Shown here piece by piece: positions 1 through 64,000 of a stretch of DNA of 64,000 bases. Source of the stretch: Chlorokybus atmophyticus (Eukaryota > Plantae > Mesostigma and Chlorokybus algae); the NCBI GenBank assembly GCA_009103225.1, contig RHPI01001132.1, positions 1 through 64,000 on the forward strand, read 5' to 3'. A program made the translations under genes and the position numbers. The first letter of the stretch is position 1. Every line of letters begins with the position of its first letter. Under the pieces are notes generated by a model that had not been told where the DNA came from, did no database searches, and saw nothing but the letters and a program-made list of their open reading frames with translations.

Positions 1-720
1 AAGTACTGTCTCAACCACAACAAGAGAGACTGGGACTTGGCGTTGCCATGGTTAGCAATGGGCTATCGCATGACGCGGCAGGCTGTGTTGAGCTCATACA
101 GCCCCTATTTTTTGTTGTATGGGAGAGAGCCCATACTGCCAACATCAATCCGGAGACAGGTTGAGCAGGAGCTTGACTTGGAGGATCCCAATGTGTGGGA
201 GAAGGAGATGGCAAAGCGTGCGGAGCTGTTCCGGTGTGTGATGCCGATTGCACTTGGCAACTTGCAAGTGGCACAACACCGCGACACGCTGCGCTATGCC
301 AGGGTGAGGAGTGGCTTCTACAAGCCAAGACTGCAGAAGTTTCAGCCCGGAGACTTTGTCTACCTGCAGAGAAAGACCAAGGACACGTTGGATACGAGTG
401 CGAGCCGCACCATCCTTCGTGTGAAGAAGCTTCTCAACAACGGTGTGTTGTTGTTAGAGGGAGCTGATGCCAGGACCACCAAGGAGCACATGAAGAGCTG
501 TGCTCCTTGCCATCTGCCAAACGTGGATGACAGTGTGGATCCGGCTCTGGCAATACCAGATGTGGGCCATCGTTGTGAGCGGTGTGGCCGAGCGGAAGGC
601 TGGGACACCATGCTGCTGTGCGACAGGTGTGTTGCCGGTTGGCACATGGAGTGCCTTCGTCCACCAGTTGAGGAGATCCCTGATGGGACATGGTATTGTC
701 CAGCGTGTACGAGGACTTGA
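1..720 (+). CDS. 3' end of the polyprotein of an upstream tandem copy of the same Ty3/gypsy element (integrase C-terminus + PHD finger), truncated by the window edge
   Basis: Matches 8142-8861 at an offset of 8141 bp with 7 substitutions seen by eye; open frame from base 1 to the TGA at 718-720; PHD Cys4-His-Cys3 at 574-708. Confidence 0.95.
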   Translation, partial: KYCLNHNKRDWDLALPWLAMGYRMTRQAVLSSYSPYFLLYGREPILPTSIRRQVEQELDLEDPNVWEKEMAKRAELFRCVMPIALGNLQVAQHRDTLRYARVRSGFYKPRLQKFQPGDFVYLQRKTKDTLDTSASRTILRVKKLLNNGVLLLEGADARTTKEHMKSCAPCHLPNVDDSVDPALAIPDVGHRCERCGRAEGWDTMLLCDRCVAGWHMECLRPPVEEIPDGTWYCPACTRT

Positions 721-770
721 GTAGCGTGTGAGTCAGCTGAAGGCGCACGAGGGCGTTGGCGCTCAGCTGC

Positions 771-779
771 AGGGGGTGG
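771..779 (+). promoter_or_regulatory. Polypurine tract (AGGGGGTGG) abutting the LTR; second copy at 8912-8920
   Basis: Purine-rich run directly 5' of the TG that starts the LTR in both element copies; short, with one pyrimidine. Confidence 0.6.
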
Positions 780-1728
780 TGACACGCATCTTTCATGCGT
801 GTGTCAACTTCATGTGATGAGAGATGGTGCATGAGGCAGCATGACATGGTCTCATGGTGTATAATAGCATGCGTACATGCATGGCAAGGAGGTTTACGAT
901 GAGTTCGAGTCACGATGCGGGAAGGCACGACAGCTGTCATGCGCGAGCATGTAGTGTCATGTGCATGATGCCCTCGGGGCTGGCGACATGGATGGACCTT
1001 GGGATTTTGGCTCTCATAGCCATTTTACAGGGTTTATGTGTTGGGTTTTCATTGGGAACTCATGTTTGGGTCCTCATGGACGTGAGGGAGGTGTGTTCGA
1101 GGCGTATCTACAGTCAGATACGGAGCTGACAGCATATTTGGGTCACTATGGTATCTCGCACAGCTGTTTCGGAGTTGTGACTTTGAGAAGCCGTAACTTA
1201 CAGTTGGAGTGGCGGTTTGGCCATGGGTTGGCGTCAAAAGATGCGTCTTGAAGTGTACTTGAAGAGGATGAGCTTGGATAAGCCTTTCCTAACTGTTTAC
1301 CGTTACTTATCAACGCCACCATGACTGTTACTATGCTGGTGCAGATTGACAGTTAGGGTAGTTGGAGAGTTGGTTGGGCTTGAGCTCAACGGTGGTATAT
1401 AAGGCTTTGCTAGCCTGTTTCCTAGTTTGGTTGGATGCAAGTTGGCCTACTGGAGTGCAAGCAACACCTTTGGGAAGAGGTTCTTGGCTGAGCGGATGCG
1501 TGTGCACATGCTTGCATGTATGGCGTGTGTGCACGTGTTCGTTGCTGTGCGTTGCTGTGCATGAAGGGGTGTGTGTCACTGTTGCGACTTTGATGCACCG
1601 TATGGGCTGCCTTAGCATGTACTTTGAGTGAGGATTGAGTTGGGACTGCTTTACACAAGTGAACGGCTGATTGCAAGTCAAGTTGTGGTCTACTTGCCTA
1701 CCTTTTGCAAGGGGACACGCATCTTTCA
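780..1728 (+). repeat. LTR (~949 bp, TG...CA), shared as 3' LTR of the upstream copy and 5' LTR of the full copy
   Basis: Near-identical to 8921-9870 and 9855-10804; starts TGACAC right after the PPT and ends CTTTCA, where identity with the downstream copies stops; internal TATATAA at 1396-1402. The 5' boundary could alternatively be 796. Confidence 0.85.
1396..1402 (+). promoter_or_regulatory. LTR TATA box (TATATAA); also at 9538-9544 and 10471-10477
   Basis: Canonical TATA about 33 nt upstream of the sequence complementary to the PBS. Confidence 0.65.
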
Positions 1729-1741
1729 CTTGCATCCAACC
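1729..1741 (+). promoter_or_regulatory. Putative self-priming primer-binding site CTTGCATCCAACC
   Basis: Directly follows the LTR end; exact reverse complement of 1429-1441 (GGTTGGATGCAAG); no TGG start, so not a tRNA 3'-CCA type PBS. Confidence 0.7.
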
Positions 1742-1787
1742 CATCAGCTGAGTTTGCTCGAGGTAGAAGCGAGTTGCAGGCGTGTTC

Positions 1788-4700
1788 ATGCCTTTAAGAT
1801 CTGGTGAGGACTGGCACGAGAGACCCACGAAGGCGGCTTTGAAGAGAAGAGCGCCGAGAGGGACGATCACTCCGGTGGTGGAGGGCGTCGCCGAAGAGGT
1901 GGAGTTGTCGAGTGACGAGGAGTCCGACATCGAGGACGAGGGTGGAAAGATGGCTGATTCAGCTTCAACCATGGATAGCACACCGAGATTCAGTGGGAGG
2001 CCCGGCACGGCGGACCTACGCGACTTCATCGACCGCTTCGACTCCGAGATGGTCAAGTGGGAGTATCGGGACAAGTCGGGGTGGGACGAGCACAAAGCCT
2101 TCAAGATGTTGCCTCTATACCTCAAGGATGAAGCCCTTGGCACGTGGAGAGAGTTCAAGGAGCAGCTGGAGGTGAGGGAGAGGGCGTTGCGGCTCGGCGC
2201 ACCGGCTGCGTTTGAAGCGGAGTGGAAGAAGGAGCAGCCCGTGACTGAGTTCAAGGCGCTCTTGAGGAAGACCTACCCACAATCAACACCCGCCAAGGTT
2301 CGTGAGCTGAGTTTCTTCAAGCGCAACGCCGGGGAGACGGCGAGGATGATGTATACGCGCATGCTCAAGCTCTTGACGGACACGGACTACAAGGTGATGA
2401 CGGATCAGACCGCGGCGGTTGTGTACCTTCAACAACTAGAGGCGGACTTGAGGCTGAAGGTGGAGACCATGTTGACCACTCAGTCCGAGTTTGGCACATA
2501 CACGCTTGCGGATGTCTTCAAGGTGGCCGAGACGGCAGAAATTCAGCATGAGTACCTCAAGAACATTGACCGACAGCGTCGGGGGTTGAAGTTGCTTGAG
2601 ATTTCGGAGGAGAAGAGCTCTTCCAAGCCCGCGGCAACATCGGCGGCAAGCAAGGCAGCTGGTGGGAAGCCAAAGGAGTTCAAGCATGCCAACAACGCGG
2701 TTGTGGAAGGTGTGTCGGGTGCCAAATGCTGGTCGTGTGGAGAGCAAGGCCATATTGCAAGGGATTGTGGGAAAGGCAAGAAGGTGGTGTGCTCTCATTG
2801 CAAGAAGGGTGGGCATGTTGATGCCAAGTGTTGGAGTAAGCATCCAGAGCTGCGTCCACAACAAGGAGCGGCAGTCGGAGCTCACTCGAGTGTGAGAGCG
2901 GAGCCATCAATGTCGGAGGTGACAAAGGCATTGGCGGCAATGCAATCGGAGTATGCATCGTTGAAGAGCATGCTCGAGCGAGGGAAATGGCCCGAGAGAG
3001 GAGCGGAGGATAAGCCAAGCAGCTCCGGAGGTTACCTCGCGTATAGTGCGCTCTCCGGAGGCACTAAGGTGGCAGCGGTTGCGACGACGAGAGCGTCGGC
3101 ACGCCGAAACGCTGCACCAGCTCCCCCGACTAGGATGGTTGAGGAGGAGGCCGCGCCCGTCCGCGAGGAGGGTGTGGATCATGATAGGATGCGGGCACCA
3201 GCTGCACGCATGCCTATGTCATTTAAGTTGCTGCCAACAACCCCGTTGGAGCAAGAGAGTTCGCGCTCGGAGGGTGCGAAAGTGCAGCCGACTGCTACGG
3301 CAACGGCGCGACATGATGTCGGCGTCGGTGGCGGTGGTGAGCACAAGAGAGTGGGGGAGCTGCTACAGATGTGTGTAAAGCTTCTCGAGGGTGCCAAGAT
3401 GCTTTCCCAACAGCCCGCAACTCAAGCCAATGAAGAAAACTTGGAGTTGACGGCGCCGTTGGAGAGCGTTGCGGCGGAGCTGGTCGGGCAGCCGCTTGTT
3501 TGCTTGAAGGACCTTGGAGTCAGCAAGGAACACGTGATGGAGCTGTTGCAAAGTGCTCTAGACACCACTAGGACTGCCTCGACAAAGTCTCATGACCATA
3601 TGAGCAAGTCTCATGAAGATATGGTGGCGCAAGCAGGCCGTATGGTTGCGCGCGCGGAGCTGGCGGCGCCCGAGGGGTCCGCGTCGGCGTCGAGTTCTCT
3701 CACTCAGCTTGAAGACAAGCTGGAGGAAGGTGTGGGGAGTGTAGGAGGGATGTTGGCAATGCTTCCCGCCACTCGGCCGGCCTTGAGAGAGAAGATATCG
3801 CCGAATGTGGCGATGGTGGACAACCGTGGGGGGCACATCAGCCTAGACGGCTTCGTGCCAGATGTTGTCTTGGTGGATACAGGTGCACAACCTGTCATTT
3901 TGGGTGCTAGAGCTGTCAAGGGGATGGGACTCAGCCCCAAGGAGTGGGAGCCATGCCCGGTCATGATCAATACCTCGGCGGGGACCGTAGAGGCCGTGTG
4001 CGGCATAACGGTGCAGCCGGTGGACATATGCTTGACTGCGGTGGGAGGTGCTACCACGTCCTTCAAGGTTCGATGCCTCATCACGGATGCAAAGGGGTAC
4101 GATGTGCTGCTCGGACAAGACTTCTTGTTCCCCGTCGGCGGCGGCGTTGACAATTGGATCGAACAAGGGTTCTTTCGGCCGCGTTGGCGTGTGGGTGGAG
4201 GGGAGAAGGCCTATTTTCCGTTGAGCATCACACAAGGGGGTCTTGAGAGGTCTCCAACCTCTGCATCTGCTGTGTGGGCGTGCTTGAGTCGCCGTTCAGT
4301 CAAGGGATGGCTTGGTGACAGCACCGACATGTACTATGACCATGTGGAGGAGGGGGAGAGTGTCCTCGCACACATGGAGGAGGGGAGACCTCCGGAGCTG
4401 GTCTATATGGCGCAAACTCAGTCACAAGAGCTGGAGTTGGCTTCACAACATCGTGCTCAGCGGCAACAAGAGGCTCAAGACAAGGTTAGCCAAGCATGGA
4501 TGAAGGATGTGATGGCATTGGAGCCGCCATTGCTGCCCGAGGGTGTGAGAGCTGTTCATCCGCCTATCAACTACAGCACCGTCGAGTGGAAGGTCCCCGA
4601 GGAGGGTGTTGTGATGGTGGAGCTGTTCGGTGGCATTGCAAGTGGGCTTGCGGCCGCGTTGAACGCCGGCATCAAGGTGCGGCGCTATATCTATGTGGAC

Positions 4701-7700
4701 CCTTCGCCAACGGCGCAACAAGGTGCACAACATCATGTGAGGATGTTGTTGAAGAAGTATCCAGATCTGCTACATGAGGATGCGGTGAAGGGCTTTCAAA
4801 GCACATGGCCGCAAGACATTTGCTTGATAGGGCCACATCAACTTGCAGCTATCGGCCATGTGCATTTGCTTGTAGCCGGGTGGGAATGCCAAGGGCATTC
4901 ACGGGCTGGTCATGGCAAAGGATTGATGGATGCGCGCTCGTCATTGTTTTGGGAGTTAGTGCGCATCATCAACAGGATTCAGCAAGGACAAGAGCAGCCC
5001 ATGGCGTACATCGTCGAGAATGTACCAGCTGAAGATGACAAGCGCAAGCGCGTGCGAGAAGACTATCAGCTGGTGAGACATGTGCTAGGCCATGAGCTGG
5101 TCATGGATGCGGCACGGCATGGTTCGCGCGCGCATCGGCTGCGTGTGAAGTGGACAAACCTCGCGCCGGTTGAGTTGCTTCGCACGGTGCAGCAAGAGTA
5201 CTCTAGACCGCAAGGTTTGACAGTCAACCAGGTGCTGGAGCATGGGCGCACAGCACAACAGGTCAGCAAGGCTGATCGGCCGCCTCAAGAGGTGGTGAAC
5301 CAGGTCGGGCACGACATGGCGGCGCTGCCGACATTGGTGACATACCCAGGCTCTTATGCATTCCGCAAGGGAGGGCCAGGGCTGGTGTGGGACTCACAGA
5401 ACAGCAGGTTGGAAGAGCCAACAGCTGGTGAGCGCGAGCGTGCGATGGGGTTCTTGTCCGGTGCGACAGCGGCGCCGGGACTAAGTGAACAACAGCGCCG
5501 TGTGCTGCTAGGACAAGCCATGGACCAGAACAGCATGGTGTGGCTGATGGTTGTCTGCTTGGCGGCACAAGAGTTGGTGGCAAGCATCATGCCGATGCGA
5601 CAGCAAGCGCGTCGGGAGCCTGCGCCTCTGTCGAGGGGGTGGGAGCAGGTTGTACATGATGAGGAGAGTAAGGGGGTGTCTTTTTCGCCTGTGACAGCTG
5701 CAAGTGGCAAGAAAGCGGCTGTAGATGGTGCCTTGAAGCAGGAGAAGGCCACCGACCAGACCATGGAGTGGTGTATAGGCGAGCATGTGACACCACATGA
5801 GCGTGAGTGGCTCGAGGCGTTGCTGGCGCGCAAGCGTGACTGCTTCGCCTACTCTACCAAGGAGTTGGGAGTTTGCAACTTCTACACAATGGACATTGAG
5901 TTGACCTCTCCAGAGCCCATCTTTCGTCGGCAGTATCGGCTGAGCAAGGTGGAGAAGGAGTTTGTGGCAGAAAAGTGTGCTGACTTGTTGGAGGCCGGAC
6001 TCATTGAGGAGTCAACCTCGGACTTCGCGGCGGCGACGGTGTTGCCGTTGAAGAAAGATGCACAAGGAAACTGGACCTCGAGAAGGATGTGTGGTGACTA
6101 TCGGCCTCTCAATGAGAAGACCAAGGCTGATCGGTACCCCATGCCTATCCCTGAGGCTATCTTTGATGACATCGGTGATGCAAAGGTGTTCTCCATCGTG
6201 GACTTGAGGCAGGGCTTCAACCAGATCGCCATCAAGCCCGAGGATCGTGGCAAGACAGCGTTTTGGGGAGTGGACCAGCTCTACCAATGGAAGGTCATGC
6301 CGTTCGGCTTGAAGAATGCGCCTGTGAAGTTTCAGCGTGTGATGGACCGTGTGCTTCGTGGTCTACCCTTCGCAAGGTGCTACATAGATGACATCTTGGT
6401 GTTTAGCCACACGATGGAGGAGCATCTCGTGCACTTGGAGCGCGTGTTCGAGCGCGTGCGCGAGAGCGGCATGAGGTGTCACCCGGAGAAGTGCTTGTTT
6501 GGAGCTGATCGCATCCCGTATCTCGGCCATGAGATAGTGCCGGATGGCGTCCGTGTGCAGCAAGCAAAGGTGGATGCCTTGGTGCAAGTGCCCGCACCGA
6601 CGGACATTAGCCGGCTTCGAGCGTTTCTCGGCTTGGCGAACTACTATCGGAGGTTCGTGGAGGGGTATAGCAAGATTGCAAAGCCCTTAAATGAGTTGTT
6701 GAAGAAGGACAAGGCCTGGTGCTGGTCGGAGGAGTGCCAACGTGCCTTTGAGCTTCTCAAGGAGAAGCTATGCACCGCGCCGGTGTTGAGACGGGCGGAC
6801 TACAACCGTCCCTTCATCCTACACACGGATTGGAGCCGTTTGGGCATTGGGGCCGTGTTGTGTCAAAAGGATGATGATGGGAAGGAGTATGTGGTCGCGT
6901 ATGGCAGCCGAAGCAACAATAACGCTGAGGCAAACTACAGCTCCTATGAGGGGGAGTGTTTGGCAGTAGTTTGGGCCATAGTTCACTTCAGACCGTTCCT
7001 CTATGGCCGTCCCTTCACACTCATCACCGACCACCAGCCCTTGAAGTGGTTGATGACCAATGACAAGCTCACGGGGAAGCATGCCAGGTGGGCGCTCATA
7101 CTGCAAGAGTATGAGTTTGAGATTGAGCACCGAGCTGGTGTTGACAACATGGACGCGGATGGGCTGAGTAGGAACCCAAACCCTTCATCGTTGGATGAGA
7201 GTGAGGCGAGGCATGACTATGGCATGCCCGTGGCTGGGTTTTTGGCCTACCGTGTGGCTTCTTTGCTGGTGTTGGCGGGTTCGGTGGAAGCATGCGCATC
7301 CATGCGCGCAAACGCAGCTGGAGAGAGCGACAACAATGGTGTAATGCCGCCTTTGGAGGCTGCACCAGCCCCAACGGTCAATGACATTGAAGGGGAGGAA
7401 GCCGAGGCTTCAAAGGACATTTGGAGGGATGAGCAAGTGCTTGCTCACCTCAAAACCGGGCTGTTCCAAGCTGGTTGCAGCACGGCGACGCGAGATCGCG
7501 TGTGGCAACGCGCGCAACGCTATCGATGGGAGGGAAACCACCTTGTGCGCTTGATGCCGGATGGAGGTGTGAGGATTGTGCCTCAACCACATGAGAGGAA
7601 GCCGCTTGTGGAGCTGCTTCATGAGAGGATGGGCCACTTTGGTGTCAAGAGGACACTTGGGCTCGTGCAATCAGCATATTGGTGGGCTGGCATGAAGTCT

Positions 7701-8861
7701 ACCGTGGCGGAAGTTGTTGCAAGCTGTGTGGAGTGCGACAGAGTGAAGGCAAGCTTCAATGCCAAGCACCCACAGCTGCACCCTCTACCTATTCAAGGAC
7801 TTTTCTATCGGTGGAGCCTAGACCTGGCCGGAGATCTACCAGTCAGCAAGAGAGGCAACCGCTACGTGCTCGTGATGATAGAGCACTTCTCCAAGTGGGT
7901 CGAGGTCGTGGCGCTGCCATCGAAGGAGAGCAAGCTTGTGGCTGAAGCTTTCCTTGATCAAGTCCTTAGCAGATTCGGTGCTTGTGCTGAGGTTCTCACT
8001 GACCAAGGCACCGAGTTTCGTGGCCAGTTCGATGACTTGTTGGCGCAAGCCTTTATCGACCATCGAAGGACTTCTCGTGACCATCCTCAAGCCGATGGGC
8101 TTGCTGAGCGAATGGTACAGGTGGTGAAGAAAGGGCTTCGCAAGTACTGTCTCAACCACAACAAGAGAGACTGGGACTTGGCGTTGCCATGGTTGGCAAT
8201 GGGCTATCGCATGACGCGGCAGGCTGCGTTGAGCTCATACAGCCCCTATTTTTTGTTGTATGGGAGAGAGCCCATATTGCCAACATCAATCCGGAGACAG
8301 GTTGAGCAGGAGCTTGACTTGGAGGATCCCAATGTGTGGGAGAAGGAGATGGCAAAGCGTGCGGAGCTGTTCCGGTGTGTGATGCCGATTGCACTTGGCA
8401 ACTTGCAAGTGGCACAACACCGCGACACGCTGCGCTATGCCAGGGTGAGGAGTGGCTTCTACAAGCCAAGACTGCAGAAGTTTCAGCCCGGAGACTTTGT
8501 CTACCTGCAGAGAAAGACCAAGGACACGTTGGATACGAGTGCGAGCCGCACCATCCTTCGTGTGAAGAAGCTTCTCAACAACGGTGTGTTGTTGTTAGAG
8601 GGAGCTGATGCCAGGACCACTAAGGAGCACATGAAGAGCTGCGCTCCTTGCCATCTGCCAAACGTGGATGACAGTGTGGATCCGGCTCTGGCAATACCAG
8701 ATGTGGGCCACCGTTGTGAGCGGTGTGGCCGAGCGGAAGGCTGGGACACCATGCTGCTGTGCGACGGGTGTGTTGCCGGTTGGCACATGGAGTGCCTTCG
8801 TCCACCAGTTGAGGAGATCCCTGATGGGACATGGTATTGTCCAGCGTGTACGAGGACTTGA
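1788..8861 (+). CDS. Gag-Pol polyprotein (~2357 aa): Gag-CCHCx2 / aspartic protease / C5-cytosine methyltransferase / RT / RNase H / integrase / PHD
   Basis: Uninterrupted ORF (first ATG 1788; the track opens it at GTG 1782). Zn knuckles CWSCGEQGHIARDC and CSHCKKGGHVDAKC (2727-2831); protease LVDTGA (~3876); RT CGDYRPLN and YIDDIL (6381); RNase H LHTDWS...DGLSR; integrase HERMGH..CVEC, SLDLAG, LTDQG, AERMV; C-terminal PHD (8715-8849). Confidence 0.95.
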   Translation: MPLRSGEDWHERPTKAALKRRAPRGTITPVVEGVAEEVELSSDEESDIEDEGGKMADSASTMDSTPRFSGRPGTADLRDFIDRFDSEMVKWEYRDKSGWDEHKAFKMLPLYLKDEALGTWREFKEQLEVRERALRLGAPAAFEAEWKKEQPVTEFKALLRKTYPQSTPAKVRELSFFKRNAGETARMMYTRMLKLLTDTDYKVMTDQTAAVVYLQQLEADLRLKVETMLTTQSEFGTYTLADVFKVAETAEIQHEYLKNIDRQRRGLKLLEISEEKSSSKPAATSAASKAAGGKPKEFKHANNAVVEGVSGAKCWSCGEQGHIARDCGKGKKVVCSHCKKGGHVDAKCWSKHPELRPQQGAAVGAHSSVRAEPSMSEVTKALAAMQSEYASLKSMLERGKWPERGAEDKPSSSGGYLAYSALSGGTKVAAVATTRASARRNAAPAPPTRMVEEEAAPVREEGVDHDRMRAPAARMPMSFKLLPTTPLEQESSRSEGAKVQPTATATARHDVGVGGGGEHKRVGELLQMCVKLLEGAKMLSQQPATQANEENLELTAPLESVAAELVGQPLVCLKDLGVSKEHVMELLQSALDTTRTASTKSHDHMSKSHEDMVAQAGRMVARAELAAPEGSASASSSLTQLEDKLEEGVGSVGGMLAMLPATRPALREKISPNVAMVDNRGGHISLDGFVPDVVLVDTGAQPVILGARAVKGMGLSPKEWEPCPVMINTSAGTVEAVCGITVQPVDICLTAVGGATTSFKVRCLITDAKGYDVLLGQDFLFPVGGGVDNWIEQGFFRPRWRVGGGEKAYFPLSITQGGLERSPTSASAVWACLSRRSVKGWLGDSTDMYYDHVEEGESVLAHMEEGRPPELVYMAQTQSQELELASQHRAQRQQEAQDKVSQAWMKDVMALEPPLLPEGVRAVHPPINYSTVEWKVPEEGVVMVELFGGIASGLAAALNAGIKVRRYIYVDPSPTAQQGAQHHVRMLLKKYPDLLHEDAVKGFQSTWPQDICLIGPHQLAAIGHVHLLVAGWECQGHSRAGHGKGLMDARSSLFWELVRIINRIQQGQEQPMAYIVENVPAEDDKRKRVREDYQLVRHVLGHELVMDAARHGSRAHRLRVKWTNLAPVELLRTVQQEYSRPQGLTVNQVLEHGRTAQQVSKADRPPQEVVNQVGHDMAALPTLVTYPGSYAFRKGGPGLVWDSQNSRLEEPTAGERERAMGFLSGATAAPGLSEQQRRVLLGQAMDQNSMVWLMVVCLAAQELVASIMPMRQQARREPAPLSRGWEQVVHDEESKGVSFSPVTAASGKKAAVDGALKQEKATDQTMEWCIGEHVTPHEREWLEALLARKRDCFAYSTKELGVCNFYTMDIELTSPEPIFRRQYRLSKVEKEFVAEKCADLLEAGLIEESTSDFAAATVLPLKKDAQGNWTSRRMCGDYRPLNEKTKADRYPMPIPEAIFDDIGDAKVFSIVDLRQGFNQIAIKPEDRGKTAFWGVDQLYQWKVMPFGLKNAPVKFQRVMDRVLRGLPFARCYIDDILVFSHTMEEHLVHLERVFERVRESGMRCHPEKCLFGADRIPYLGHEIVPDGVRVQQAKVDALVQVPAPTDISRLRAFLGLANYYRRFVEGYSKIAKPLNELLKKDKAWCWSEECQRAFELLKEKLCTAPVLRRADYNRPFILHTDWSRLGIGAVLCQKDDDGKEYVVAYGSRSNNNAEANYSSYEGECLAVVWAIVHFRPFLYGRPFTLITDHQPLKWLMTNDKLTGKHARWALILQEYEFEIEHRAGVDNMDADGLSRNPNPSSLDESEARHDYGMPVAGFLAYRVASLLVLAGSVEACASMRANAAGESDNNGVMPPLEAAPAPTVNDIEGEEAEASKDIWRDEQVLAHLKTGLFQAGCSTATRDRVWQRAQRYRWEGNHLVRLMPDGGVRIVPQPHERKPLVELLHERMGHFGVKRTLGLVQSAYWWAGMKSTVAEVVASCVECDRVKASFNAKHPQLHPLPIQGLFYRWSLDLAGDLPVSKRGNRYVLVMIEHFSKWVEVVALPSKESKLVAEAFLDQVLSRFGACAEVLTDQGTEFRGQFDDLLAQAFIDHRRTSRDHPQADGLAERMVQVVKKGLRKYCLNHNKRDWDLALPWLAMGYRMTRQAALSSYSPYFLLYGREPILPTSIRRQVEQELDLEDPNVWEKEMAKRAELFRCVMPIALGNLQVAQHRDTLRYARVRSGFYKPRLQKFQPGDFVYLQRKTKDTLDTSASRTILRVKKLLNNGVLLLEGADARTTKEHMKSCAPCHLPNVDDSVDPALAIPDVGHRCERCGRAEGWDTMLLCDGCVAGWHMECLRPPVEEIPDGTWYCPACTRT
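4605..5560 (+). other. C5 DNA cytosine methyltransferase domain within the polyprotein
   Basis: C5-MTase motifs in canonical order: I VELFGGIASG (FGG 4626), IV AGWECQGHSRAG (Cys 4887), V DARSSLFWELVRII, VI YIVENV (5016), VIII AHRLRVKWTNL (5130), IX ERERAMGF, X LLGQAMD (5505). Confidence 0.9.
8715..8849 (+). other. PHD finger at the integrase C-terminus
   Basis: C-x2-C...LLC-D-G-C...WH-x2-C-L-x-PP...IP-x-G-x-W-x-C-P-x-C; complete Cys4-His-Cys3 pattern. Confidence 0.93.
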
Positions 8862-8920
8862 GTAGCGTGTGAGTCAGCTGAAGGCGCACGAGGGCGTTGG
8901 CGCTCAGCTGCAGGGGGTGG

Positions 8921-10941
8921 TGACACGCATCTTTCATGCGTGTGTCAACTTCATGTGATGAGAGATGGTGCATGAGGCAGCATGACATGGTCTCATGGTG
9001 TATAATAGCATGCGTACATGCATGGCAAGGAGGTTTACGATGAGTTCGAGTCACGATGCGGGAAGGCACGACAGCTGTCATGCGCGAGCATGTAGTGTCA
9101 TGTGCATGATGCCCTCGGGGCTGGCGACATGGATGGACCTTGGGATTTTGGCTCTCATAGCCATTTTACAGGGTTTATGTGTTGGGTTTTCATTGGGAAC
9201 TCATGTTTGGGTCCTCATGGACGTGAGGGAGGTGTGTTCGAGGCGTATCTACAGTCAGATACGGAGCTGACAGCATATTTGGGTCACTATGGTATCTCGC
9301 ACAGCTGTTTTCGGAGTTGTGACTTTGAGAAGCCGTAACTTACAGTTGGAGTGGCGGTTTGGCCATGGGTTGGCGTAAAAAGATGCGTCTTGAAGTGTAC
9401 TTGAAGAGGATGAGCTTGGATAAGCCTTTCCTAACTGTTTACCGTTACTTATCAACGCCACCATGACTGTTACTATGCTGGTGCAGATTGACAGTTAGGG
9501 TAGTTGGAGAGTTGGTTGGGCTTGAGCTCAACGGTGGTATATAAGGCTTTGCTAGCCTGTTTCCTAGTTTGGTTGGATGCAAGTTGGCCTACTGGAGTGC
9601 AAGCAACACCTTTGGGAAGAGGTTCTTGGCTGAGCGGATGCGTGTGCACATGCTTGCATGTATGGCGTGTGTGCACGTGTTCGTTGCTGTGCGTTGCTGT
9701 GCATGAAGGGGTGTGTGTCACTGTTGCGACTTTGATGCACCGTATGGGCTGCCTTAGCATGTACTTTGAGTGAGGATTGAGTTGGGACTGCTCTACACAA
9801 GTGAACGGCTGATTGCAAGTCAAGTTGTGGTCTACTTGCCTACCTTTTGCAAGGTGACACGCATCTTTCATGCGTGTGTCAACTTCATGTGATGAGAGAT
9901 GGTGCATGAGGCAGCATGACATGGTCTCATGGTGTATAATAGCATGCGTACATGCATGGCAAGGAGGTTTACGATGAGTTCGAGTCACGATGCGGGAAGG
10001 CACGACAGCTGTCATGCGCGAGCATGTAGTGTCATGTGCATGATGCCCTCGGGGCTGGCGACATGGATGGACCTTGGGATTTTGGCTCTCATAGCCATTT
10101 TACAGGGTTTATGTGCTGGGTTTTCATTGGGAACTCATGTTTGGGTCCTCATGGACGTGAGGGAGGTGTGTTCGAGGCGTATCTACAGTCAGATACGGAG
10201 CTGACAGCATATTTGGGTCACTATTGTATCTCGCACAGCTGTTTCGGAGTTGTGACTTTGAGAAGCCATAACTTACAGTTGGAGTGGCGGTTTGGCCATG
10301 GGTTGGCGTCAAAAGATGCGTCTTGAAGTGTACTTGAAGAGGATGAGCTGGGATAAGCCTTTCCTAACTGTTTACCGTTACTTATCAACGCCACCATGAC
10401 TGTTACTATGCTGGTGCAGATTGACAGTTAGGGTAGTTGGAGAGTTGGTTGGGCTTGAGCTCAACGGTGGTATATAAGGCTTTGCTAGCTTGTTTCCTAG
10501 TTTGGGTTGGATGCAAGTTGGCCTACTGGAGTGCAAGCAACACCTTTGGGAAGAGGTTCTTGGCTGAGCGGATGCGTGTGCACATGCTTGCATGTATGGC
10601 GTGTGTGCACGTGTTCATTGCTGTGCGTTGCTGTGCATGAAGGGGTGTGTGTCACTGTTGCGACTTTGATGCACCGTATGGGCTGCCTTAGCATGTACTT
10701 TGAGTGAGGATTGAGTTGGGACTGCTCTACACAAGTGAACGGCTGATTGCAAGTCGAGTTGTGGTCTACTTGCCTACCTTTTGCAAGGGGACACGCATCT
10801 TTCATGCGTGTGTCAACTTCATGTGATGAGAGATGGTGCATGAGGCAGCATGACATGGTCTCATGGTGTATAATAGCATGCGTACATGCATGGCAAGGAG
10901 GTTTACGATGAGTTCGAGTCACGATGCGGGAAGGCACGACA
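8921..10941 (+). repeat. Tandem LTR array: two full units of 934 bp (8921-9854, 9855-10788) plus a truncated third (10789-10941)
   Basis: GACACGCATCTTTCA recurs at 8922, 9856 and 10790; homology stops abruptly after GGCACGACA at ~10941. Confidence 0.92.
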
Positions 10942-11892
10942 TGATCAAAGTCTTATACAAGTTAATGCATTAACATGTTGCGCCGTGATAATAGTTACAT
11001 TTTACTACTAATACAATGTGTGGCATGCCAATGCTTTCCTTTAACAAGGGGGACTTTATTGTGACAATCATTTTGCATGTTACAAGCGTGCGCTTTTTGG
11101 TATGGTCTTGTAATTCAAAATCTTGTTCTACAAGACGCGTCAACATTTGCAGTTAGCATACATAACAATACAATCTCGAGCAATGCTACTGCCAGCAGCC
11201 TGCTGGTAGCATTGCTACCGGTAAAGGGAATTCGCTTCTACTGAGGTTCAGTCCAACTTGCGCTGCCCAAGCTTCCTTTTGGTATGCAATCCCTGATCTT
11301 GTCGCGCTTAGCAATGACACTGCGTGAACAAAGTGCATATCTCAATAAGCCGACGTCAGCCGGAGTCAGCAATGAAAGATATCCTCTGCACCGTTTCGAA
11401 TTTCCTCCTGCCTCCAGTGAATCCTGCCACGTCGGCGCGCCCCGTGCTGGAAATCGCGATCGCGATGTCGGACATCGGCTGCAGGGGATTCTGTAACGCC
11501 CCTTCCCGACAACGGCACGGATATCGCAGACTATATATTGTTGCTTTGAACCATGGCAGTAACAAAGCGTTGTGGTGTGAACAACTCGGGGCGCTTCAGG
11601 TTGACAGAGGTGAGCTTTGGGCCTGTGCATGCTTTGGTAGGTGTGCGTGTCGTTGGCATTGTGCGTGTCTCAATGTGAACAGGTTTGTGTGTGGTGCATT
11701 GGTTGATGCGGTGTCATAGTATTCTGCCTGTGTGCACTACTTGAGTAGCAAGTAGCGATAGAACGGTGCACGCCCGTTCTGTCTTGTGCCCTTAGTGGAG
11801 GCTGCCAGTTTGTGCTGCTCATGTGAGGTATTTGTCGCAGACTCTTTGCAAGCAATTGGTGTAAGCAGCTTTCAACTCCAGCAAACGCAGCA

Positions 11893-12324
11893 ATGGAGGG
11901 TGTGCGCAAGGTGAGCTTCGCTGATGCATGCATACTGCCCGCAAGCATGCTGTCATTGAAGTTCGGTGCCATTGCAAAGACAACTGCACGCTGACTGATC
12001 AACTGATCTCAGGAGCAAGAGAAGCTGGCCGCACATGAGCACAAGCAGGACGCTAAGGGCAGCTTGAAGGGTGCCGTAGCTGCGGCCAAGGACACAATCA
12101 TGGGCAAGCATGCCGACCAGGACCGCGCTGACCACGAGTATCTGGAGTCCAAGGGCTACGACATGGGTGGCAGCCCCGCCCCGGCTTCCCACGAGGGCTC
12201 TCACAACGCCCCCGGCAAGCCTGGCGTCATGGACAAGGTCAAGGAGTCTATGAGCCACGCCAAGGAAGCTGTCAAGGCCAAGACTAGCAAGAATGCACAC
12301 GAGGCTCAGGAGTACAGAAATTAA
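11893..12324 (+). CDS. Small hydrophilic LEA/dehydrin-like protein (109 aa; exons 11893-11910, 12013-12324)
   Basis: GT-AG intron 11911-12012 keeps the frame; protein rich in K/E/H/G/A with no Cys or Trp; KPGVMDKVKESM resembles the dehydrin K-segment. Confidence 0.65.
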
Positions 12325-14998
12325 GTGGATCTTGCGAAATGGAGCCGTAGCATACAAACACCAAGTAGGTAGACAGCTAGTGTAGACATTCTGTACAGAC
12401 AGTCTGCGGTGACAGCGCAGCAATTGTAACGGTATGTGTGTATTCTCTTCCACTTCCACTCTGCATTTGCGTGGAACACAAGAAAGTCTGCGGTGTTAGC
12501 AATGGCATATCCTGTGTGCATGTGTGTGAAAACTTGCCCAATCCCGCGTTGATCTTTAAGCATGCAACTAAATATCTGTTTTTTGATTCATGCAAAGTAT
12601 TGTCCGTTGCTGTGCAAGGACAGTACTTGTCTATAAGTCTGCAAAAGTACTAAAACATACTGTACATGCACCTTACTGCACAGGAAAGTTAATCAACGAC
12701 TGTTCAACTGTTGCACAGTGTAGGTGGGTAAAACAATACCAACTTATTGTGCATACACCTTACTGCAAAGACTATTTGGCCAATAACTGTTCGCTGCTAG
12801 CACAGTGGGATTGTATAAACGCCGATGTGTAGCCATTGAGTTGGCAGTATGCTTCGTCCTACACTGCTGACTACTAGCGAATGGCTTGATAATTCTGTGG
12901 TGACTATCAGGTCTTGATGGTGCATTAACTTGCTTGCGGTGTATGTGTCACACTCATGCACCGCATCTGCTACGCTCAGTGCTTGTAAATACAAGTTACA
13001 AGCTTGTTCCTAACTGAAGGCAATTTAAGCACCCATTAATTCTGCACTGCATGCACTAGTCTCTCAAATGTCCTCACAACAAAGCTGTTGTTACAGAACC
13101 ACGCGCGTGAACACCAATTTCACCTCATGGTACCAGTAGGCACAAACAATGCCCCCCGGAGTAAAACACATCCATGTCTCTTTGTTTGGCGGGNNCTGGC
13201 CTTGGGGGGGACATTAAGCTACTGAAGCTAGCAAGCATAACAGCATACCACAACCTTCAACGACACCTTCGAAAATACCATTGTGTTCCCATGTCATACA
13301 TTGATTCATTGAGGCTTAGTGGAGGTGAACGCAAGTGATCGCCATGCTGCTGACAGCTCGCAGAGTCCTGTCTGCTTGCATGACGTATGCTCATTCTAGC
13401 ATATCATGTCTTGTACGCTGGCATATGGTGATGCCACTGGCCAACTGTCTCCCCTCGCCTGCAGTCTTAGGAAAGACGACGCTTGAGGGTGCTTCCTATG
13501 AGCACTGGTATTGCTACCCTATGTCATGCTTTGGAGACAGAGAAAATGAGGTCTGCATGTGTATACGTCTTATATGTACTCAGCAGGTGGACACCCTACG
13601 TCATAGTAAACACTTGTCTGCTGCAGGTGGTGGCTGCTCGCAACTGTACCGCAACAGAGGGAGGGAAGACCACACTTGTTACGCAGACCTGTAGTTATGC
13701 ATGGGCATGTCATTGCAGTAGCACAATGGTGGATGACTGCATTGTCGACACAGAGAGTCACTGCGACAACATACTACGGATGCCTACGGATGCCTCCTCA
13801 CTCAACTACTGCTCAAGGGACACTTGCCGGCCTACAGATCACCGCCTTTGGTAGCAGCCAGCTCCACTCCAGTAAAACGCCCTGGCTGGCAAAAGCCTGA
13901 TGCTTACCCAAGACAACCAATGCCACTATCACCGGCACCGCCACTACTCCGCTGCCCCCAGCCACACCGGCAATGCCAGCCATACCGCCGCCACTAGCGC
14001 AGAAGCATAAACTGTTGTGGGCCAGAAGGAAAGCCGCGGGAAGATACGTGGCCGCGTGCGACAAACGTAACCAAAACTCAACGTTAGCTAAGAGGTACTC
14101 TTCCAGCGAAGATTCTCTCAACTGCTAACGTGCAGAAGGTCTGTACGAAGAATATGTCCAGCAAGTCGGTTACCTACCGTAGCTTTGCTGAGTACACTGC
14201 GCAGCAAGCAGCTTAGCATTGCACGCAGCACCTCGGTGCGGCGGCGGCGGTGGGGTCGATGCAGTCGTAGCTCAGGCAGGCGCCCTCGTCCCCCTTGTTT
14301 CTCGTGCTGCCCACACCATAGGTACAACAGCCTTCTACGCGCTGCTTGTATGGGGGTCTGCTATGTTGCCGGTTGTGCGGAAAGGCAGAGCTAAGTGGCA
14401 GCAGCTCGATGCATTATGAGAAGGAATGCTTGCGTCACCCACAACTGCTCTATTCCTTGCTCGTGTGTTGAGCGCAAGCATATGCGTCGTCGGTTGTTCG
14501 TCGCCAAAGTTTGTTTGTTACGCTTTACTCCAGCTAACCGGTCGGCATGTCCTGTGATACCTTTGCCTTGTGCTGCACGTACCAGCTGTCACCAGCATGC
14601 TGCTATGCATGAAGCTCTGCAGGAGGCTGTCGTAAAGGCAATGATGATCAGCTTGCACGCTGCTGGACATTGCCGTCGTCATGAGTTCCACGTGATTAAT
14701 GCATGATGCTCGACACGTGCCGCAACAGGGTGATAAGCTGGGTTGTTAACGCCTGTGCTGTGATTAATACACGTACGGGCAGCTGTGACATGCCTGCACG
14801 AATAAATGTTGTCTGACTGACTGTGCACTTTTTGAGCCACCAGACGACATTTCATTTTCAGCTCACTTCCAGTTCTTACTAAGCTTGAAGTTCGCACGCT
14901 TCTCCTTAAAGCCGCGGTTGTTGTTCTTGCAGCATACGACAGCTACAGACAAGGAGAAAGCAAAGGAGTGAATGTGGAGGGCGACTGAGTCCGGCGGA

Positions 14999-17565
14999 AT
15001 GAACGGCGGTGATGTCGGAGGCAGCGGGTTCGGCGGCCTCCTGGCGCATGGCGTCTCGGTCAAGAGCAGGCGCCAGTACTTGGCGGCCTGCAAATGGCTG
15101 TGCGTCCTTCAATTGGTATGCTAAGCTGCTGTCGAAATCGTGCGAATGCTCCCAATGCTTTTATAATGCGCCAGTTGTGCTACCTGTGTCAGGTCCATGC
15201 TTTACAACAACATGCAAACACATGAGAAGCCACATGGTATTTTGGTACCAGGAGTGTAAAATCGTGCACAGCAGTCTTGGTTGCATCGTTTATCATAGCA
15301 AGGGCTTTCGCACGCATGCATTACATACCACGCATGTAAGCAACGAGCATTTTAGACTGCTTTCATTGCGTGCAACTGCAATCACAGCCCTTCTTCCCCA
15401 AGTAGCTTGTTGCACTGGCACAGAGGCATTTCGAAATACCGCGTGCGGACATGTCAGTCTTTGTGTCTCAGTGATGCATTGTGCTCATTGCTGCCATGGG
15501 CAGGCCTGTGGGTTTGGTGTTGCGGCAGCAGCGCTGTCCTACCTGTACTCTTTCACCGCGATCACTGGCGCCTTTGTTGGTGGCCTCCTGGTTGTAGTCG
15601 GCATCTTCGGTCTTGCTGGAAGCGCAAGCTCTGATCGGCGCCTGTTGACTTTGGTAACTAAACCGAACCAACATGACAGTATCCAATGTGAAATAGCTGC
15701 GCGGTTTGTGCTGACTGCAGTATTGGCCTGTTTTGTGCAGTACTTGTTGGGCGCTCTGCTCGCTATGATGCTGAGCTTCCAGTTCATGGCGCAAGTTGAA
15801 CGACAGGTATGGTTGTATCAGTTCATCTCACAAACCACAGGTCTGTCAGATTCGGTAAAGTGGCGTATGTGTGAGCGTCATGCATGATTGTCATTGCAGT
15901 GACACAGTGCAGGTGGCAACGAGTCATACAGCGGTTGCATATTGTATGTTTTCAAGATCCAGATGCCTCCTGATTGTACGCATGTTGTGGTGTGTTCTCC
16001 CGGCAGCAGAAATGCCACATCTTGTGCGGCATTGGTTGACAACAATGATAAGTCTAACAGAATCAAGAACGTGATTGGTCAATTGCGTATGCGCGAAAAT
16101 TAGCCTTCATGCACTGCTAGACATGTTGTGCGCCCCTGGGTGTGTGGTGGGCACTGTTTGTACAAGCAGGGGTGCTTATGACCATGGTGTACCAAGATTA
16201 CATGCGCATGTTTGCTCAGTCGTACACATGTTCTTGTCGGTTGCAGTACACCAAACGGTTAGCATAGAGCATTAAGCGCACTATATGTAGCACATCAGAG
16301 GTACCAAGTGATGTTGATTTCTATTTTGAAAACACGCATGCACAAGCGCGCAGTCCGTGAGTGGTGTCTCTGCAGTCATCACTCACTGCCGTTGCGCAGG
16401 CTGTTACGGACTGCACACTCGCAGAGCTCAATGGCCGACTGAGGATTATGGAGGCAGATCTCACCAGACAGCAGTACTCTCAACAATTCGTTGATATTGT
16501 AACGAGGATGGATGAAGTTGAGGTGAGAATTCCTCACGTTAGTGGTGCTATCACCGCCTCAGCAGAACAATTTATCCTGAGTTTCTGTGTATATAGGACG
16601 TGCTCGACTTCATTGCAGCAGACAAGAAAGGAGGCCAGCACAACATTCACCATCAGCAAATTGCATCCGATAGGTGGGCTGTCAGACATTGTCGTTATTG
16701 ACATGCTTGGGGGTTACATGTACCCAAAGACTTGTTTTCATGCGACCAGGCATGCACGCACATGGTGATCGGTGTTGTTTTATGGAAATTTTGGCAATTA
16801 ACAGGGCGTACATTTCTGAGAGGCTGAAGGTCCTGAAGGAGCACGCAGAAGAGATCATGAAAGTGACTGAGGACGCTCTTGAGCTTCATGCAAACCAAGC
16901 CAACACCGAGACCGATCCGAAGCGCGCCTCGCCGTACAAGATGACTGATGAAGAACACGAGATGATGGTGGATCGCCTCAACTCCATGGGCAACGCCATC
17001 CACCTCATCGACATGCATCTCAATGACAACTCCCCAATGGACCGCGAGGAGTACCTGCAGATCATGGAGGAGCTCGCTGAGATGTACAACCCCCAGACCA
17101 AGAAGCCGCACAAGCCGCAGATGCCGGAGCGCCTGCAGGCAGTTCAACGGGAGATTCCCCGTGCTCACGCGGCGTTCGACACGCTTGACCGCGTCAAAGA
17201 CGATCATCAGGAAGACAGGTACTGAGCATTCGGTTATGAGCTAAGCCAGCTGTCTCACATGGCGACTTGCGCGCATATGTGCAATGGCTTACAATTTACA
17301 TTGCAGGTCTTACGTTCTGGAGAGCTTCCGGGCAAGGCTTGCTGACAAGCAGCAGAAGTATTGGCAGGACGAGTTTGATGACGAGTTTGCGCACCACGAG
17401 CTTGATGACCTCGCCATGGCCAACGACATGCCAGAGCACTGTGTGCAGGAGAGCCACGCGTGGAAAGCCATGCTGGGTCTTGGCAGCGCAGTCATTATAC
17501 TTCAGCTGCTCTCTTCTTACTGCGTGCTGTCGCTTCTGTTCTTGCTACCGGTTAAGTCGGAGTAG
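14999..17565 (+). CDS. Tetraspanin-like 4-TM membrane protein, ~401 aa, 7 exons
   Basis: Exons 14999-15115, 15504-15653, 15741-15806, 16400-16522, 16597-16673, 16805-17218, 17307-17565 join in frame through GT-AG introns; three N-terminal hydrophobic helices (GLLVVVGIFGLAGS; RRLLTLYLLGALL), a long loop, then a fourth helix near the C-terminus. Confidence 0.7.
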
Positions 17566-18918
17566 AGTAGTGCATTGATGAGGGTGCAGCAGTAGTAGTT
17601 GGGTTCTGTTGGGATACACTTGCGTTGCAATTAAAGTTTTGGCATTGTGTTCGTGTATATATAGTCAAGGTTGCTCGAGTTCGTACGTCGCGTATTGTCA
17701 CTGTCTCCGCTACGTGTCATATCTTGTGCAAGCGCATCTTGTTAGCATAACTAGACTATACTTAAGTTGGGGTTACACGGTCAGCTGAGCCCTCAAGTGT
17801 TGTGCGCATTCTGCCCTCTGAGTCATAGGAATTGGATCTGATAGCTTTCACAGACTGGTCATGATGAACGCCTGCTACTGGACACCACTACTACCACATG
17901 TGGCCCTCAGCTCGGTGGAAGGGCATGGCAGTGGAGCCAGCCAAGTGCTGAAAGTACAATGACCACGCGCGTTTGGAACCAGTTCGTCCCTCTATCAGTC
18001 GATACCTCTGGCACTCTTGGTTCCTCCTTCACGAGCTCCACGAGCTAATCACCAACTATGCGCGCCACGTAGTTCAGCACAGGGTATTCTTGCTAGCCGT
18101 AAGTCGGGTTTTTGCCCTTGCTTGTACATAGGCATAGGCGTTGCAGCAGGCTTAGGACTTGGCGCTATTCAAAGTAATTACGGCTGTGTGCACGATTCTG
18201 GGCTAGCCAGCCCCATGGCCTGGCCGTACGACTACCATTTTGTACATTGCAGCGCTCTTGATGAGCCCTACATGCTGGCGTGCATAATGTGGCTATGCGA
18301 GATGCGACGCTTGTATGGTGGCTATCAGTTGGTATTGCGGGTGTGCGTGGCTTGTGCTCGGTTGTTATGTGTAGCAGTATGGTTTCTACCACTCTGACAG
18401 TACCAACGTTTACAGCACTAATGTTGCAACTAGGTTAATCACAGTTTGAAGTAACTGATGAAGGACGACCATGGTGAGTGTACGCTCCACATTGCCACTT
18501 TGCGCAGGGCGGAGCCACGGCGCCTTGAGGGCTTCATTCGCATTTGCCGTCAGCGTGTGGCATGCGCCTTGCAGCGGGCGCAGGCGATAGCGATCTTGGA
18601 GCGAGGAGTTGCAGCAGTGGCGGCGTTGCCGGGATGGGGTCCTGCGGCGCAAGGCCCACCAACTACTGAGGCAAACGCCGCGCTTACTTAGCATGGCGGG
18701 GTGTGCGTGTTGGTTTGTGTGTTGATTTTGTATTGTTGAGCGGATAGGTATGGTAGCAGCACTGAGAGCAGACGCTTGTATACGAATGACAATAGCGGTT
18801 ATCAACATCAAATGACATTAAAGCCTCCATGCACTAGAGACAAGCTGGAGTACACATGAGCCCGATAGCAATGTATGACAATGATTGTGATACTCTCACT
18901 TGATGAGACTTGGTAATT

Positions 18919-20866
18919 TTACAAGCCATAGCTGCCAGCCACAACATCCAGAATCTGCGTGTTAAGGTCGAAACCGAGTACTTTCATCATGTCCTTGATG
19001 CGTGCGGGAGGGTTGGGCGCTTTCGCCATGCGCAGCCACTGGTAAGTCACCAGCATCTTGTTGGTGGTCCAGAGCTCCAATGCCTCAGGGTTGAAAACAA
19101 CACCTTGCTGTCGTGTCACCTGCAACCGCCGCACTGTTGGTAGTTAACCAACACTACTGAAAAAATTGGAGTTACACACCATCAACAGCAACAGCACTAC
19201 CTAGAAATCTACTATGCAACGGTGTTGTGTTTGCTTGGCTTGACTGCCATGCAAACAAACAAGACATGGCACTGATATTATTGCATGCTTGCATCTGCGC
19301 CATGTTGTGGTTGGTGCATAGAACCGCGTTATTACCACTGTGCCACTTTTCACATTACTGCAATGCAAAGCTTGGCACAAGAGAAAACAGCAACATACGG
19401 TACCATGCAGTAGCTTACAGTGCAGTGTAATCTGTTTTGATTGTTGTGGACCTTGATGGCATACACATGCTCAACGGCATACGCACATTGAGACACCCTG
19501 AACGTGCAACACAGCAATCAGCCCTGTGATGATGAACCAGCGACAGACCTGATGTGGTACAAGAGCAGCAGCATAGCGTGCAAGCTCGCCACCTCGCCAA
19601 TCCAGCACAGCTGGCAGCCAGGGGAACTCCGTGTCCAGCCGCAGGAACCATAGCCTTACTTCCGCAATCTCACAAAGCTCTCGCGGATCCCCAGGCTCCT
19701 GCGCGCAACAATAACAATCAGGAGAACAATCAGGAGGCCACCTTTAGTCAGTGCGCATGCATGTCTCACTGTCTCTCTCTGCGTGCGTGCGTGCGTGCCT
19801 GCGCATACGTGTGCGTGTGCGTGTGCGTGTGCGTGTTGACGGTGTGCACACATGCACAACATGTTACTGACCTGTTCAAACGCTATGTCCAATCCAATTG
19901 GCCGCTCGAGAAGGTCTCGCGGGTTGTCAACTGACTGGATAGCAGCACGCACCGACGACACGTTCAGTGTCAGTACGTCTTGGTTTGACACTGACACTCT
20001 CAGCGCATTGGGGTCTGGTGGCGCGGGCACTGCAAACATGGACAGGTTGACTGTTGCAGCTTACCAACCAGTGAGCGCACACTAGTTTCATAATACGCTG
20101 TAATATGCAAAGGCAAGGTAAACGATGAGGTAGCAACGTGATGTGAACAGCTGTTTGCGGCATTCACTGGCAGCATGGTCTGCCAATATTCCCTCTGCAA
20201 GGTGCCATCAGCTGACTATGGTATGCATGCATACAGAATTTGGAAACGAGAGAATCAGCTTCAGGCGACAGAATTGCATGCCTGCGACAGGGCTCTGCTG
20301 TATAGCTAACTCCAAGAGCTCAACAGTTATGTAAAAGAAAACCAGCGCTCCCAAATGAACTATGCATGTGGCAGGGACAATAAGCATCACACGACATGCT
20401 TCCATTTTCAAGGAAACACACTGTACGCAAACCCTTCCTGCTCTGCACGTGATTGTGGATACATGCAAAGGGCCGTGTGCATATGAATGTCCAGTGAAAA
20501 CAAAGGAGTCATCAAAGCATGCAAAAGCAACAACATGCACTTACAGTTAATGTCTGGAAAGTCAGCGATGCCACTGGCGCCAGCAGGGTCAAAGTCCCCG
20601 CCTGCGCCCGCAGCAGTAGTCGCCTGGACACCGTTTCGTCGTCGTCGTCGTCGTCCAGCTTGTCTGCTACTGCAACCTCCCTGCTGCTGCTGCTGCTGCT
20701 GCAGGCGGCCGCATGCAACAGCAGAGACCCGCCTTTGCTTGCTGCCTGCTGCTGGAACTTTACAGCTGCACAGCACAGGCTGAGCGGCTGAAGCAGCTGA
20801 AGCTCGCTGTTGCACTGGCAAGCATGCCACAGTAGCACTGCAGGCCACTGGCAGCGCCACCACCAT
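18919..20866 (-). CDS. CRR6: Chlororespiratory reduction 6 (plastid NDH complex assembly factor, DUF1817)
   Basis: Transit-peptide-like N-terminus; spliced exons give GDPRELCEIAEVRLWFLRLDTEFPWLPAVLDWRGGELARYAAALVPHQ and GVVFNPEALELW, recognisable CRR6 motifs. Confidence 0.88.
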
Positions 20867-20995
20867 GACCTCAACCTCGTCCTTGTGATGCTCCCCCTCG
20901 TCTACCTACTCGTCCTCTTCCTGCTCCTCCCGCCACCGCCGCGGAGCCAGTATATATGCCAAGTGAGTGGCGTTGTCAGGAGCGTGCTGTAGAGG

Positions 20996-21891
20996 ATGGC
21001 AAGCATCGGCAGCGGCGGTGGCAGCTTTAGTTTTTCACACGTGGCAGTAGTGCCGGGGTCGGCGACGTTCCCATCGTTGTTGTCGTTGAGGAGGACGTCC
21101 TTGCGCCCGCCGTCCTCTCCCTCCCGCCTCAAGACCGTCAGCTTGCCAGGTAGGGTGGCCACTGTGAAGCTTTTGCCTGAGCCTGTGCCTGTCTCAAGCA
21201 AGAGCTTTGGCCTAAACAACCGTCAGCATAGGCAGACTTGCCTGCGTTTACGGATCACATGTTTAAGCTATTTTTCTAGGTCTGTGGCTGCCTCTGTTGC
21301 AGCAGCTCCACTAGCAGCTTGCCTTGCAGTAGTAGTGGGTTACTTGCTTTTTTGTGTGTCTAGACTGGCAAGCCGCTGTTTCAGCTGGCTCAAACCTGTT
21401 GGGACTTGCAGTGAGGGCAAGCAGTAGCAGCAGCAGCACCGCTGCCAAGAGCTTGCGTACCTGTCGCCGCTGCAAGCAGCAGTTTGACCCCGCTGAAAAC
21501 GGGCCTCGCGCCTGCCGCTATCACACAGCCCACTACGGGGGTAAGCAGTGGCAGTTGCTGTTGGAACACATGTGTACAGCTGCTGTCGGGACACATGTGT
21601 TGAGCAGTTCTATTTTATTGTCACGAAAGCTGTTGATTTGGTGGAAAGCTGGATTCAGAGTGAGAGACAGTGACTCTTGTGTTGGGTGATAAGCTCGTGT
21701 TGTGTTGTAGCCTCTTGAAGTGGCTGTTTGCTGCAGGTGAGACGCGGCGCAAGTTTGAAAGCGTGTACACGGGTGGCACATTGAACACGTCTGGTGGTGG
21801 CAAGATTGACTCTTACTGGCACTGCTGCGGAAGCCCTGAGGAGACTGATCGGGGCTGTGAGTACGCACCTCACGAGACGTGGGACGACTAG
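20996..21891 (+). CDS. Small plastid-targeted Zn-binding protein conserved in plants (Btk-type Zn-finger-like); exons 20996-21149, 21364-21540, 21737-21891
   Basis: Ser-rich transit peptide; CRRCKQQFDPAENGPRACRYHTAHYGGETRRKFESVYTGG...YWHCCGS...GC...H...WDD stop; intron phases are consistent. Confidence 0.8.
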
Positions 21892-21916
21892 TTGATTCAT
21901 ACTTGTCTTGTGCAAC

Positions 21917-23657
21917 ATGGGCAGCGCACGCATTGCGCGATCCAACTCCAAGTCTTCTGCGATGGCCGATGAGCCTGTTCCAGAAGCTCTAGCCTGCCCC
22001 GTCTGCTTTGAGATTATGTCCGACCCAGTTCTTCTTGAAACCGGTCACTGCTATGATCGCACGTGCATCGAGCAGTGGTTCAGACAAGGGAGCAACACCT
22101 GCCCGCTCACTGGCCAGGTAATTGTGAGCATGCAGGCATGCACGGTTTATGCAAAGTTCAGCACGTACATGCGAGTGTGGCCACGTGCACACGCATGCGC
22201 GCGCTGTGTACATACAGCATACATCCACACGCACCTACGCACGTTTAGACTTCTCTGAGTGAAAGTCAAAAACCTTTTCACAACAGGTTCTACAAGATGT
22301 CAACTTGGTGACGGTTTTACCCTTGAAGCACTTGTGCCAAGACTGGGCTGTAGGGCATGGCGTGAAGCTACCTGTTGCTCCACATGGGCATGCTGCACCG
22401 GTGAAGTCAGTCATCAACAACAACAGTGTTGCCACATGTGCTCCAGCTAGTCCATCACCCATGCTGCAGGTGGTTGTTGATTTTGCTGTTGCATTAGCAG
22501 AGTTGTTGCAAACAAGTATGACATTCGCTTGTGTGTCTTTGCAGGCTGATCAGCTGTCCAAGTATGCCTGTCAGGCCACTTTGCAAGGCCATGTGCATGC
22601 GGTGCATGGCGTCGCAGTCATGCACGGCACCTTGTTGACTGCATCTGCCGATAGTTCCATCAAGGTATTGGTTTTACCTTACTGCATGTGGTCCTGCAGC
22701 GCATATGGCGCCCGTAGCTCAGGTTCATGCAGGTGTGGGTGTGTGATGAAAAGGCCTGGCGCAAAGGCGATGTAGAGTATGAGTGTGTCGCCACGCTGCA
22801 AGGTCACCGCAGCGGCATCACCGCCCTGGTTGCTGGCATTCATACCCTCTACAGCAGCTCCCTTGTAAGCAATATGTTTCTCAATATGCCTTGCCTTGCA
22901 ATGTTGGTTGGCTCACTATCAGTTGTCATGCAGCTTTTGGAGCAGATTAACACAGCCAGCACATTGCCCATGTGTCACACATGTTTGTACTCAGGACCGC
23001 ACAGTAAAGCTGTGGGAGCAGCAATCAAGCCGCCAATGGCAGTGCGTTGAGACATTTACGCATGAACAACCTGTGACGGCCATTGCGCTTTGCGAAGAGC
23101 AGGACTTACTCTTCAGCAACAGTTTGACAAACCTGGTGCATGTGTGGAAGCTATCAACGGGCTCGAAGATTGCAGTGCTTGAAACGCCAAGCGCGGTGCA
23201 GACACTCGCAGCCTCAGCCAGCACGCTCTACTGCGCCTTGCAAGACAACTCCATTGCAATGTGGGCTTTGCCTTTACTGACAGAACAAAACAACACACAA
23301 CACTTCAGTCATGGCTCGCAGATAGCATGCATGGCCGTCGCCCCGAGGAGGCTTTTCTGCGGGACTATGGAGGGTGACATTAAGGTGCATTATTTTGAGG
23401 CCGACGGCACGATAGACGGAACAGCCACCATATCATGTGGACATCCTGTTACATCCTTGTTGCCTGTCGGTACGCTGCTCATTGCCGGGTTGGGCAACGG
23501 GGATGTGGCAGTGTACAGCGTCATTGGGGCTCAGAACCGCCGCACCGTAGCTTATTTTGAAGGCGCTCACAGCTACGGTGCTGTTCTTGCGCTCGCTGTT
23601 GATGGCGAAGTCTTGTTCTCGGGCTCGGAGGATGCCACAGTGAAGGTTTGGCACTAG
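21917..23657 (+). CDS. U-box / WD40-repeat protein (putative E3 ubiquitin ligase)
   Basis: U-box CPVCFEIMSDPVLLETGHCYDRTCIEQWF...CPLTGQ|VLQDVNLVTVLPLKHLCQDW; WD40 repeats (LQGHVHAV...SADSSIKVW; LQGHRSGI...DRTVKLW; SGSEDATVKVWH). The start may instead be ATG 21962. Confidence 0.88.
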
Positions 23658-24831
23658 CGGCGTTGCTTGATTGTTTGAGCGCATCTAGGCAAGCTGCCGC
23701 TGGCAGGCTACTTTGTGGTGTGTGCGTCTTCATGGCCCACGGGTCATGCTCGCCACATAATATGTCGTATATTGTACAGCTTAGTGCTGTTGTGTACCTT
23801 GTTGCATGCAAGTGTTAGACAGAACAACTGCATGTTGTGAGAACCTGCTGCAATTTCCTGATTTGTTGCTTAGCGGTATGTGGTTATTTGTGTCAATGAC
23901 AAGAGATGGTGCATCCTGTTGGTTGTACGAGTGTCTGGCCTTGATGCATCCATTATGCAAGGGGCTGCAGGCTGTACCTATTCACAGAGATGGTAGCAAC
24001 ACAGTGGGTTCCGCACAGTATACAATGAACAAAGGCGGTTTCATGTTTCGAGTGCGACGCACATCGGAGCTGGTAGCAGCCTGGTGGGTTCCGTGAAGTG
24101 TACAATACATAAAGGCAATTGTCATCTAAATGTGACGCACAAGTGCCACTCGTGTACAGGATATATGACATGCTATTAGGCACACGCATGCAATGTGGCA
24201 CAACCACTCAAGCATTTCACGCACACTAGTATACATTTCTCCGTTGTCACCACTGGGCTAATCTTCTGCACTAAACTACCAGTTACTAGCCTTCCCCGCT
24301 AGACATGCATGTACATGCACACGTTTATCATTACCTGCCCACATGGGCTGCTGTTAGTCGCTGGTGTCAACGGGCAGCATGGCAGTCACAATGACGACGA
24401 CTCTTTCCGTTTCGCGTGTTCAAAAGCACAAACTTGAAAATCTTAAGCGTGCTGTGCCATATGCTGGAGACTCTGCTGCTTTAGGAAAGCGTGCTGGTAT
24501 TGCTGATGTAACGTACGGACAAGAGGGGTTGGTGCACAACTTGTCATGTAGTTTATGCCACATTGCCAGACCCAACCGAGAATCGAGCAACCACTGCCAC
24601 GCCTTTGCTCTATCCCAATCATGCCGCCAGTTGAACCCTTGATCACTGCACTGCGAAGAAGATGATAAGTGTAATGTTGTTACACGCCATGCTCAGCACA
24701 CATCCCCCTCTGCATTTGTGCACACGCAATCATGCAGTTGCTCAGCGCCCTCAGGGTTATAGAGTTTTACAAGCGCAGTGGTAGAGCAAATTCTGCCGCT
24801 CCAAATCAATGGCAATATTACATGTGTATGT

Positions 24832-27800
24832 CTACAACACAGACTTGTTGACTAGAGCAACTCGCATGAGCTCCACGACATCTGCAACTGACTTGGACCC
24901 AAGCTCTCCAGCAGCGCGCGTCCGCAGAGTGACCTGCTTGGTCTCGGCCTCCTTCGCGCCGATGATGAGCATGGCGGGTATCTTCTGCGTCTCAGCATTA
25001 CGAATCAACTTCCCTAGACGCTCGCCGCCAGCAACCTCCACTCGGAAGCCCTGCATGGCGGATACAAAATGTCACATGTCATGCGCATCATTAGCAAAGA
25101 ATTCGATAAACAATTACCAAGCCAACAAGTGTCCTACCTGTTTCTTGAGCTCGGCCCGGACTTCTTCGGCATAATCCATCTGGTCGTCTGATACACACAT
25201 GATGCGCGCCTGCACAGGTGCCAACCACAGCGGGAAGTCCCCGGCATAGTTCTCGACGAGCACGCCAAAGAAGCGCTCAATGGAACCCAGCAGGGCACGG
25301 TGAATCATAATGGGCCTCTTCCGCTGCTGGTCGGCATCCACGTACTCCATCTGGAAACGCTCCGGCAGATTGAAGTCAACCTGCAAACATGCGAACAGGT
25401 CACGATAAGGCTTGGCACAAATTGGTAATGCCATCTACCAAGCAAAGGAATGCTTTCACTCATAACATAGTATACACAAATGCATGACGGCAACTTGACT
25501 ATCACTCACTTGAATGGTTGAGCACTGCCAGTAGCGTCCAATGGCATCCCGAATCTTGATATCAATCTTCGGACCATAGAACGCGCCGCCGCCAGCATCA
25601 ACCTTGTATTCCCAGCCTTTGCTCGCAAGAGCCTCCTGGAGTGCCGATGTGGCGAGCTCCCATATCTCATCCGAACCAACAGACTTCTCCGGTCTTGTAG
25701 AAAGGTTCACCTCAAAGGTCTTGAACCCGAAGGCGGACAGCACTTCCTCAACCAGATTCAGCACGCCAAGGATCTCGGGAGCAATTTGGTTGGGAAGACA
25801 GAAAATGTGGGCATCATCCTGATGAAGTACAATGGATCAATGGCTGCCGTACACAAACGTTCGTTGCATGAAACCCATGCCATAACATGCAACCCACATG
25901 TGTCACAACATTGACGACATAACTCAACAGTGTCACTCATTTGTGACATAATCACAGCATAGCTGATCCATCAAGATCAACGTCACAAATAATATACCTG
26001 TGTGAAGCCGCGGACTCGGAAGAGGCCGTGCATGGTGCCCGACCGTTCATAACGATACACTGTGCCCAGTTCAGCCCACCGGATGGGCAGCTGCCTATGA
26101 GACCTGAGCGTGTCCTTGTAAATGGCTATGTGGAATGGGCAGTTCATTGGCCGAAGCTGGTACTGCTCATCGTCGACTTGGATGGGGTTGAACATGCTCT
26201 CGCTGTAGAAGTCAAAGTGGCCGGAAGTCTTCCAAAGGTCCAGCTTTGCCACATGGGGAGTATACAACAAGTCGTACCTGTAGATGCATACACAAGTTGT
26301 GTACACGAACATGCCGCACTCAAACATAGCTATGTGTATGAGCTCGGCATTATGTACCCTCGGTCCATATGCTTTTCTTTCCAGTATGTCTCAATGATGT
26401 TCCTAATCAGCGCGCCCTTGGGATGCCAGAAGACGAGTCCGCCGCCCACGTCCTCTTGCAAAGAAAACAGATTCAAGTCTTGACCAATCCTCCTATGGTC
26501 TCGCCGCTTAGCCTCCTCCTTTTGTACTTGGTACGCCAGCAACTGTTCCTTGCTCTCCCAAGCTGCGTATAATACCATGAACTGTTGAAGTTTACATCAT
26601 GATACACCACTCCCTTGCAGCAGTGATCAACAAAACCCGTTGGCAACATTTGCATCTACACTCACCTGTGCCGTATATGCGCTGCAACATAGCGTTCTTC
26701 TCATCACCGCGCCAGTACGCCCCCGCAACGCTTTCAAGCTCAAAGCCGTCCGCCGGGAGATCCTTGGTTGTTTCCACATGCGGTCCAGCGCACAGGTCCC
26801 ACCATTCATCTCCTGTTGATAAGTATCAACTCAGATGGAGTTGACAAAATCAATTACTCGCCGCAAGGGATGATGCCAACATTAAACGATTACAACATGC
26901 ATGTCAACAGCTCTCGAGTGCACTGTGTAAGAGCGCCAGTAACTCACCAATATGGTAGATAGTGATGGGCTCCGTCTTGATGCTATCAAGAAGTTCCAGC
27001 TTGTACGGCTCGTTAATGGACTTTATCCTAGCAGCAGCTTCTTCGCGCGAAACCTCCTCTCTTCGTAGCGGCAGATTGCGCTTGATAATCTTTTTCTGCA
27101 AGGCACCATCTGCATGAGACACAGGCAAATGATTGTTGCAACTTGCAAGTCAGGTGTTCATTTGCAGCCACTGAAGCACCATACCTACAGTGCACTGAAT
27201 CACCCCAGTTACGTAGGTCACACTGGCTACATATAACAACCGGCAGAACCTCTAACTAAACAAAGTAAGTGTGGTTTATTTCCCCTGCTGGTTGTTATGT
27301 TGTGTATGCAACAATCATTGACATACAACTATTTCTCACCATCTCTTTTTCAATCTTTCTCAAGTCCTTGTCTGTGAACGGCTCTGGCAAATCAAAGTCA
27401 TAGTAAAACCCCTTATCGATCCACGGGCCAATCGTCACTTGAGCCTTTGGAAACAGCTTTTGCACAGCCATAGCCATGACATGCGCACTCTGCACAAACC
27501 AACATATCCATTATTCAAGCTCCATTGCAGGCATGCGCATTGCTACAACCAGTAGGAATGACAAATACTTACAGTGTGGCGAATTCGCAGCAAGTGATCT
27601 GACTCTTCATTGGTAGGCAAGTGAACCATTGGCGCTGCTTCCTCTTTCGGGGCTTTCACCACAGGCTCTCGTTCCACAACCTCCTCCACAGCTTGTGTGG
27701 CAAACACACGCAACCCGCGTGACCTCTTTAGAGCCTTCTAATGAACAGAAACAACAGCGAGTCACTGGCATTGCGGCGCGACTACCACTTGCAACAGAAC

Positions 27801-28616
27801 TGCATGCACGCTTCCAATTACGGGAGCTTACTTGAGCCGACAGCGGTGTGGTAGTCACGAGTGGTCCGGGAAATTCCCTGCATCTGCAATAGTAGCATTG
27901 TTGGTAATGGCACCCACAAACACACGTGTGTGTGCGCGCGCATGTGCGAGCACACGCACATGCGCAAAACACACACATGCCCGCCTTCACACACCCTCGC
28001 CCCAACCCCCACGTACACCTGTAATAACATGTCTGCGAGTCTAAGTCTAAGTCATCTGCTTAATTACCGACAACTGCTAAGGTGCAAACACACAACGCTT
28101 AGCGCAAGACTTCACACGCTGAATTCCATATCATCACTCACCTCAAGTCGCGTTTTTTTTCCATTATACGAAATTGATTACATGTGGCTTGCAGTTTAGT
28201 TTCTGAACTTGTCATCTTACTGTTGCAAAAGCATACAGATGGCACGCCATGCGTACATCACAAGCTGATTGGATCGGAAAAGCTCTGAACACTCAGTTGC
28301 TAATATCACTCGACAGAAATTGTTGACTGGTGCTGCGAACTGTGTACGCAATGTCAGTGTCGTAATGTTGTGTAGAGGGCAACGCGATAGTAGCCACAGC
28401 TCAACGCACAGCTGGCAACGCCGTGCGGAAGCATTCTACTGAGCTCACTCACCTAAGAGACGAGCTAGGCGACGACGACACAGAAGCAGCCGTCGTCGCT
28501 GCGGCAGCAACACTGCGTTGATGGAGCGCACGACGCAGCAGGCGGGGCGCCGCCGCCCTTAAACCGGGCATTGCTGCGGCGGTGGTGGCGGCGGCCGCCG
28601 AGCCGGCGCCCGGCAT
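24832..28616 (-). CDS. thrS: Threonyl-tRNA synthetase, organellar type, multi-exon
   Basis: Ala/Arg/Ser-rich presequence; [63 protein letters not shown]|[28 protein letters not shown], anticodon-binding C-terminus. Confidence 0.95.
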
Positions 28617-29314
28617 GCTGCCGAAGTGCTCAGGGCCAGAACAGCACTGTTCCCTTACACAGAGCCTATATCCACCAACTAACGCCCAGCTTAATTACCC
28701 ATCCACGATGCTGAGCTACACCCTTGTCAAAGCCACTGCCGTCACCACCGCCACCGCCGACAACGCTAACCACAAGCACGCAGCTGCCGCCGCAAAGCTT
28801 CCACCCGCGTAACGTTAGCAGCCAGAAAATTGTCACTAATCAAGGCAGAAGTGTCTCCAACATTGCCGCACGTACTTTACCTCACGTCAGCTTTTAACGT
28901 GGAGCTATGTGGACTCTGCTTTCGGCATTGATTCAAGCATGAAATGCCCTTCATGTAGCGATACGCACAAGCAATGCGCACAAAGAGACTTCCTGTGCGC
29001 GTATCGCACGTCAAGTCTAAACCTGCCACATCAGCTGAAGATTTAGCTAAAGCATTTTACTGTAGAATAAGCGAAGCGGCGGCGGCGGTGTTGGCGGACA
29101 AGGAAGAGGAGGCGGCGGACATACCCAAGGGCTAGGACGTGTGTGGAGCCTGTGGCTTGGACTTGTGAAACGAGTGGCAGTGGTTGGAGTAGTAGACATT
29201 CGGCGTCAGCTGAGAGTGGGTGGCGGCTGCATGGGGTAGGCGTTGTGGGCGGCGACGGTGGTGTGGTCATTGTAGTTGTCAGGGGAGTTGTGTGTCAGGA
29301 TGTTGGCTGGACCC

Positions 29315-30553
29315 ATGAGCAGTAAACCTCCCACACCGCGGGAGGGCCTGGGAGACATGCCGAAAGTCGTGCTGTATGCACCAGACGCCACAAAGGTAGC
29401 TCAAACAGCAATGTTGCAGATCAACCACTGTGTAGATGCCAGGGATTAGCCTCGCTTGCATGTAGTTGACCGGCAACTTGGTTGTCTATAGCATATTTGT
29501 GGCTGTTGCGTATGTTGGTGAGACGTTCGCGCCTTCCATTCACTTTTTCTTGAAGTTGTCTTTGGAGTTCTATGTCTTTCCATGTGCATGCGTGCGTGCT
29601 TGTGTGTGCTTGAGTGTGCTTGTGTGTCGCATACTTTGTGACGCTAGTTAACGTCCGTGCTGCCTTTTGGTTACGTATGTTGTCTTGATGTTCTCCCCTT
29701 CTTTTCTGAGGCGTGCGGGTGAGGGCGGCAGGGAGGGGGAGAGGCAGATTATGAGGATGTCATTGAGTGAAGGGTTATGTGTGTGCTTTTGTGTCTGTGT
29801 GCGTCTGATCAACTGTGATGCATTGCTGTCTACACGCTGGTTGACAAGCTGCGCTTAACGCATATGTACAAGTGTTGACCAAAGTCTCATAACTGGTCTT
29901 CAAATGTCAGGGGGAAGGGCAGTATCTGGAAAGCGAGCCGAGGGGTGCCATGCCGCCAGCAGGCTCAGCAGCGGGGGCGGATGTACTCACAGGTGTGGAC
30001 GTCATGTCCGTGATTGGTGGCCCGATATGCACGCATCCGCAGGCGAGTCACTTCTCGTGACATGTGTGCATGCGTTTGTGTGTGTGCGCGCGCGTGCGGG
30101 CGCTAAACAAGCATTTGCGTGCACATTGGTCACACATTTACAGTGATTCATGTCTCAGCACTGGCGCACACACACATGCGCGTATGCCTTTGTTGCCAGT
30201 CCGTAGGTATGCCCACATGTGAGTATATGTGCGGCTGCTGCTAGGTACTATGCATAGTGCATAGAGCACGCCCTCATGCATTTACACTCACAAGGTCTTT
30301 GTGTATGTGTGCACACACGTGTTCGAGCTCTGTAGCATGCTTGCTTCTTTTTGAGAACAGTTGTACCAACTTCCTCATCGCTCCACAGGCTTACAGGAAA
30401 GCGCAGCGGACGGCTAAGGGCGTGCTGTTAGGTATAGTGTGCTTCCCGACGGTGCTGAACGGGTGCTGCCTGTATCACAGAGTATGCTGCACTGCATGTG
30501 GGAAGGTCATTGCCACGCGCAACTTTGACGGCAGCTGGAATGAGGACTACTGA
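29315..30553 (+). CDS. BRI3/LITAF-like small Cys-rich membrane protein (exons 29315-29395, 29911-30042, 30389-30553)
   Basis: In-frame splicing, second intron GC-AG; VIGGPICTHP...GVLLGIVCFPTVLNGCC...CCTACG resembles BRI3-type C-x-x-H/C - hydrophobic hairpin - CxxC domains. Confidence 0.6.
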
Positions 30554-31228
30554 GGGGGTAGGGGAGATGGTACAGTATCGCTGTGTGCTAGAAATTGTTG
30601 TTTTGTACAATACTGCTGTTTGCTGGGGGGTCATGGCACATCTGGCTCGAGTCTTCTTATTGTTGCAGTTGTTATTATAGTAGACTCGGCCCATAAACAG
30701 ACAGACAGCACATTTGTACATTTTGCAGCGTAGTATAATTGTGACGGCCTCAGTTGAATATGTTGTATCCTCTGCGGGCTGCATGGATGGTCCTTGGTAG
30801 TGAAGTTAGGTAGTAAATAACTTGCTCCAACTGTTCTTTGTTCGACATGGCGTGTGATGCTGCTTTGATGCTCATTCATGCAGGCCACAATATGCATGCG
30901 CATGGTGTACCGGTATTACGAGCGCCTGTGTTTGAAGGCGTGAACACTCCGTAAACAACAAGTGGTTGTCCACACAACAAGGCCACGGCACGTCATGAAT
31001 TTGTTGCACATGTGTCAAACACACGTACTCCTGTAGTCTTCGGGTCTGTTGGTTGCTGCCTGTACTGCCCTTGCCTCCACTTTTGCACATAGAGCACATG
31101 GAATGCTTCATACTTGGCCAGGCAGTGACCTCGGGTGCCTTCCAGTTTGTGCCTGCCCGCGCTGCCTTGCATGTGATGTTTGGCGGACTTCATACCTATT
31201 TTAATGTGAACTTTAATGTGAACTTTGC

Positions 31229-31354
31229 GTGTGCTGATCAGCATTGGTCATGCCAAACCACGTGTGGCTGGCAGTAACAGTGCAAGCCATGTGTGCTGTA
31301 TCAGCATTGGTCATGCCAAACCACGTGTGACTGGCAGTAACAGTGCAAGCCATG
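31229..31354. repeat. 63-bp tandem duplication (2 copies)
   Basis: ATCAGCATTGGTCATGCCAAACCACGTGTG(G/A)CTGGCAGTAACAGTGCAAGCCATG at 31237 and 31300. Confidence 0.9.
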
Positions 31355-32613
31355 AAGTTGACAAAACATATCTAATTGTTGGTGCGCACGCAAGCATACA
31401 AAGCACTAAAGCACACTTTGTGGGAGTGTACTTTAGTGGCAGCCGCACGAATCACACATGGAATTTGAATCACTAAACGGAAAGCATGACGCATGTCTGA
31501 ATCACACAATCATCTGACTTGCACCTCGACGCAGAGGCAAAGCGGAGAAGGCCAGAGAAGCAAGGCAGTGTTTTATGACTGTTACTGTTGATGTGGCAGT
31601 CATCGTCATCAGCGGCGGCGGCGGTGAAAGCGGCGGCGGTTGGGGCGCCTGCTGTCAAGGTACAGAGGTAGGAGCTTGCTTTTCGTTGTGCGGACGGCAG
31701 TACACGCCATAGACGTCTGACAGCGTCTGGCCAGCTGCAGCGGCTGGTTGTGCTGTTTACAAGCCCCCCCTCAGTGTGATGGGTGTGTGTTGCTGCTTGT
31801 TGCTGCCTCCATGTGCATGCTGCATGGATTGATGAAGCGAGTGCATTGTTAGTAATCAATCATGCTGGTTAGGGTTCAATGGTTGGTCGACTGTGCTTGC
31901 CGGGGTCTTGTTTGCAGCGGGCTCCAGGATGTAGTTAGCACCCATGTAACACCACCATATTAACTGCCTTATTGTGTTGTACCAGCTCCGTCTGAGGGGT
32001 GTAGCGTGGCTCCATCTGCCTACAATTTGCCCCCAACTGGCATTCTGCAAGCTTCATGCTCTGTCACTCCCAGGTACAAGCAGGTTTTCCTCTTGCTGTT
32101 TGCTAATCTGGCGGTTGTGGTACGCAGTGCAAGCTTCGGCTAACTTTGAGCAGGACTACTTGCTTCTTTGACTGTAAACACTTGCATGCTGTAGAGTCTG
32201 CTGCGAAGCACAATCAGAGCTACAACTGTTCATCCCAGCCAGCTGCTGCTGGTTCACCGCCGCGGCTCGCTTAAGCCAGCCCATCAAGCTGTAAAAAGGT
32301 ATGGACAAAAGAAAGCTGAACAAATCTAGTCAGTTTGTGTGCGTGTGGTCAGATATGTTCAGTCCACCGTTTCAATACATCTGGGATTGTGTGTAGCATG
32401 CAGCATATCATGTAGTGCTATATATGACTTGTGTGTAGCACGCGTTCACAGTGTGCTACAGTCACGCTCACCTTCTTGTATGCTACAATGCCTTGGAGTA
32501 TCTTACACACAACAACACGGTCCAGGTTGCCGCAGTCAACATCCATCTCCTGCACACACACCGCATCACCACCAACATCATCACCCTCCTTCTCCTCAAC
32601 ATCCCCTCCGAAC

Positions 32614-35600
32614 ATGGCCTTCGATATCCCGCCCTACCCGCTGGCAAGGAGAGACGAGTCGGTCGTGGACACCCTGCACGGGCAAGCTGTCGCGGACCCG
32701 TACCGATGGCTTGAAGACCCGGATGCGCCCGAGACGAAAGTTTTTGTGGAGGCTCAGAGTGCAGTCACGCAGAAGGTGTGCACAGGCGTTAATGATGATG
32801 ATGCTTGAGATCAGTGTGTTGACTTTGGGTCAACCAGCTGGTCAGTATGGTTTGTGATGAGCTTGTATGAGCTTGTGATTACAGTCTCACCCACACGTAC
32901 GCGCGCATGCACGCATGCGCATACACGCACACATGCATATGTTAGCTCAAAAGCTACATGTGTAAGTTAGCAATTGCTTTGCAGTTTGGTGAGATTGCAG
33001 TTGTGTCATACAGGTGTTGAGTCAGTGCCCAACGAGAGATCAGTTCAAGCAGAAGATGACACGGCTGTTCGACTATCCCAAATACGGTTGCCCTTTCCGC
33101 CGCGGGGACAGCTACTTCTACTTCTTCAACACCGGCCTGCAAGCGCAAAGCGTGTTGTATTCAGTCAAAGGTCTGGGCAACGTACAAGCATTCCATGCCT
33201 TGCATACGACTCTTCTCTGTGACCTTTGGCTATTCTTCTCAACCTGGCTTGGACATGTGTGCATTTGCATGGACATGTGCTTGCGTCTGTGCGGCATTGG
33301 ATGGGTATCGCATGTGTGTGTGTGCACGCGCGCATACACACACGCGTGTCCATGTGTATGTGCATGCCCACATGCGTGTGTGCGGATGCGTGCTTGTTCA
33401 CACTATACGCATTCGCAACAGGTGATGATGCACGGTCAGAGGAGGCAGCGGCTGTGCTGCTTGACCCCAACGCCCTCTCTTCGGACGGTACGATAGCGCT
33501 GGCGAGTTACGACATCAGCCGAGACGGTCGACACCTCGCGTATGGCCTCAGCAGCGGCGGGAGCGACTGGCAGACACTGCACGTCATGAGGGTGGAGGGA
33601 AGGGAGGTTATGGAGGACACACTCGCCTGGGTACTGAAGGGTTGCGGTGGTTGTTGTTGTTGTTGTTGTGTCATTGCTGGTGATGGCGTTACATTGTCCT
33701 CCAGCTGTATCAAGTTATTGCCATCAGATGTTTCTGTTATATTTGCGAGGTTGATCGTAAAGCTCGTTGCGCATGTTTGCAATAATGTCTTGAAGATCAT
33801 GTGACACATAATGCATATGTGGCTTTGGTGGCTCGAGTTGATACGTTGTGGCACAAGTCCTTCTTGTGACACATATTGCATACGTGTGCCAGGCCAAGTT
33901 CACGTCTCCAACATGGACGCACGACAGCAAGGGCTTCTTCTACAATCGGTTTCCGGAGCCCAGCGGCGGCGAGGCTGTTGACGCCGGCACCGAGACAGAC
34001 ACAAATGTCAACCAGGTGAAGTTGGCGTTGATGGCGTGTCGACATACCACACGGCAACAAATGCAGTGCTTATTACATGATACCAACAATGGTATCAACA
34101 CCTCCAGGAGCTTTGGTACCACTTGTTGGGCACGCCGCAAAGTGAAGACGTGCTCTGCTATAGAATTCCGGAGCACCCGACGTGGATGACAGGATCCACC
34201 GTAACCGATGATGGCAGGTAGTTGATGCATGCTGTTTGTTGCTATAATTGGTTCAGTCACGCGTGCACGCTTGCGCACACACACAGAACAGGCATAGAGC
34301 AGGTGTGGTCACAACTGTGACTTGCTTACCCTGATAGTTGTGGGCAGGTATTTGGTGCTGTCCATCACCGAAGGCTGCCAACCCACCAACCGACTATACT
34401 ACTGTGACCTCGAGGTGCCAACAAACTACTGTGTTTGTTGTGTTTGTTGCTATGTGATTACATTCGTACCAGTAGAACACAAAAGAGCTGTTTGGTTACC
34501 ACACGTCCAATTTATGTCCATGTTGTGTCACGAACATTTGTGTCCTAGCCTGAGTTCTGATCTGTTGCTTCTTCTCAGGCCTTGCCAGGCGGTCTGGAGG
34601 GGTTGCGAGGCTCAGACAAACTCCTGCCCGTTGTAAAGCTCGTGGACAACTTTGACGCGCAGTATGACTACAGTTACGTTTCTCAACAATCTGTGCTTTT
34701 GTGTGCAGTATGTGTCAGCGACACTCACATGCTTGCCTGCATATTGCACAACATGCAGACACAACGTTTGTGCCCATGCACAGTCATACTAGCATACTCG
34801 TCAAGTGTTGTCCGCCCACTAGGTTGCACACGTAGTGGTGTGCGTGCGCATGCGTGTGCACGCACACCACTACACGGTCAGTGCTGCATCCTGTGCACTA
34901 CAGGCACATACGTGGCCATGCATGTTGTTATGCACAGGTACAGTCTCACACAAGTCTGTTGCTGCGCTGCAGTTGCTAACGACGGTGCCGAGTTCACATT
35001 CCACACCAACAAAGACGCGCCGCTCTACAAGGTTGTGAGGGTCGACCTCAAGGCGAAGGAGCCCGAGTGGCGTGATGTAATCGAGCAGCACGCATCAGGT
35101 GGGGAACACATTGTTGTCGGAGCTGTTGTAGCACACCATTCCGCACAAGACCACTCAAGTGTGTTTCACGCGCAGATGTGTTGGAGTGGGCGCGGTGCGT
35201 GGCAAACGACAAGCTGCTGTTGTGCTATCTTCATGACGTAAAGAACATCCTGCAGCTTCACAGGCAAGTGCGCTGCAGCTATGCTTCACTCTCAATTGTT
35301 GGGTACCATCCTTTCTATCTTTTATCAACTGGACAACGTACGTAGTGAACACTTACTCACACAAGTTGCTGCATCAGCTGGCGTTGATGTGCACTTCAAA
35401 GTTGTGCCCAGTCATCTGCATACAGCAGGCATAACAAAGAGTTTCTAACATGTGTCATGTGTGTAGGCTATCTGGGAGTTTGGACCGACCGATCCCACTT
35501 GACATTGGCTCGGTTGGGTCCGTCACTGGCAGGCGTGAAGACACAACAATCTTCTACAGCTTCACATCCTTCACACGGCCGGTACGAGACATTATTCTGG

Positions 35601-37925
35601 TTATGCAATGTGTGCACGTATGCTCATTCGAAGCTGCGCACTCGGCGTGCATACAGCTTTATGTTGACGCATAATTGGTCTAACACTGCATGACTTCCGG
35701 TATAACCTGTGACTTCCCACAAGCTTGTGTGAGAGTCACAAAGCTACATTTATTGTGGTGTGCTTATGCAGTCCACAATATACAAAGTGGACCTGTCTGC
35801 TGAGTCCGCGGAGCCGTCGGTGTTTCGCTCCGTCAAGATAGAGGGCTTCGATCCCGATGCGTTCGAGAGCACGCAAGTGTTTGCTAAGAGCAAAGACGGA
35901 ACGCGGGTGCCAATGTTCATTGGTATGACACAGTTGGCCACTTCGCTTATCTGCAATTGCCTGTCTGGGATGTATCAATTGTATTCAACACTGTAGACTA
36001 AGCATGTGAATGTTGGCCTCTAGTGTTCAATTGTGTTGGGAGGCACCGTTGCGAAACTGCCGGTTGTGGCGTTCATGTGTTGCTTTCAAAAACCATCTTA
36101 CAATTGATGAAGTGTACATTTCATGCAGTGTCTAAGAAGGGTTTGGCTCATAACGGGGACAACGCCACGCTGTTGTACGCATACGGCGGCTTCAACATCA
36201 GCATCACGCCGTACTTCAGCGTGTCGTACCTGATGTGGATGCTGCATTACAATGGCGTCCTGGCAGGTATGTGGTTGTATCATTAATACCGACATTGTTT
36301 TTCTTGTGTGGAGTTAAAAGAGTCAGGGTTGGCCTTTGTGTGCTGTGTGTCCGTGTGCGTGTGCGCGCGCGCGTGCATGTGCATTGCAACAACAAGTCGT
36401 TTGGTTTCCAGTTGCTAACATTCGAGGTGGAGGCGAGTACGGTCAAAAATGGCGAGATGCGGGGTCATTGGCAAACAAGCAAGTAAGTCTCAGCTTCTTG
36501 CGCATTGTCTCCAGTCATGAGCGCCTTCTCTGAACTCATTTTCTTTACGATAACATGTTACTGTGTATGGCAGAACTGCTTTGATGACTTTCAGAGCTGC
36601 GCAGCGCATTTGGTGGAGAACGGTTACACCAAGCCAAGGTGGATAAAGAGTCCACACAGATGTTATAAGTTTATGCATGCATAGTATGCGTACTCATCAG
36701 TGCACTGATTGCAGCAAACTTGGCATTATGGGAGGTAGCAATGGTGGTCTGTTGGTAGGCGCTTGCATCAACCAAAGGCCCGATCTGTTCGGCTGCGCCA
36801 TCGCACATGTATGGTTGTTCCGCAAACCCCGTGTATTTCACCAAGCCGGCATTGTTGTCAACTGCAAGTTCTGTTGCTTCTAGCATCAACCGTCCTCTTG
36901 CGCTGTTTGATACTATTCTGTTTGCACATGTTATTATAGGTCGGTGTGATGGACATGCTTCGCTTCCACCTGTTTACCATAGGTAAAAGCTGGCAGCATC
37001 TTCATATCACCACGTCATGTGTTGTGATTGGTTTACATACCACTCACTGCCCTTCACGACTGCAGGCCATGCATGGACCACAGACTACGGTTGTGCCGAC
37101 AAGGCAGAGGAGTTCTCATGGCTCATAAAGTAAGCAGTTGGTTGGCCATTGCATCTTGCCAATCTGTACATGTGCATGCAACTTGCGACTTGTTTATTAC
37201 GTCTCAACTCCGCAGGTACTCACCGTTGCATAATGTGCGCCGGCCAGAGAGCGGTCAGTACCCGGCAGTCATGCTTCTTACAGGTAAACGCATACTACAG
37301 CGTGTTGTTCGCATTTGCCATTTGAACAATACGCTTCAGCTCTTTGCATCGTGAAGCATGCACCACTGCACAACATATGCATCAGTGCAACATAAGACTG
37401 CCAGGTCTGGTGCGTAAGGCATAGATGCTGTAGGCACTCTAAGCTTAGCTGACGTGTGCGCGCTCGTGTGACAGGTGATCATGATGACCGCGTGGTGCCT
37501 CTACACACCCTCAAGTTTGGAGCGGTAAGTGGTGTTGCTGCTTACATGTGCTAGTGTGATTGCATTACTCTATAAGCCATCATCACTCTATATGCAGTCA
37601 TGTTGGTATGTGTTTGTGACTGTGTGCAGACTTTGCAATACGAGCTGTGCGGGGAGGGTGCACGGGAGTGGCGCGGCCGCCAGACCAATCCCATTGTGAT
37701 GCGGATTGATGTCAAGTCGGGTCACGGCGCCGGCAAACCCACTGCCAAAGTGGTAAGCACAAGTATAGGTGTATCCCAGCAAGTGCTCGGGCCATGTGGT
37801 TGCTGGAGATGGTTGTTGTGTGCACACGTCATGCTTGTGGTTGACTGGAATGCCTCTAGATTGAGGAAGCTGCGGACGTGTATTCATTCCTGGCGAAGTG
37901 TCTTGGCCAAGACTGGGTGGAGTAA
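32614..37925 (+). CDS. PREP: Prolyl oligopeptidase (prolyl endopeptidase, family S9A), multi-exon
   Basis: [11 protein letters not shown]-terminus, beta-propeller exons, [14 protein letters not shown], catalytic GGSNGGLL (36731), TG|[19 protein letters not shown]; stop TAA at 37923-37925. Confidence 0.95.
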
Positions 37926-38516
37926 TCGTGCTCATACTGGCAGCAGCACTTGATATTGAAGGTGGTAGGTCTCAACTGTTTCAATGAGAGAGATTGCGGA
38001 CTGCAAGGACATTTACTGCAGTGCACCTGCCTTACTGAAACATGGTACTGTTGCATGTGCTCTCTTCTCCTCCGCAAACTGTTCAATCTGAAGACGGTCT
38101 GATGTGGTACAGTACCGCCCACACGCACTCGTGTCTGAGCGCTAGCGACAAAGTGCATATTTTCTCCTTTCCAATTCGTTTCTAAACAGGTGGAAAGACT
38201 ACTGTAAATGTAAGACATTCATATACATCAACATTTCTCATTACTGGTACGGAGTGTCCTAAGTCTTGGTATTCACTATTCCCAACAATCAGAGACCCAG
38301 TTAACAGTTTATGTGTAGAAAGCAACTTGCTATGCATGTGATGATCTAAAACAGTAGTCTTCGGGCTAGTACATATACAACAGCTTTCAACGATACGCGA
38401 ATGCTTCAAGGCTAACAACCTGATGGCATTGCCTCCGTTTACAAAAGACACATATAGCTGTCTACTTGTAAATATTAATGCAAAGACAAAGCGCGTATCA
38501 CAGGCAACAGTGATGA

Positions 38517-41500
38517 TCACTGCGCCCCTTTCCGTTTCCCGCTGCGTTTGCCTGTGATTGGCCCCGGACACACGCCAAGCCGATGCGCATGCTTGTCAAG
38601 CAGTTGTTGTGTCACAACGCTTCTCAGCACGAACTCGCTCGTGTGTACGGGAACGTCTGCCGCCGCATACTGCTTACACGACACCATGTCCGCCTCGCAC
38701 GCCACAACCAACACCTTGGACTTGTTCTCGGCCTCCGTTGGGTCATCAATGACATCCCCACCGGCGGCTTTGATGATGGCCGCGACGTCTTCCGCGCTGG
38801 GGTTGCTCACACCAGGCGTGATGATGAAAGAGAGACCGGCGAAGACGGGTCCACGCCTCGCACGCTGCAAGCTCTGCTCCATGCTGAAGCAGTGCTGCTT
38901 CTCCTGCCTCTTGTCGCAAAGCAGATACTTTGAAGCGTCCTGAAACGACCCCAACCGAGAACTCGCCTGGCAATAAAGCCTTTTTAAGTATGCAGACGAC
39001 ATTATCTGTGACAATGACAATATGCATAATGATAAGCAATGGTGACAATGTTGACCAGAGTGATGGTAGCATCACTCATACAGTAACAGCAGAAGCATTA
39101 GAATTGCAGATACCAGCTGTAAGGTGGTATACAGAAATCCACTTTCACATTGTATGATAGTTGCACAAGTTTACTCACCTCTACCCAGCCTGGTCTTACA
39201 ACCCACACGCCAGCTGCTATGGCCGATAGCATGTGGACCGTTCTCTTGAATTCCTGCGCGACAAAGTGCGTGCAGTCGGTCACCAACTGCGTGATCTCCG
39301 CGCCGAGCCGCTCCGCCTGCTTGACGAGCTGCAGGTTGTCTTTCAGACTGGTGCTGAACAGCACGCGGATGGGGGTGTCGGCTGCTGCTGCCACTGGCTG
39401 TTGAGCATCGAGCTTGTGGGCCCGTTGCCGCTTGACGGCGGGCTGATCCTCCACCACAGGACTGAGCAAGCAACAAGAGGTTAGAGCAAGCTCGTAAAGT
39501 AGTGACACGAACTTCGCATTGACTTGGCACTGTGTATCAATCAACCGTGCTTGGTCTATCATAGCAGCTAATAAAAAGTCACTTGAAGCAATGAATAATA
39601 GAAAGGCTGCCTTTCCAGCCCGCATGCATGTTTTACTGCTTGAGGCGGCAAAGATTATTTAATTGTGTTCTCGTCAGCAGTGTGCAACATGCGTCACACC
39701 TGGGGGTTTGCTGAGCAGCAGCAGCCCGCCTAGTGCTTTGCGGCTCATCCGGCGTGTCTTGGGCAGCTTCTGGAACCGCGATTGAAGATGGTCGTGACGC
39801 CTTGGCTGCTGGTTGTTGCTTGCCTTTGCGCTTGCGGCCCATAATCATACGCGGAGTAGGCGCACCGTCATTGCCATCCACATCTACCGTTGTCGCGCGC
39901 TTTGTTGCAACTTTTAAGGCAAAAGGATCTGCAAAATATGCACAGGACCTGCTAAAACCTTGCCTTGTATAACAACCTGCACCTTTGTGCACTGGATACA
40001 TGAATCGTAGAAATTGACATGGATGCGTATGCGGACAGGTACATATGCGCGCACGCATGTGCACCCACGCATATTTACACACATGGACCCACACGCGCAC
40101 ACGCACACGCACACGCACACGCACACATGTGCACACCATGTGCGCATGCCAAGCCTTGTACCTGTGGCAGTGTTGACCTCAGTGTCAGGTACGAATGATG
40201 AGGGCTCAGCCAGTGCCACATCTGCAACGCCAACAACAGGAGCATTAACTCCCACAGGCGCTTCCTCCAAGTCCGTAGGCGCTGCGTGAGCAAGAGCGTT
40301 GCCAAAGGAAAGACGCCTTTCTGCCACGGATGGAAGCTGCTGGATGAGGACGTTCGCCACGTCTTGCGTGCAAGCCCCAATGGGCGATCCATGCGCAGGC
40401 GGATCTGGAATGCTGCCACTGTCTGTATATACGCATACGCACATGCACATCAGCACTCGATTTTGCCAATTGGATAAGCTTACAAGCTCATCAGCAGCAT
40501 TCTTACCAGGTAGTTTATGTTCTGGCTTCGGTCGCCAAAGTGAGGCTACAGGAGCGGAGTCTGGAGCCTGAGAGCTGGTCACAGCAGCAACCATGCCAGC
40601 CACAGCGTTCAATGCTTGGTCGGCAGCAGCGGCGAGTTGTGACGTGTCCTGCAGATAAAGTGCTCAGCTGGACAGTGGACGTGTGAACTGTTTTGTACTT
40701 GTTAACAACCAACACAAAGAGTGTGCCATGCTCCGTTGTGATGATAGTCGGTACCTGAGTGTCCAGAAGCTGCGCTTGTGTATGTGTGGCATAAAGTGGC
40801 GCAGGAGCAGTGTTAGCTGCTTGCATGGCTTGCAAGGGAGCGCCCAATGACTCCATTTCCGTGATGAAGGCACCTGCTATGTTGTTATGCACATCAATGG
40901 CAGGAGCCAACTTTGCGTCATCCACACCATCATCGGCACCAGCATCGCTCATTGTGGTTGCATCGGAGGCTGATGAACTCGTGTCGGCCTTGCCAACCGG
41001 CCCTGCAGCAGTCTCAGCAGGTTGTTTGTATTCGTGTTCGTGTTCTTCGGCTTCCTCATGCGCGCCGTTTGGCATATCAGGTGCATGTGCATCAGAACGG
41101 TAGCTCGTAGTGTTCGCAGTTCCGAGAGCATCCGTGTTGAGTATGCTTGGATAGTAGGATGATGGGGGGGTGGCACCGTCTGCTTGATCTGCAGCACACA
41201 ATGTTTTAGACTAACGCATCACAGCATTGCTTTCTGATTGCAACAGTTGGTGCAAAGAAACGATTTGTGTCTGTTAGCACCTGCAGAGTCTGGTGATGCG
41301 TTACTTGGCGCAACAGCTGTCTCAGCAAACGCTAGTCTTGATCCGCGTCGTTTGAGAATTGCCGGTGCAGATGGCTTCTTTGGGCTCTGGACATAATGGT
41401 CGCAGTGCTGCGTTAGTCTCTCAAAGTGTTACATCACTACACACACAAAGGTACAAGTTGCGCGATTCGTGAGACATCAAGTCAACACCAAGTTGATATC

Positions 41501-43158
41501 TTACTCAAGGCAAAGAACAGTGGCATAAAGCACCTGTGATGAATTGGTGAGCACCAACTGTTCGCTGCACAGCAGAGGCTCATCGCTGTTGGAGTTGGGT
41601 ATTGACTCCTGAGTGCCTGATCTGGTCTCAGGTACGTTGTCCATCTGTTGCGGCGGGACTGAAGCCAACTCTTCAGCTGTGACTGTTGCAGCTGGCACCG
41701 TGTTAGGGACTTCTCTTGCATTGACAACAGGCAAAATCTGCGTTTGTTCTGCTGTTGCTGCGGGTGGCAACGCCTGGACCCCCACATCCACAATCTGAGT
41801 CTCCTCAGCAACCGCACACACTCCCCTGGACTGCCATTCGCGCAATGAAGAGATACGAGCGAAGGTGCGGCTCTGGCCAGCTGGCACGGCAACTGCAGCT
41901 GGCACATCACCTGCATGTGGTGGAAACTGACTGTGTATATGAGCGTGCTTCCATGCGTGCGTGCGTACACTTGCGCTTTTGCGCGTGTAAGTGAGGGCTG
42001 CACAGGCAGAAGAAATCTGCCATTACGGACCTGAGTGGTGAGGTTCACGGGTCTCACTCTCGGTGTCCTGTTTTTCTAATGCGCTCATGTTAAGCTGCAG
42101 GCGTGAAGGCTGTTCACTCTCAAACATTGATGACTCCTGCGAGAGCACAAACAGGCAGAATCAAGTCTTGCCGTGATGTCAGCGCATCAAAACCGTCGAC
42201 AGCACTGCATTGGTACCTGACTCTTCCTTTGCAGCTTCAAAGACAGCTGCACATCCGCAAGAAACAGTATGTCACCGTTGTAAATTGAGTGGGATCTGTA
42301 GGGCCGCAAGCGCTGTCTTGAACCGCTGGCTGCTTCTGGGCTTGCAGACTTGAGCCAAGAACCATTCTTGCTCCCGAGGTCCATTACGAAGCACTCATGA
42401 TCGTCAACATCTGCAGCGTGCACATGGTGCTTCACATGTCAGTAAGTTGAGAGAAAGAAAGACTGTAGGTGCGTGCGTAATAATATGTATGAGCGTACAT
42501 GCACTTCTATAACTTATGTATGTTTATAAGTACAACTAAATCAATCTTACATTGGCGTTGACTCACCAATGCAAACATGTCTTGCTGACAGCTTGGGTGA
42601 CTCAAGCAGGATAGCATTCTGGCTGCTCGGGCCTGCAGAGCGCCAGCTTTCTGCACGGACGGTGTCTCTAGCTTGCTTCACTGATTGTCTTCCAAGAATG
42701 TTTGGACCTGCAATATACAAGCACAATCTTTACTGCGCAAATAAGAATGAAGTTGACAAGGACGCAACCATGTCAAGATTTTGCTTACCATGGCGGAGTT
42801 GAAAAGATTGTAGCTGACCGTTGTTGAACAGCTGCACGTGTACCACCTACCACGCATTCCACTTTCGTTGTGCACATGTGCGTGGTGAACAGTGTACACG
42901 CAAGCATTGTGCAAAGCAAGGTGTCTTGTCAAGCTCACACACATTGTCAGCAACAGAAGGGGTTCATAGCTACAAGGGTACTGCTGCAGCTCTGAGTGGC
43001 TCCCCATGCATTCGTTGCACATGCTATCGACACAGCAAGCAGCCTACCAGCTGCTCCTTCCGCTCCGAGCTGTCGTCCTCCTCATCGTCATCGCTCAACT
43101 CGTCAATGCTCTGCGTCTCGTCCTCGGAAGAGACGGCAGGCGATGGCGACGACACCAT
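38517..43158 (-). CDS. FHA + tandem BRCT DNA-damage mediator (MDC1/PTIP-like), multi-exon
   Basis: N-terminal FHA motifs (KLSARH, VMDLGSKNGSW); long acidic, low-complexity middle with TQ motifs; C-terminal paired BRCT (RVLFST...CTHFVAQEFKRTVHML...WV; FAGLSFIITPGV...IIKAAGG). Internal exon boundaries are only partly resolved. Confidence 0.75.
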
Positions 43159-43665
43159 GGCTGTGTTATATGTACGCCGCCTTCACCACCTTTGCTGTAT
43201 ACTAACAATGCACCACACCCGCACCTCATCGCCCACCAGCGCCACCGACGCCGCCCAGCTTTGCGGCAGACTCGCACACAAACTTGCTTTCAGCTGTCCA
43301 AGCGTACAAGCTTGAAAGCTGCTTGAGCTTGCCAGCTCTTTGAGTTGAGATCTACAAGCACACGAGTTAAGCCTTTAATGCAAGATTGTGCTCGGGCGAG
43401 CTTTAAGGTTTAGCTTTGGCTGCTTTGCATTGGCAAAGTTGTGCGTCAAACAAAGCACTGCACGCGCTTCACAGTAGCTTTCCGTTTCAGTGCAGCCTCG
43501 CTACCTGAAGCTGAATTTTGGCGTACGCTTGGTTGCAGCCTGACCACGCATAGCTGAGGTTGCACGCAGCTCAGCTGAGCTTCAAGCTTGCATGTTTAGC
43601 AGAATTACTCTCCAAGACACTACATTGCACAAAAGGGCCACACAATTACTGGTGATATTGTTGAC

Positions 43666-46600
43666 ATGGATGAACGGCCGGTGCGGCGGCGGCGGCGGCG
43701 GCGATGGCACGGACTGACTGGTGGAAGCTTACTGAAACTGGTCGTAGTAGTATTGGCTGCAGCGCAGGTGCGCATGTTGTCCGCAAGCGGAGCAGCTGAA
43801 GGTACTTGCTGGCTGTATGCTGTTCGCTCTGCATGAAAGCTGTCTAGTTGGTCGGGCACTGATGATGTGTTTGTGAAGCTTACTTTGTAATGAAGATTCG
43901 ATGGTGCACATGTGTCCAACTCAGTGTTTCTGTGAAACAGCAAGTTGTGTTGATGGGTCTGCCAAGTGGGAGGATGAGCTTGCTGCACTGAGTCGTCTTG
44001 CCGGCCTCCAAGGGCAGAAGATTGCAGAGTTGGCGCAGTTGCAGCAGCAGCAGGAACAACAGTTGGTGAGATTGCGTGCAAAGGTCAGTAGTTAAATCAA
44101 TGCATGCTTGCCTTGCATTGTTTCTCTTCCCGCATGGATGCATTGAGCGCAGCTTGAACTCGTGTGTAGCCAGAATACAACGTCATGCTCGACACCAATC
44201 ATGTTCATGAATACAAATGCACCCACTTCCTTCCATATCCAGTGCTGAACCGCTAATGACTTGTCGTGCGATACCACAGTTGCTGGATTCAGGTTATGAA
44301 CATGCCGGGCCAGTGTGCGAGGCCAGGCTTCTCTGTAAGACAGAAGAGGGCTGCCCGGCCGCCATCCCCGCTGTTCCAGACGCCATGTTTCCAAGCACGG
44401 CAGCTACCCAGGTGCTATGCTGCTTGCACGTTTGTTATGGGTTGTGGTGTTCCTGGCGTTGGTTGTCATTCATCAAAGAAACATCCTAACATCCAACAAC
44501 CCACACAAGTAACCTGTGCAAGTGCTTCGAGTTCGTTGCTAGCTTATTCACCATGCTCTTGAGTGATCCAGGCTGGGTGAAAGGTTGTCAAGTGCAATGG
44601 CTGCATGAGAGACGTGTCAATGCTTCTGTGTCACTGTCACTGACGCGCAGACACATTGGGAGCTCCCCCCGTGCGTGTCCTCGCAGTTTTTGTTTCTTGC
44701 TCTCAATACCTCGCTAGAAGACTATCCACTCTGATGCTTGGCAGCATGGCGACATGGTGTTTCATCTACTCTCACGCAACTTGCTGTTGCGTCTGTATGC
44801 AGATAGGCGCAGGAGGAGTGCTCGTGCCACGGTCAGCCCCATTCGCCGCAGCCGTGCGTGCCGGTTTCCCGGACTACTTCAAGATGCTTGCTGCAGCACG
44901 GCTGCCACACGATATCACTGCGCTCGCACAGTTCCCGCACCCTTCTCGTAAGCGGCGTGATGAACCTGCACGCTACTTAATAGCTGGAGATGCCGCGGGC
45001 AGCGTGCACGTGATGCACATCAGGTAACACATGCAACATGACATAACCACATGTCACACGTTACCTGGCAAAGCATGCAACAGCCCATTCCATGAAAGCA
45101 GCAAAGAGACGAGCTTTGAGTCTTATTGTTCGTGCACGAACAATGAGTCACAAAGCTTGTCTTGTCATTGTATAGGGCTGAAGTGTTATAGTAGCGTTCG
45201 ATGAACCAAGATTTTGCCATGCTCCTGCAGTCGCGCAGAGGTGGCGTCTTATGGCACGGGTGCTTCGGGATCTGACGTGACCGCAATGCACGCATTCGTG
45301 TCATCAGTCAACCAGACCACCCTTGTGACCGGGCATCAGGACGGGCAAGTTCGCGTGCATCGGGTCAGCGAGCAGCTGGTCCAAGCGGCGTTAGAACCTG
45401 AGGACAATCAGTACGGGCTGGAGTTCCAGTTCCTCACGCCTTTCCTGCCACCCAATCCAGATGTGGTACGCCAGCGTTGCGCCTAGTCATCAACATGTTG
45501 TGTTGTTGGCTCTCATAGATCCCCGCGTTGGTTGTGCATTTGTCTTGCATGCTCTGAACCATCCACAGTCATGACTTGAACTTGCTGTGTAGAACCATAC
45601 ATGGGCTTCATTTGCTTGTTGGTTAGGCCCTACCGTGCGTTATGGGGGGGGTCAATGGATATCATGACACACATTTGCTTGGCAGGCATTGTCATCACAA
45701 GACGGCGCCAGTCATGAGCAACAGGTGCATGGAGGTCACGTCTAGACTGAGCCACACTGGTGTGTAGCTGCAGAGTAGTAGAAATCAAGCTGCTTCATGT
45801 TGTGTGCATTTCTTGCGTCAATGAATGCTTTTCCAGGTGCACACTTCTCAGACACATGTCTGTATGCTTTATGGCACAGGGCCAAGCCGGCATTTCCAGC
45901 ATGCTTGTTTACAGGTTCCATCATCGCCAGTACTTGGCTGCAGCCAACAGGAACGGTCTCATCACCATTATGAATGAAGATGGCTCCATTGCCGGCAGCA
46001 TTCAAAACACCGGACCTGTCCTGGCGTTCAAACCAAGCCAACATGTGGTGAGTGCAAAGGCTCTGAAACCCTGATGCATGTCTGAAGAAACAGTAATTAA
46101 TCATAAAACAAGCAAGTGACCTATCTTGCAGGTGTCTTTCGTGTCGAGTACAGGTGTTGGCACTGTGAGCGTGCCTGAAGTGCAGCTCAGCTCTGCTGCG
46201 TGCAGCGGCACAAATGGGTCCACGTTTACGGTGTGTACATCCGATGCGGTGGTGTCATCGCGCATGTACTGTGTTGGTACCGCCAACAAGGAGATCGGAG
46301 AGGAAGCCTTCCAGCTTTTCATGCTGTATGTATCACTCGACCAGCGCAAGCTGGAATGTCGCGCGCGGTACGCTCGTCCAGTGCCATTTGTTTATGAAAC
46401 TACTACTACTTCACCTGCGATCCAGGTTTGGGTGGTTGCTCTACTCGCATCAGCTCTTGAACCTGCCAGTGGTTTGCAAGCAACGCACTTAGCTGTACTC
46501 TGTGGTCGTCGGCAGGTGATTGCGGACTACTTGGTTGTTGCCACAACAGGGCATGTTGCCGTGTACAACATCACAACAGGCATGCCACGCCAGGTATGCT

Positions 46601-47327
46601 CACGCCTCCGTTAAGTTGTTGGGTGCACGCTGCATGTTGCAGTTGTCAGAGCTCTTTGCTACAGGTGCTGTTGAGCAGCATGGAGTCATTGACCAGCTGG
46701 CTGGGAGAAGATGTGCGCCCGTCCCAATACCCGCTGCTAGTCACCGACGGGCAGCACCGAGTTGCGCTTGGCTTCGCATCCGGGCTCTTGGTGGTGTTTG
46801 AGTCTCAGCTGCCAAGGCATCAGCCGGTTCACTTTGGCACCAAGGTGACAACTTCAGATACTGTCAGTCATCACAAGCCCTCTTGCAACCATTGTATGTA
46901 CGCTTGCGCAAATGCTTGCACGTGCATGTACATGCGCGCGCAAGCACGTGTGATGCGCGTGCGCGCTCATATGTACATGTGGCAGCATGTGTGCATGCAA
47001 GCAAGCGACTTGTGGCTCTTCAAACGCTGTTGAATTATCAAACAGCAGCCAAACAGCGGGCTGCACTTGATTGAACTCGTGGTTCAATGGCAGGTCTGGA
47101 GCAGCCCTTTGTTCATCGCGGTGGTTGTCCTTATCGTGGTTTACCAGTTTACGCGCATCACGCAGCGAAGTGGTCACAGTGTTGTGGACGACCTGACGGA
47201 CATATACAGTGCTTACTCCGGGAACACCAGCAGGCAGCGCAGAGGGAGTAGTAGAGTGAGAGGCAGTGGATCAACAGTTGACCCGGACATGCGCGCCATC
47301 CTGGAGCAGGCTTTGAGAGACTCGTAG
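43666..47327 (+). CDS. Type I membrane protein resembling Arabidopsis At1g75140 (signal peptide, short coiled coil, beta-propeller-like body, C-terminal TM)
   Basis: Signal-like LLKLVVVVLAAAQ; Gln-rich coiled coil; LIAGDAAG, LVTGHQDG; LGFASGLLVVFESQLP...|VWSSPLFIAVVVLIVVYQF matches my recollection of the family's WSSP-TM motif. Confidence 0.65.
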
Positions 47328-48917
47328 TGACTTGCTTTGGACTTGTTGTTTCTTGACAAGTCAATTATTCCTGTTTCCTCGTTGATAGGCATGAAAGTGT
47401 CAATAAACTCACGAATCCCCTTTGGCTGTCCAACCCAGGCACAGAGTACCAGGTGCACGTCTTGGTTGTCATGATTCGCCAAGTTGAAACTCAACTGCAA
47501 CAAGTACCGTGCAGGTCAGAGCAGAATGAAGCTCAAATATGCCTTAAGCTTTGAACATGCAATGCACGTCATCATGCATAGATGAACCTGTCCAGCGTTC
47601 CAAGGACAGTGCAATAGAACGTATTGGGATATCTGATACACCATACGCCTGCCATGCAATGGCAGTTACCCTCATGCAACCATCCACCTCACACGTTGTT
47701 ATTCTGTAGCGTTTATGCTGTGCTTGTGCAATGGCGTGGCAGTGAATATAAGGGGTATGGTACGGTGTGTACAACAGAGATGATATGCTAGAATGAGCGA
47801 GTCGCAGACATGCTACCGTAACCCTTGCATATTTGTGCACATAGTAGACGGTATCCATGACATGCTTCTGTCTCTCAGCCTTTCTGTTTGGCAATGTCTG
47901 GCACTGCTCGTCGCCTGCATGTCTACCTGGGGCAACAGTGCAGGTAATGTGCTGTGTGGTTGCGGGTAGTTTGTTGTGTGATATTTAATAGAGGTCCAAG
48001 GTGTCTACGTTATCACACACTATTGACAGTGTTGACTGTTACTCTCAATGATACAGGTGTATTCAGTTTCTGTGCACATAGCTTGCTCCGAAGTTGGTGC
48101 TGTCTGTTGCCTACACCTGTCTTGTGCATGCATGCTTTGCATATGCAAAAACAATGGCAAGATCATAGCAGCAAGCAGCAACAGCTACACAACAACGCAA
48201 GCAACCCCAGCAAATGGGACCGATTGCATGTGAGGTATAGGCGTATGTAGTATATATAGAGCGCATGCTTAGTAATGCTGATGAGTGCAAGAAGGTCAGT
48301 TAAAAAGTACAAACATGCACGCAATGCAATGTTTACCGTTGCAACAAGTGATCCATGGTCAGAGCATTGTCACAACACATACGTGGCCTACGTTTGTGTA
48401 CACCTAGACGCAGTCGCTGTGATTAATAAACTACACACACTTAGGCATGGTCGCTGAGGATCATCAATGTGTCTAATAAGGGGATGCAAGACAATCAACA
48501 GTTGGTGCCAACCAATGCACTGTAACCAGACATTGAGACAACGAGTGCAGAATACAGGTCAAAATCATTGACCTGTATGCTGCACTGGTTACAGGTTAGC
48601 ACCTAGAACTCAACAAATGCAACAACTCAAAAATCGCAGTAAATCAAATACTAAATGCAGTGTGCTGCTTTTGTGTGCAAAGCCAAGGTATATCCAAATC
48701 GACTGAGGAGCAACCAACGCAACAATTGCGCAGATTCTATGTTACAGAGACTATCTATCAAGCAGTTCAAAACAGCTGCCAGAGCCCTATGTGGTTGCTG
48801 CCACCCAACTGCTCCTGCTGCAGTGCTCCTGTCTTTTCAGCATAGTAGCTGGTGGAGCTGGGGTATATGAGCTAATACTGACTATCTACAGCTGCGCCTA
48901 GTTTTACGGTAGTGGCG

Positions 48918-50141
48918 CTAGTAAGCGTGATGTGCAGAGACGCGCATGGTGGGTGACATCAATTCGCTCTGGCTAAGGCCAGGACTCTTGGAGTCTTGGA
49001 GCGCGCTTGAAGGTTTTCCCGACTCCTCCATCACTTCCAGCAGATCCATCTGCAAAAATGAAACATACATGCTTAGTTCGCTGCATGCACACAGTAGCAC
49101 ACAGCACTTGTCCCAAACATCACTGTCCTCTACACTAAACAGGACAGGCAGACACAGAGTGCCACCTTCTCCAATACAACTGCTAAAATGCAAATGTCGC
49201 AACTTCATTGGACTAATGAACGCAGGAAAAATGAGGACAGCCCCCCCTCCGCCCCCCCCTTCCCCTCCCCCGNNNNNNNNNNNNNNNNNNNNNNNNNNNN
49301 NNNNNNNNNNNNNNNNNNNNNNNNNNNNNNNNNNNNNNNNNNNNNNNNNNNNNNNNNNNNNNNNNNNNNNNNNNNNNNNNNNNNNNNNNNNNNNNNNNNN
49401 NNNNNNNNNNNNNNNNNNNNNNNNNNNNNNNNNNNNNNNNNNNNNNCCCTCCCCTCCCCTCCCCTCGTAATGCACCACCACACACAAACAATAGCTTGGC
49501 ATAAGTTTAACCGTATGTGCTTACCCTCTGCTGGGAGCAAGACCGCTGGGAGAAGGAGATTGGGCAGGACGTCAACGGTGTAATGGGAAGGGCTTCGCAG
49601 TTGCAGATCTCAATCATATTGTTGTCGGGGTCGTGGAAGAAGAGCTGGTGCACACGCACAGGACCTTCAACAACAACCTGGCGCTTGTAAGGCAGTCCAT
49701 GTCTTTCCAACGCAGACGCCAAAGAGTCAATGGAGTCGGACTGGAATGAAAGGTGGTCGTTCAGGGGATCGATTTCTGGGGATCTTGGCATAAGTGTGCG
49801 GTCATTGCCCTTGATAAGATGGATGCCAATACCATAGTTGAACAGCCTGGACAAGACCACTCATCAGCTCATTATAAACCGACTAACAAACGTAGCGCAT
49901 GCTGACTGCATGAGCATACAGGAAAACCGATTCAAGAAAACCTTACTCACCAAGCGCCGTCAAAGTCGAACGCAGCGTCAGGTCGCTTAATTGGGACAAA
50001 GCCAAGGATGTCGCGGTAGAAAGCCAACGATTTTGAGACGTTTGAGCAGGCGCGTGAGATGTGGTTTAGCGTACGCACGGGGAGAGGGGGTGGCACCTGT
50101 CCTCCTCGGCCTCCCAACTGCTGTCCTCCAGCTCCTTCCAT
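48918..50141 (-). CDS. VOC/glyoxalase I-like protein (lactoylglutathione lyase family)
   Basis: TLNHISRACSNVSKSLAFYRDILGFVPIKRP...FDGAW|LFNYGIGIHLI...NDHLSFQ...HQLFFHDPDNNMIEICNC; probable third exon 48918-49049. Confidence 0.9.
49273..49446. other. Assembly gap (N run) flanked by (CCCCT)n-like tracts, inside an intron
   Basis: N run with poly-C/CCCCT flanks. Confidence 0.97.
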
Positions 50142-52011
50142 CACAGCCAAGCGCAACCGCTAGCAGCACCCCAAGCACACAGGTCACCCAAGGAACGCCT
50201 CGCAGGCAACACCCCACACCTTCGCCACAGACACCACCAACAACAACGCCCGCAATGCCCTCAACAAAAACTGAGCGGAGCTTCTAACAAACCCAACCAC
50301 CTAATTGCCAAGGCTTGCACGCTAGCTCTCCTTCTCTCGGCAATGTGCCAAGTAAGGCAAACGCTGAACCAATTGGTCTATCCTGTACAAGGATGCCCTG
50401 ACCGCCACTGCCAACGCCACTGTCACCACCGCCGCCGCCGCCGCCGCCACTCCCAAACCTGCCGCCGCAATCTTGCCGCCCACGCTGACTGTACCGTCAA
50501 ACTAGCAGGCTATTATTGTTATCAACCGGCGCGGTCGCGATCTCTTTTATTAGGCACGAAACCCCTCCTTCATAAAGTACAAGTGTCCGAGGGGGGGTAC
50601 CCCCGCGCTTACATAAGTCCAGCTTTGCCTGAATAACATGTAATGGTGGGCTGTACGAGGGGGTTAGAGTGAGGCACCACATTGTGTCACGCGAAAATGC
50701 GCAGCTCCGACGCTTCATACAACGCGGCGGCGCTACGCAACCTAGGCTTTGCGCCCACAGGATAGAGTCCCCGATAGACCTGACACAGCCCGAGGTAGGA
50801 CCGTTGGCTTCTATTGACAAGATTGGCTCGGGCTCGCCACTCAGGGGGCCTCGTCGCCGTCGGATGCGTCTTCGTCGGCAGGGGAGCGCACCGGTCGTAT
50901 CGGTCGCCAGTACACTGTCAGTCATTGCAGAGTAGTGAAGGACTCCGTGGCTTGGGTGGGTGTCCGGCGGAAGTTTCGGACCGGCGCGTCAATCAGCTTT
51001 GTGATTGCGTCCGTTCTGGCGAGCGCGCCGAGGTGCGATTGGCCTGGGCGGCTCGATTGCTGACGTGGGTACCAACATCATGTACGGGTCTGTTGTCAGA
51101 ACGCTGCTGACATGCCTCTAGCTACGGAAGAGCAGGTCTTCAAGACTTGCAGCCCGACAGCTTCCGTTAGAATTTGACGTGCGTCGCGTCTCAGATTCCG
51201 AGTCGGAATGGCGCAAAGCAAGCCAAAAGTGCGTGGTTTCATCCTATCGGAAAACTTATTGGAACTTATTGGAAACTTTGGTGCGGTGTGGATGCCCTAT
51301 TTTCCGAACATGGTCCTCACGGTTTCCAAACATTCAAGGTGCGGAGAGGGGGCATGCCCTCACTGTGAGCTCTAGCGGTTATTCCAACATGATGACTGCT
51401 GAGTTAATCATCAACTTACCGAGTATGTATTACTCTTTATAACATCGCAGCTTCTCAGCAACTCTATGCATCAAACTCCAGTTGCAATTGGTGTTGCAAG
51501 TAATACATGTATGCGAAGTGTGTAATAAACATCTTGCAATAGTCGAGGTTCATTACACAGAGATAGATAAACGAATACAAGCTTAATGATGGAGCCGCAC
51601 ACCATATGTCAGCCGCTCACTGTGCACATGCACCTGAATTAAAGTGGCATGCAAGTTAATGTTATATCAAAGGTTGCACATGCACGAAGTTAAGCATCAA
51701 TCCTGGTGAGCCCAAGTTCAGTGAATGCGTTTTTAATGGACAAGCTCCAACTTGGGAGAACAAGGAGTTAAGTTATGAGATTTAACGAGTACTATAAAAT
51801 ACTTTTATTACACTTCATTCATTGGGTGAGACTTGTTACCAGATCAATACATGTAAGTGCTGTTTATGCGAATATAATAACAGTTGTGCAAAGCGTAACG
51901 TGTGACGATGTGTGATTAGCGTTGTACTCCATTATACTGGATGGCATAAGACATATTGTGCATTGTAGTGTGCTGTTATGTCAACCATGCCATATACAGA
52001 TCAGACATGTA

Positions 52012-52212
52012 ATGTATAATATCAACACATGTATAAATGTATGTGCAGTTTTAAACAAATTCATAAAGTGGTTCATTGTGTGTGTGTGTGTGTGTGTGTG
52101 TGTGATGTATAATATCAACACATGTATAAATGTATGTGCAGTTTTAAATAAATTCATAAAGTGGTTCATTGTGTGTGTGTGTGTGGGTGTGTGTGGGTGT
52201 GTGTGTGTGTGT
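52012..52212. repeat. ~93-bp tandem duplication, each unit ending in a (TG)n microsatellite
   Basis: ATGTATAATATCAACACATGTATAAATG...GTTCATT(GT)n at 52012 and 52105. Confidence 0.9.
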
Positions 52213-54603
52213 CACACATATAGCACACATAAGTTATGTGTGCTAAATAACCCCATTTATCCAATATGTGCTCATGTGCGACTTACATTGCAGCAATGTG
52301 ATCGTGCATTATGTTGGCGTATTTGTAGTGACGCAACCACGATCGCATCAATAATAAGGTTGTAACAAGTACTCCAATCTTATAAGTATATATAGCGCAT
52401 ATATATATATTGTTGTATAACATGCGCTGTGTCAATTGTTAAAAAACTTGCACATGTGAATGTGCGTTTACATTAATCCACAAAAAGGAATGATTTGCGC
52501 GCGCTCCGCGTTAAGCATGTAACTCTTATCTTTACCATTCGCTGCCACATCAACAAGGTCAATAAAAAAAATGCATTGAACATTAGGTACATTTCGCCAG
52601 AAAAATGTGAGAGAAGGTTTGTGTTTGTCTTCACTATTATTTATCTCAAAACGAACAGATTCTAGCCGTACTGTACAATTACAATACATTTATACACTTG
52701 CTTTAACGTAAGCATTAAACGCATGCATAGAAATTGTACTGCATGATGATTCGAAACTTGGCTCGCAAAATGAATATCGACTGTAGCTTTCGAACTGTAT
52801 AAGTTAATGGATACATTGCGTTCTTAGATACATTCCATCGCTATGAAACGCCACGTCACATGGCGGTCACGGCATTCTGGCTTGCATCATGGGCATATGC
52901 GCCTGCTGCAAATGTTACGGTCATTAACCATAATGATGTGATGTACATCAAACAGCACGAGAGCTTGGGAACTTGTGCTCCCCCTGAACACTAGGATGGC
53001 TACCGTACTATTTATAGTACTTGTACTATAAAAAGTACTGAAAATCTGAATTGGACTTAAATCGGACTTTCTTGGCCACTAGGTTACAAACTGGCTTGTA
53101 TTGATCTACAATCGTGCCATATAAAGTCAGAAGCGGAATGCGGAGGCCTACACGAGAAAATTAACGTTAAGATTTATGGTCTATGGTGTAGCACCCCCAG
53201 ATGTTAAAAGTCATATAAAAACTGCAGCACAGCATGATCCAGTGGGTTAATGATGAAAAAACTCATGCTATATCAAGTATATTATGGCTACCAACCTTGC
53301 AATAGCATTAATACATGCTAGCAAACACATGTTATACTCATTTGCGCACACATAACCACGTTTGGGATGTTGTTCAAATGCTAACACTGTGGCGCATTGC
53401 ATCCGCAGGCTGCATGTATCAGCTCGCTTGGAATCTTCACGCCATACTCATGTGCCGATTAGCCCAACGAGTAATTTCCAATGAATGTTTACGTCATAAA
53501 AATGCCTTCTCAAGAGGGCTCAATTGTTGGAGTCCATATTTATGGTAGCATGTTACCTAAGTTGCATTAAAACAGTAGTAAATGCAGTTTAATTTTCGGC
53601 AAGCACAACATTAGAGCACAGCCGGCATTACAGCTTGTCGCTTTATATAAATTCCGATGATGCCCAGCAAGGCTTGAAGAGGCACAAAGAAGATGCAACA
53701 TGAAATGAACGTTGCTATGCAGGTAACGCACAAGGCGTGATGCCATGAGTCATATTGTGACTCATGGGTGTGTTGTCGTACAATTGCTGGGCAATCATCA
53801 CAATGTTAGTCCTAATACTTGCAGCTTAGATGTTAAAACTCGTATTGTTAACAACAACACGATTTTAGCGGTTTGCATTCTGCAATACTTTGCATAACAC
53901 TTGCAGCTATGCAAATTTCTCTTTCATATGTGTTTGCATCTCATGCAAGTGTGGCGGATGGGGTGCAACAGTAATTGGTTAATATGTGTTAAACATAGCA
54001 TGTACTTTATGGAATGTACTGTATGGAAAAGGTGATCCACTTTATGGCGTCATTACCTAATAGAAGTGCATAGGCTTTGTGAAAAGGTGATCCACTTTAT
54101 GGCCGCGTGTGCTCAGGCTGCACAACAAGTGCAATTGTAACATTCAGGCACGGGAGGGGACGGCACTGAAAATTCCTGGGTGCCTATGCTTATGCCTATG
54201 GTACGAGTACTGCGTTGTTACCGGGTGCACATGACAATTCTTTTCAAGCGAGTTGATAGACATAACGTTTCACATTTAAGGGCAAAAGTGCATGTGGGGA
54301 ATTGAAATGACGAGGTGAAAGTTCGAATAATGGTATGCACTATACATCTTTAAATTTTTATGATACTATAATTACAATTATTTCGCCGCCCCCGTGTTTT
54401 CCCTCGTTTCCCACCAATAACTGCTTCCAAAAATGCATCGTGCAGGTTGTTGTTTTTCGGCATTTTAACATACGAAGAAAGCACCCTTTTTAATACTGAA
54501 GCAATTGAAGCGGCTGTAATGAGAATGTCATTACTTGTCATAAACGTGAATTTGGGCTTTTTGCATCTTTGAGATTTCACTCCCGTGTCTTTGGAGAAAA
54601 GAA

Positions 54604-54641
54604 ATGAGAAGTTGCAAGTCGCGCGACTTGCAACTTCTCAT
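54604..54641. repeat. Perfect 38-bp palindrome
   Basis: ATGAGAAGTTGCAAGTCGC|GCGACTTGCAACTTCTCAT, no loop and no mismatch. Confidence 0.95.
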
Positions 54642-55055
54642 CTCAAACTTTTTTATAATATTTAAGAAGCTGTGTTTGCTATGCACATGATAATGTCGGT
54701 TGATGAGAATGCCCGTCTACGGTCAATATGCCGCATGTGCATCTATCATTCTTGTGAAATAAAACTACATGTAGGAGGCGGAGATGATTCATGGTGATTA
54801 AAGAATTGCAGCGCTAGCAACGTTAATGTCATGTTTATGAGCTCCTTACCACACGTTTAATCGGCAAAAAAGTCAACAATGGCATTTCTCATAATGTTGC
54901 CTCCGCTAGTAAACAACATAGCGCAGAAAATGTAAGCCCAACATGACTTGTGGCCGATTTACTGCTTTAGCCATTGCACTTTGATAACGATATCAATGCT
55001 TTTTACGACCGTCTTCAAACATTAACACTGCTGTTATATTTGTCGCAATTAGCCG

Positions 55056-55124
55056 TTTAACATAATCGTTTAGGCACACCCCATGTTTAGCAAACATCGG
55101 GTGTGCCTAAACGGTTATGTTAAA
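55056..55124. repeat. 69-nt near-perfect inverted repeat (hairpin)
   Basis: Arms 55056-55081 and 55099-55124 pair over 26 bp with one T-G; then a C/C mismatch, a 6-bp inner stem and a 3-nt loop. Confidence 0.92.
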
Positions 55125-55521
55125 AGTCTATAAAGCATGTAACAGTTATTGTATGCAGATTGTCCATATGAAGAATCATGTCACCAGCCTTGTAAGATGT
55201 GAGGTTGTTATTAAAGATTTGTTACCTAAGGTAACAAGTAGTTGTTAGCCTTAATAATTGCTTGAAGTGTGTTGCTAGCAATTGCATTATGCTCCAATGT
55301 TATTTCATAAATTACAAAAGTCATGAGCTCCTAAACGGTGCTTTATTGTTAATTATGACGCCACAGTATTGGTAGTATAATAGCATCTTTGATGTCATAC
55401 AAAATCAATTATGTTCACATTATCTACATTAAATGTAACAACGGCTTTGATGTTTACCGTATTCACCCATGTAGTAGATCTCTTTCTGACATCGGCCCCC
55501 CGTCCTTTTTGGTCGCGCGCG

Positions 55522-55650
55522 NNNNNNNNNNNNNNNNNNNNNNNNNNNNNNNNNNNNNNNNNNNNNNNNNNNNNNNNNNNNNNNNNNNNNNNNNNNNNNN
55601 NNNNNNNNNNNNNNNNNNNNNNNNNNNNNNNNNNNNNNNNNNNNNNNNNN
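55522..55650. other. Assembly gap (N run)
   Basis: 129 N. Confidence 0.97.
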
Positions 55651-57007
55651 GGCTTGTAGTAAAGTCTAGTTTTGCCCGTAAACACAGTTATTTACACAAG
55701 CCCCCCACCCTGATTTGCCAAGGGGGCTTTTATACAGTATGGTATATGTTATAGACGTATGCATGTCAGTTTCAATTACAGCAAATTGTCATTCGAGCAC
55801 GATCATTATGATATCTGCGCTATTAATCAAAACATACAGTTTCACAATGCAAGCTTACCTTTCACTTTCAAAACAAGACTTGGTCATGTTTGCACCAGGA
55901 GAAAGTTGCACAACTAGGCTGTGAAAACCGTTAAACGCCAAAAGGCTGCCCGTATAGTAGTTCACTTCCATGACTTCCATCCTAGCAGTCATGAAGTGAG
56001 TCCCGCGATAGGAACCATGCTATCTCTTCAGCCACACGATTTTGGTCTGGAGCTCGACATCGCCGCGGCCTTTCGTCAATAGGCGCCCTAGCCTAGATAT
56101 CTGGCAGGCAGCGTGAGCACTCAACGCATAGCAAACTACACTACGCTGAAATGCACAGTGTGTTGCCGCCGCCGACAACGCCGCGGACGGCCACGGCGAG
56201 GCTGGGAAGAGGCGGAAGTTTAGCACAGAGGTGGCGGCGAGGCTGACTGGGCACCATTTACCGCCAAGCTGGGCGGCGATAACGGCTGCAGCGGTGGTGT
56301 CCGCACTGGGTGTGCTTGCTGCTGATTGACGTCCGCAGAGCCGCCGCCGCCGCCGCCGCCGCCGCCGCTGCCTGAAGGTGTGTTGAGTACAATTGATCAT
56401 CAGTGCTCGTGGTGGCAAGTCTTGCGCCACGCATTGCACAATATGCGCTGCTCTAGGGAAATGGGTTCTATAGCCCAAACATTGTGTGTGAGTCATGGTG
56501 CAGTGGGTTGTGAGAGAGCGAATGCACTGTGCAGGCCCTGGTGGGCAATGTGTTGGCAAACGTGTTATACCTGTTGTCGTGTGGCCACATGCTTTGTTCT
56601 TGCAACTGCGGCCGAGGAGGGAATAACCAATTGCAGAAAGCTGGGGGTTGGCAAGTGTCAGCATCCCTTTGCAAGTTACATTACTTTGCAAGAAGTGCAC
56701 ATGGTGACTTAGAATTCGCCTTTAACAGCCACCATTACGGCAATTAGACATCAGCTTGAGTTCAATCAAACCCTAATTTGCATATCCATACTACCAAACA
56801 TTGTCGTTTGAATTTTGCTAGAGATTTATCACTTGCCGTGCCAGTGCGTGAAACATGGCGTGACATTTGTTATTTAGACGGAAGTTTGCAATTGTTTGCA
56901 TGTGCAGTTGTATACAGCTGGTGTGTAGGGTCATTAGTTCATCGCGCAAGTGGTAACAGTACGCTAATCGTCAGCAACACTGATTAGAATTGCGCCCTGT
57001 GCAGGTG

Positions 57008-58928
57008 ATGGAAGTGGGGCGGCTGGGCGAGGCGGATGAGAATTTCGTATATTTGGTAGGCGAGGACGGCGAGGAGGACCACATCAACCACAGGCGGGAC
57101 GATAGTCACAGCAGGGGCGCTCCAGCTTCATCTTCTAGCAATCATACTCACAACTTGCTGACATCCCCATCGTTGCGTGCATTTGAGCTCCAGTGGGCTC
57201 ATCTATCAGACAAAGGGCTGCTCGACTACCGCAAGTACTTTGCTGCGCCGCCTCCCAGACCCCTGCGTTCAGCCTCCCCGCAAGCAGAAACAGGTGTGGA
57301 TGAACACTTTACTCGACTCGCTTGTGTGCTGCCTGAGCAAAATAGAATATTTCTGCTTGACATCAAGTTGAGACTCTATTGGGTTGTGCATTGCGTGCTT
57401 TTCAGGCAGTTTGGAGAACATAGCCGAGTTGTATGCAACCTACAAGCAATTACACGAAACCGCGAGTGAGCGCGAGTTCCTAGAGCGCCAGGTGAGAAGC
57501 TCATGAGAATGTCGGGTTTGGGAGTGTGCACTTGTTGCTGTCCATGTGCATACGCAAGGTTTGTGTGCACAGTTTCACGCGCAACGAGAGGGCGTGCGCA
57601 AGCTGCAGCTGGACTTGGAGGTGTTGCGACGGCAACACAATGATGCTGTGGCACGGTCGCTGGCGTGCGCAGAGGTCAGGCGCACGCAGCCCCCTCCTCG
57701 CCCTCCACGCCGTCAAAAGTCTTCCCCGGCGTGCTTCTTCTCGTGCGCCCGTCAAGCCGCCTTTGACGCCAACGAGGAGGGCGACCTCGGTGTGCATCAC
57801 AACACCACCGAGGAGGACGTGAACGCTGCCGCGGCGACCATGGCGCAGCTCGCGCAGGTGTCCAAAGCCGCCGAGATGAAGAGTCTGATACCCGAACGCA
57901 AGCTGCGTGACACCGAAGCGCGCCTGCGCAAGTGTCTCGAAGCCGAGGCGGGTAAAGCTGCTGTGGCTGCACGCATAGCCGCGGCGTGCTTGAAGCCCGG
58001 CGACGAGGAACCTCGCGCCGTGGCCATGACCAGGCGCAGGTTGGAACTGCTTCATTCTCGGCAAGCTTCCGTCCATGCCGCTAAAAGCTCCCAAGGCAAG
58101 GCGTACCACCACTTGTCGCTCGCGCTGCAGATGCTGCGCGTCGCGCTCAGCAACCTCCACGAGGCTGTTGCGGCCTGGCATGAGGACGATAGTAGCACCA
58201 GCAATGAGTATGGGTCCCTGGCGACCATGCAGCTGCGACACCGACTGCACGCATCAAGGCTGTACTGGGGCAAAGCAAAGCAGGAGGTCGCCGCCGCACG
58301 CACACTCACCGCAGCGTTGCCGCCCCATCTGCACAGACCCATCGCGCCCACGCTGGACACAGCCTTAGCCCTGCCTTCACAAGATATACCCCCAAAGTAA
58401 GGCCCTGCTGTGTTGTGACAATGACGCAGGTTTCTGTATGCACACAGCCAGTAGGATGGTTGCTGTCTATGAGTATTACATCTTACATTGGTTGACAGGG
58501 CTGCTGTGGAAGCAACTGCAAGGGATGTAGAGACAGCCTACAATGAGGTGGTCGACGCGCATGCGTGGCAGGGGCAGCTCATGCGTGACATCATGCACGA
58601 TTGGTCGCAAGGCACAAAGCTGGTCGACAAGTCTGCCAAGCACTTCATCAAGGTGTGCGCGCGGCTCGTGAGGGACCTTAACGACAGTGATGACGAGAAT
58701 GGCATATTCGACGACCTGGACAACGACTCTGTGTCTAGCAACAACAACCATAAGAGTGGTCTTCCTGCTGAAGATGTGTCACGCGCACCCCTCGCACAAG
58801 AAAACCCCAACACTGTGAAGTTGACTTTGCCACCTCGACCTCCACCCTTGCAGCGAGCAGATTCGGGTGTTGCGACAACAATAGCAAGAGCGCTCAAGTT
58901 CTCACCACGAGAGGTGCTAGAAGAATAA
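57008..58928 (+). CDS. Hypothetical helical/coiled-coil protein, 4 or more exons
   Basis: GC-rich open exons joined by GT-AG introns (for example AA|GTAAGG...ACAG|G keeps the frame); no family recognised; start uncertain. Confidence 0.6.
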
Positions 58929-59301
58929 GCAGATGTTTTTGGCACCATCCGAGCGCGGATGAGGCTGTTGTGGGGGCCAGCAGTGCTTGGTTGGTGGCTG
59001 TATAGCTGCAACGCCTGCACTAGTGCTAGGCATAGGTGCATACAGTGTGAGGCAGTTGAGTTGGGTGCACCTGTTATTACTGCTGCATAAACTAGCAATA
59101 TATGGTACACAGTGCACACAATTTTTGTACAATTGTGCTGTGCTTTTATGTCCAACACAGTTGGACAATCCATGCCAAGGAAGCAATGCCATATCAGTGT
59201 ATGTACAACTGGACTGTGCTGTGCTTCTCTGTCCAACACAGTTGGACGATCCGCACCAAGGCAGCAATGGCACACACCAAGTGCCGTGACGATTTTGGTG
59301 G

Positions 59302-62300
59302 TCATGTAATTGTATAAGCAGGTCCGCCTCCACCTTCAGGTGGCACCCACTTAATGTTCTGAGTGGGGTCCTTGATGTCACACGCCTTGCAGTGCAAGCA
59401 GTTCTGCGCATTGATCACAAGCTTCACATGCTCTTTGCCTTCCTCAGCATCAACCCGTACTTCATACTCATAAACCTGCACCGCATTTATTAATCAATCT
59501 CACATGTTGGCGAGTGGACTTGACACTCAGGCAAACGTGAATCAATTCACAAGTGGATTTGCCTTGGCTGGGCAGTAGCGCATTTCCGGCGCAGCAAACA
59601 CTGGATAATTGACGCGTGATGGAACGGTGGGGTCCCGCAGCTTCAGGTGGGGAGGCTGATCATGATCATGGTTGGTGCCACTCCTGTTATCACCACGTCA
59701 AGAAGGTAACATCTCATTGAATGAATCATTTACATCCAGCAGGTACATATAGTTGAACGCAAGTAGCAGGCACACCTGTACAGGGAGGTGGGTACATCGA
59801 ATGTGATCTTATTGTCGGGCTTAGGGTAAACAATGGGTGTGTGCTTGTCAGCAGGCTCTGTGGCAAGATGGTCCGGGACAGCGTGCTTCAAGGTCCAGGG
59901 TGCATTCCCTCTAAACAAGTACCTGCATGGGTTATGAAGTCAGATTCACGATGTCACAACAGGCTCCTCTACACCGCACGCACGCATGCACGCGACAACT
60001 CACACCAACACCCACACGCACGCGCACATGCGAGCACCATCAATACCACCACATACGTGTCGATTGCGGCGTTTGCGAGCCCCGCCCACAGCCCGTGCTT
60101 AAACCCTGGCCGCACATTGCGGACAGAACGAAGCTCTTCCCACACCCAAGAGGAGCGGACGCTCTCCTCATAATTATGCAACGACACAACATCTTGGCTC
60201 TCTTCCAAAGATGAGAGGGCCTCATATGCGGCTTCGGCCGCCAGCATACCCGTCTTCATGGCCAGGTGAGTGCCTTTTATCTTCGGCACATTCAAGAAAC
60301 CCGCGGAACACCCGATCAACGCCCCGCCTGGAAACACCAACTTGGGCACCTACTAAACAACACCATGCCGTCACAACAACAACAATCTCGACAACGACGA
60401 CAACAGCCATAACCATGGCCACGACAACCACCACCACAACAACATCCACAACAACCATGATATACATACCGATTGCATGCCTCCTTCGTTGAGAGTGCGA
60501 GCCCCATACTGCAGGCACGTCCCGCCTTCAAGCACTTGCCGAATGTAAGGGTGTGTTTTCCACCGCTGGAACTCTTCAAACGGGGACAAGTAGGGATTGC
60601 GGTAGTCCAACGCAACAACATAACCCAACGACACGCGCGAGCGATCCCAATGATAAAGCCACGAGCCGCCATATGTGCCGTAGTCCAGCGGCCACCCGAC
60701 AGTGTGGACCACACGGCCCTCATCGTGGACGTGCGCAGGAACCTCCCACACCTCCTTGATGCCGAGGGCGTACGTTTGGTGGTCGGCGATGGAGCGAAGG
60801 TGGAAGTTCTTGATGATGTCTTCGGTGAGAGAGCCACGGGTGCCTTCCGCGAGGAGAGTTGCACGCGCGCGCAGCTCCACACCCCGCGTGTATGTTGGCT
60901 TCTGCTCGCCACCGCGTCCAACACCCACATCGCCCGTCGCTATGCCCACAACCTCGCCCTTGTCCCCATACAACACCTGCAGATGTGCTTGGGCAAGTGA
61001 GACACACCGACACACGCAAATGCACACGCACAACGGTGTAGATACACGTGGATAGACATGTGCCTGTGTGGCGGGCGTACGTATGTGTACATTCCGATGC
61101 CTACGCGCGCGCATGTGTGTGCGTGATGACCATTGCATTAATCAACAGCAACTACCGTCTCACCATCTCACACACTCAACAGATACTGACTCGATCCTGC
61201 TTCAGCCTACCTCAGTGGCGCCGAAGCCCGGGAAGATGTCGACGCCCTCCTCCTCGGCGTGTCGCGCGAGCCACGCGACGACCTCCGAGAGGCTGATGAC
61301 GTAGTTGCCGTGGTTGCGCATCTGCGGGGGAGTCGGAAGCCGCACCGCGCGGGACTGAGTCAGGAAGTAGAAGGCGTCGCTCTTCACGGGGACACGTATC
61401 GGTGCCTGTGAGTGTGGGTGTTACCATAATGCGTGTGTGCATGCATGTGAGAACCTGGCCATGTGTGTTCACTTGCGTTTACGTTGGTGTGCATGTGTGC
61501 ACCCGCGCATGCAAGCGTGCGTGTGCGTTTGCACGCATGTGCATGTGCATGCGTGTGCAAGCGCGTACGCGTGTCTGTGCTCGTGTGCATGCGTGTGGTG
61601 TGCGTTACACTCTTGTCACGCACTTCAAAACAGATTGTTGTGTACATGTGCACAAGCGTACGGGATTACCCCTCGGGACTTCCAGTCAGGAAGGAGTTCG
61701 TCAAGGGCGCGCGTCTCCAGAACGTTGCCAGAAAGTATGTGATTGCCTGCCGTACATTGCACGCATGTTGGTAGTGCACTTTGTACAAGGTATTGTTGAC
61801 CGCAATGTCATGCATCATGTAGCAACAGTAGTGAGAAAGCAGCCAAGCATGCCATGCCTTCCGAGTTTCATAAAAAGAACAGATTGCCTGGGCAAGGTGT
61901 CGTTATTCTGAAGATACATACTGTATGCAAGCTTGGAGTGGATAACAAATTATGCAACAAACTGCATGATGCCCCTCCACCAACACAAACTGGTTCAATA
62001 AGTACACAAACACCCCAGTACAGTGTCGTTGTCTGCTTGTGGTTGCGACAACCTGTTATCTTCGGATCAACAGTGTCAAGTCAATCTCAACTCTCAACAA
62101 AAGTATGCCAAGAACTCTGTTGACAGCAATAAGCACCATATACAGCATGAACAAAGTTACTTGTCTGCATGTTATTCATGGGAGCTTTGTCCTGTTGGTG
62201 CAACCTATAGCATGATATCTATCTCAAGTACATACTGCTTGCATAATTCAAAACAAGTCATTAGCTTATCAAGAGCGCAATGCACCACAAAAAGCAACAA

Positions 62301-62648
62301 CTGCGACGTGATATGAAGGTAGTATAAGTGAGTAGGAAGGTACTATGGTGATGGTTGCTGTGCTTGGCGCATGCCTGCGGCGGCGGCTTTCTCCACGACA
62401 GCGACTGAGACGTCTCTGCCGCGCTGCTTGGCGAGCTGCCGCAGCCGGATGGCGGCCGCCAGCCCCGCCGGCCCCGCACCAACCACCACCACGTCGAACT
62501 CCATCGCCTCCCTCGGTGCCGCCTTCGACGACGACGACGCCGAGGAAGCGGAGGAGGAGAAGCAGGGCAAAGAAGAGCAGGTGCAGGTGAGAACCTGGCG
62601 CTGCAGCAATGGCCAGGACGCCGTCATCCGCCGCGCCAACGCCGCCAT
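59302..62648 (-). CDS. ETFQO: Electron transfer flavoprotein-ubiquinone oxidoreductase, mitochondrial
   Basis: Presequence; FAD motif [17 protein letters not shown]; GFKHGL; [28 protein letters not shown]; 4Fe-4S C-terminus [17 protein letters not shown]...PEGGGGPAY. Confidence 0.96.
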
Positions 62649-64000
62649 GGTGCAGGGCGTGGATGAGGATGGTAGGGGTGCTAAGTGGCGTCTGCCAGGC
62701 GGACAGGCAGAGCGATACCGCCACCGCCGTCGCAGGCGGGGTTGTTAGCTGTTGCTTCAATTGAACTCACGAGGTTGGCGCCAACGTGGCTCTGGAGGGG
62801 ACATGGCTGACGTGGACTGGGGGGGACTGTCACTGAGTCAGACTCCAAGTGAGCATCGACCAGCTGTGTGAATGCTCGCTCGCACACACAACATAATTCA
62901 TGAAGTACGTGCAGTCTCGACTCGAGGATGTCTGGAAGGGCGTTTCTTACCATCATGACAATCGACCACATCATGTATAGGCATTCCAATAACACGGATG
63001 CATGTATCAATGTATGCTTGAGTGCTTGGCCCCGTGTCTTGCTATTGCTGTTGCTTTGCCCAGTTGCGCTCTTAATAATATACCATGTACGTTAATGCAA
63101 TGCTGTGGCTTTGAGTGCATGTTATGTTGTGTATGGTGCCAATGGTGACATTACTACTGACAGCAAAATGCCACATGCGTATTGCTCGTGGGATGGCTTG
63201 GTACCATGCACATATTTTAATAAATTGCATTAATCAAAGCGACATGCAAGTGTTCCATCATATTTACACTAAAAATCAGTACTATTGGAATTTGAGTGCA
63301 AGCATTTGCATCTGCACAAACACCATCACAAGCGTGTCGTTGTGGCGCGTCATTATGCTATGGTGTTTAGCTGCAGCCCATACTTAATACACTTCGCGCA
63401 AGGAAAAAAGTTTTAATGACTGCGTCCACTTCGTTTCACGCATACAACCGTTTTAACACCGCAACTTGAAGCGGTTGCGGTAAGCGGACTTAATTAGGAT
63501 CATGCAGCTGCAGTCCCGCTTCATCTTGACACTGCCAATATGGGGGCAAACAAGCATGGTCTATGCCAGCTTTACTATTCTCGTATGCTGTCAGTCAGGA
63601 AAGGATTTGTGGTAAAAGCCCACAACCCTTCCGTTGTTGTATTTGCAGTGGCGTGCTTGGCTGCAACAATGACGGTTGCCTTAGCACCAACAATTCAGCT
63701 CTAGTTACACTATGCGCGGGTTAATGCGCTCACTATTGGGTAGCTATGCTGACTGAGCATATGCGTCATATGGCGTAGCTGTCATTGCATATGCAATTGC
63801 GTCGAGTTTTTGCTCTGCAGCCTGAGCATTGTTGCCGTAGAACAAATGCCTTGAGGTCCTGCACCATATTTCCATGGAACGACAGCTCCATGAGGGCCAT
63901 CACTCCGCAGAACTTTGTGGTTGCTTGCATTACACCTGCTGCGGTTTCCCTCTCTCTCCGACCATGGTGCAGCATAGGCTATTGTCAACTTCTGTTTTAC

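Follow-up and report, generated by a model that had tools for sequence, protein, structure and literature searches.

A divergent Gypsy-DNMT3 retrotransposon of Chlorokybus atmophyticus with a predicted DNMT3-type cytosine methyltransferase between protease and reverse transcriptase

Cytosine methylation is usually viewed as a host weapon against transposons, and an element that bears its own cytosine methyltransferase (MTase) inverts this view. The closest described case is KnitGypsy-Dnmt3 of Klebsormidium nitens, an LTR Gypsy element with a Dnmt3 domain within its Pol ORF, whose unusual repeat structure was remarked on in the main text of the original report (de Mendoza et al., 2018, PMC5890265); the family was later cited as ‘streptophytes (Gypsy-DNMT3)’ (bioRxiv 10.64898/2026.05.21.726589). 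According to the same main text, the K. nitens copies are silent and methylated at CHG and CHH sites, their Ka/Ks values lie below 0.2, and the enzyme expressed in yeast gave no detectable de novo methylation, a result that its authors judged inconclusive (PMC5890265). That report also describes SymbioDIRS-Dnmt3 elements of Symbiodinium, in which a Dnmt3-class domain resides in retrotransposon Pol in two alternative domain orders; some of these enzymes methylate CG de novo in yeast, and the acquisition was considered by the authors to be independent (de Mendoza et al., 2018). Among the hypotheses put forward there are that a particle-borne MTase methylates cDNA, and that self-methylation avoids treatment as foreign DNA, protects against deaminase editing or sets the chromatin at the insertion site (de Mendoza et al., 2018). 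The basic concept was published in 2018 and is not changed by the element described below.

The window analyzed here comprises 64,000 nt of Chlorokybus atmophyticus DNA (assembly GCA_009103225.1, contig RHPI01001132.1, positions 1 to 64,000), and all features are given on its forward (+) strand. Positions 1782-8861 form one gag-pol polyprotein ORF of 2359 aa (7.08 kb; first ATG at 1788) with zero stops or frameshifts, as established from the ORF list, the translation and Pfam. The domain order revealed by Pfam is gag(CCHC)-PR-MTase-RT-RNaseH-INT-PHD: a Gag zinc knuckle (zf-CCHC, aa 315-329, positions 2724-2768), with a second C-C-H-C pattern downstream of it in the translation; a retropepsin-type aspartyl protease (aa 696-782, 3867-4127) with a readable D-T-G; the MTase; a reverse transcriptase (RVT_1, aa 1431-1585, 6072-6536) with a readable Y-I-D-D; RNase H (RT_RNaseH / RT_RNaseH_2, aa 1648-1777, 6723-7112); and an integrase consisting of Integrase_H2C2 (aa 1936-1990) and the rve DDE core (aa 2009-2102; together 7587-8087), the Zn and DDE signatures of which can be read in the translation. 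Pfam detected no additional domains in the gag-PR, PR-MT, MT-RT and RH-INT linkers. The C-terminal end of the integrase carries a PHD finger (Pfam PF00628, aa 2312-2356, 8715-8849), whose best PDB match is CHD4 (3.8e-15), followed by the PHD fingers of ATXR5, BAZ2B, KDM5A/B, WSTF, AIRE, PHF21A and UHRF1. Several of the histone H3-tail-binding PHD fingers among these matches read unmodified H3K4. With the Ty3/gypsy gene order PR-RT-RH-INT and LTRs present, the region is an autonomous Ty3/gypsy LTR retrotransposon with an MTase domain between protease and reverse transcriptase, the Dnmt3-type domain lying in frame inside the Pol ORF and without introns. The preliminary description had claimed just this arrangement, i.e., a stop-free 7.07-kb ORF from 1788 with an in-frame C5-MTase between PR and RT, and the Pfam and PDB searches, the structural model and the fold search bear it out; its limits of 4605-5560 for the MTase agree closely with those of 4599-5567 (aa 940-1262) set in this work from relatives.

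The 5′ LTR (780-1728, ~949 nt, TG...CA; self-BLAST, sequence reading and alignment) contains a single TATATAA, at 1396, and its termini carry an identical ~15-nt string (782-795 and 1714-1728). It doubles as the 3′ LTR of an upstream copy of the same element, which is arranged head-to-tail with the main one and clipped by the window edge, with positions 1-777 representing the 3′ end of its pol (the integrase C-terminal region and PHD finger), a stop and a short untranslated tail. In self-BLAST this upstream pol end is 99.4% identical to 8142-8918, within a joint match of 1-1728 to 8142-9870, and in tblastn it corresponds to aa 2121-2359 at 99.2%, the 7 differences from the main copy being transitions only. 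At the other end of the main copy, a polypurine-rich tract (8910-8920; sequence reading), the putative function of which is suggested by its position, stands directly 5′ of the 3′ LTR (unit a, 8921-9870; self-BLAST and alignment). In the alignment, unit a differs from the 5′ LTR by 3 mismatches and 1 gap. It overlaps a second tandem LTR unit (unit b, 9853-10804; self-BLAST and alignment) by a shared ~18-nt terminal repeat, with a period of 934 nt; unit b has 8-9 mismatches to each of the other two LTR units. A third unit, found by self-BLAST, is truncated to its first 155 nt (10787-10941), after which unrelated, AT-richer sequence follows. Because the LTR copies are 99.0-99.6% identical (3-9 substitutions per ~950 nt) and the ORF is open, the view that the copy is young is supported, as it had been described before. 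The array in which it stands consists of head-to-tail copies and includes supernumerary LTR units in tandem. The earlier term ‘intact’ is justified for the coding sequence and for the LTRs on either side of it; of the downstream LTR units, the third is truncated.

No tRNA-type primer-binding site is evident, the tRNA gene scan of the window found none, and the Rfam scan of the window was empty. Elements of the Tf1/sushi type have a single gag-pol ORF and prime reverse transcription from their own RNA 5′ end, not from a tRNA. A layout of this type is predicted for the present element: positions 1429-1442, located 33 nt 3′ of the TATA box, are a perfect 14-nt complement of positions 1728-1741, i.e., of the place of a primer-binding site, and a complement of 14 nt was reached by 0 of 2000 shuffles. 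The former stretch would represent the RNA 5′ end and self-primer arm, which sets the predicted transcript start at ~1429. The same self-priming layout is shown by a relative (L001). Of the three traits named in the preliminary description, the PHD-integrase (PF00628 and PDB matches) and the LTR tandem arrays (self-BLAST) are borne out, and self-priming is so as a predicted layout.

The MTase was recognized by Pfam DNA_methylase (PF00145) at aa 1012-1088 with 36.1 bits against a cut-off of 22, the match covering profile positions 49-118 of 324 only, while NCBIfam TIGR00675 (dcm) gave 41 bits, under its cut-off of 100.65. In a single-sequence phmmer search against the PDB, DNMT3A was matched at 2e-8 over motifs I-VIII, DNMT3A/B/C being the best solved relatives. 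A profile of the family ranked DNMT3A first in the PDB (3e-24) and DNMT3C and DNMT3B next (~1e-22 to 1e-21), with DRM (2.5e-13), M.HhaI (3e-9) and DNMT2 (1e-4) at lower ranks and no DNMT1 at E<=0.01. Three aligned blocks (motif I; IV-VIII; IX-X) are colinear with DNMT3A and do not follow the circularly permuted order of DRM. The AF2 model of the domain (pLDDT 95.3, pTM 0.93) has a class I MTase fold with small and large domains, and a Foldseek search with it against the PDB yielded 210 matches at E<=1e-3, of which the top 50 were all DNMT3A/B/C catalytic domains (best E 3e-18, target-normalized TM 0.83). Both the HMM and the fold comparison thereby uphold the domain that had at first been read from its motifs. 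Judging by these matches and the model, the MTase is a complete DNMT3-type C5 domain, its placement in DNMT3 being one of ranked profile and fold matches and not of a tree with reference classes. Pfam revealed no PWWP or ADD domain beside the catalytic domain in the PR-MT and MT-RT linkers; such companion domains are also absent from protist and algal DNMT3s (PMC12344493). A viral origin of the fold is disfavoured, as the BFVD matches were generic C5-MTases of phages and giant viruses that fit worse than DNMT3.

Motifs I to X follow one another in linear order, and their conservation was computed over 157 relatives with ~40% overall identity. Motif I (Phe949-Gly-Gly951) aligns to motif I of DNMT3A, with Gly951 conserved at 99%; the acidic residue of motif II, Asp973, is Asp in 80% and Glu in 20% of the relatives; the catalytic Cys1036 is conserved at 99% and the following Gln at 91%. 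In motif VI (Glu1079-Asn1080-Val) the values are 100% for Glu1079 and 96% for Asn1080, in motif VIII (Arg1119-x-Arg1121) 99% and 98% for the two arginines, and in motif IX (Glu1217-Arg-Glu) 96-99%; Gly1223 (100%) and Gly1244 (99%) are likewise conserved, motifs IX and X both being present. The single departure concerns motif IV, which reads Glu-Cys-Gln where the canonical form is Pro-Cys-Gln. Among the relatives the residue ahead of the catalytic Cys is Glu in 59% and Pro in 34%, and the two states are interspersed in both clades with the other motifs retained. The motif list of the preliminary description stands for the catalytic Cys, the ENV Glu, the RxR arginines and motifs I, IX and X, but has to be corrected at motif IV. 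Since the relatives are ~50% identical and saturated, column conservation was used in place of dN/dS; the block scores were 0.44 for the MTase against 0.55 for RT, 0.52 for the integrase, 0.29 for the protease, 0.17 for gag and ~0.10 for the linkers flanking the MTase. By this measure the MTase is a discrete module across the family, conserved nearly as well as RT and integrase, and the near-invariance of the catalytic residues indicates that catalysis is under selection across the family.

The Glu ahead of the catalytic Cys, here and in the majority of the relatives, is a feature that would fit a quite different role, namely that of a non-catalytic module, a pseudo-enzyme kept for DNA or chromatin binding or as a scaffold, which could aid nuclear targeting or tethering of the pre-integration complex. 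The partial Pfam match (70 of 324 profile positions), the dcm score of 41 bits against a cut-off of 100 and, as far as the main text of the original report goes, the lack of methylation by the K. nitens enzyme in yeast (PMC5890265) would be consistent with such a role. We nevertheless consider it quite unlikely: pseudo-enzymes usually drop their catalytic residues, whereas the Cys, the Glu-Asn pair, the Arg-x-Arg arginines and the motif I glycines are kept here at 91-100% in the 157 sequences and the acidic residue of motif II is maintained, Glu and Pro alternate within both clades beside otherwise intact motifs, and the predicted fold is that of a complete, confidently modelled DNMT3-like domain.

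The family to which the element belongs includes 268 cluster representatives at E<=1e-30, with hosts in Klebsormidium, Closterium and Scenedesmus, and in addition metagenomic proteins. Two domain orders occur in it, PR-MT-RT (type A, with Klebsormidium and Closterium as named hosts) and RT-RH-MT-INT-PHD, and the MT and RT trees (distance-based NJ, without bootstrap) are congruent in separating the two architectures cleanly. One subclade, which is among the closest relatives, has an in-frame stop with the MTase on its gag side. The K. nitens protein GAQ92009.1 (P0028) shows the order PR-MT-RT-RH-INT, with an identity of 45-57% in the single domains and of 45% in the alignment over aa 1011-2268; in the RT tree it is placed on the type-A side of the split, and the present element is its nearest neighbour within the data set. 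An exact look-up of the polyprotein found no identical record. For the ETF-QO exon, a search restricted by a length filter gave a best match at 68%, with plants and Trebouxia next at ~60-63% (~57-63% when bacteria are counted in). Because no database protein, those of K. nitens (33 annotated DNMT proteins) included, exceeds ~54% identity to this MTase, the element is, on sequence grounds, a divergent new member of the PR-MT-RT clade of the Gypsy-DNMT3 family, and K. nitens itself is rejected as its host. Identity with an already described family, which the preliminary description had considered as a possibility, is thus borne out at the level of the family by the domain order of GAQ92009.1 and its place as RT neighbour, but not at the level of the element itself, given the MTase identity of at most ~54%. 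Its estimate of novelty was too high: according to the main text of de Mendoza et al. (2018, PMC5890265), it was the same arrangement, and not just the general idea, that had already been found in K. nitens.

These relatives also bear on the supposition that the arrangement is an accident, with a Gypsy element having landed by chance in the DNMT3 gene of a host, with the assembly being chimeric, or with a host gene having been misread as part of the ORF. A tandem repeat layout could in principle stem from assembly problems; against this, dozens of independent sequences, drawn from several hosts and from metagenomes, show the in-frame architecture again, the MT tree agrees with the RT tree, the ORF is unbroken for 7.08 kb, and both linkers and domains align full-length with the relatives. 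An accident or chimera is by these four findings effectively refuted, and we hold it to be extremely improbable.

As for the function, we infer that new DNA of the element is methylated by the enzyme it encodes, and a Gypsy-DNMT3 element of this kind is in our opinion the probable, and the best, explanation overall. The protease of the element would cleave the polyprotein within the linkers, where conservation is poor, and free a SAM-dependent enzyme of ~320 aa in the particle or next to it; reverse transcription would be self-primed, with the RNA 5′ end pairing with the site just past the 5′ LTR; the DNMT3-like enzyme would then methylate cytosines de novo on the fresh cDNA or the new insertion, so that the new copy would arrive with a host-like 5mC pattern. 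The PHD finger, being similar to readers of the histone H3 tail, could plausibly steer integration to a particular chromatin state. What counts against this explanation is the motif IV Glu at the place where characterized enzymes such as DNMT3A have Pro, and also the yeast experiment with the K. nitens enzyme, the sole published test of a Gypsy-DNMT3 enzyme, with its lack of de novo methylation that the authors judged inconclusive (PMC5890265). No element-specific CpG depletion was observed, CpG o/e being 0.62-0.80 in the element versus 0.74-0.86 in the host flanks, and therefore no element-specific mutational footprint of CpG methylation is apparent. Given that the K. nitens copies are, according to the main text of the original report, silent and CHG/CHH-methylated (PMC5890265), the present copy may equally be silenced.

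The silent, methylated state of the K. nitens copies (PMC5890265, main text) would also agree with self-limitation, one of the options proposed by de Mendoza et al. (2018) in the same text, under which the MTase silences the new copies of the element or their neighbours, transposition and host damage decrease, and tame lineages outlast the others; the best solved matches of the PHD finger, which are H3-tail-binding PHD fingers, could be seen in the same light. Such a scheme, however, requires selection above the individual copy, as a copy devoid of the MTase would out-replicate the rest, and it has to be reconciled with catalytic residues that are nearly invariant in a very large, old family and with the CpG depletion that is not seen, for which reasons we regard it as unlikely.

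Methylation of the element's own new DNA also has to be set against the reading that the true substrate is RNA, an RNA:DNA hybrid or single-stranded cDNA in the particle (e.g., m5C on the genomic RNA), after the example of DNMT2, which has a DNA-MTase fold and acts on tRNA. RNA, the hybrid and nascent cDNA are what a particle has to offer, a different substrate could lie behind the altered motif IV loop (Glu-Cys), and in the closest relatives the MTase, placed with gag ahead of the in-frame stop, would have a Gag-like output; RNA methylation was raised, moreover, for the retrotransposon DNMTs that fail on DNA in yeast, as stated in the main text of de Mendoza et al. (2018). In sequence, profile and fold the domain nonetheless resembles DNMT3A/B/C (E 3e-24), with DNMT2 far behind (1e-4), and the related SymbioDIRS-Dnmt3 enzymes methylate CG in DNA according to the same text (de Mendoza et al., 2018), which makes this substrate rather improbable. 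A more far-reaching reading we likewise regard as unlikely: Gypsy-DNMT3 would be an old pan-green-algal self-priming PHD-integrase lineage and no mere peculiarity of Klebsormidium, in which the DNMT3-type enzyme is a core pol component relocated once within pol and, in the subclade with the enzyme on the gag side of the in-frame stop, present in Gag-like amounts; the Glu-Cys loop would be an adaptation to nascent single-stranded or hybrid cDNA in the particle, and insertions would come pre-methylated in the host ‘self’ context.

Whatever the substrate, the present copy is an unusually clean specimen, as its 7-kb ORF is open, its LTRs are nearly identical and its DNMT3-like domain is modelled with confidence. 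The family far exceeds in size and variety its one published example, that of K. nitens, comprising hundreds of divergent lineages in two domain orders, and several traits emerge at its level: hosts among streptophyte algae and in a chlorophyte, a PHD-integrase that recurs, a self-priming layout that is conserved, and a Pro-to-Glu replacement by the catalytic cysteine that likewise recurs. These traits could serve as material for a comparative study of why a mobile element retains a de novo methylase.

In comparison with known systems, the mammalian DNMT3A, DNMT3B and DNMT3C (PDB 6w89, 2qrv, 6u8p) are the closest to the enzyme in sequence, profile and fold, with which they share linear motifs and a short target-recognition region; the identity is ~21%, the domain of the element exceeds theirs by ~60 aa and lacks a neighbouring PWWP or ADD, and Glu, not Pro, stands ahead of its catalytic Cys. 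The Tf1/sushi-type Ty3/gypsy elements resemble it in the single gag-pol ORF and in a primer-binding site complementary to the own RNA 5′ end in place of a tRNA, the RNA start being only predicted here and the complementarity being 14 nt; the likeness is one of layout, and the present element, unlike them, carries an MTase, which to our knowledge no Tf1/sushi-type element does. SymbioDIRS-Dnmt3, as described in the main text of de Mendoza et al. (2018), is similar in having a Dnmt3-class domain inside a retrotransposon Pol polyprotein, and in two domain orders, but those are DIRS elements with a tyrosine recombinase, whereas the present element has a DDE integrase. The EpiLTRs (DAM + DNMT + chromodomain) are also LTR elements with a captured methylation writer and a chromatin reader; their DNMT, however, is sister to DNMT4 and not to DNMT3, its partners being an adenine MTase and a chromodomain (bioRxiv 10.64898/2026.05.21.726589). 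In the Copia-MBD elements of arthropods (PMC6673714) the LTR element has captured a methylation reader and not, as here, a writer.

Within the family, the RT-RH-MT-INT-PHD elements, e.g., the ‘pol’ KAF8056149.1 of Scenedesmus sp. PABB004 and many metagenomic proteins, possess a homologous MTase (38-46% identity), RT, integrase and PHD finger, but their MTase follows RNase H and precedes the integrase, whereas that of the present element lies between PR and RT, and they form the other side of the split in the MT and RT trees, their sole named host being a chlorophyte. The PHD-integrase, the self-priming layout and the Glu-Cys form of motif IV are absent from the main text on KnitGypsy-Dnmt3, in which ‘PHD’ has 0 occurrences (PMC5890265). 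KnitGypsy-Dnmt3, as that text presents it, is otherwise the nearest counterpart: in each, an LTR Gypsy element carries a Dnmt3-type domain, un-rearranged, in its Pol ORF, the catalytic residues are conserved under purifying selection and the repeats are unusual, and the two differ in that their amino-acid identity amounts to only 45-57% per domain.

The element at the beginning of the window is encoded by a single uninterrupted plus-strand ORF (1782..8861, first ATG at 1788; 2359 aa), in which Pfam recognized, in this order, a gag zinc knuckle (aa 315-329), a retropepsin-type protease (PR, aa 696-782), DNA_methylase PF00145 (aa 1012-1088), the reverse transcriptase (RT) domain RVT_1 (aa 1431-1585), RNase H (RH, aa 1648-1777), an integrase zinc domain with the DDE core (INT, aa 1936-2102) and a PHD finger (aa 2312-2356). 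A complete Ty3/gypsy coding set and a DNMT3-type domain are thus present in one element. The preliminary description, which had proposed an uninterrupted ORF with a C5 cytosine methyltransferase (MTase, MT) inside, was right in its structural interpretation: the PF00145 match scored 36.1 bits (cut-off 22), and the MTase limits proposed there (4605-5560) are essentially equal to the plus-strand domain as delimited by its relatives (4599-5567, aa 940-1262).

Since the PF00145 match spans just 70 of 324 profile positions, and the NCBIfam dcm model scored under its cut-off, the MTase was tested by further routes. When aa ~901-1333 were compared by phmmer with every PDB chain, DNMT3A catalytic domains came out best (2e-8), the alignment running from motif I through motif VIII. 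A profile made from the alignment of the window MTase with 38 relatives matched DNMT3A at 3e-24 and DNMT3C/3B at ~1e-22 to 1e-21, more weakly plant DRM (2.5e-13 to 1e-9), M.HhaI (3e-9) and DNMT2 (1e-4), and DNMT1 was absent from its PDB matches at E<=0.01. Three blocks (motif I; IV-VIII; IX-X) were colinear in the profile alignment, so the order differs from the permuted one of DRM. Foldseek placed only DNMT3A/B/C catalytic domains among the best 50 PDB matches of the AlphaFold2 model obtained from the same alignment (mean pLDDT 95.3, pTM 0.93), with E 3e-18, a target-normalised TM reaching 0.83 and an rmsd of ~3.4 Å. Models of viral C5-MTases fitted more poorly, with TM at most 0.67 and rmsd at least 6.7 Å for full-length matches.

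Searched exhaustively by phmmer, 1.84 billion representatives yielded 1793 proteins related to the MTase at E<=1e-3, of which 728 reach <=1e-10 and 268 reach <=1e-30. Identity between database proteins and the window domain is at most ~54%. The 157 relatives that were aligned, each nearly complete over the domain and about 40% identical to the window, hardly vary at the positions defining C5-MTases: Gly951 (99%), Asp973 (Asp 80%, Glu 20%), the catalytic Cys1036 (99%), Gln1037 (91%), Glu1079 (100%), Asn1080 (96%), Arg1119 and Arg1121 (99% and 98%), Glu1217-Arg-Glu (96-99%), Gly1223 (100%) and Gly1244 (99%). The alignment thus shows strong purifying selection on the catalytic residues. Passages of de Mendoza et al. 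2018 (PMC5890265) report conserved key residues and Ka/Ks < 0.2 for the Gypsy Dnmt3 of Klebsormidium nitens, as well as no methylation by the K. nitens enzyme in yeast, a result termed inconclusive by its authors. A non-catalytic role of the MTase, set beside this conservation, appears quite unlikely. The Glu preceding the catalytic Cys in the window (4884-4892, aa 1035-1037), where DNMT3A has Pro, occupies this column in 59% of the 157 relatives and Pro in 34%; as both states are mixed within both architecture clades (see below), Glu is a recurrent, tolerated state and not a sign of decay. Among 11 relatives of the same architecture, the share identical to the window residue was 0.44 in MT, 0.55 in RT, 0.59 in RH, 0.52 in INT, 0.29 in PR and 0.17 in gag, versus ~0.10 in the PR-MT linker and the stretch just past MT, so the MTase behaves as a discrete, constrained module.

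Two architectures were found in the family. The minority one, GAG-PR-MT-RT-RH-INT(-PHD), comprises the window element, the database proteins P0007 and P0008, and proteins of K. nitens and Closterium, its named hosts being streptophyte algae (Klebsormidium; Closterium spp.); the majority one, RT-RH-MT-INT-PHD (P0009-P0033, P0052 and others), has the chlorophyte Scenedesmus sp. PABB004 as its only named host. Recurrence of the architecture in relatives effectively excludes a chance fusion or chimera. In neighbour-joining distance trees, which carry no support values, the two architectures formed one clean bipartition for both MT (13/58 sequences) and RT-RH (16/61 sequences), so the MTase and RT diverged together; the congruent split would fit either a single early relocation or two captures, also early, from one source. 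In the closest MT relatives (50-52% identity), the nucleotide loci L002 (genes 469-4461 and 4471-7605) and L003 (1055-5410 and 5423-8542) from two independent samples, GAG-PR-MT and RT-RH-INT-PHD form two ORFs in one frame, divided by a single in-frame stop. This suggests programmed read-through, which would leave the MTase on the abundant side, in Gag-like amounts; the window copy has no in-frame stop after MT. A protein from a 2.4-kb contig of a MAG (P0211), which NCBI names 'DNA cytosine methyltransferase [Candidatus Obscuribacterales bacterium]', shares 52% identity with the window MTase; it is probably a piece of a eukaryotic transposon that was mis-binned with bacterial sequence.

Self-BLAST and reading of the junctions showed that positions 1-777 (plus strand, as are all units here) belong to the 3' end of pol in a further copy, which lies upstream in head-to-tail orientation, with 7 differences from 8142-8918, every one a transition and 3 of them at CpG sites. 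Both copies have in common a 949-nt LTR (TG...CA, 780-1728). Beyond a purine-rich tract (8910-8920), self-BLAST detected two LTR units (8921-9870 and 9853-10804), followed by a third that is truncated (10787-10941). One ~15-nt string stands at both LTR termini and accounts exactly for the overlap of the tandem units, whose period is 934. With 3, 8 and 9 substitutions between LTR copies, the array is young, as had been proposed for this copy; transitions outnumber transversions among these substitutions, the counts here and in the pol tail being too few for any conclusion. The tandem LTR arrays noted earlier look like a family trait, as among the relatives L001 repeats in tandem (99.9%, period 8262) and L006 has an LTR pair with partial copies on both sides (8590-9940 and 17146-19184). 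Such arrays might arise through template switching or through recombination at the terminal repeat. A 67-nt direct repeat of 70% identity (12654-12720 and 12741-12807) lies just past the array. GC skew is strongly positive (0.15-0.23) on the coding strand of the element and its LTRs (1-12000) and about 0 in most of the remaining window.

No tRNA-type primer-binding site was found in the element. A 14-nt perfect inverted repeat, reached by 0 of 2000 shuffles, has one arm (1429-1442) 33 nt downstream of the sole TATATAA of the LTR and the other (1728-1741) beginning at the last LTR base. L001 (~46% aa identity) has in the spacer between its tandem ORFs a TATA, ~31 nt and a 15-nt arm, with the complement upstream of the ORF. 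Self-priming Ty3/gypsy elements, Tf1 among them, are arranged in this way; by this analogy the element, with its RNA start predicted, would have a Tf1-type layout, in line with the self-priming suggested previously. The PHD-integrase suggested along with it was confirmed: this is a canonical PHD finger, matched best among solved structures by those of CHD4 (3.8e-15), ATXR5, BAZ2B, KDM5A/B, WSTF, AIRE, PHF21A and UHRF1. Several of these fingers read the unmodified H3 tail.

A plausible mechanism is that the protease would cut the variable linkers and so free the MTase, cDNA would be made by self-primed reverse transcription, the MTase would methylate cytosines on the cDNA or the fresh insertion, and the PHD-integrase would pick the chromatin context, steering integration. 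An RNA or hybrid as the MTase substrate, instead of double-stranded DNA, is improbable. De Mendoza et al. 2018 (PMC5890265) list as possible pay-offs that the element passes as 'self' DNA, is protected from deaminases, shapes local chromatin or restrains itself. CpG o/e shows no reduction in the element (ORF 0.79, LTR 0.62-0.64) relative to the host flanks (0.74-0.86), which counts against the simple model of CpG self-methylation; that the MTase serves self-silencing is rather unlikely.

Downstream there are exons of host genes, namely a gene for U-box and then WD40 repeats (21908-23657), a prolyl-oligopeptidase beta-propeller exon (34582-35241) and an ETF-ubiquinone oxidoreductase (ETF-QO) exon (60371-61138, minus strand), so the element sits in ordinary gene-bearing nuclear DNA. 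By its matches the ETF-QO exon is plant-like, and a look-up of the exact polyprotein gave no database record. Given the named hosts of its architecture, the window comes most plausibly from a streptophyte alga. A low-GC block (~48000-56000; 37-44% vs ~51% elsewhere in the window) gave no tRNA or Rfam matches.

The novelty is lower than the preliminary description assumed, the window element being a divergent new member of the published Gypsy-Dnmt3 kind, reported from K. nitens (KnitGypsy-Dnmt3) as a Dnmt3 domain within the Pol ORF of an LTR Gypsy element, for whose streptophyte LTR-DNMT3 elements later papers cite solely de Mendoza et al. 2018; a figure legend in that paper (PMC5890265) calls the repeat structure unusual. 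The literature searched contained no description of the RT-RH-MT-INT-PHD architecture, nor did it mention how large the family is, its two domain orders, a host among chlorophytes, an integrase with a PHD finger, a self-priming layout conserved between relatives, the alternation of Glu and Pro in motif IV or the in-frame stop after MT in one subclade. K. nitens has 33 annotated DNMT proteins, and with no protein above ~54% identity to the MTase it is very unlikely to be the source of the window. The K. nitens protein GAQ92009.1 (PR-MT-RT-RH-INT, 32-57% identity to the window per domain) has the window element as its nearest neighbour in the RT-RH distance tree. The window element has the PR-MT-RT-RH-INT order in common with GAQ92009.1, with MT between PR and RT, whereas in 'pol' of Scenedesmus sp. 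PABB004 MT lies between RH and INT.
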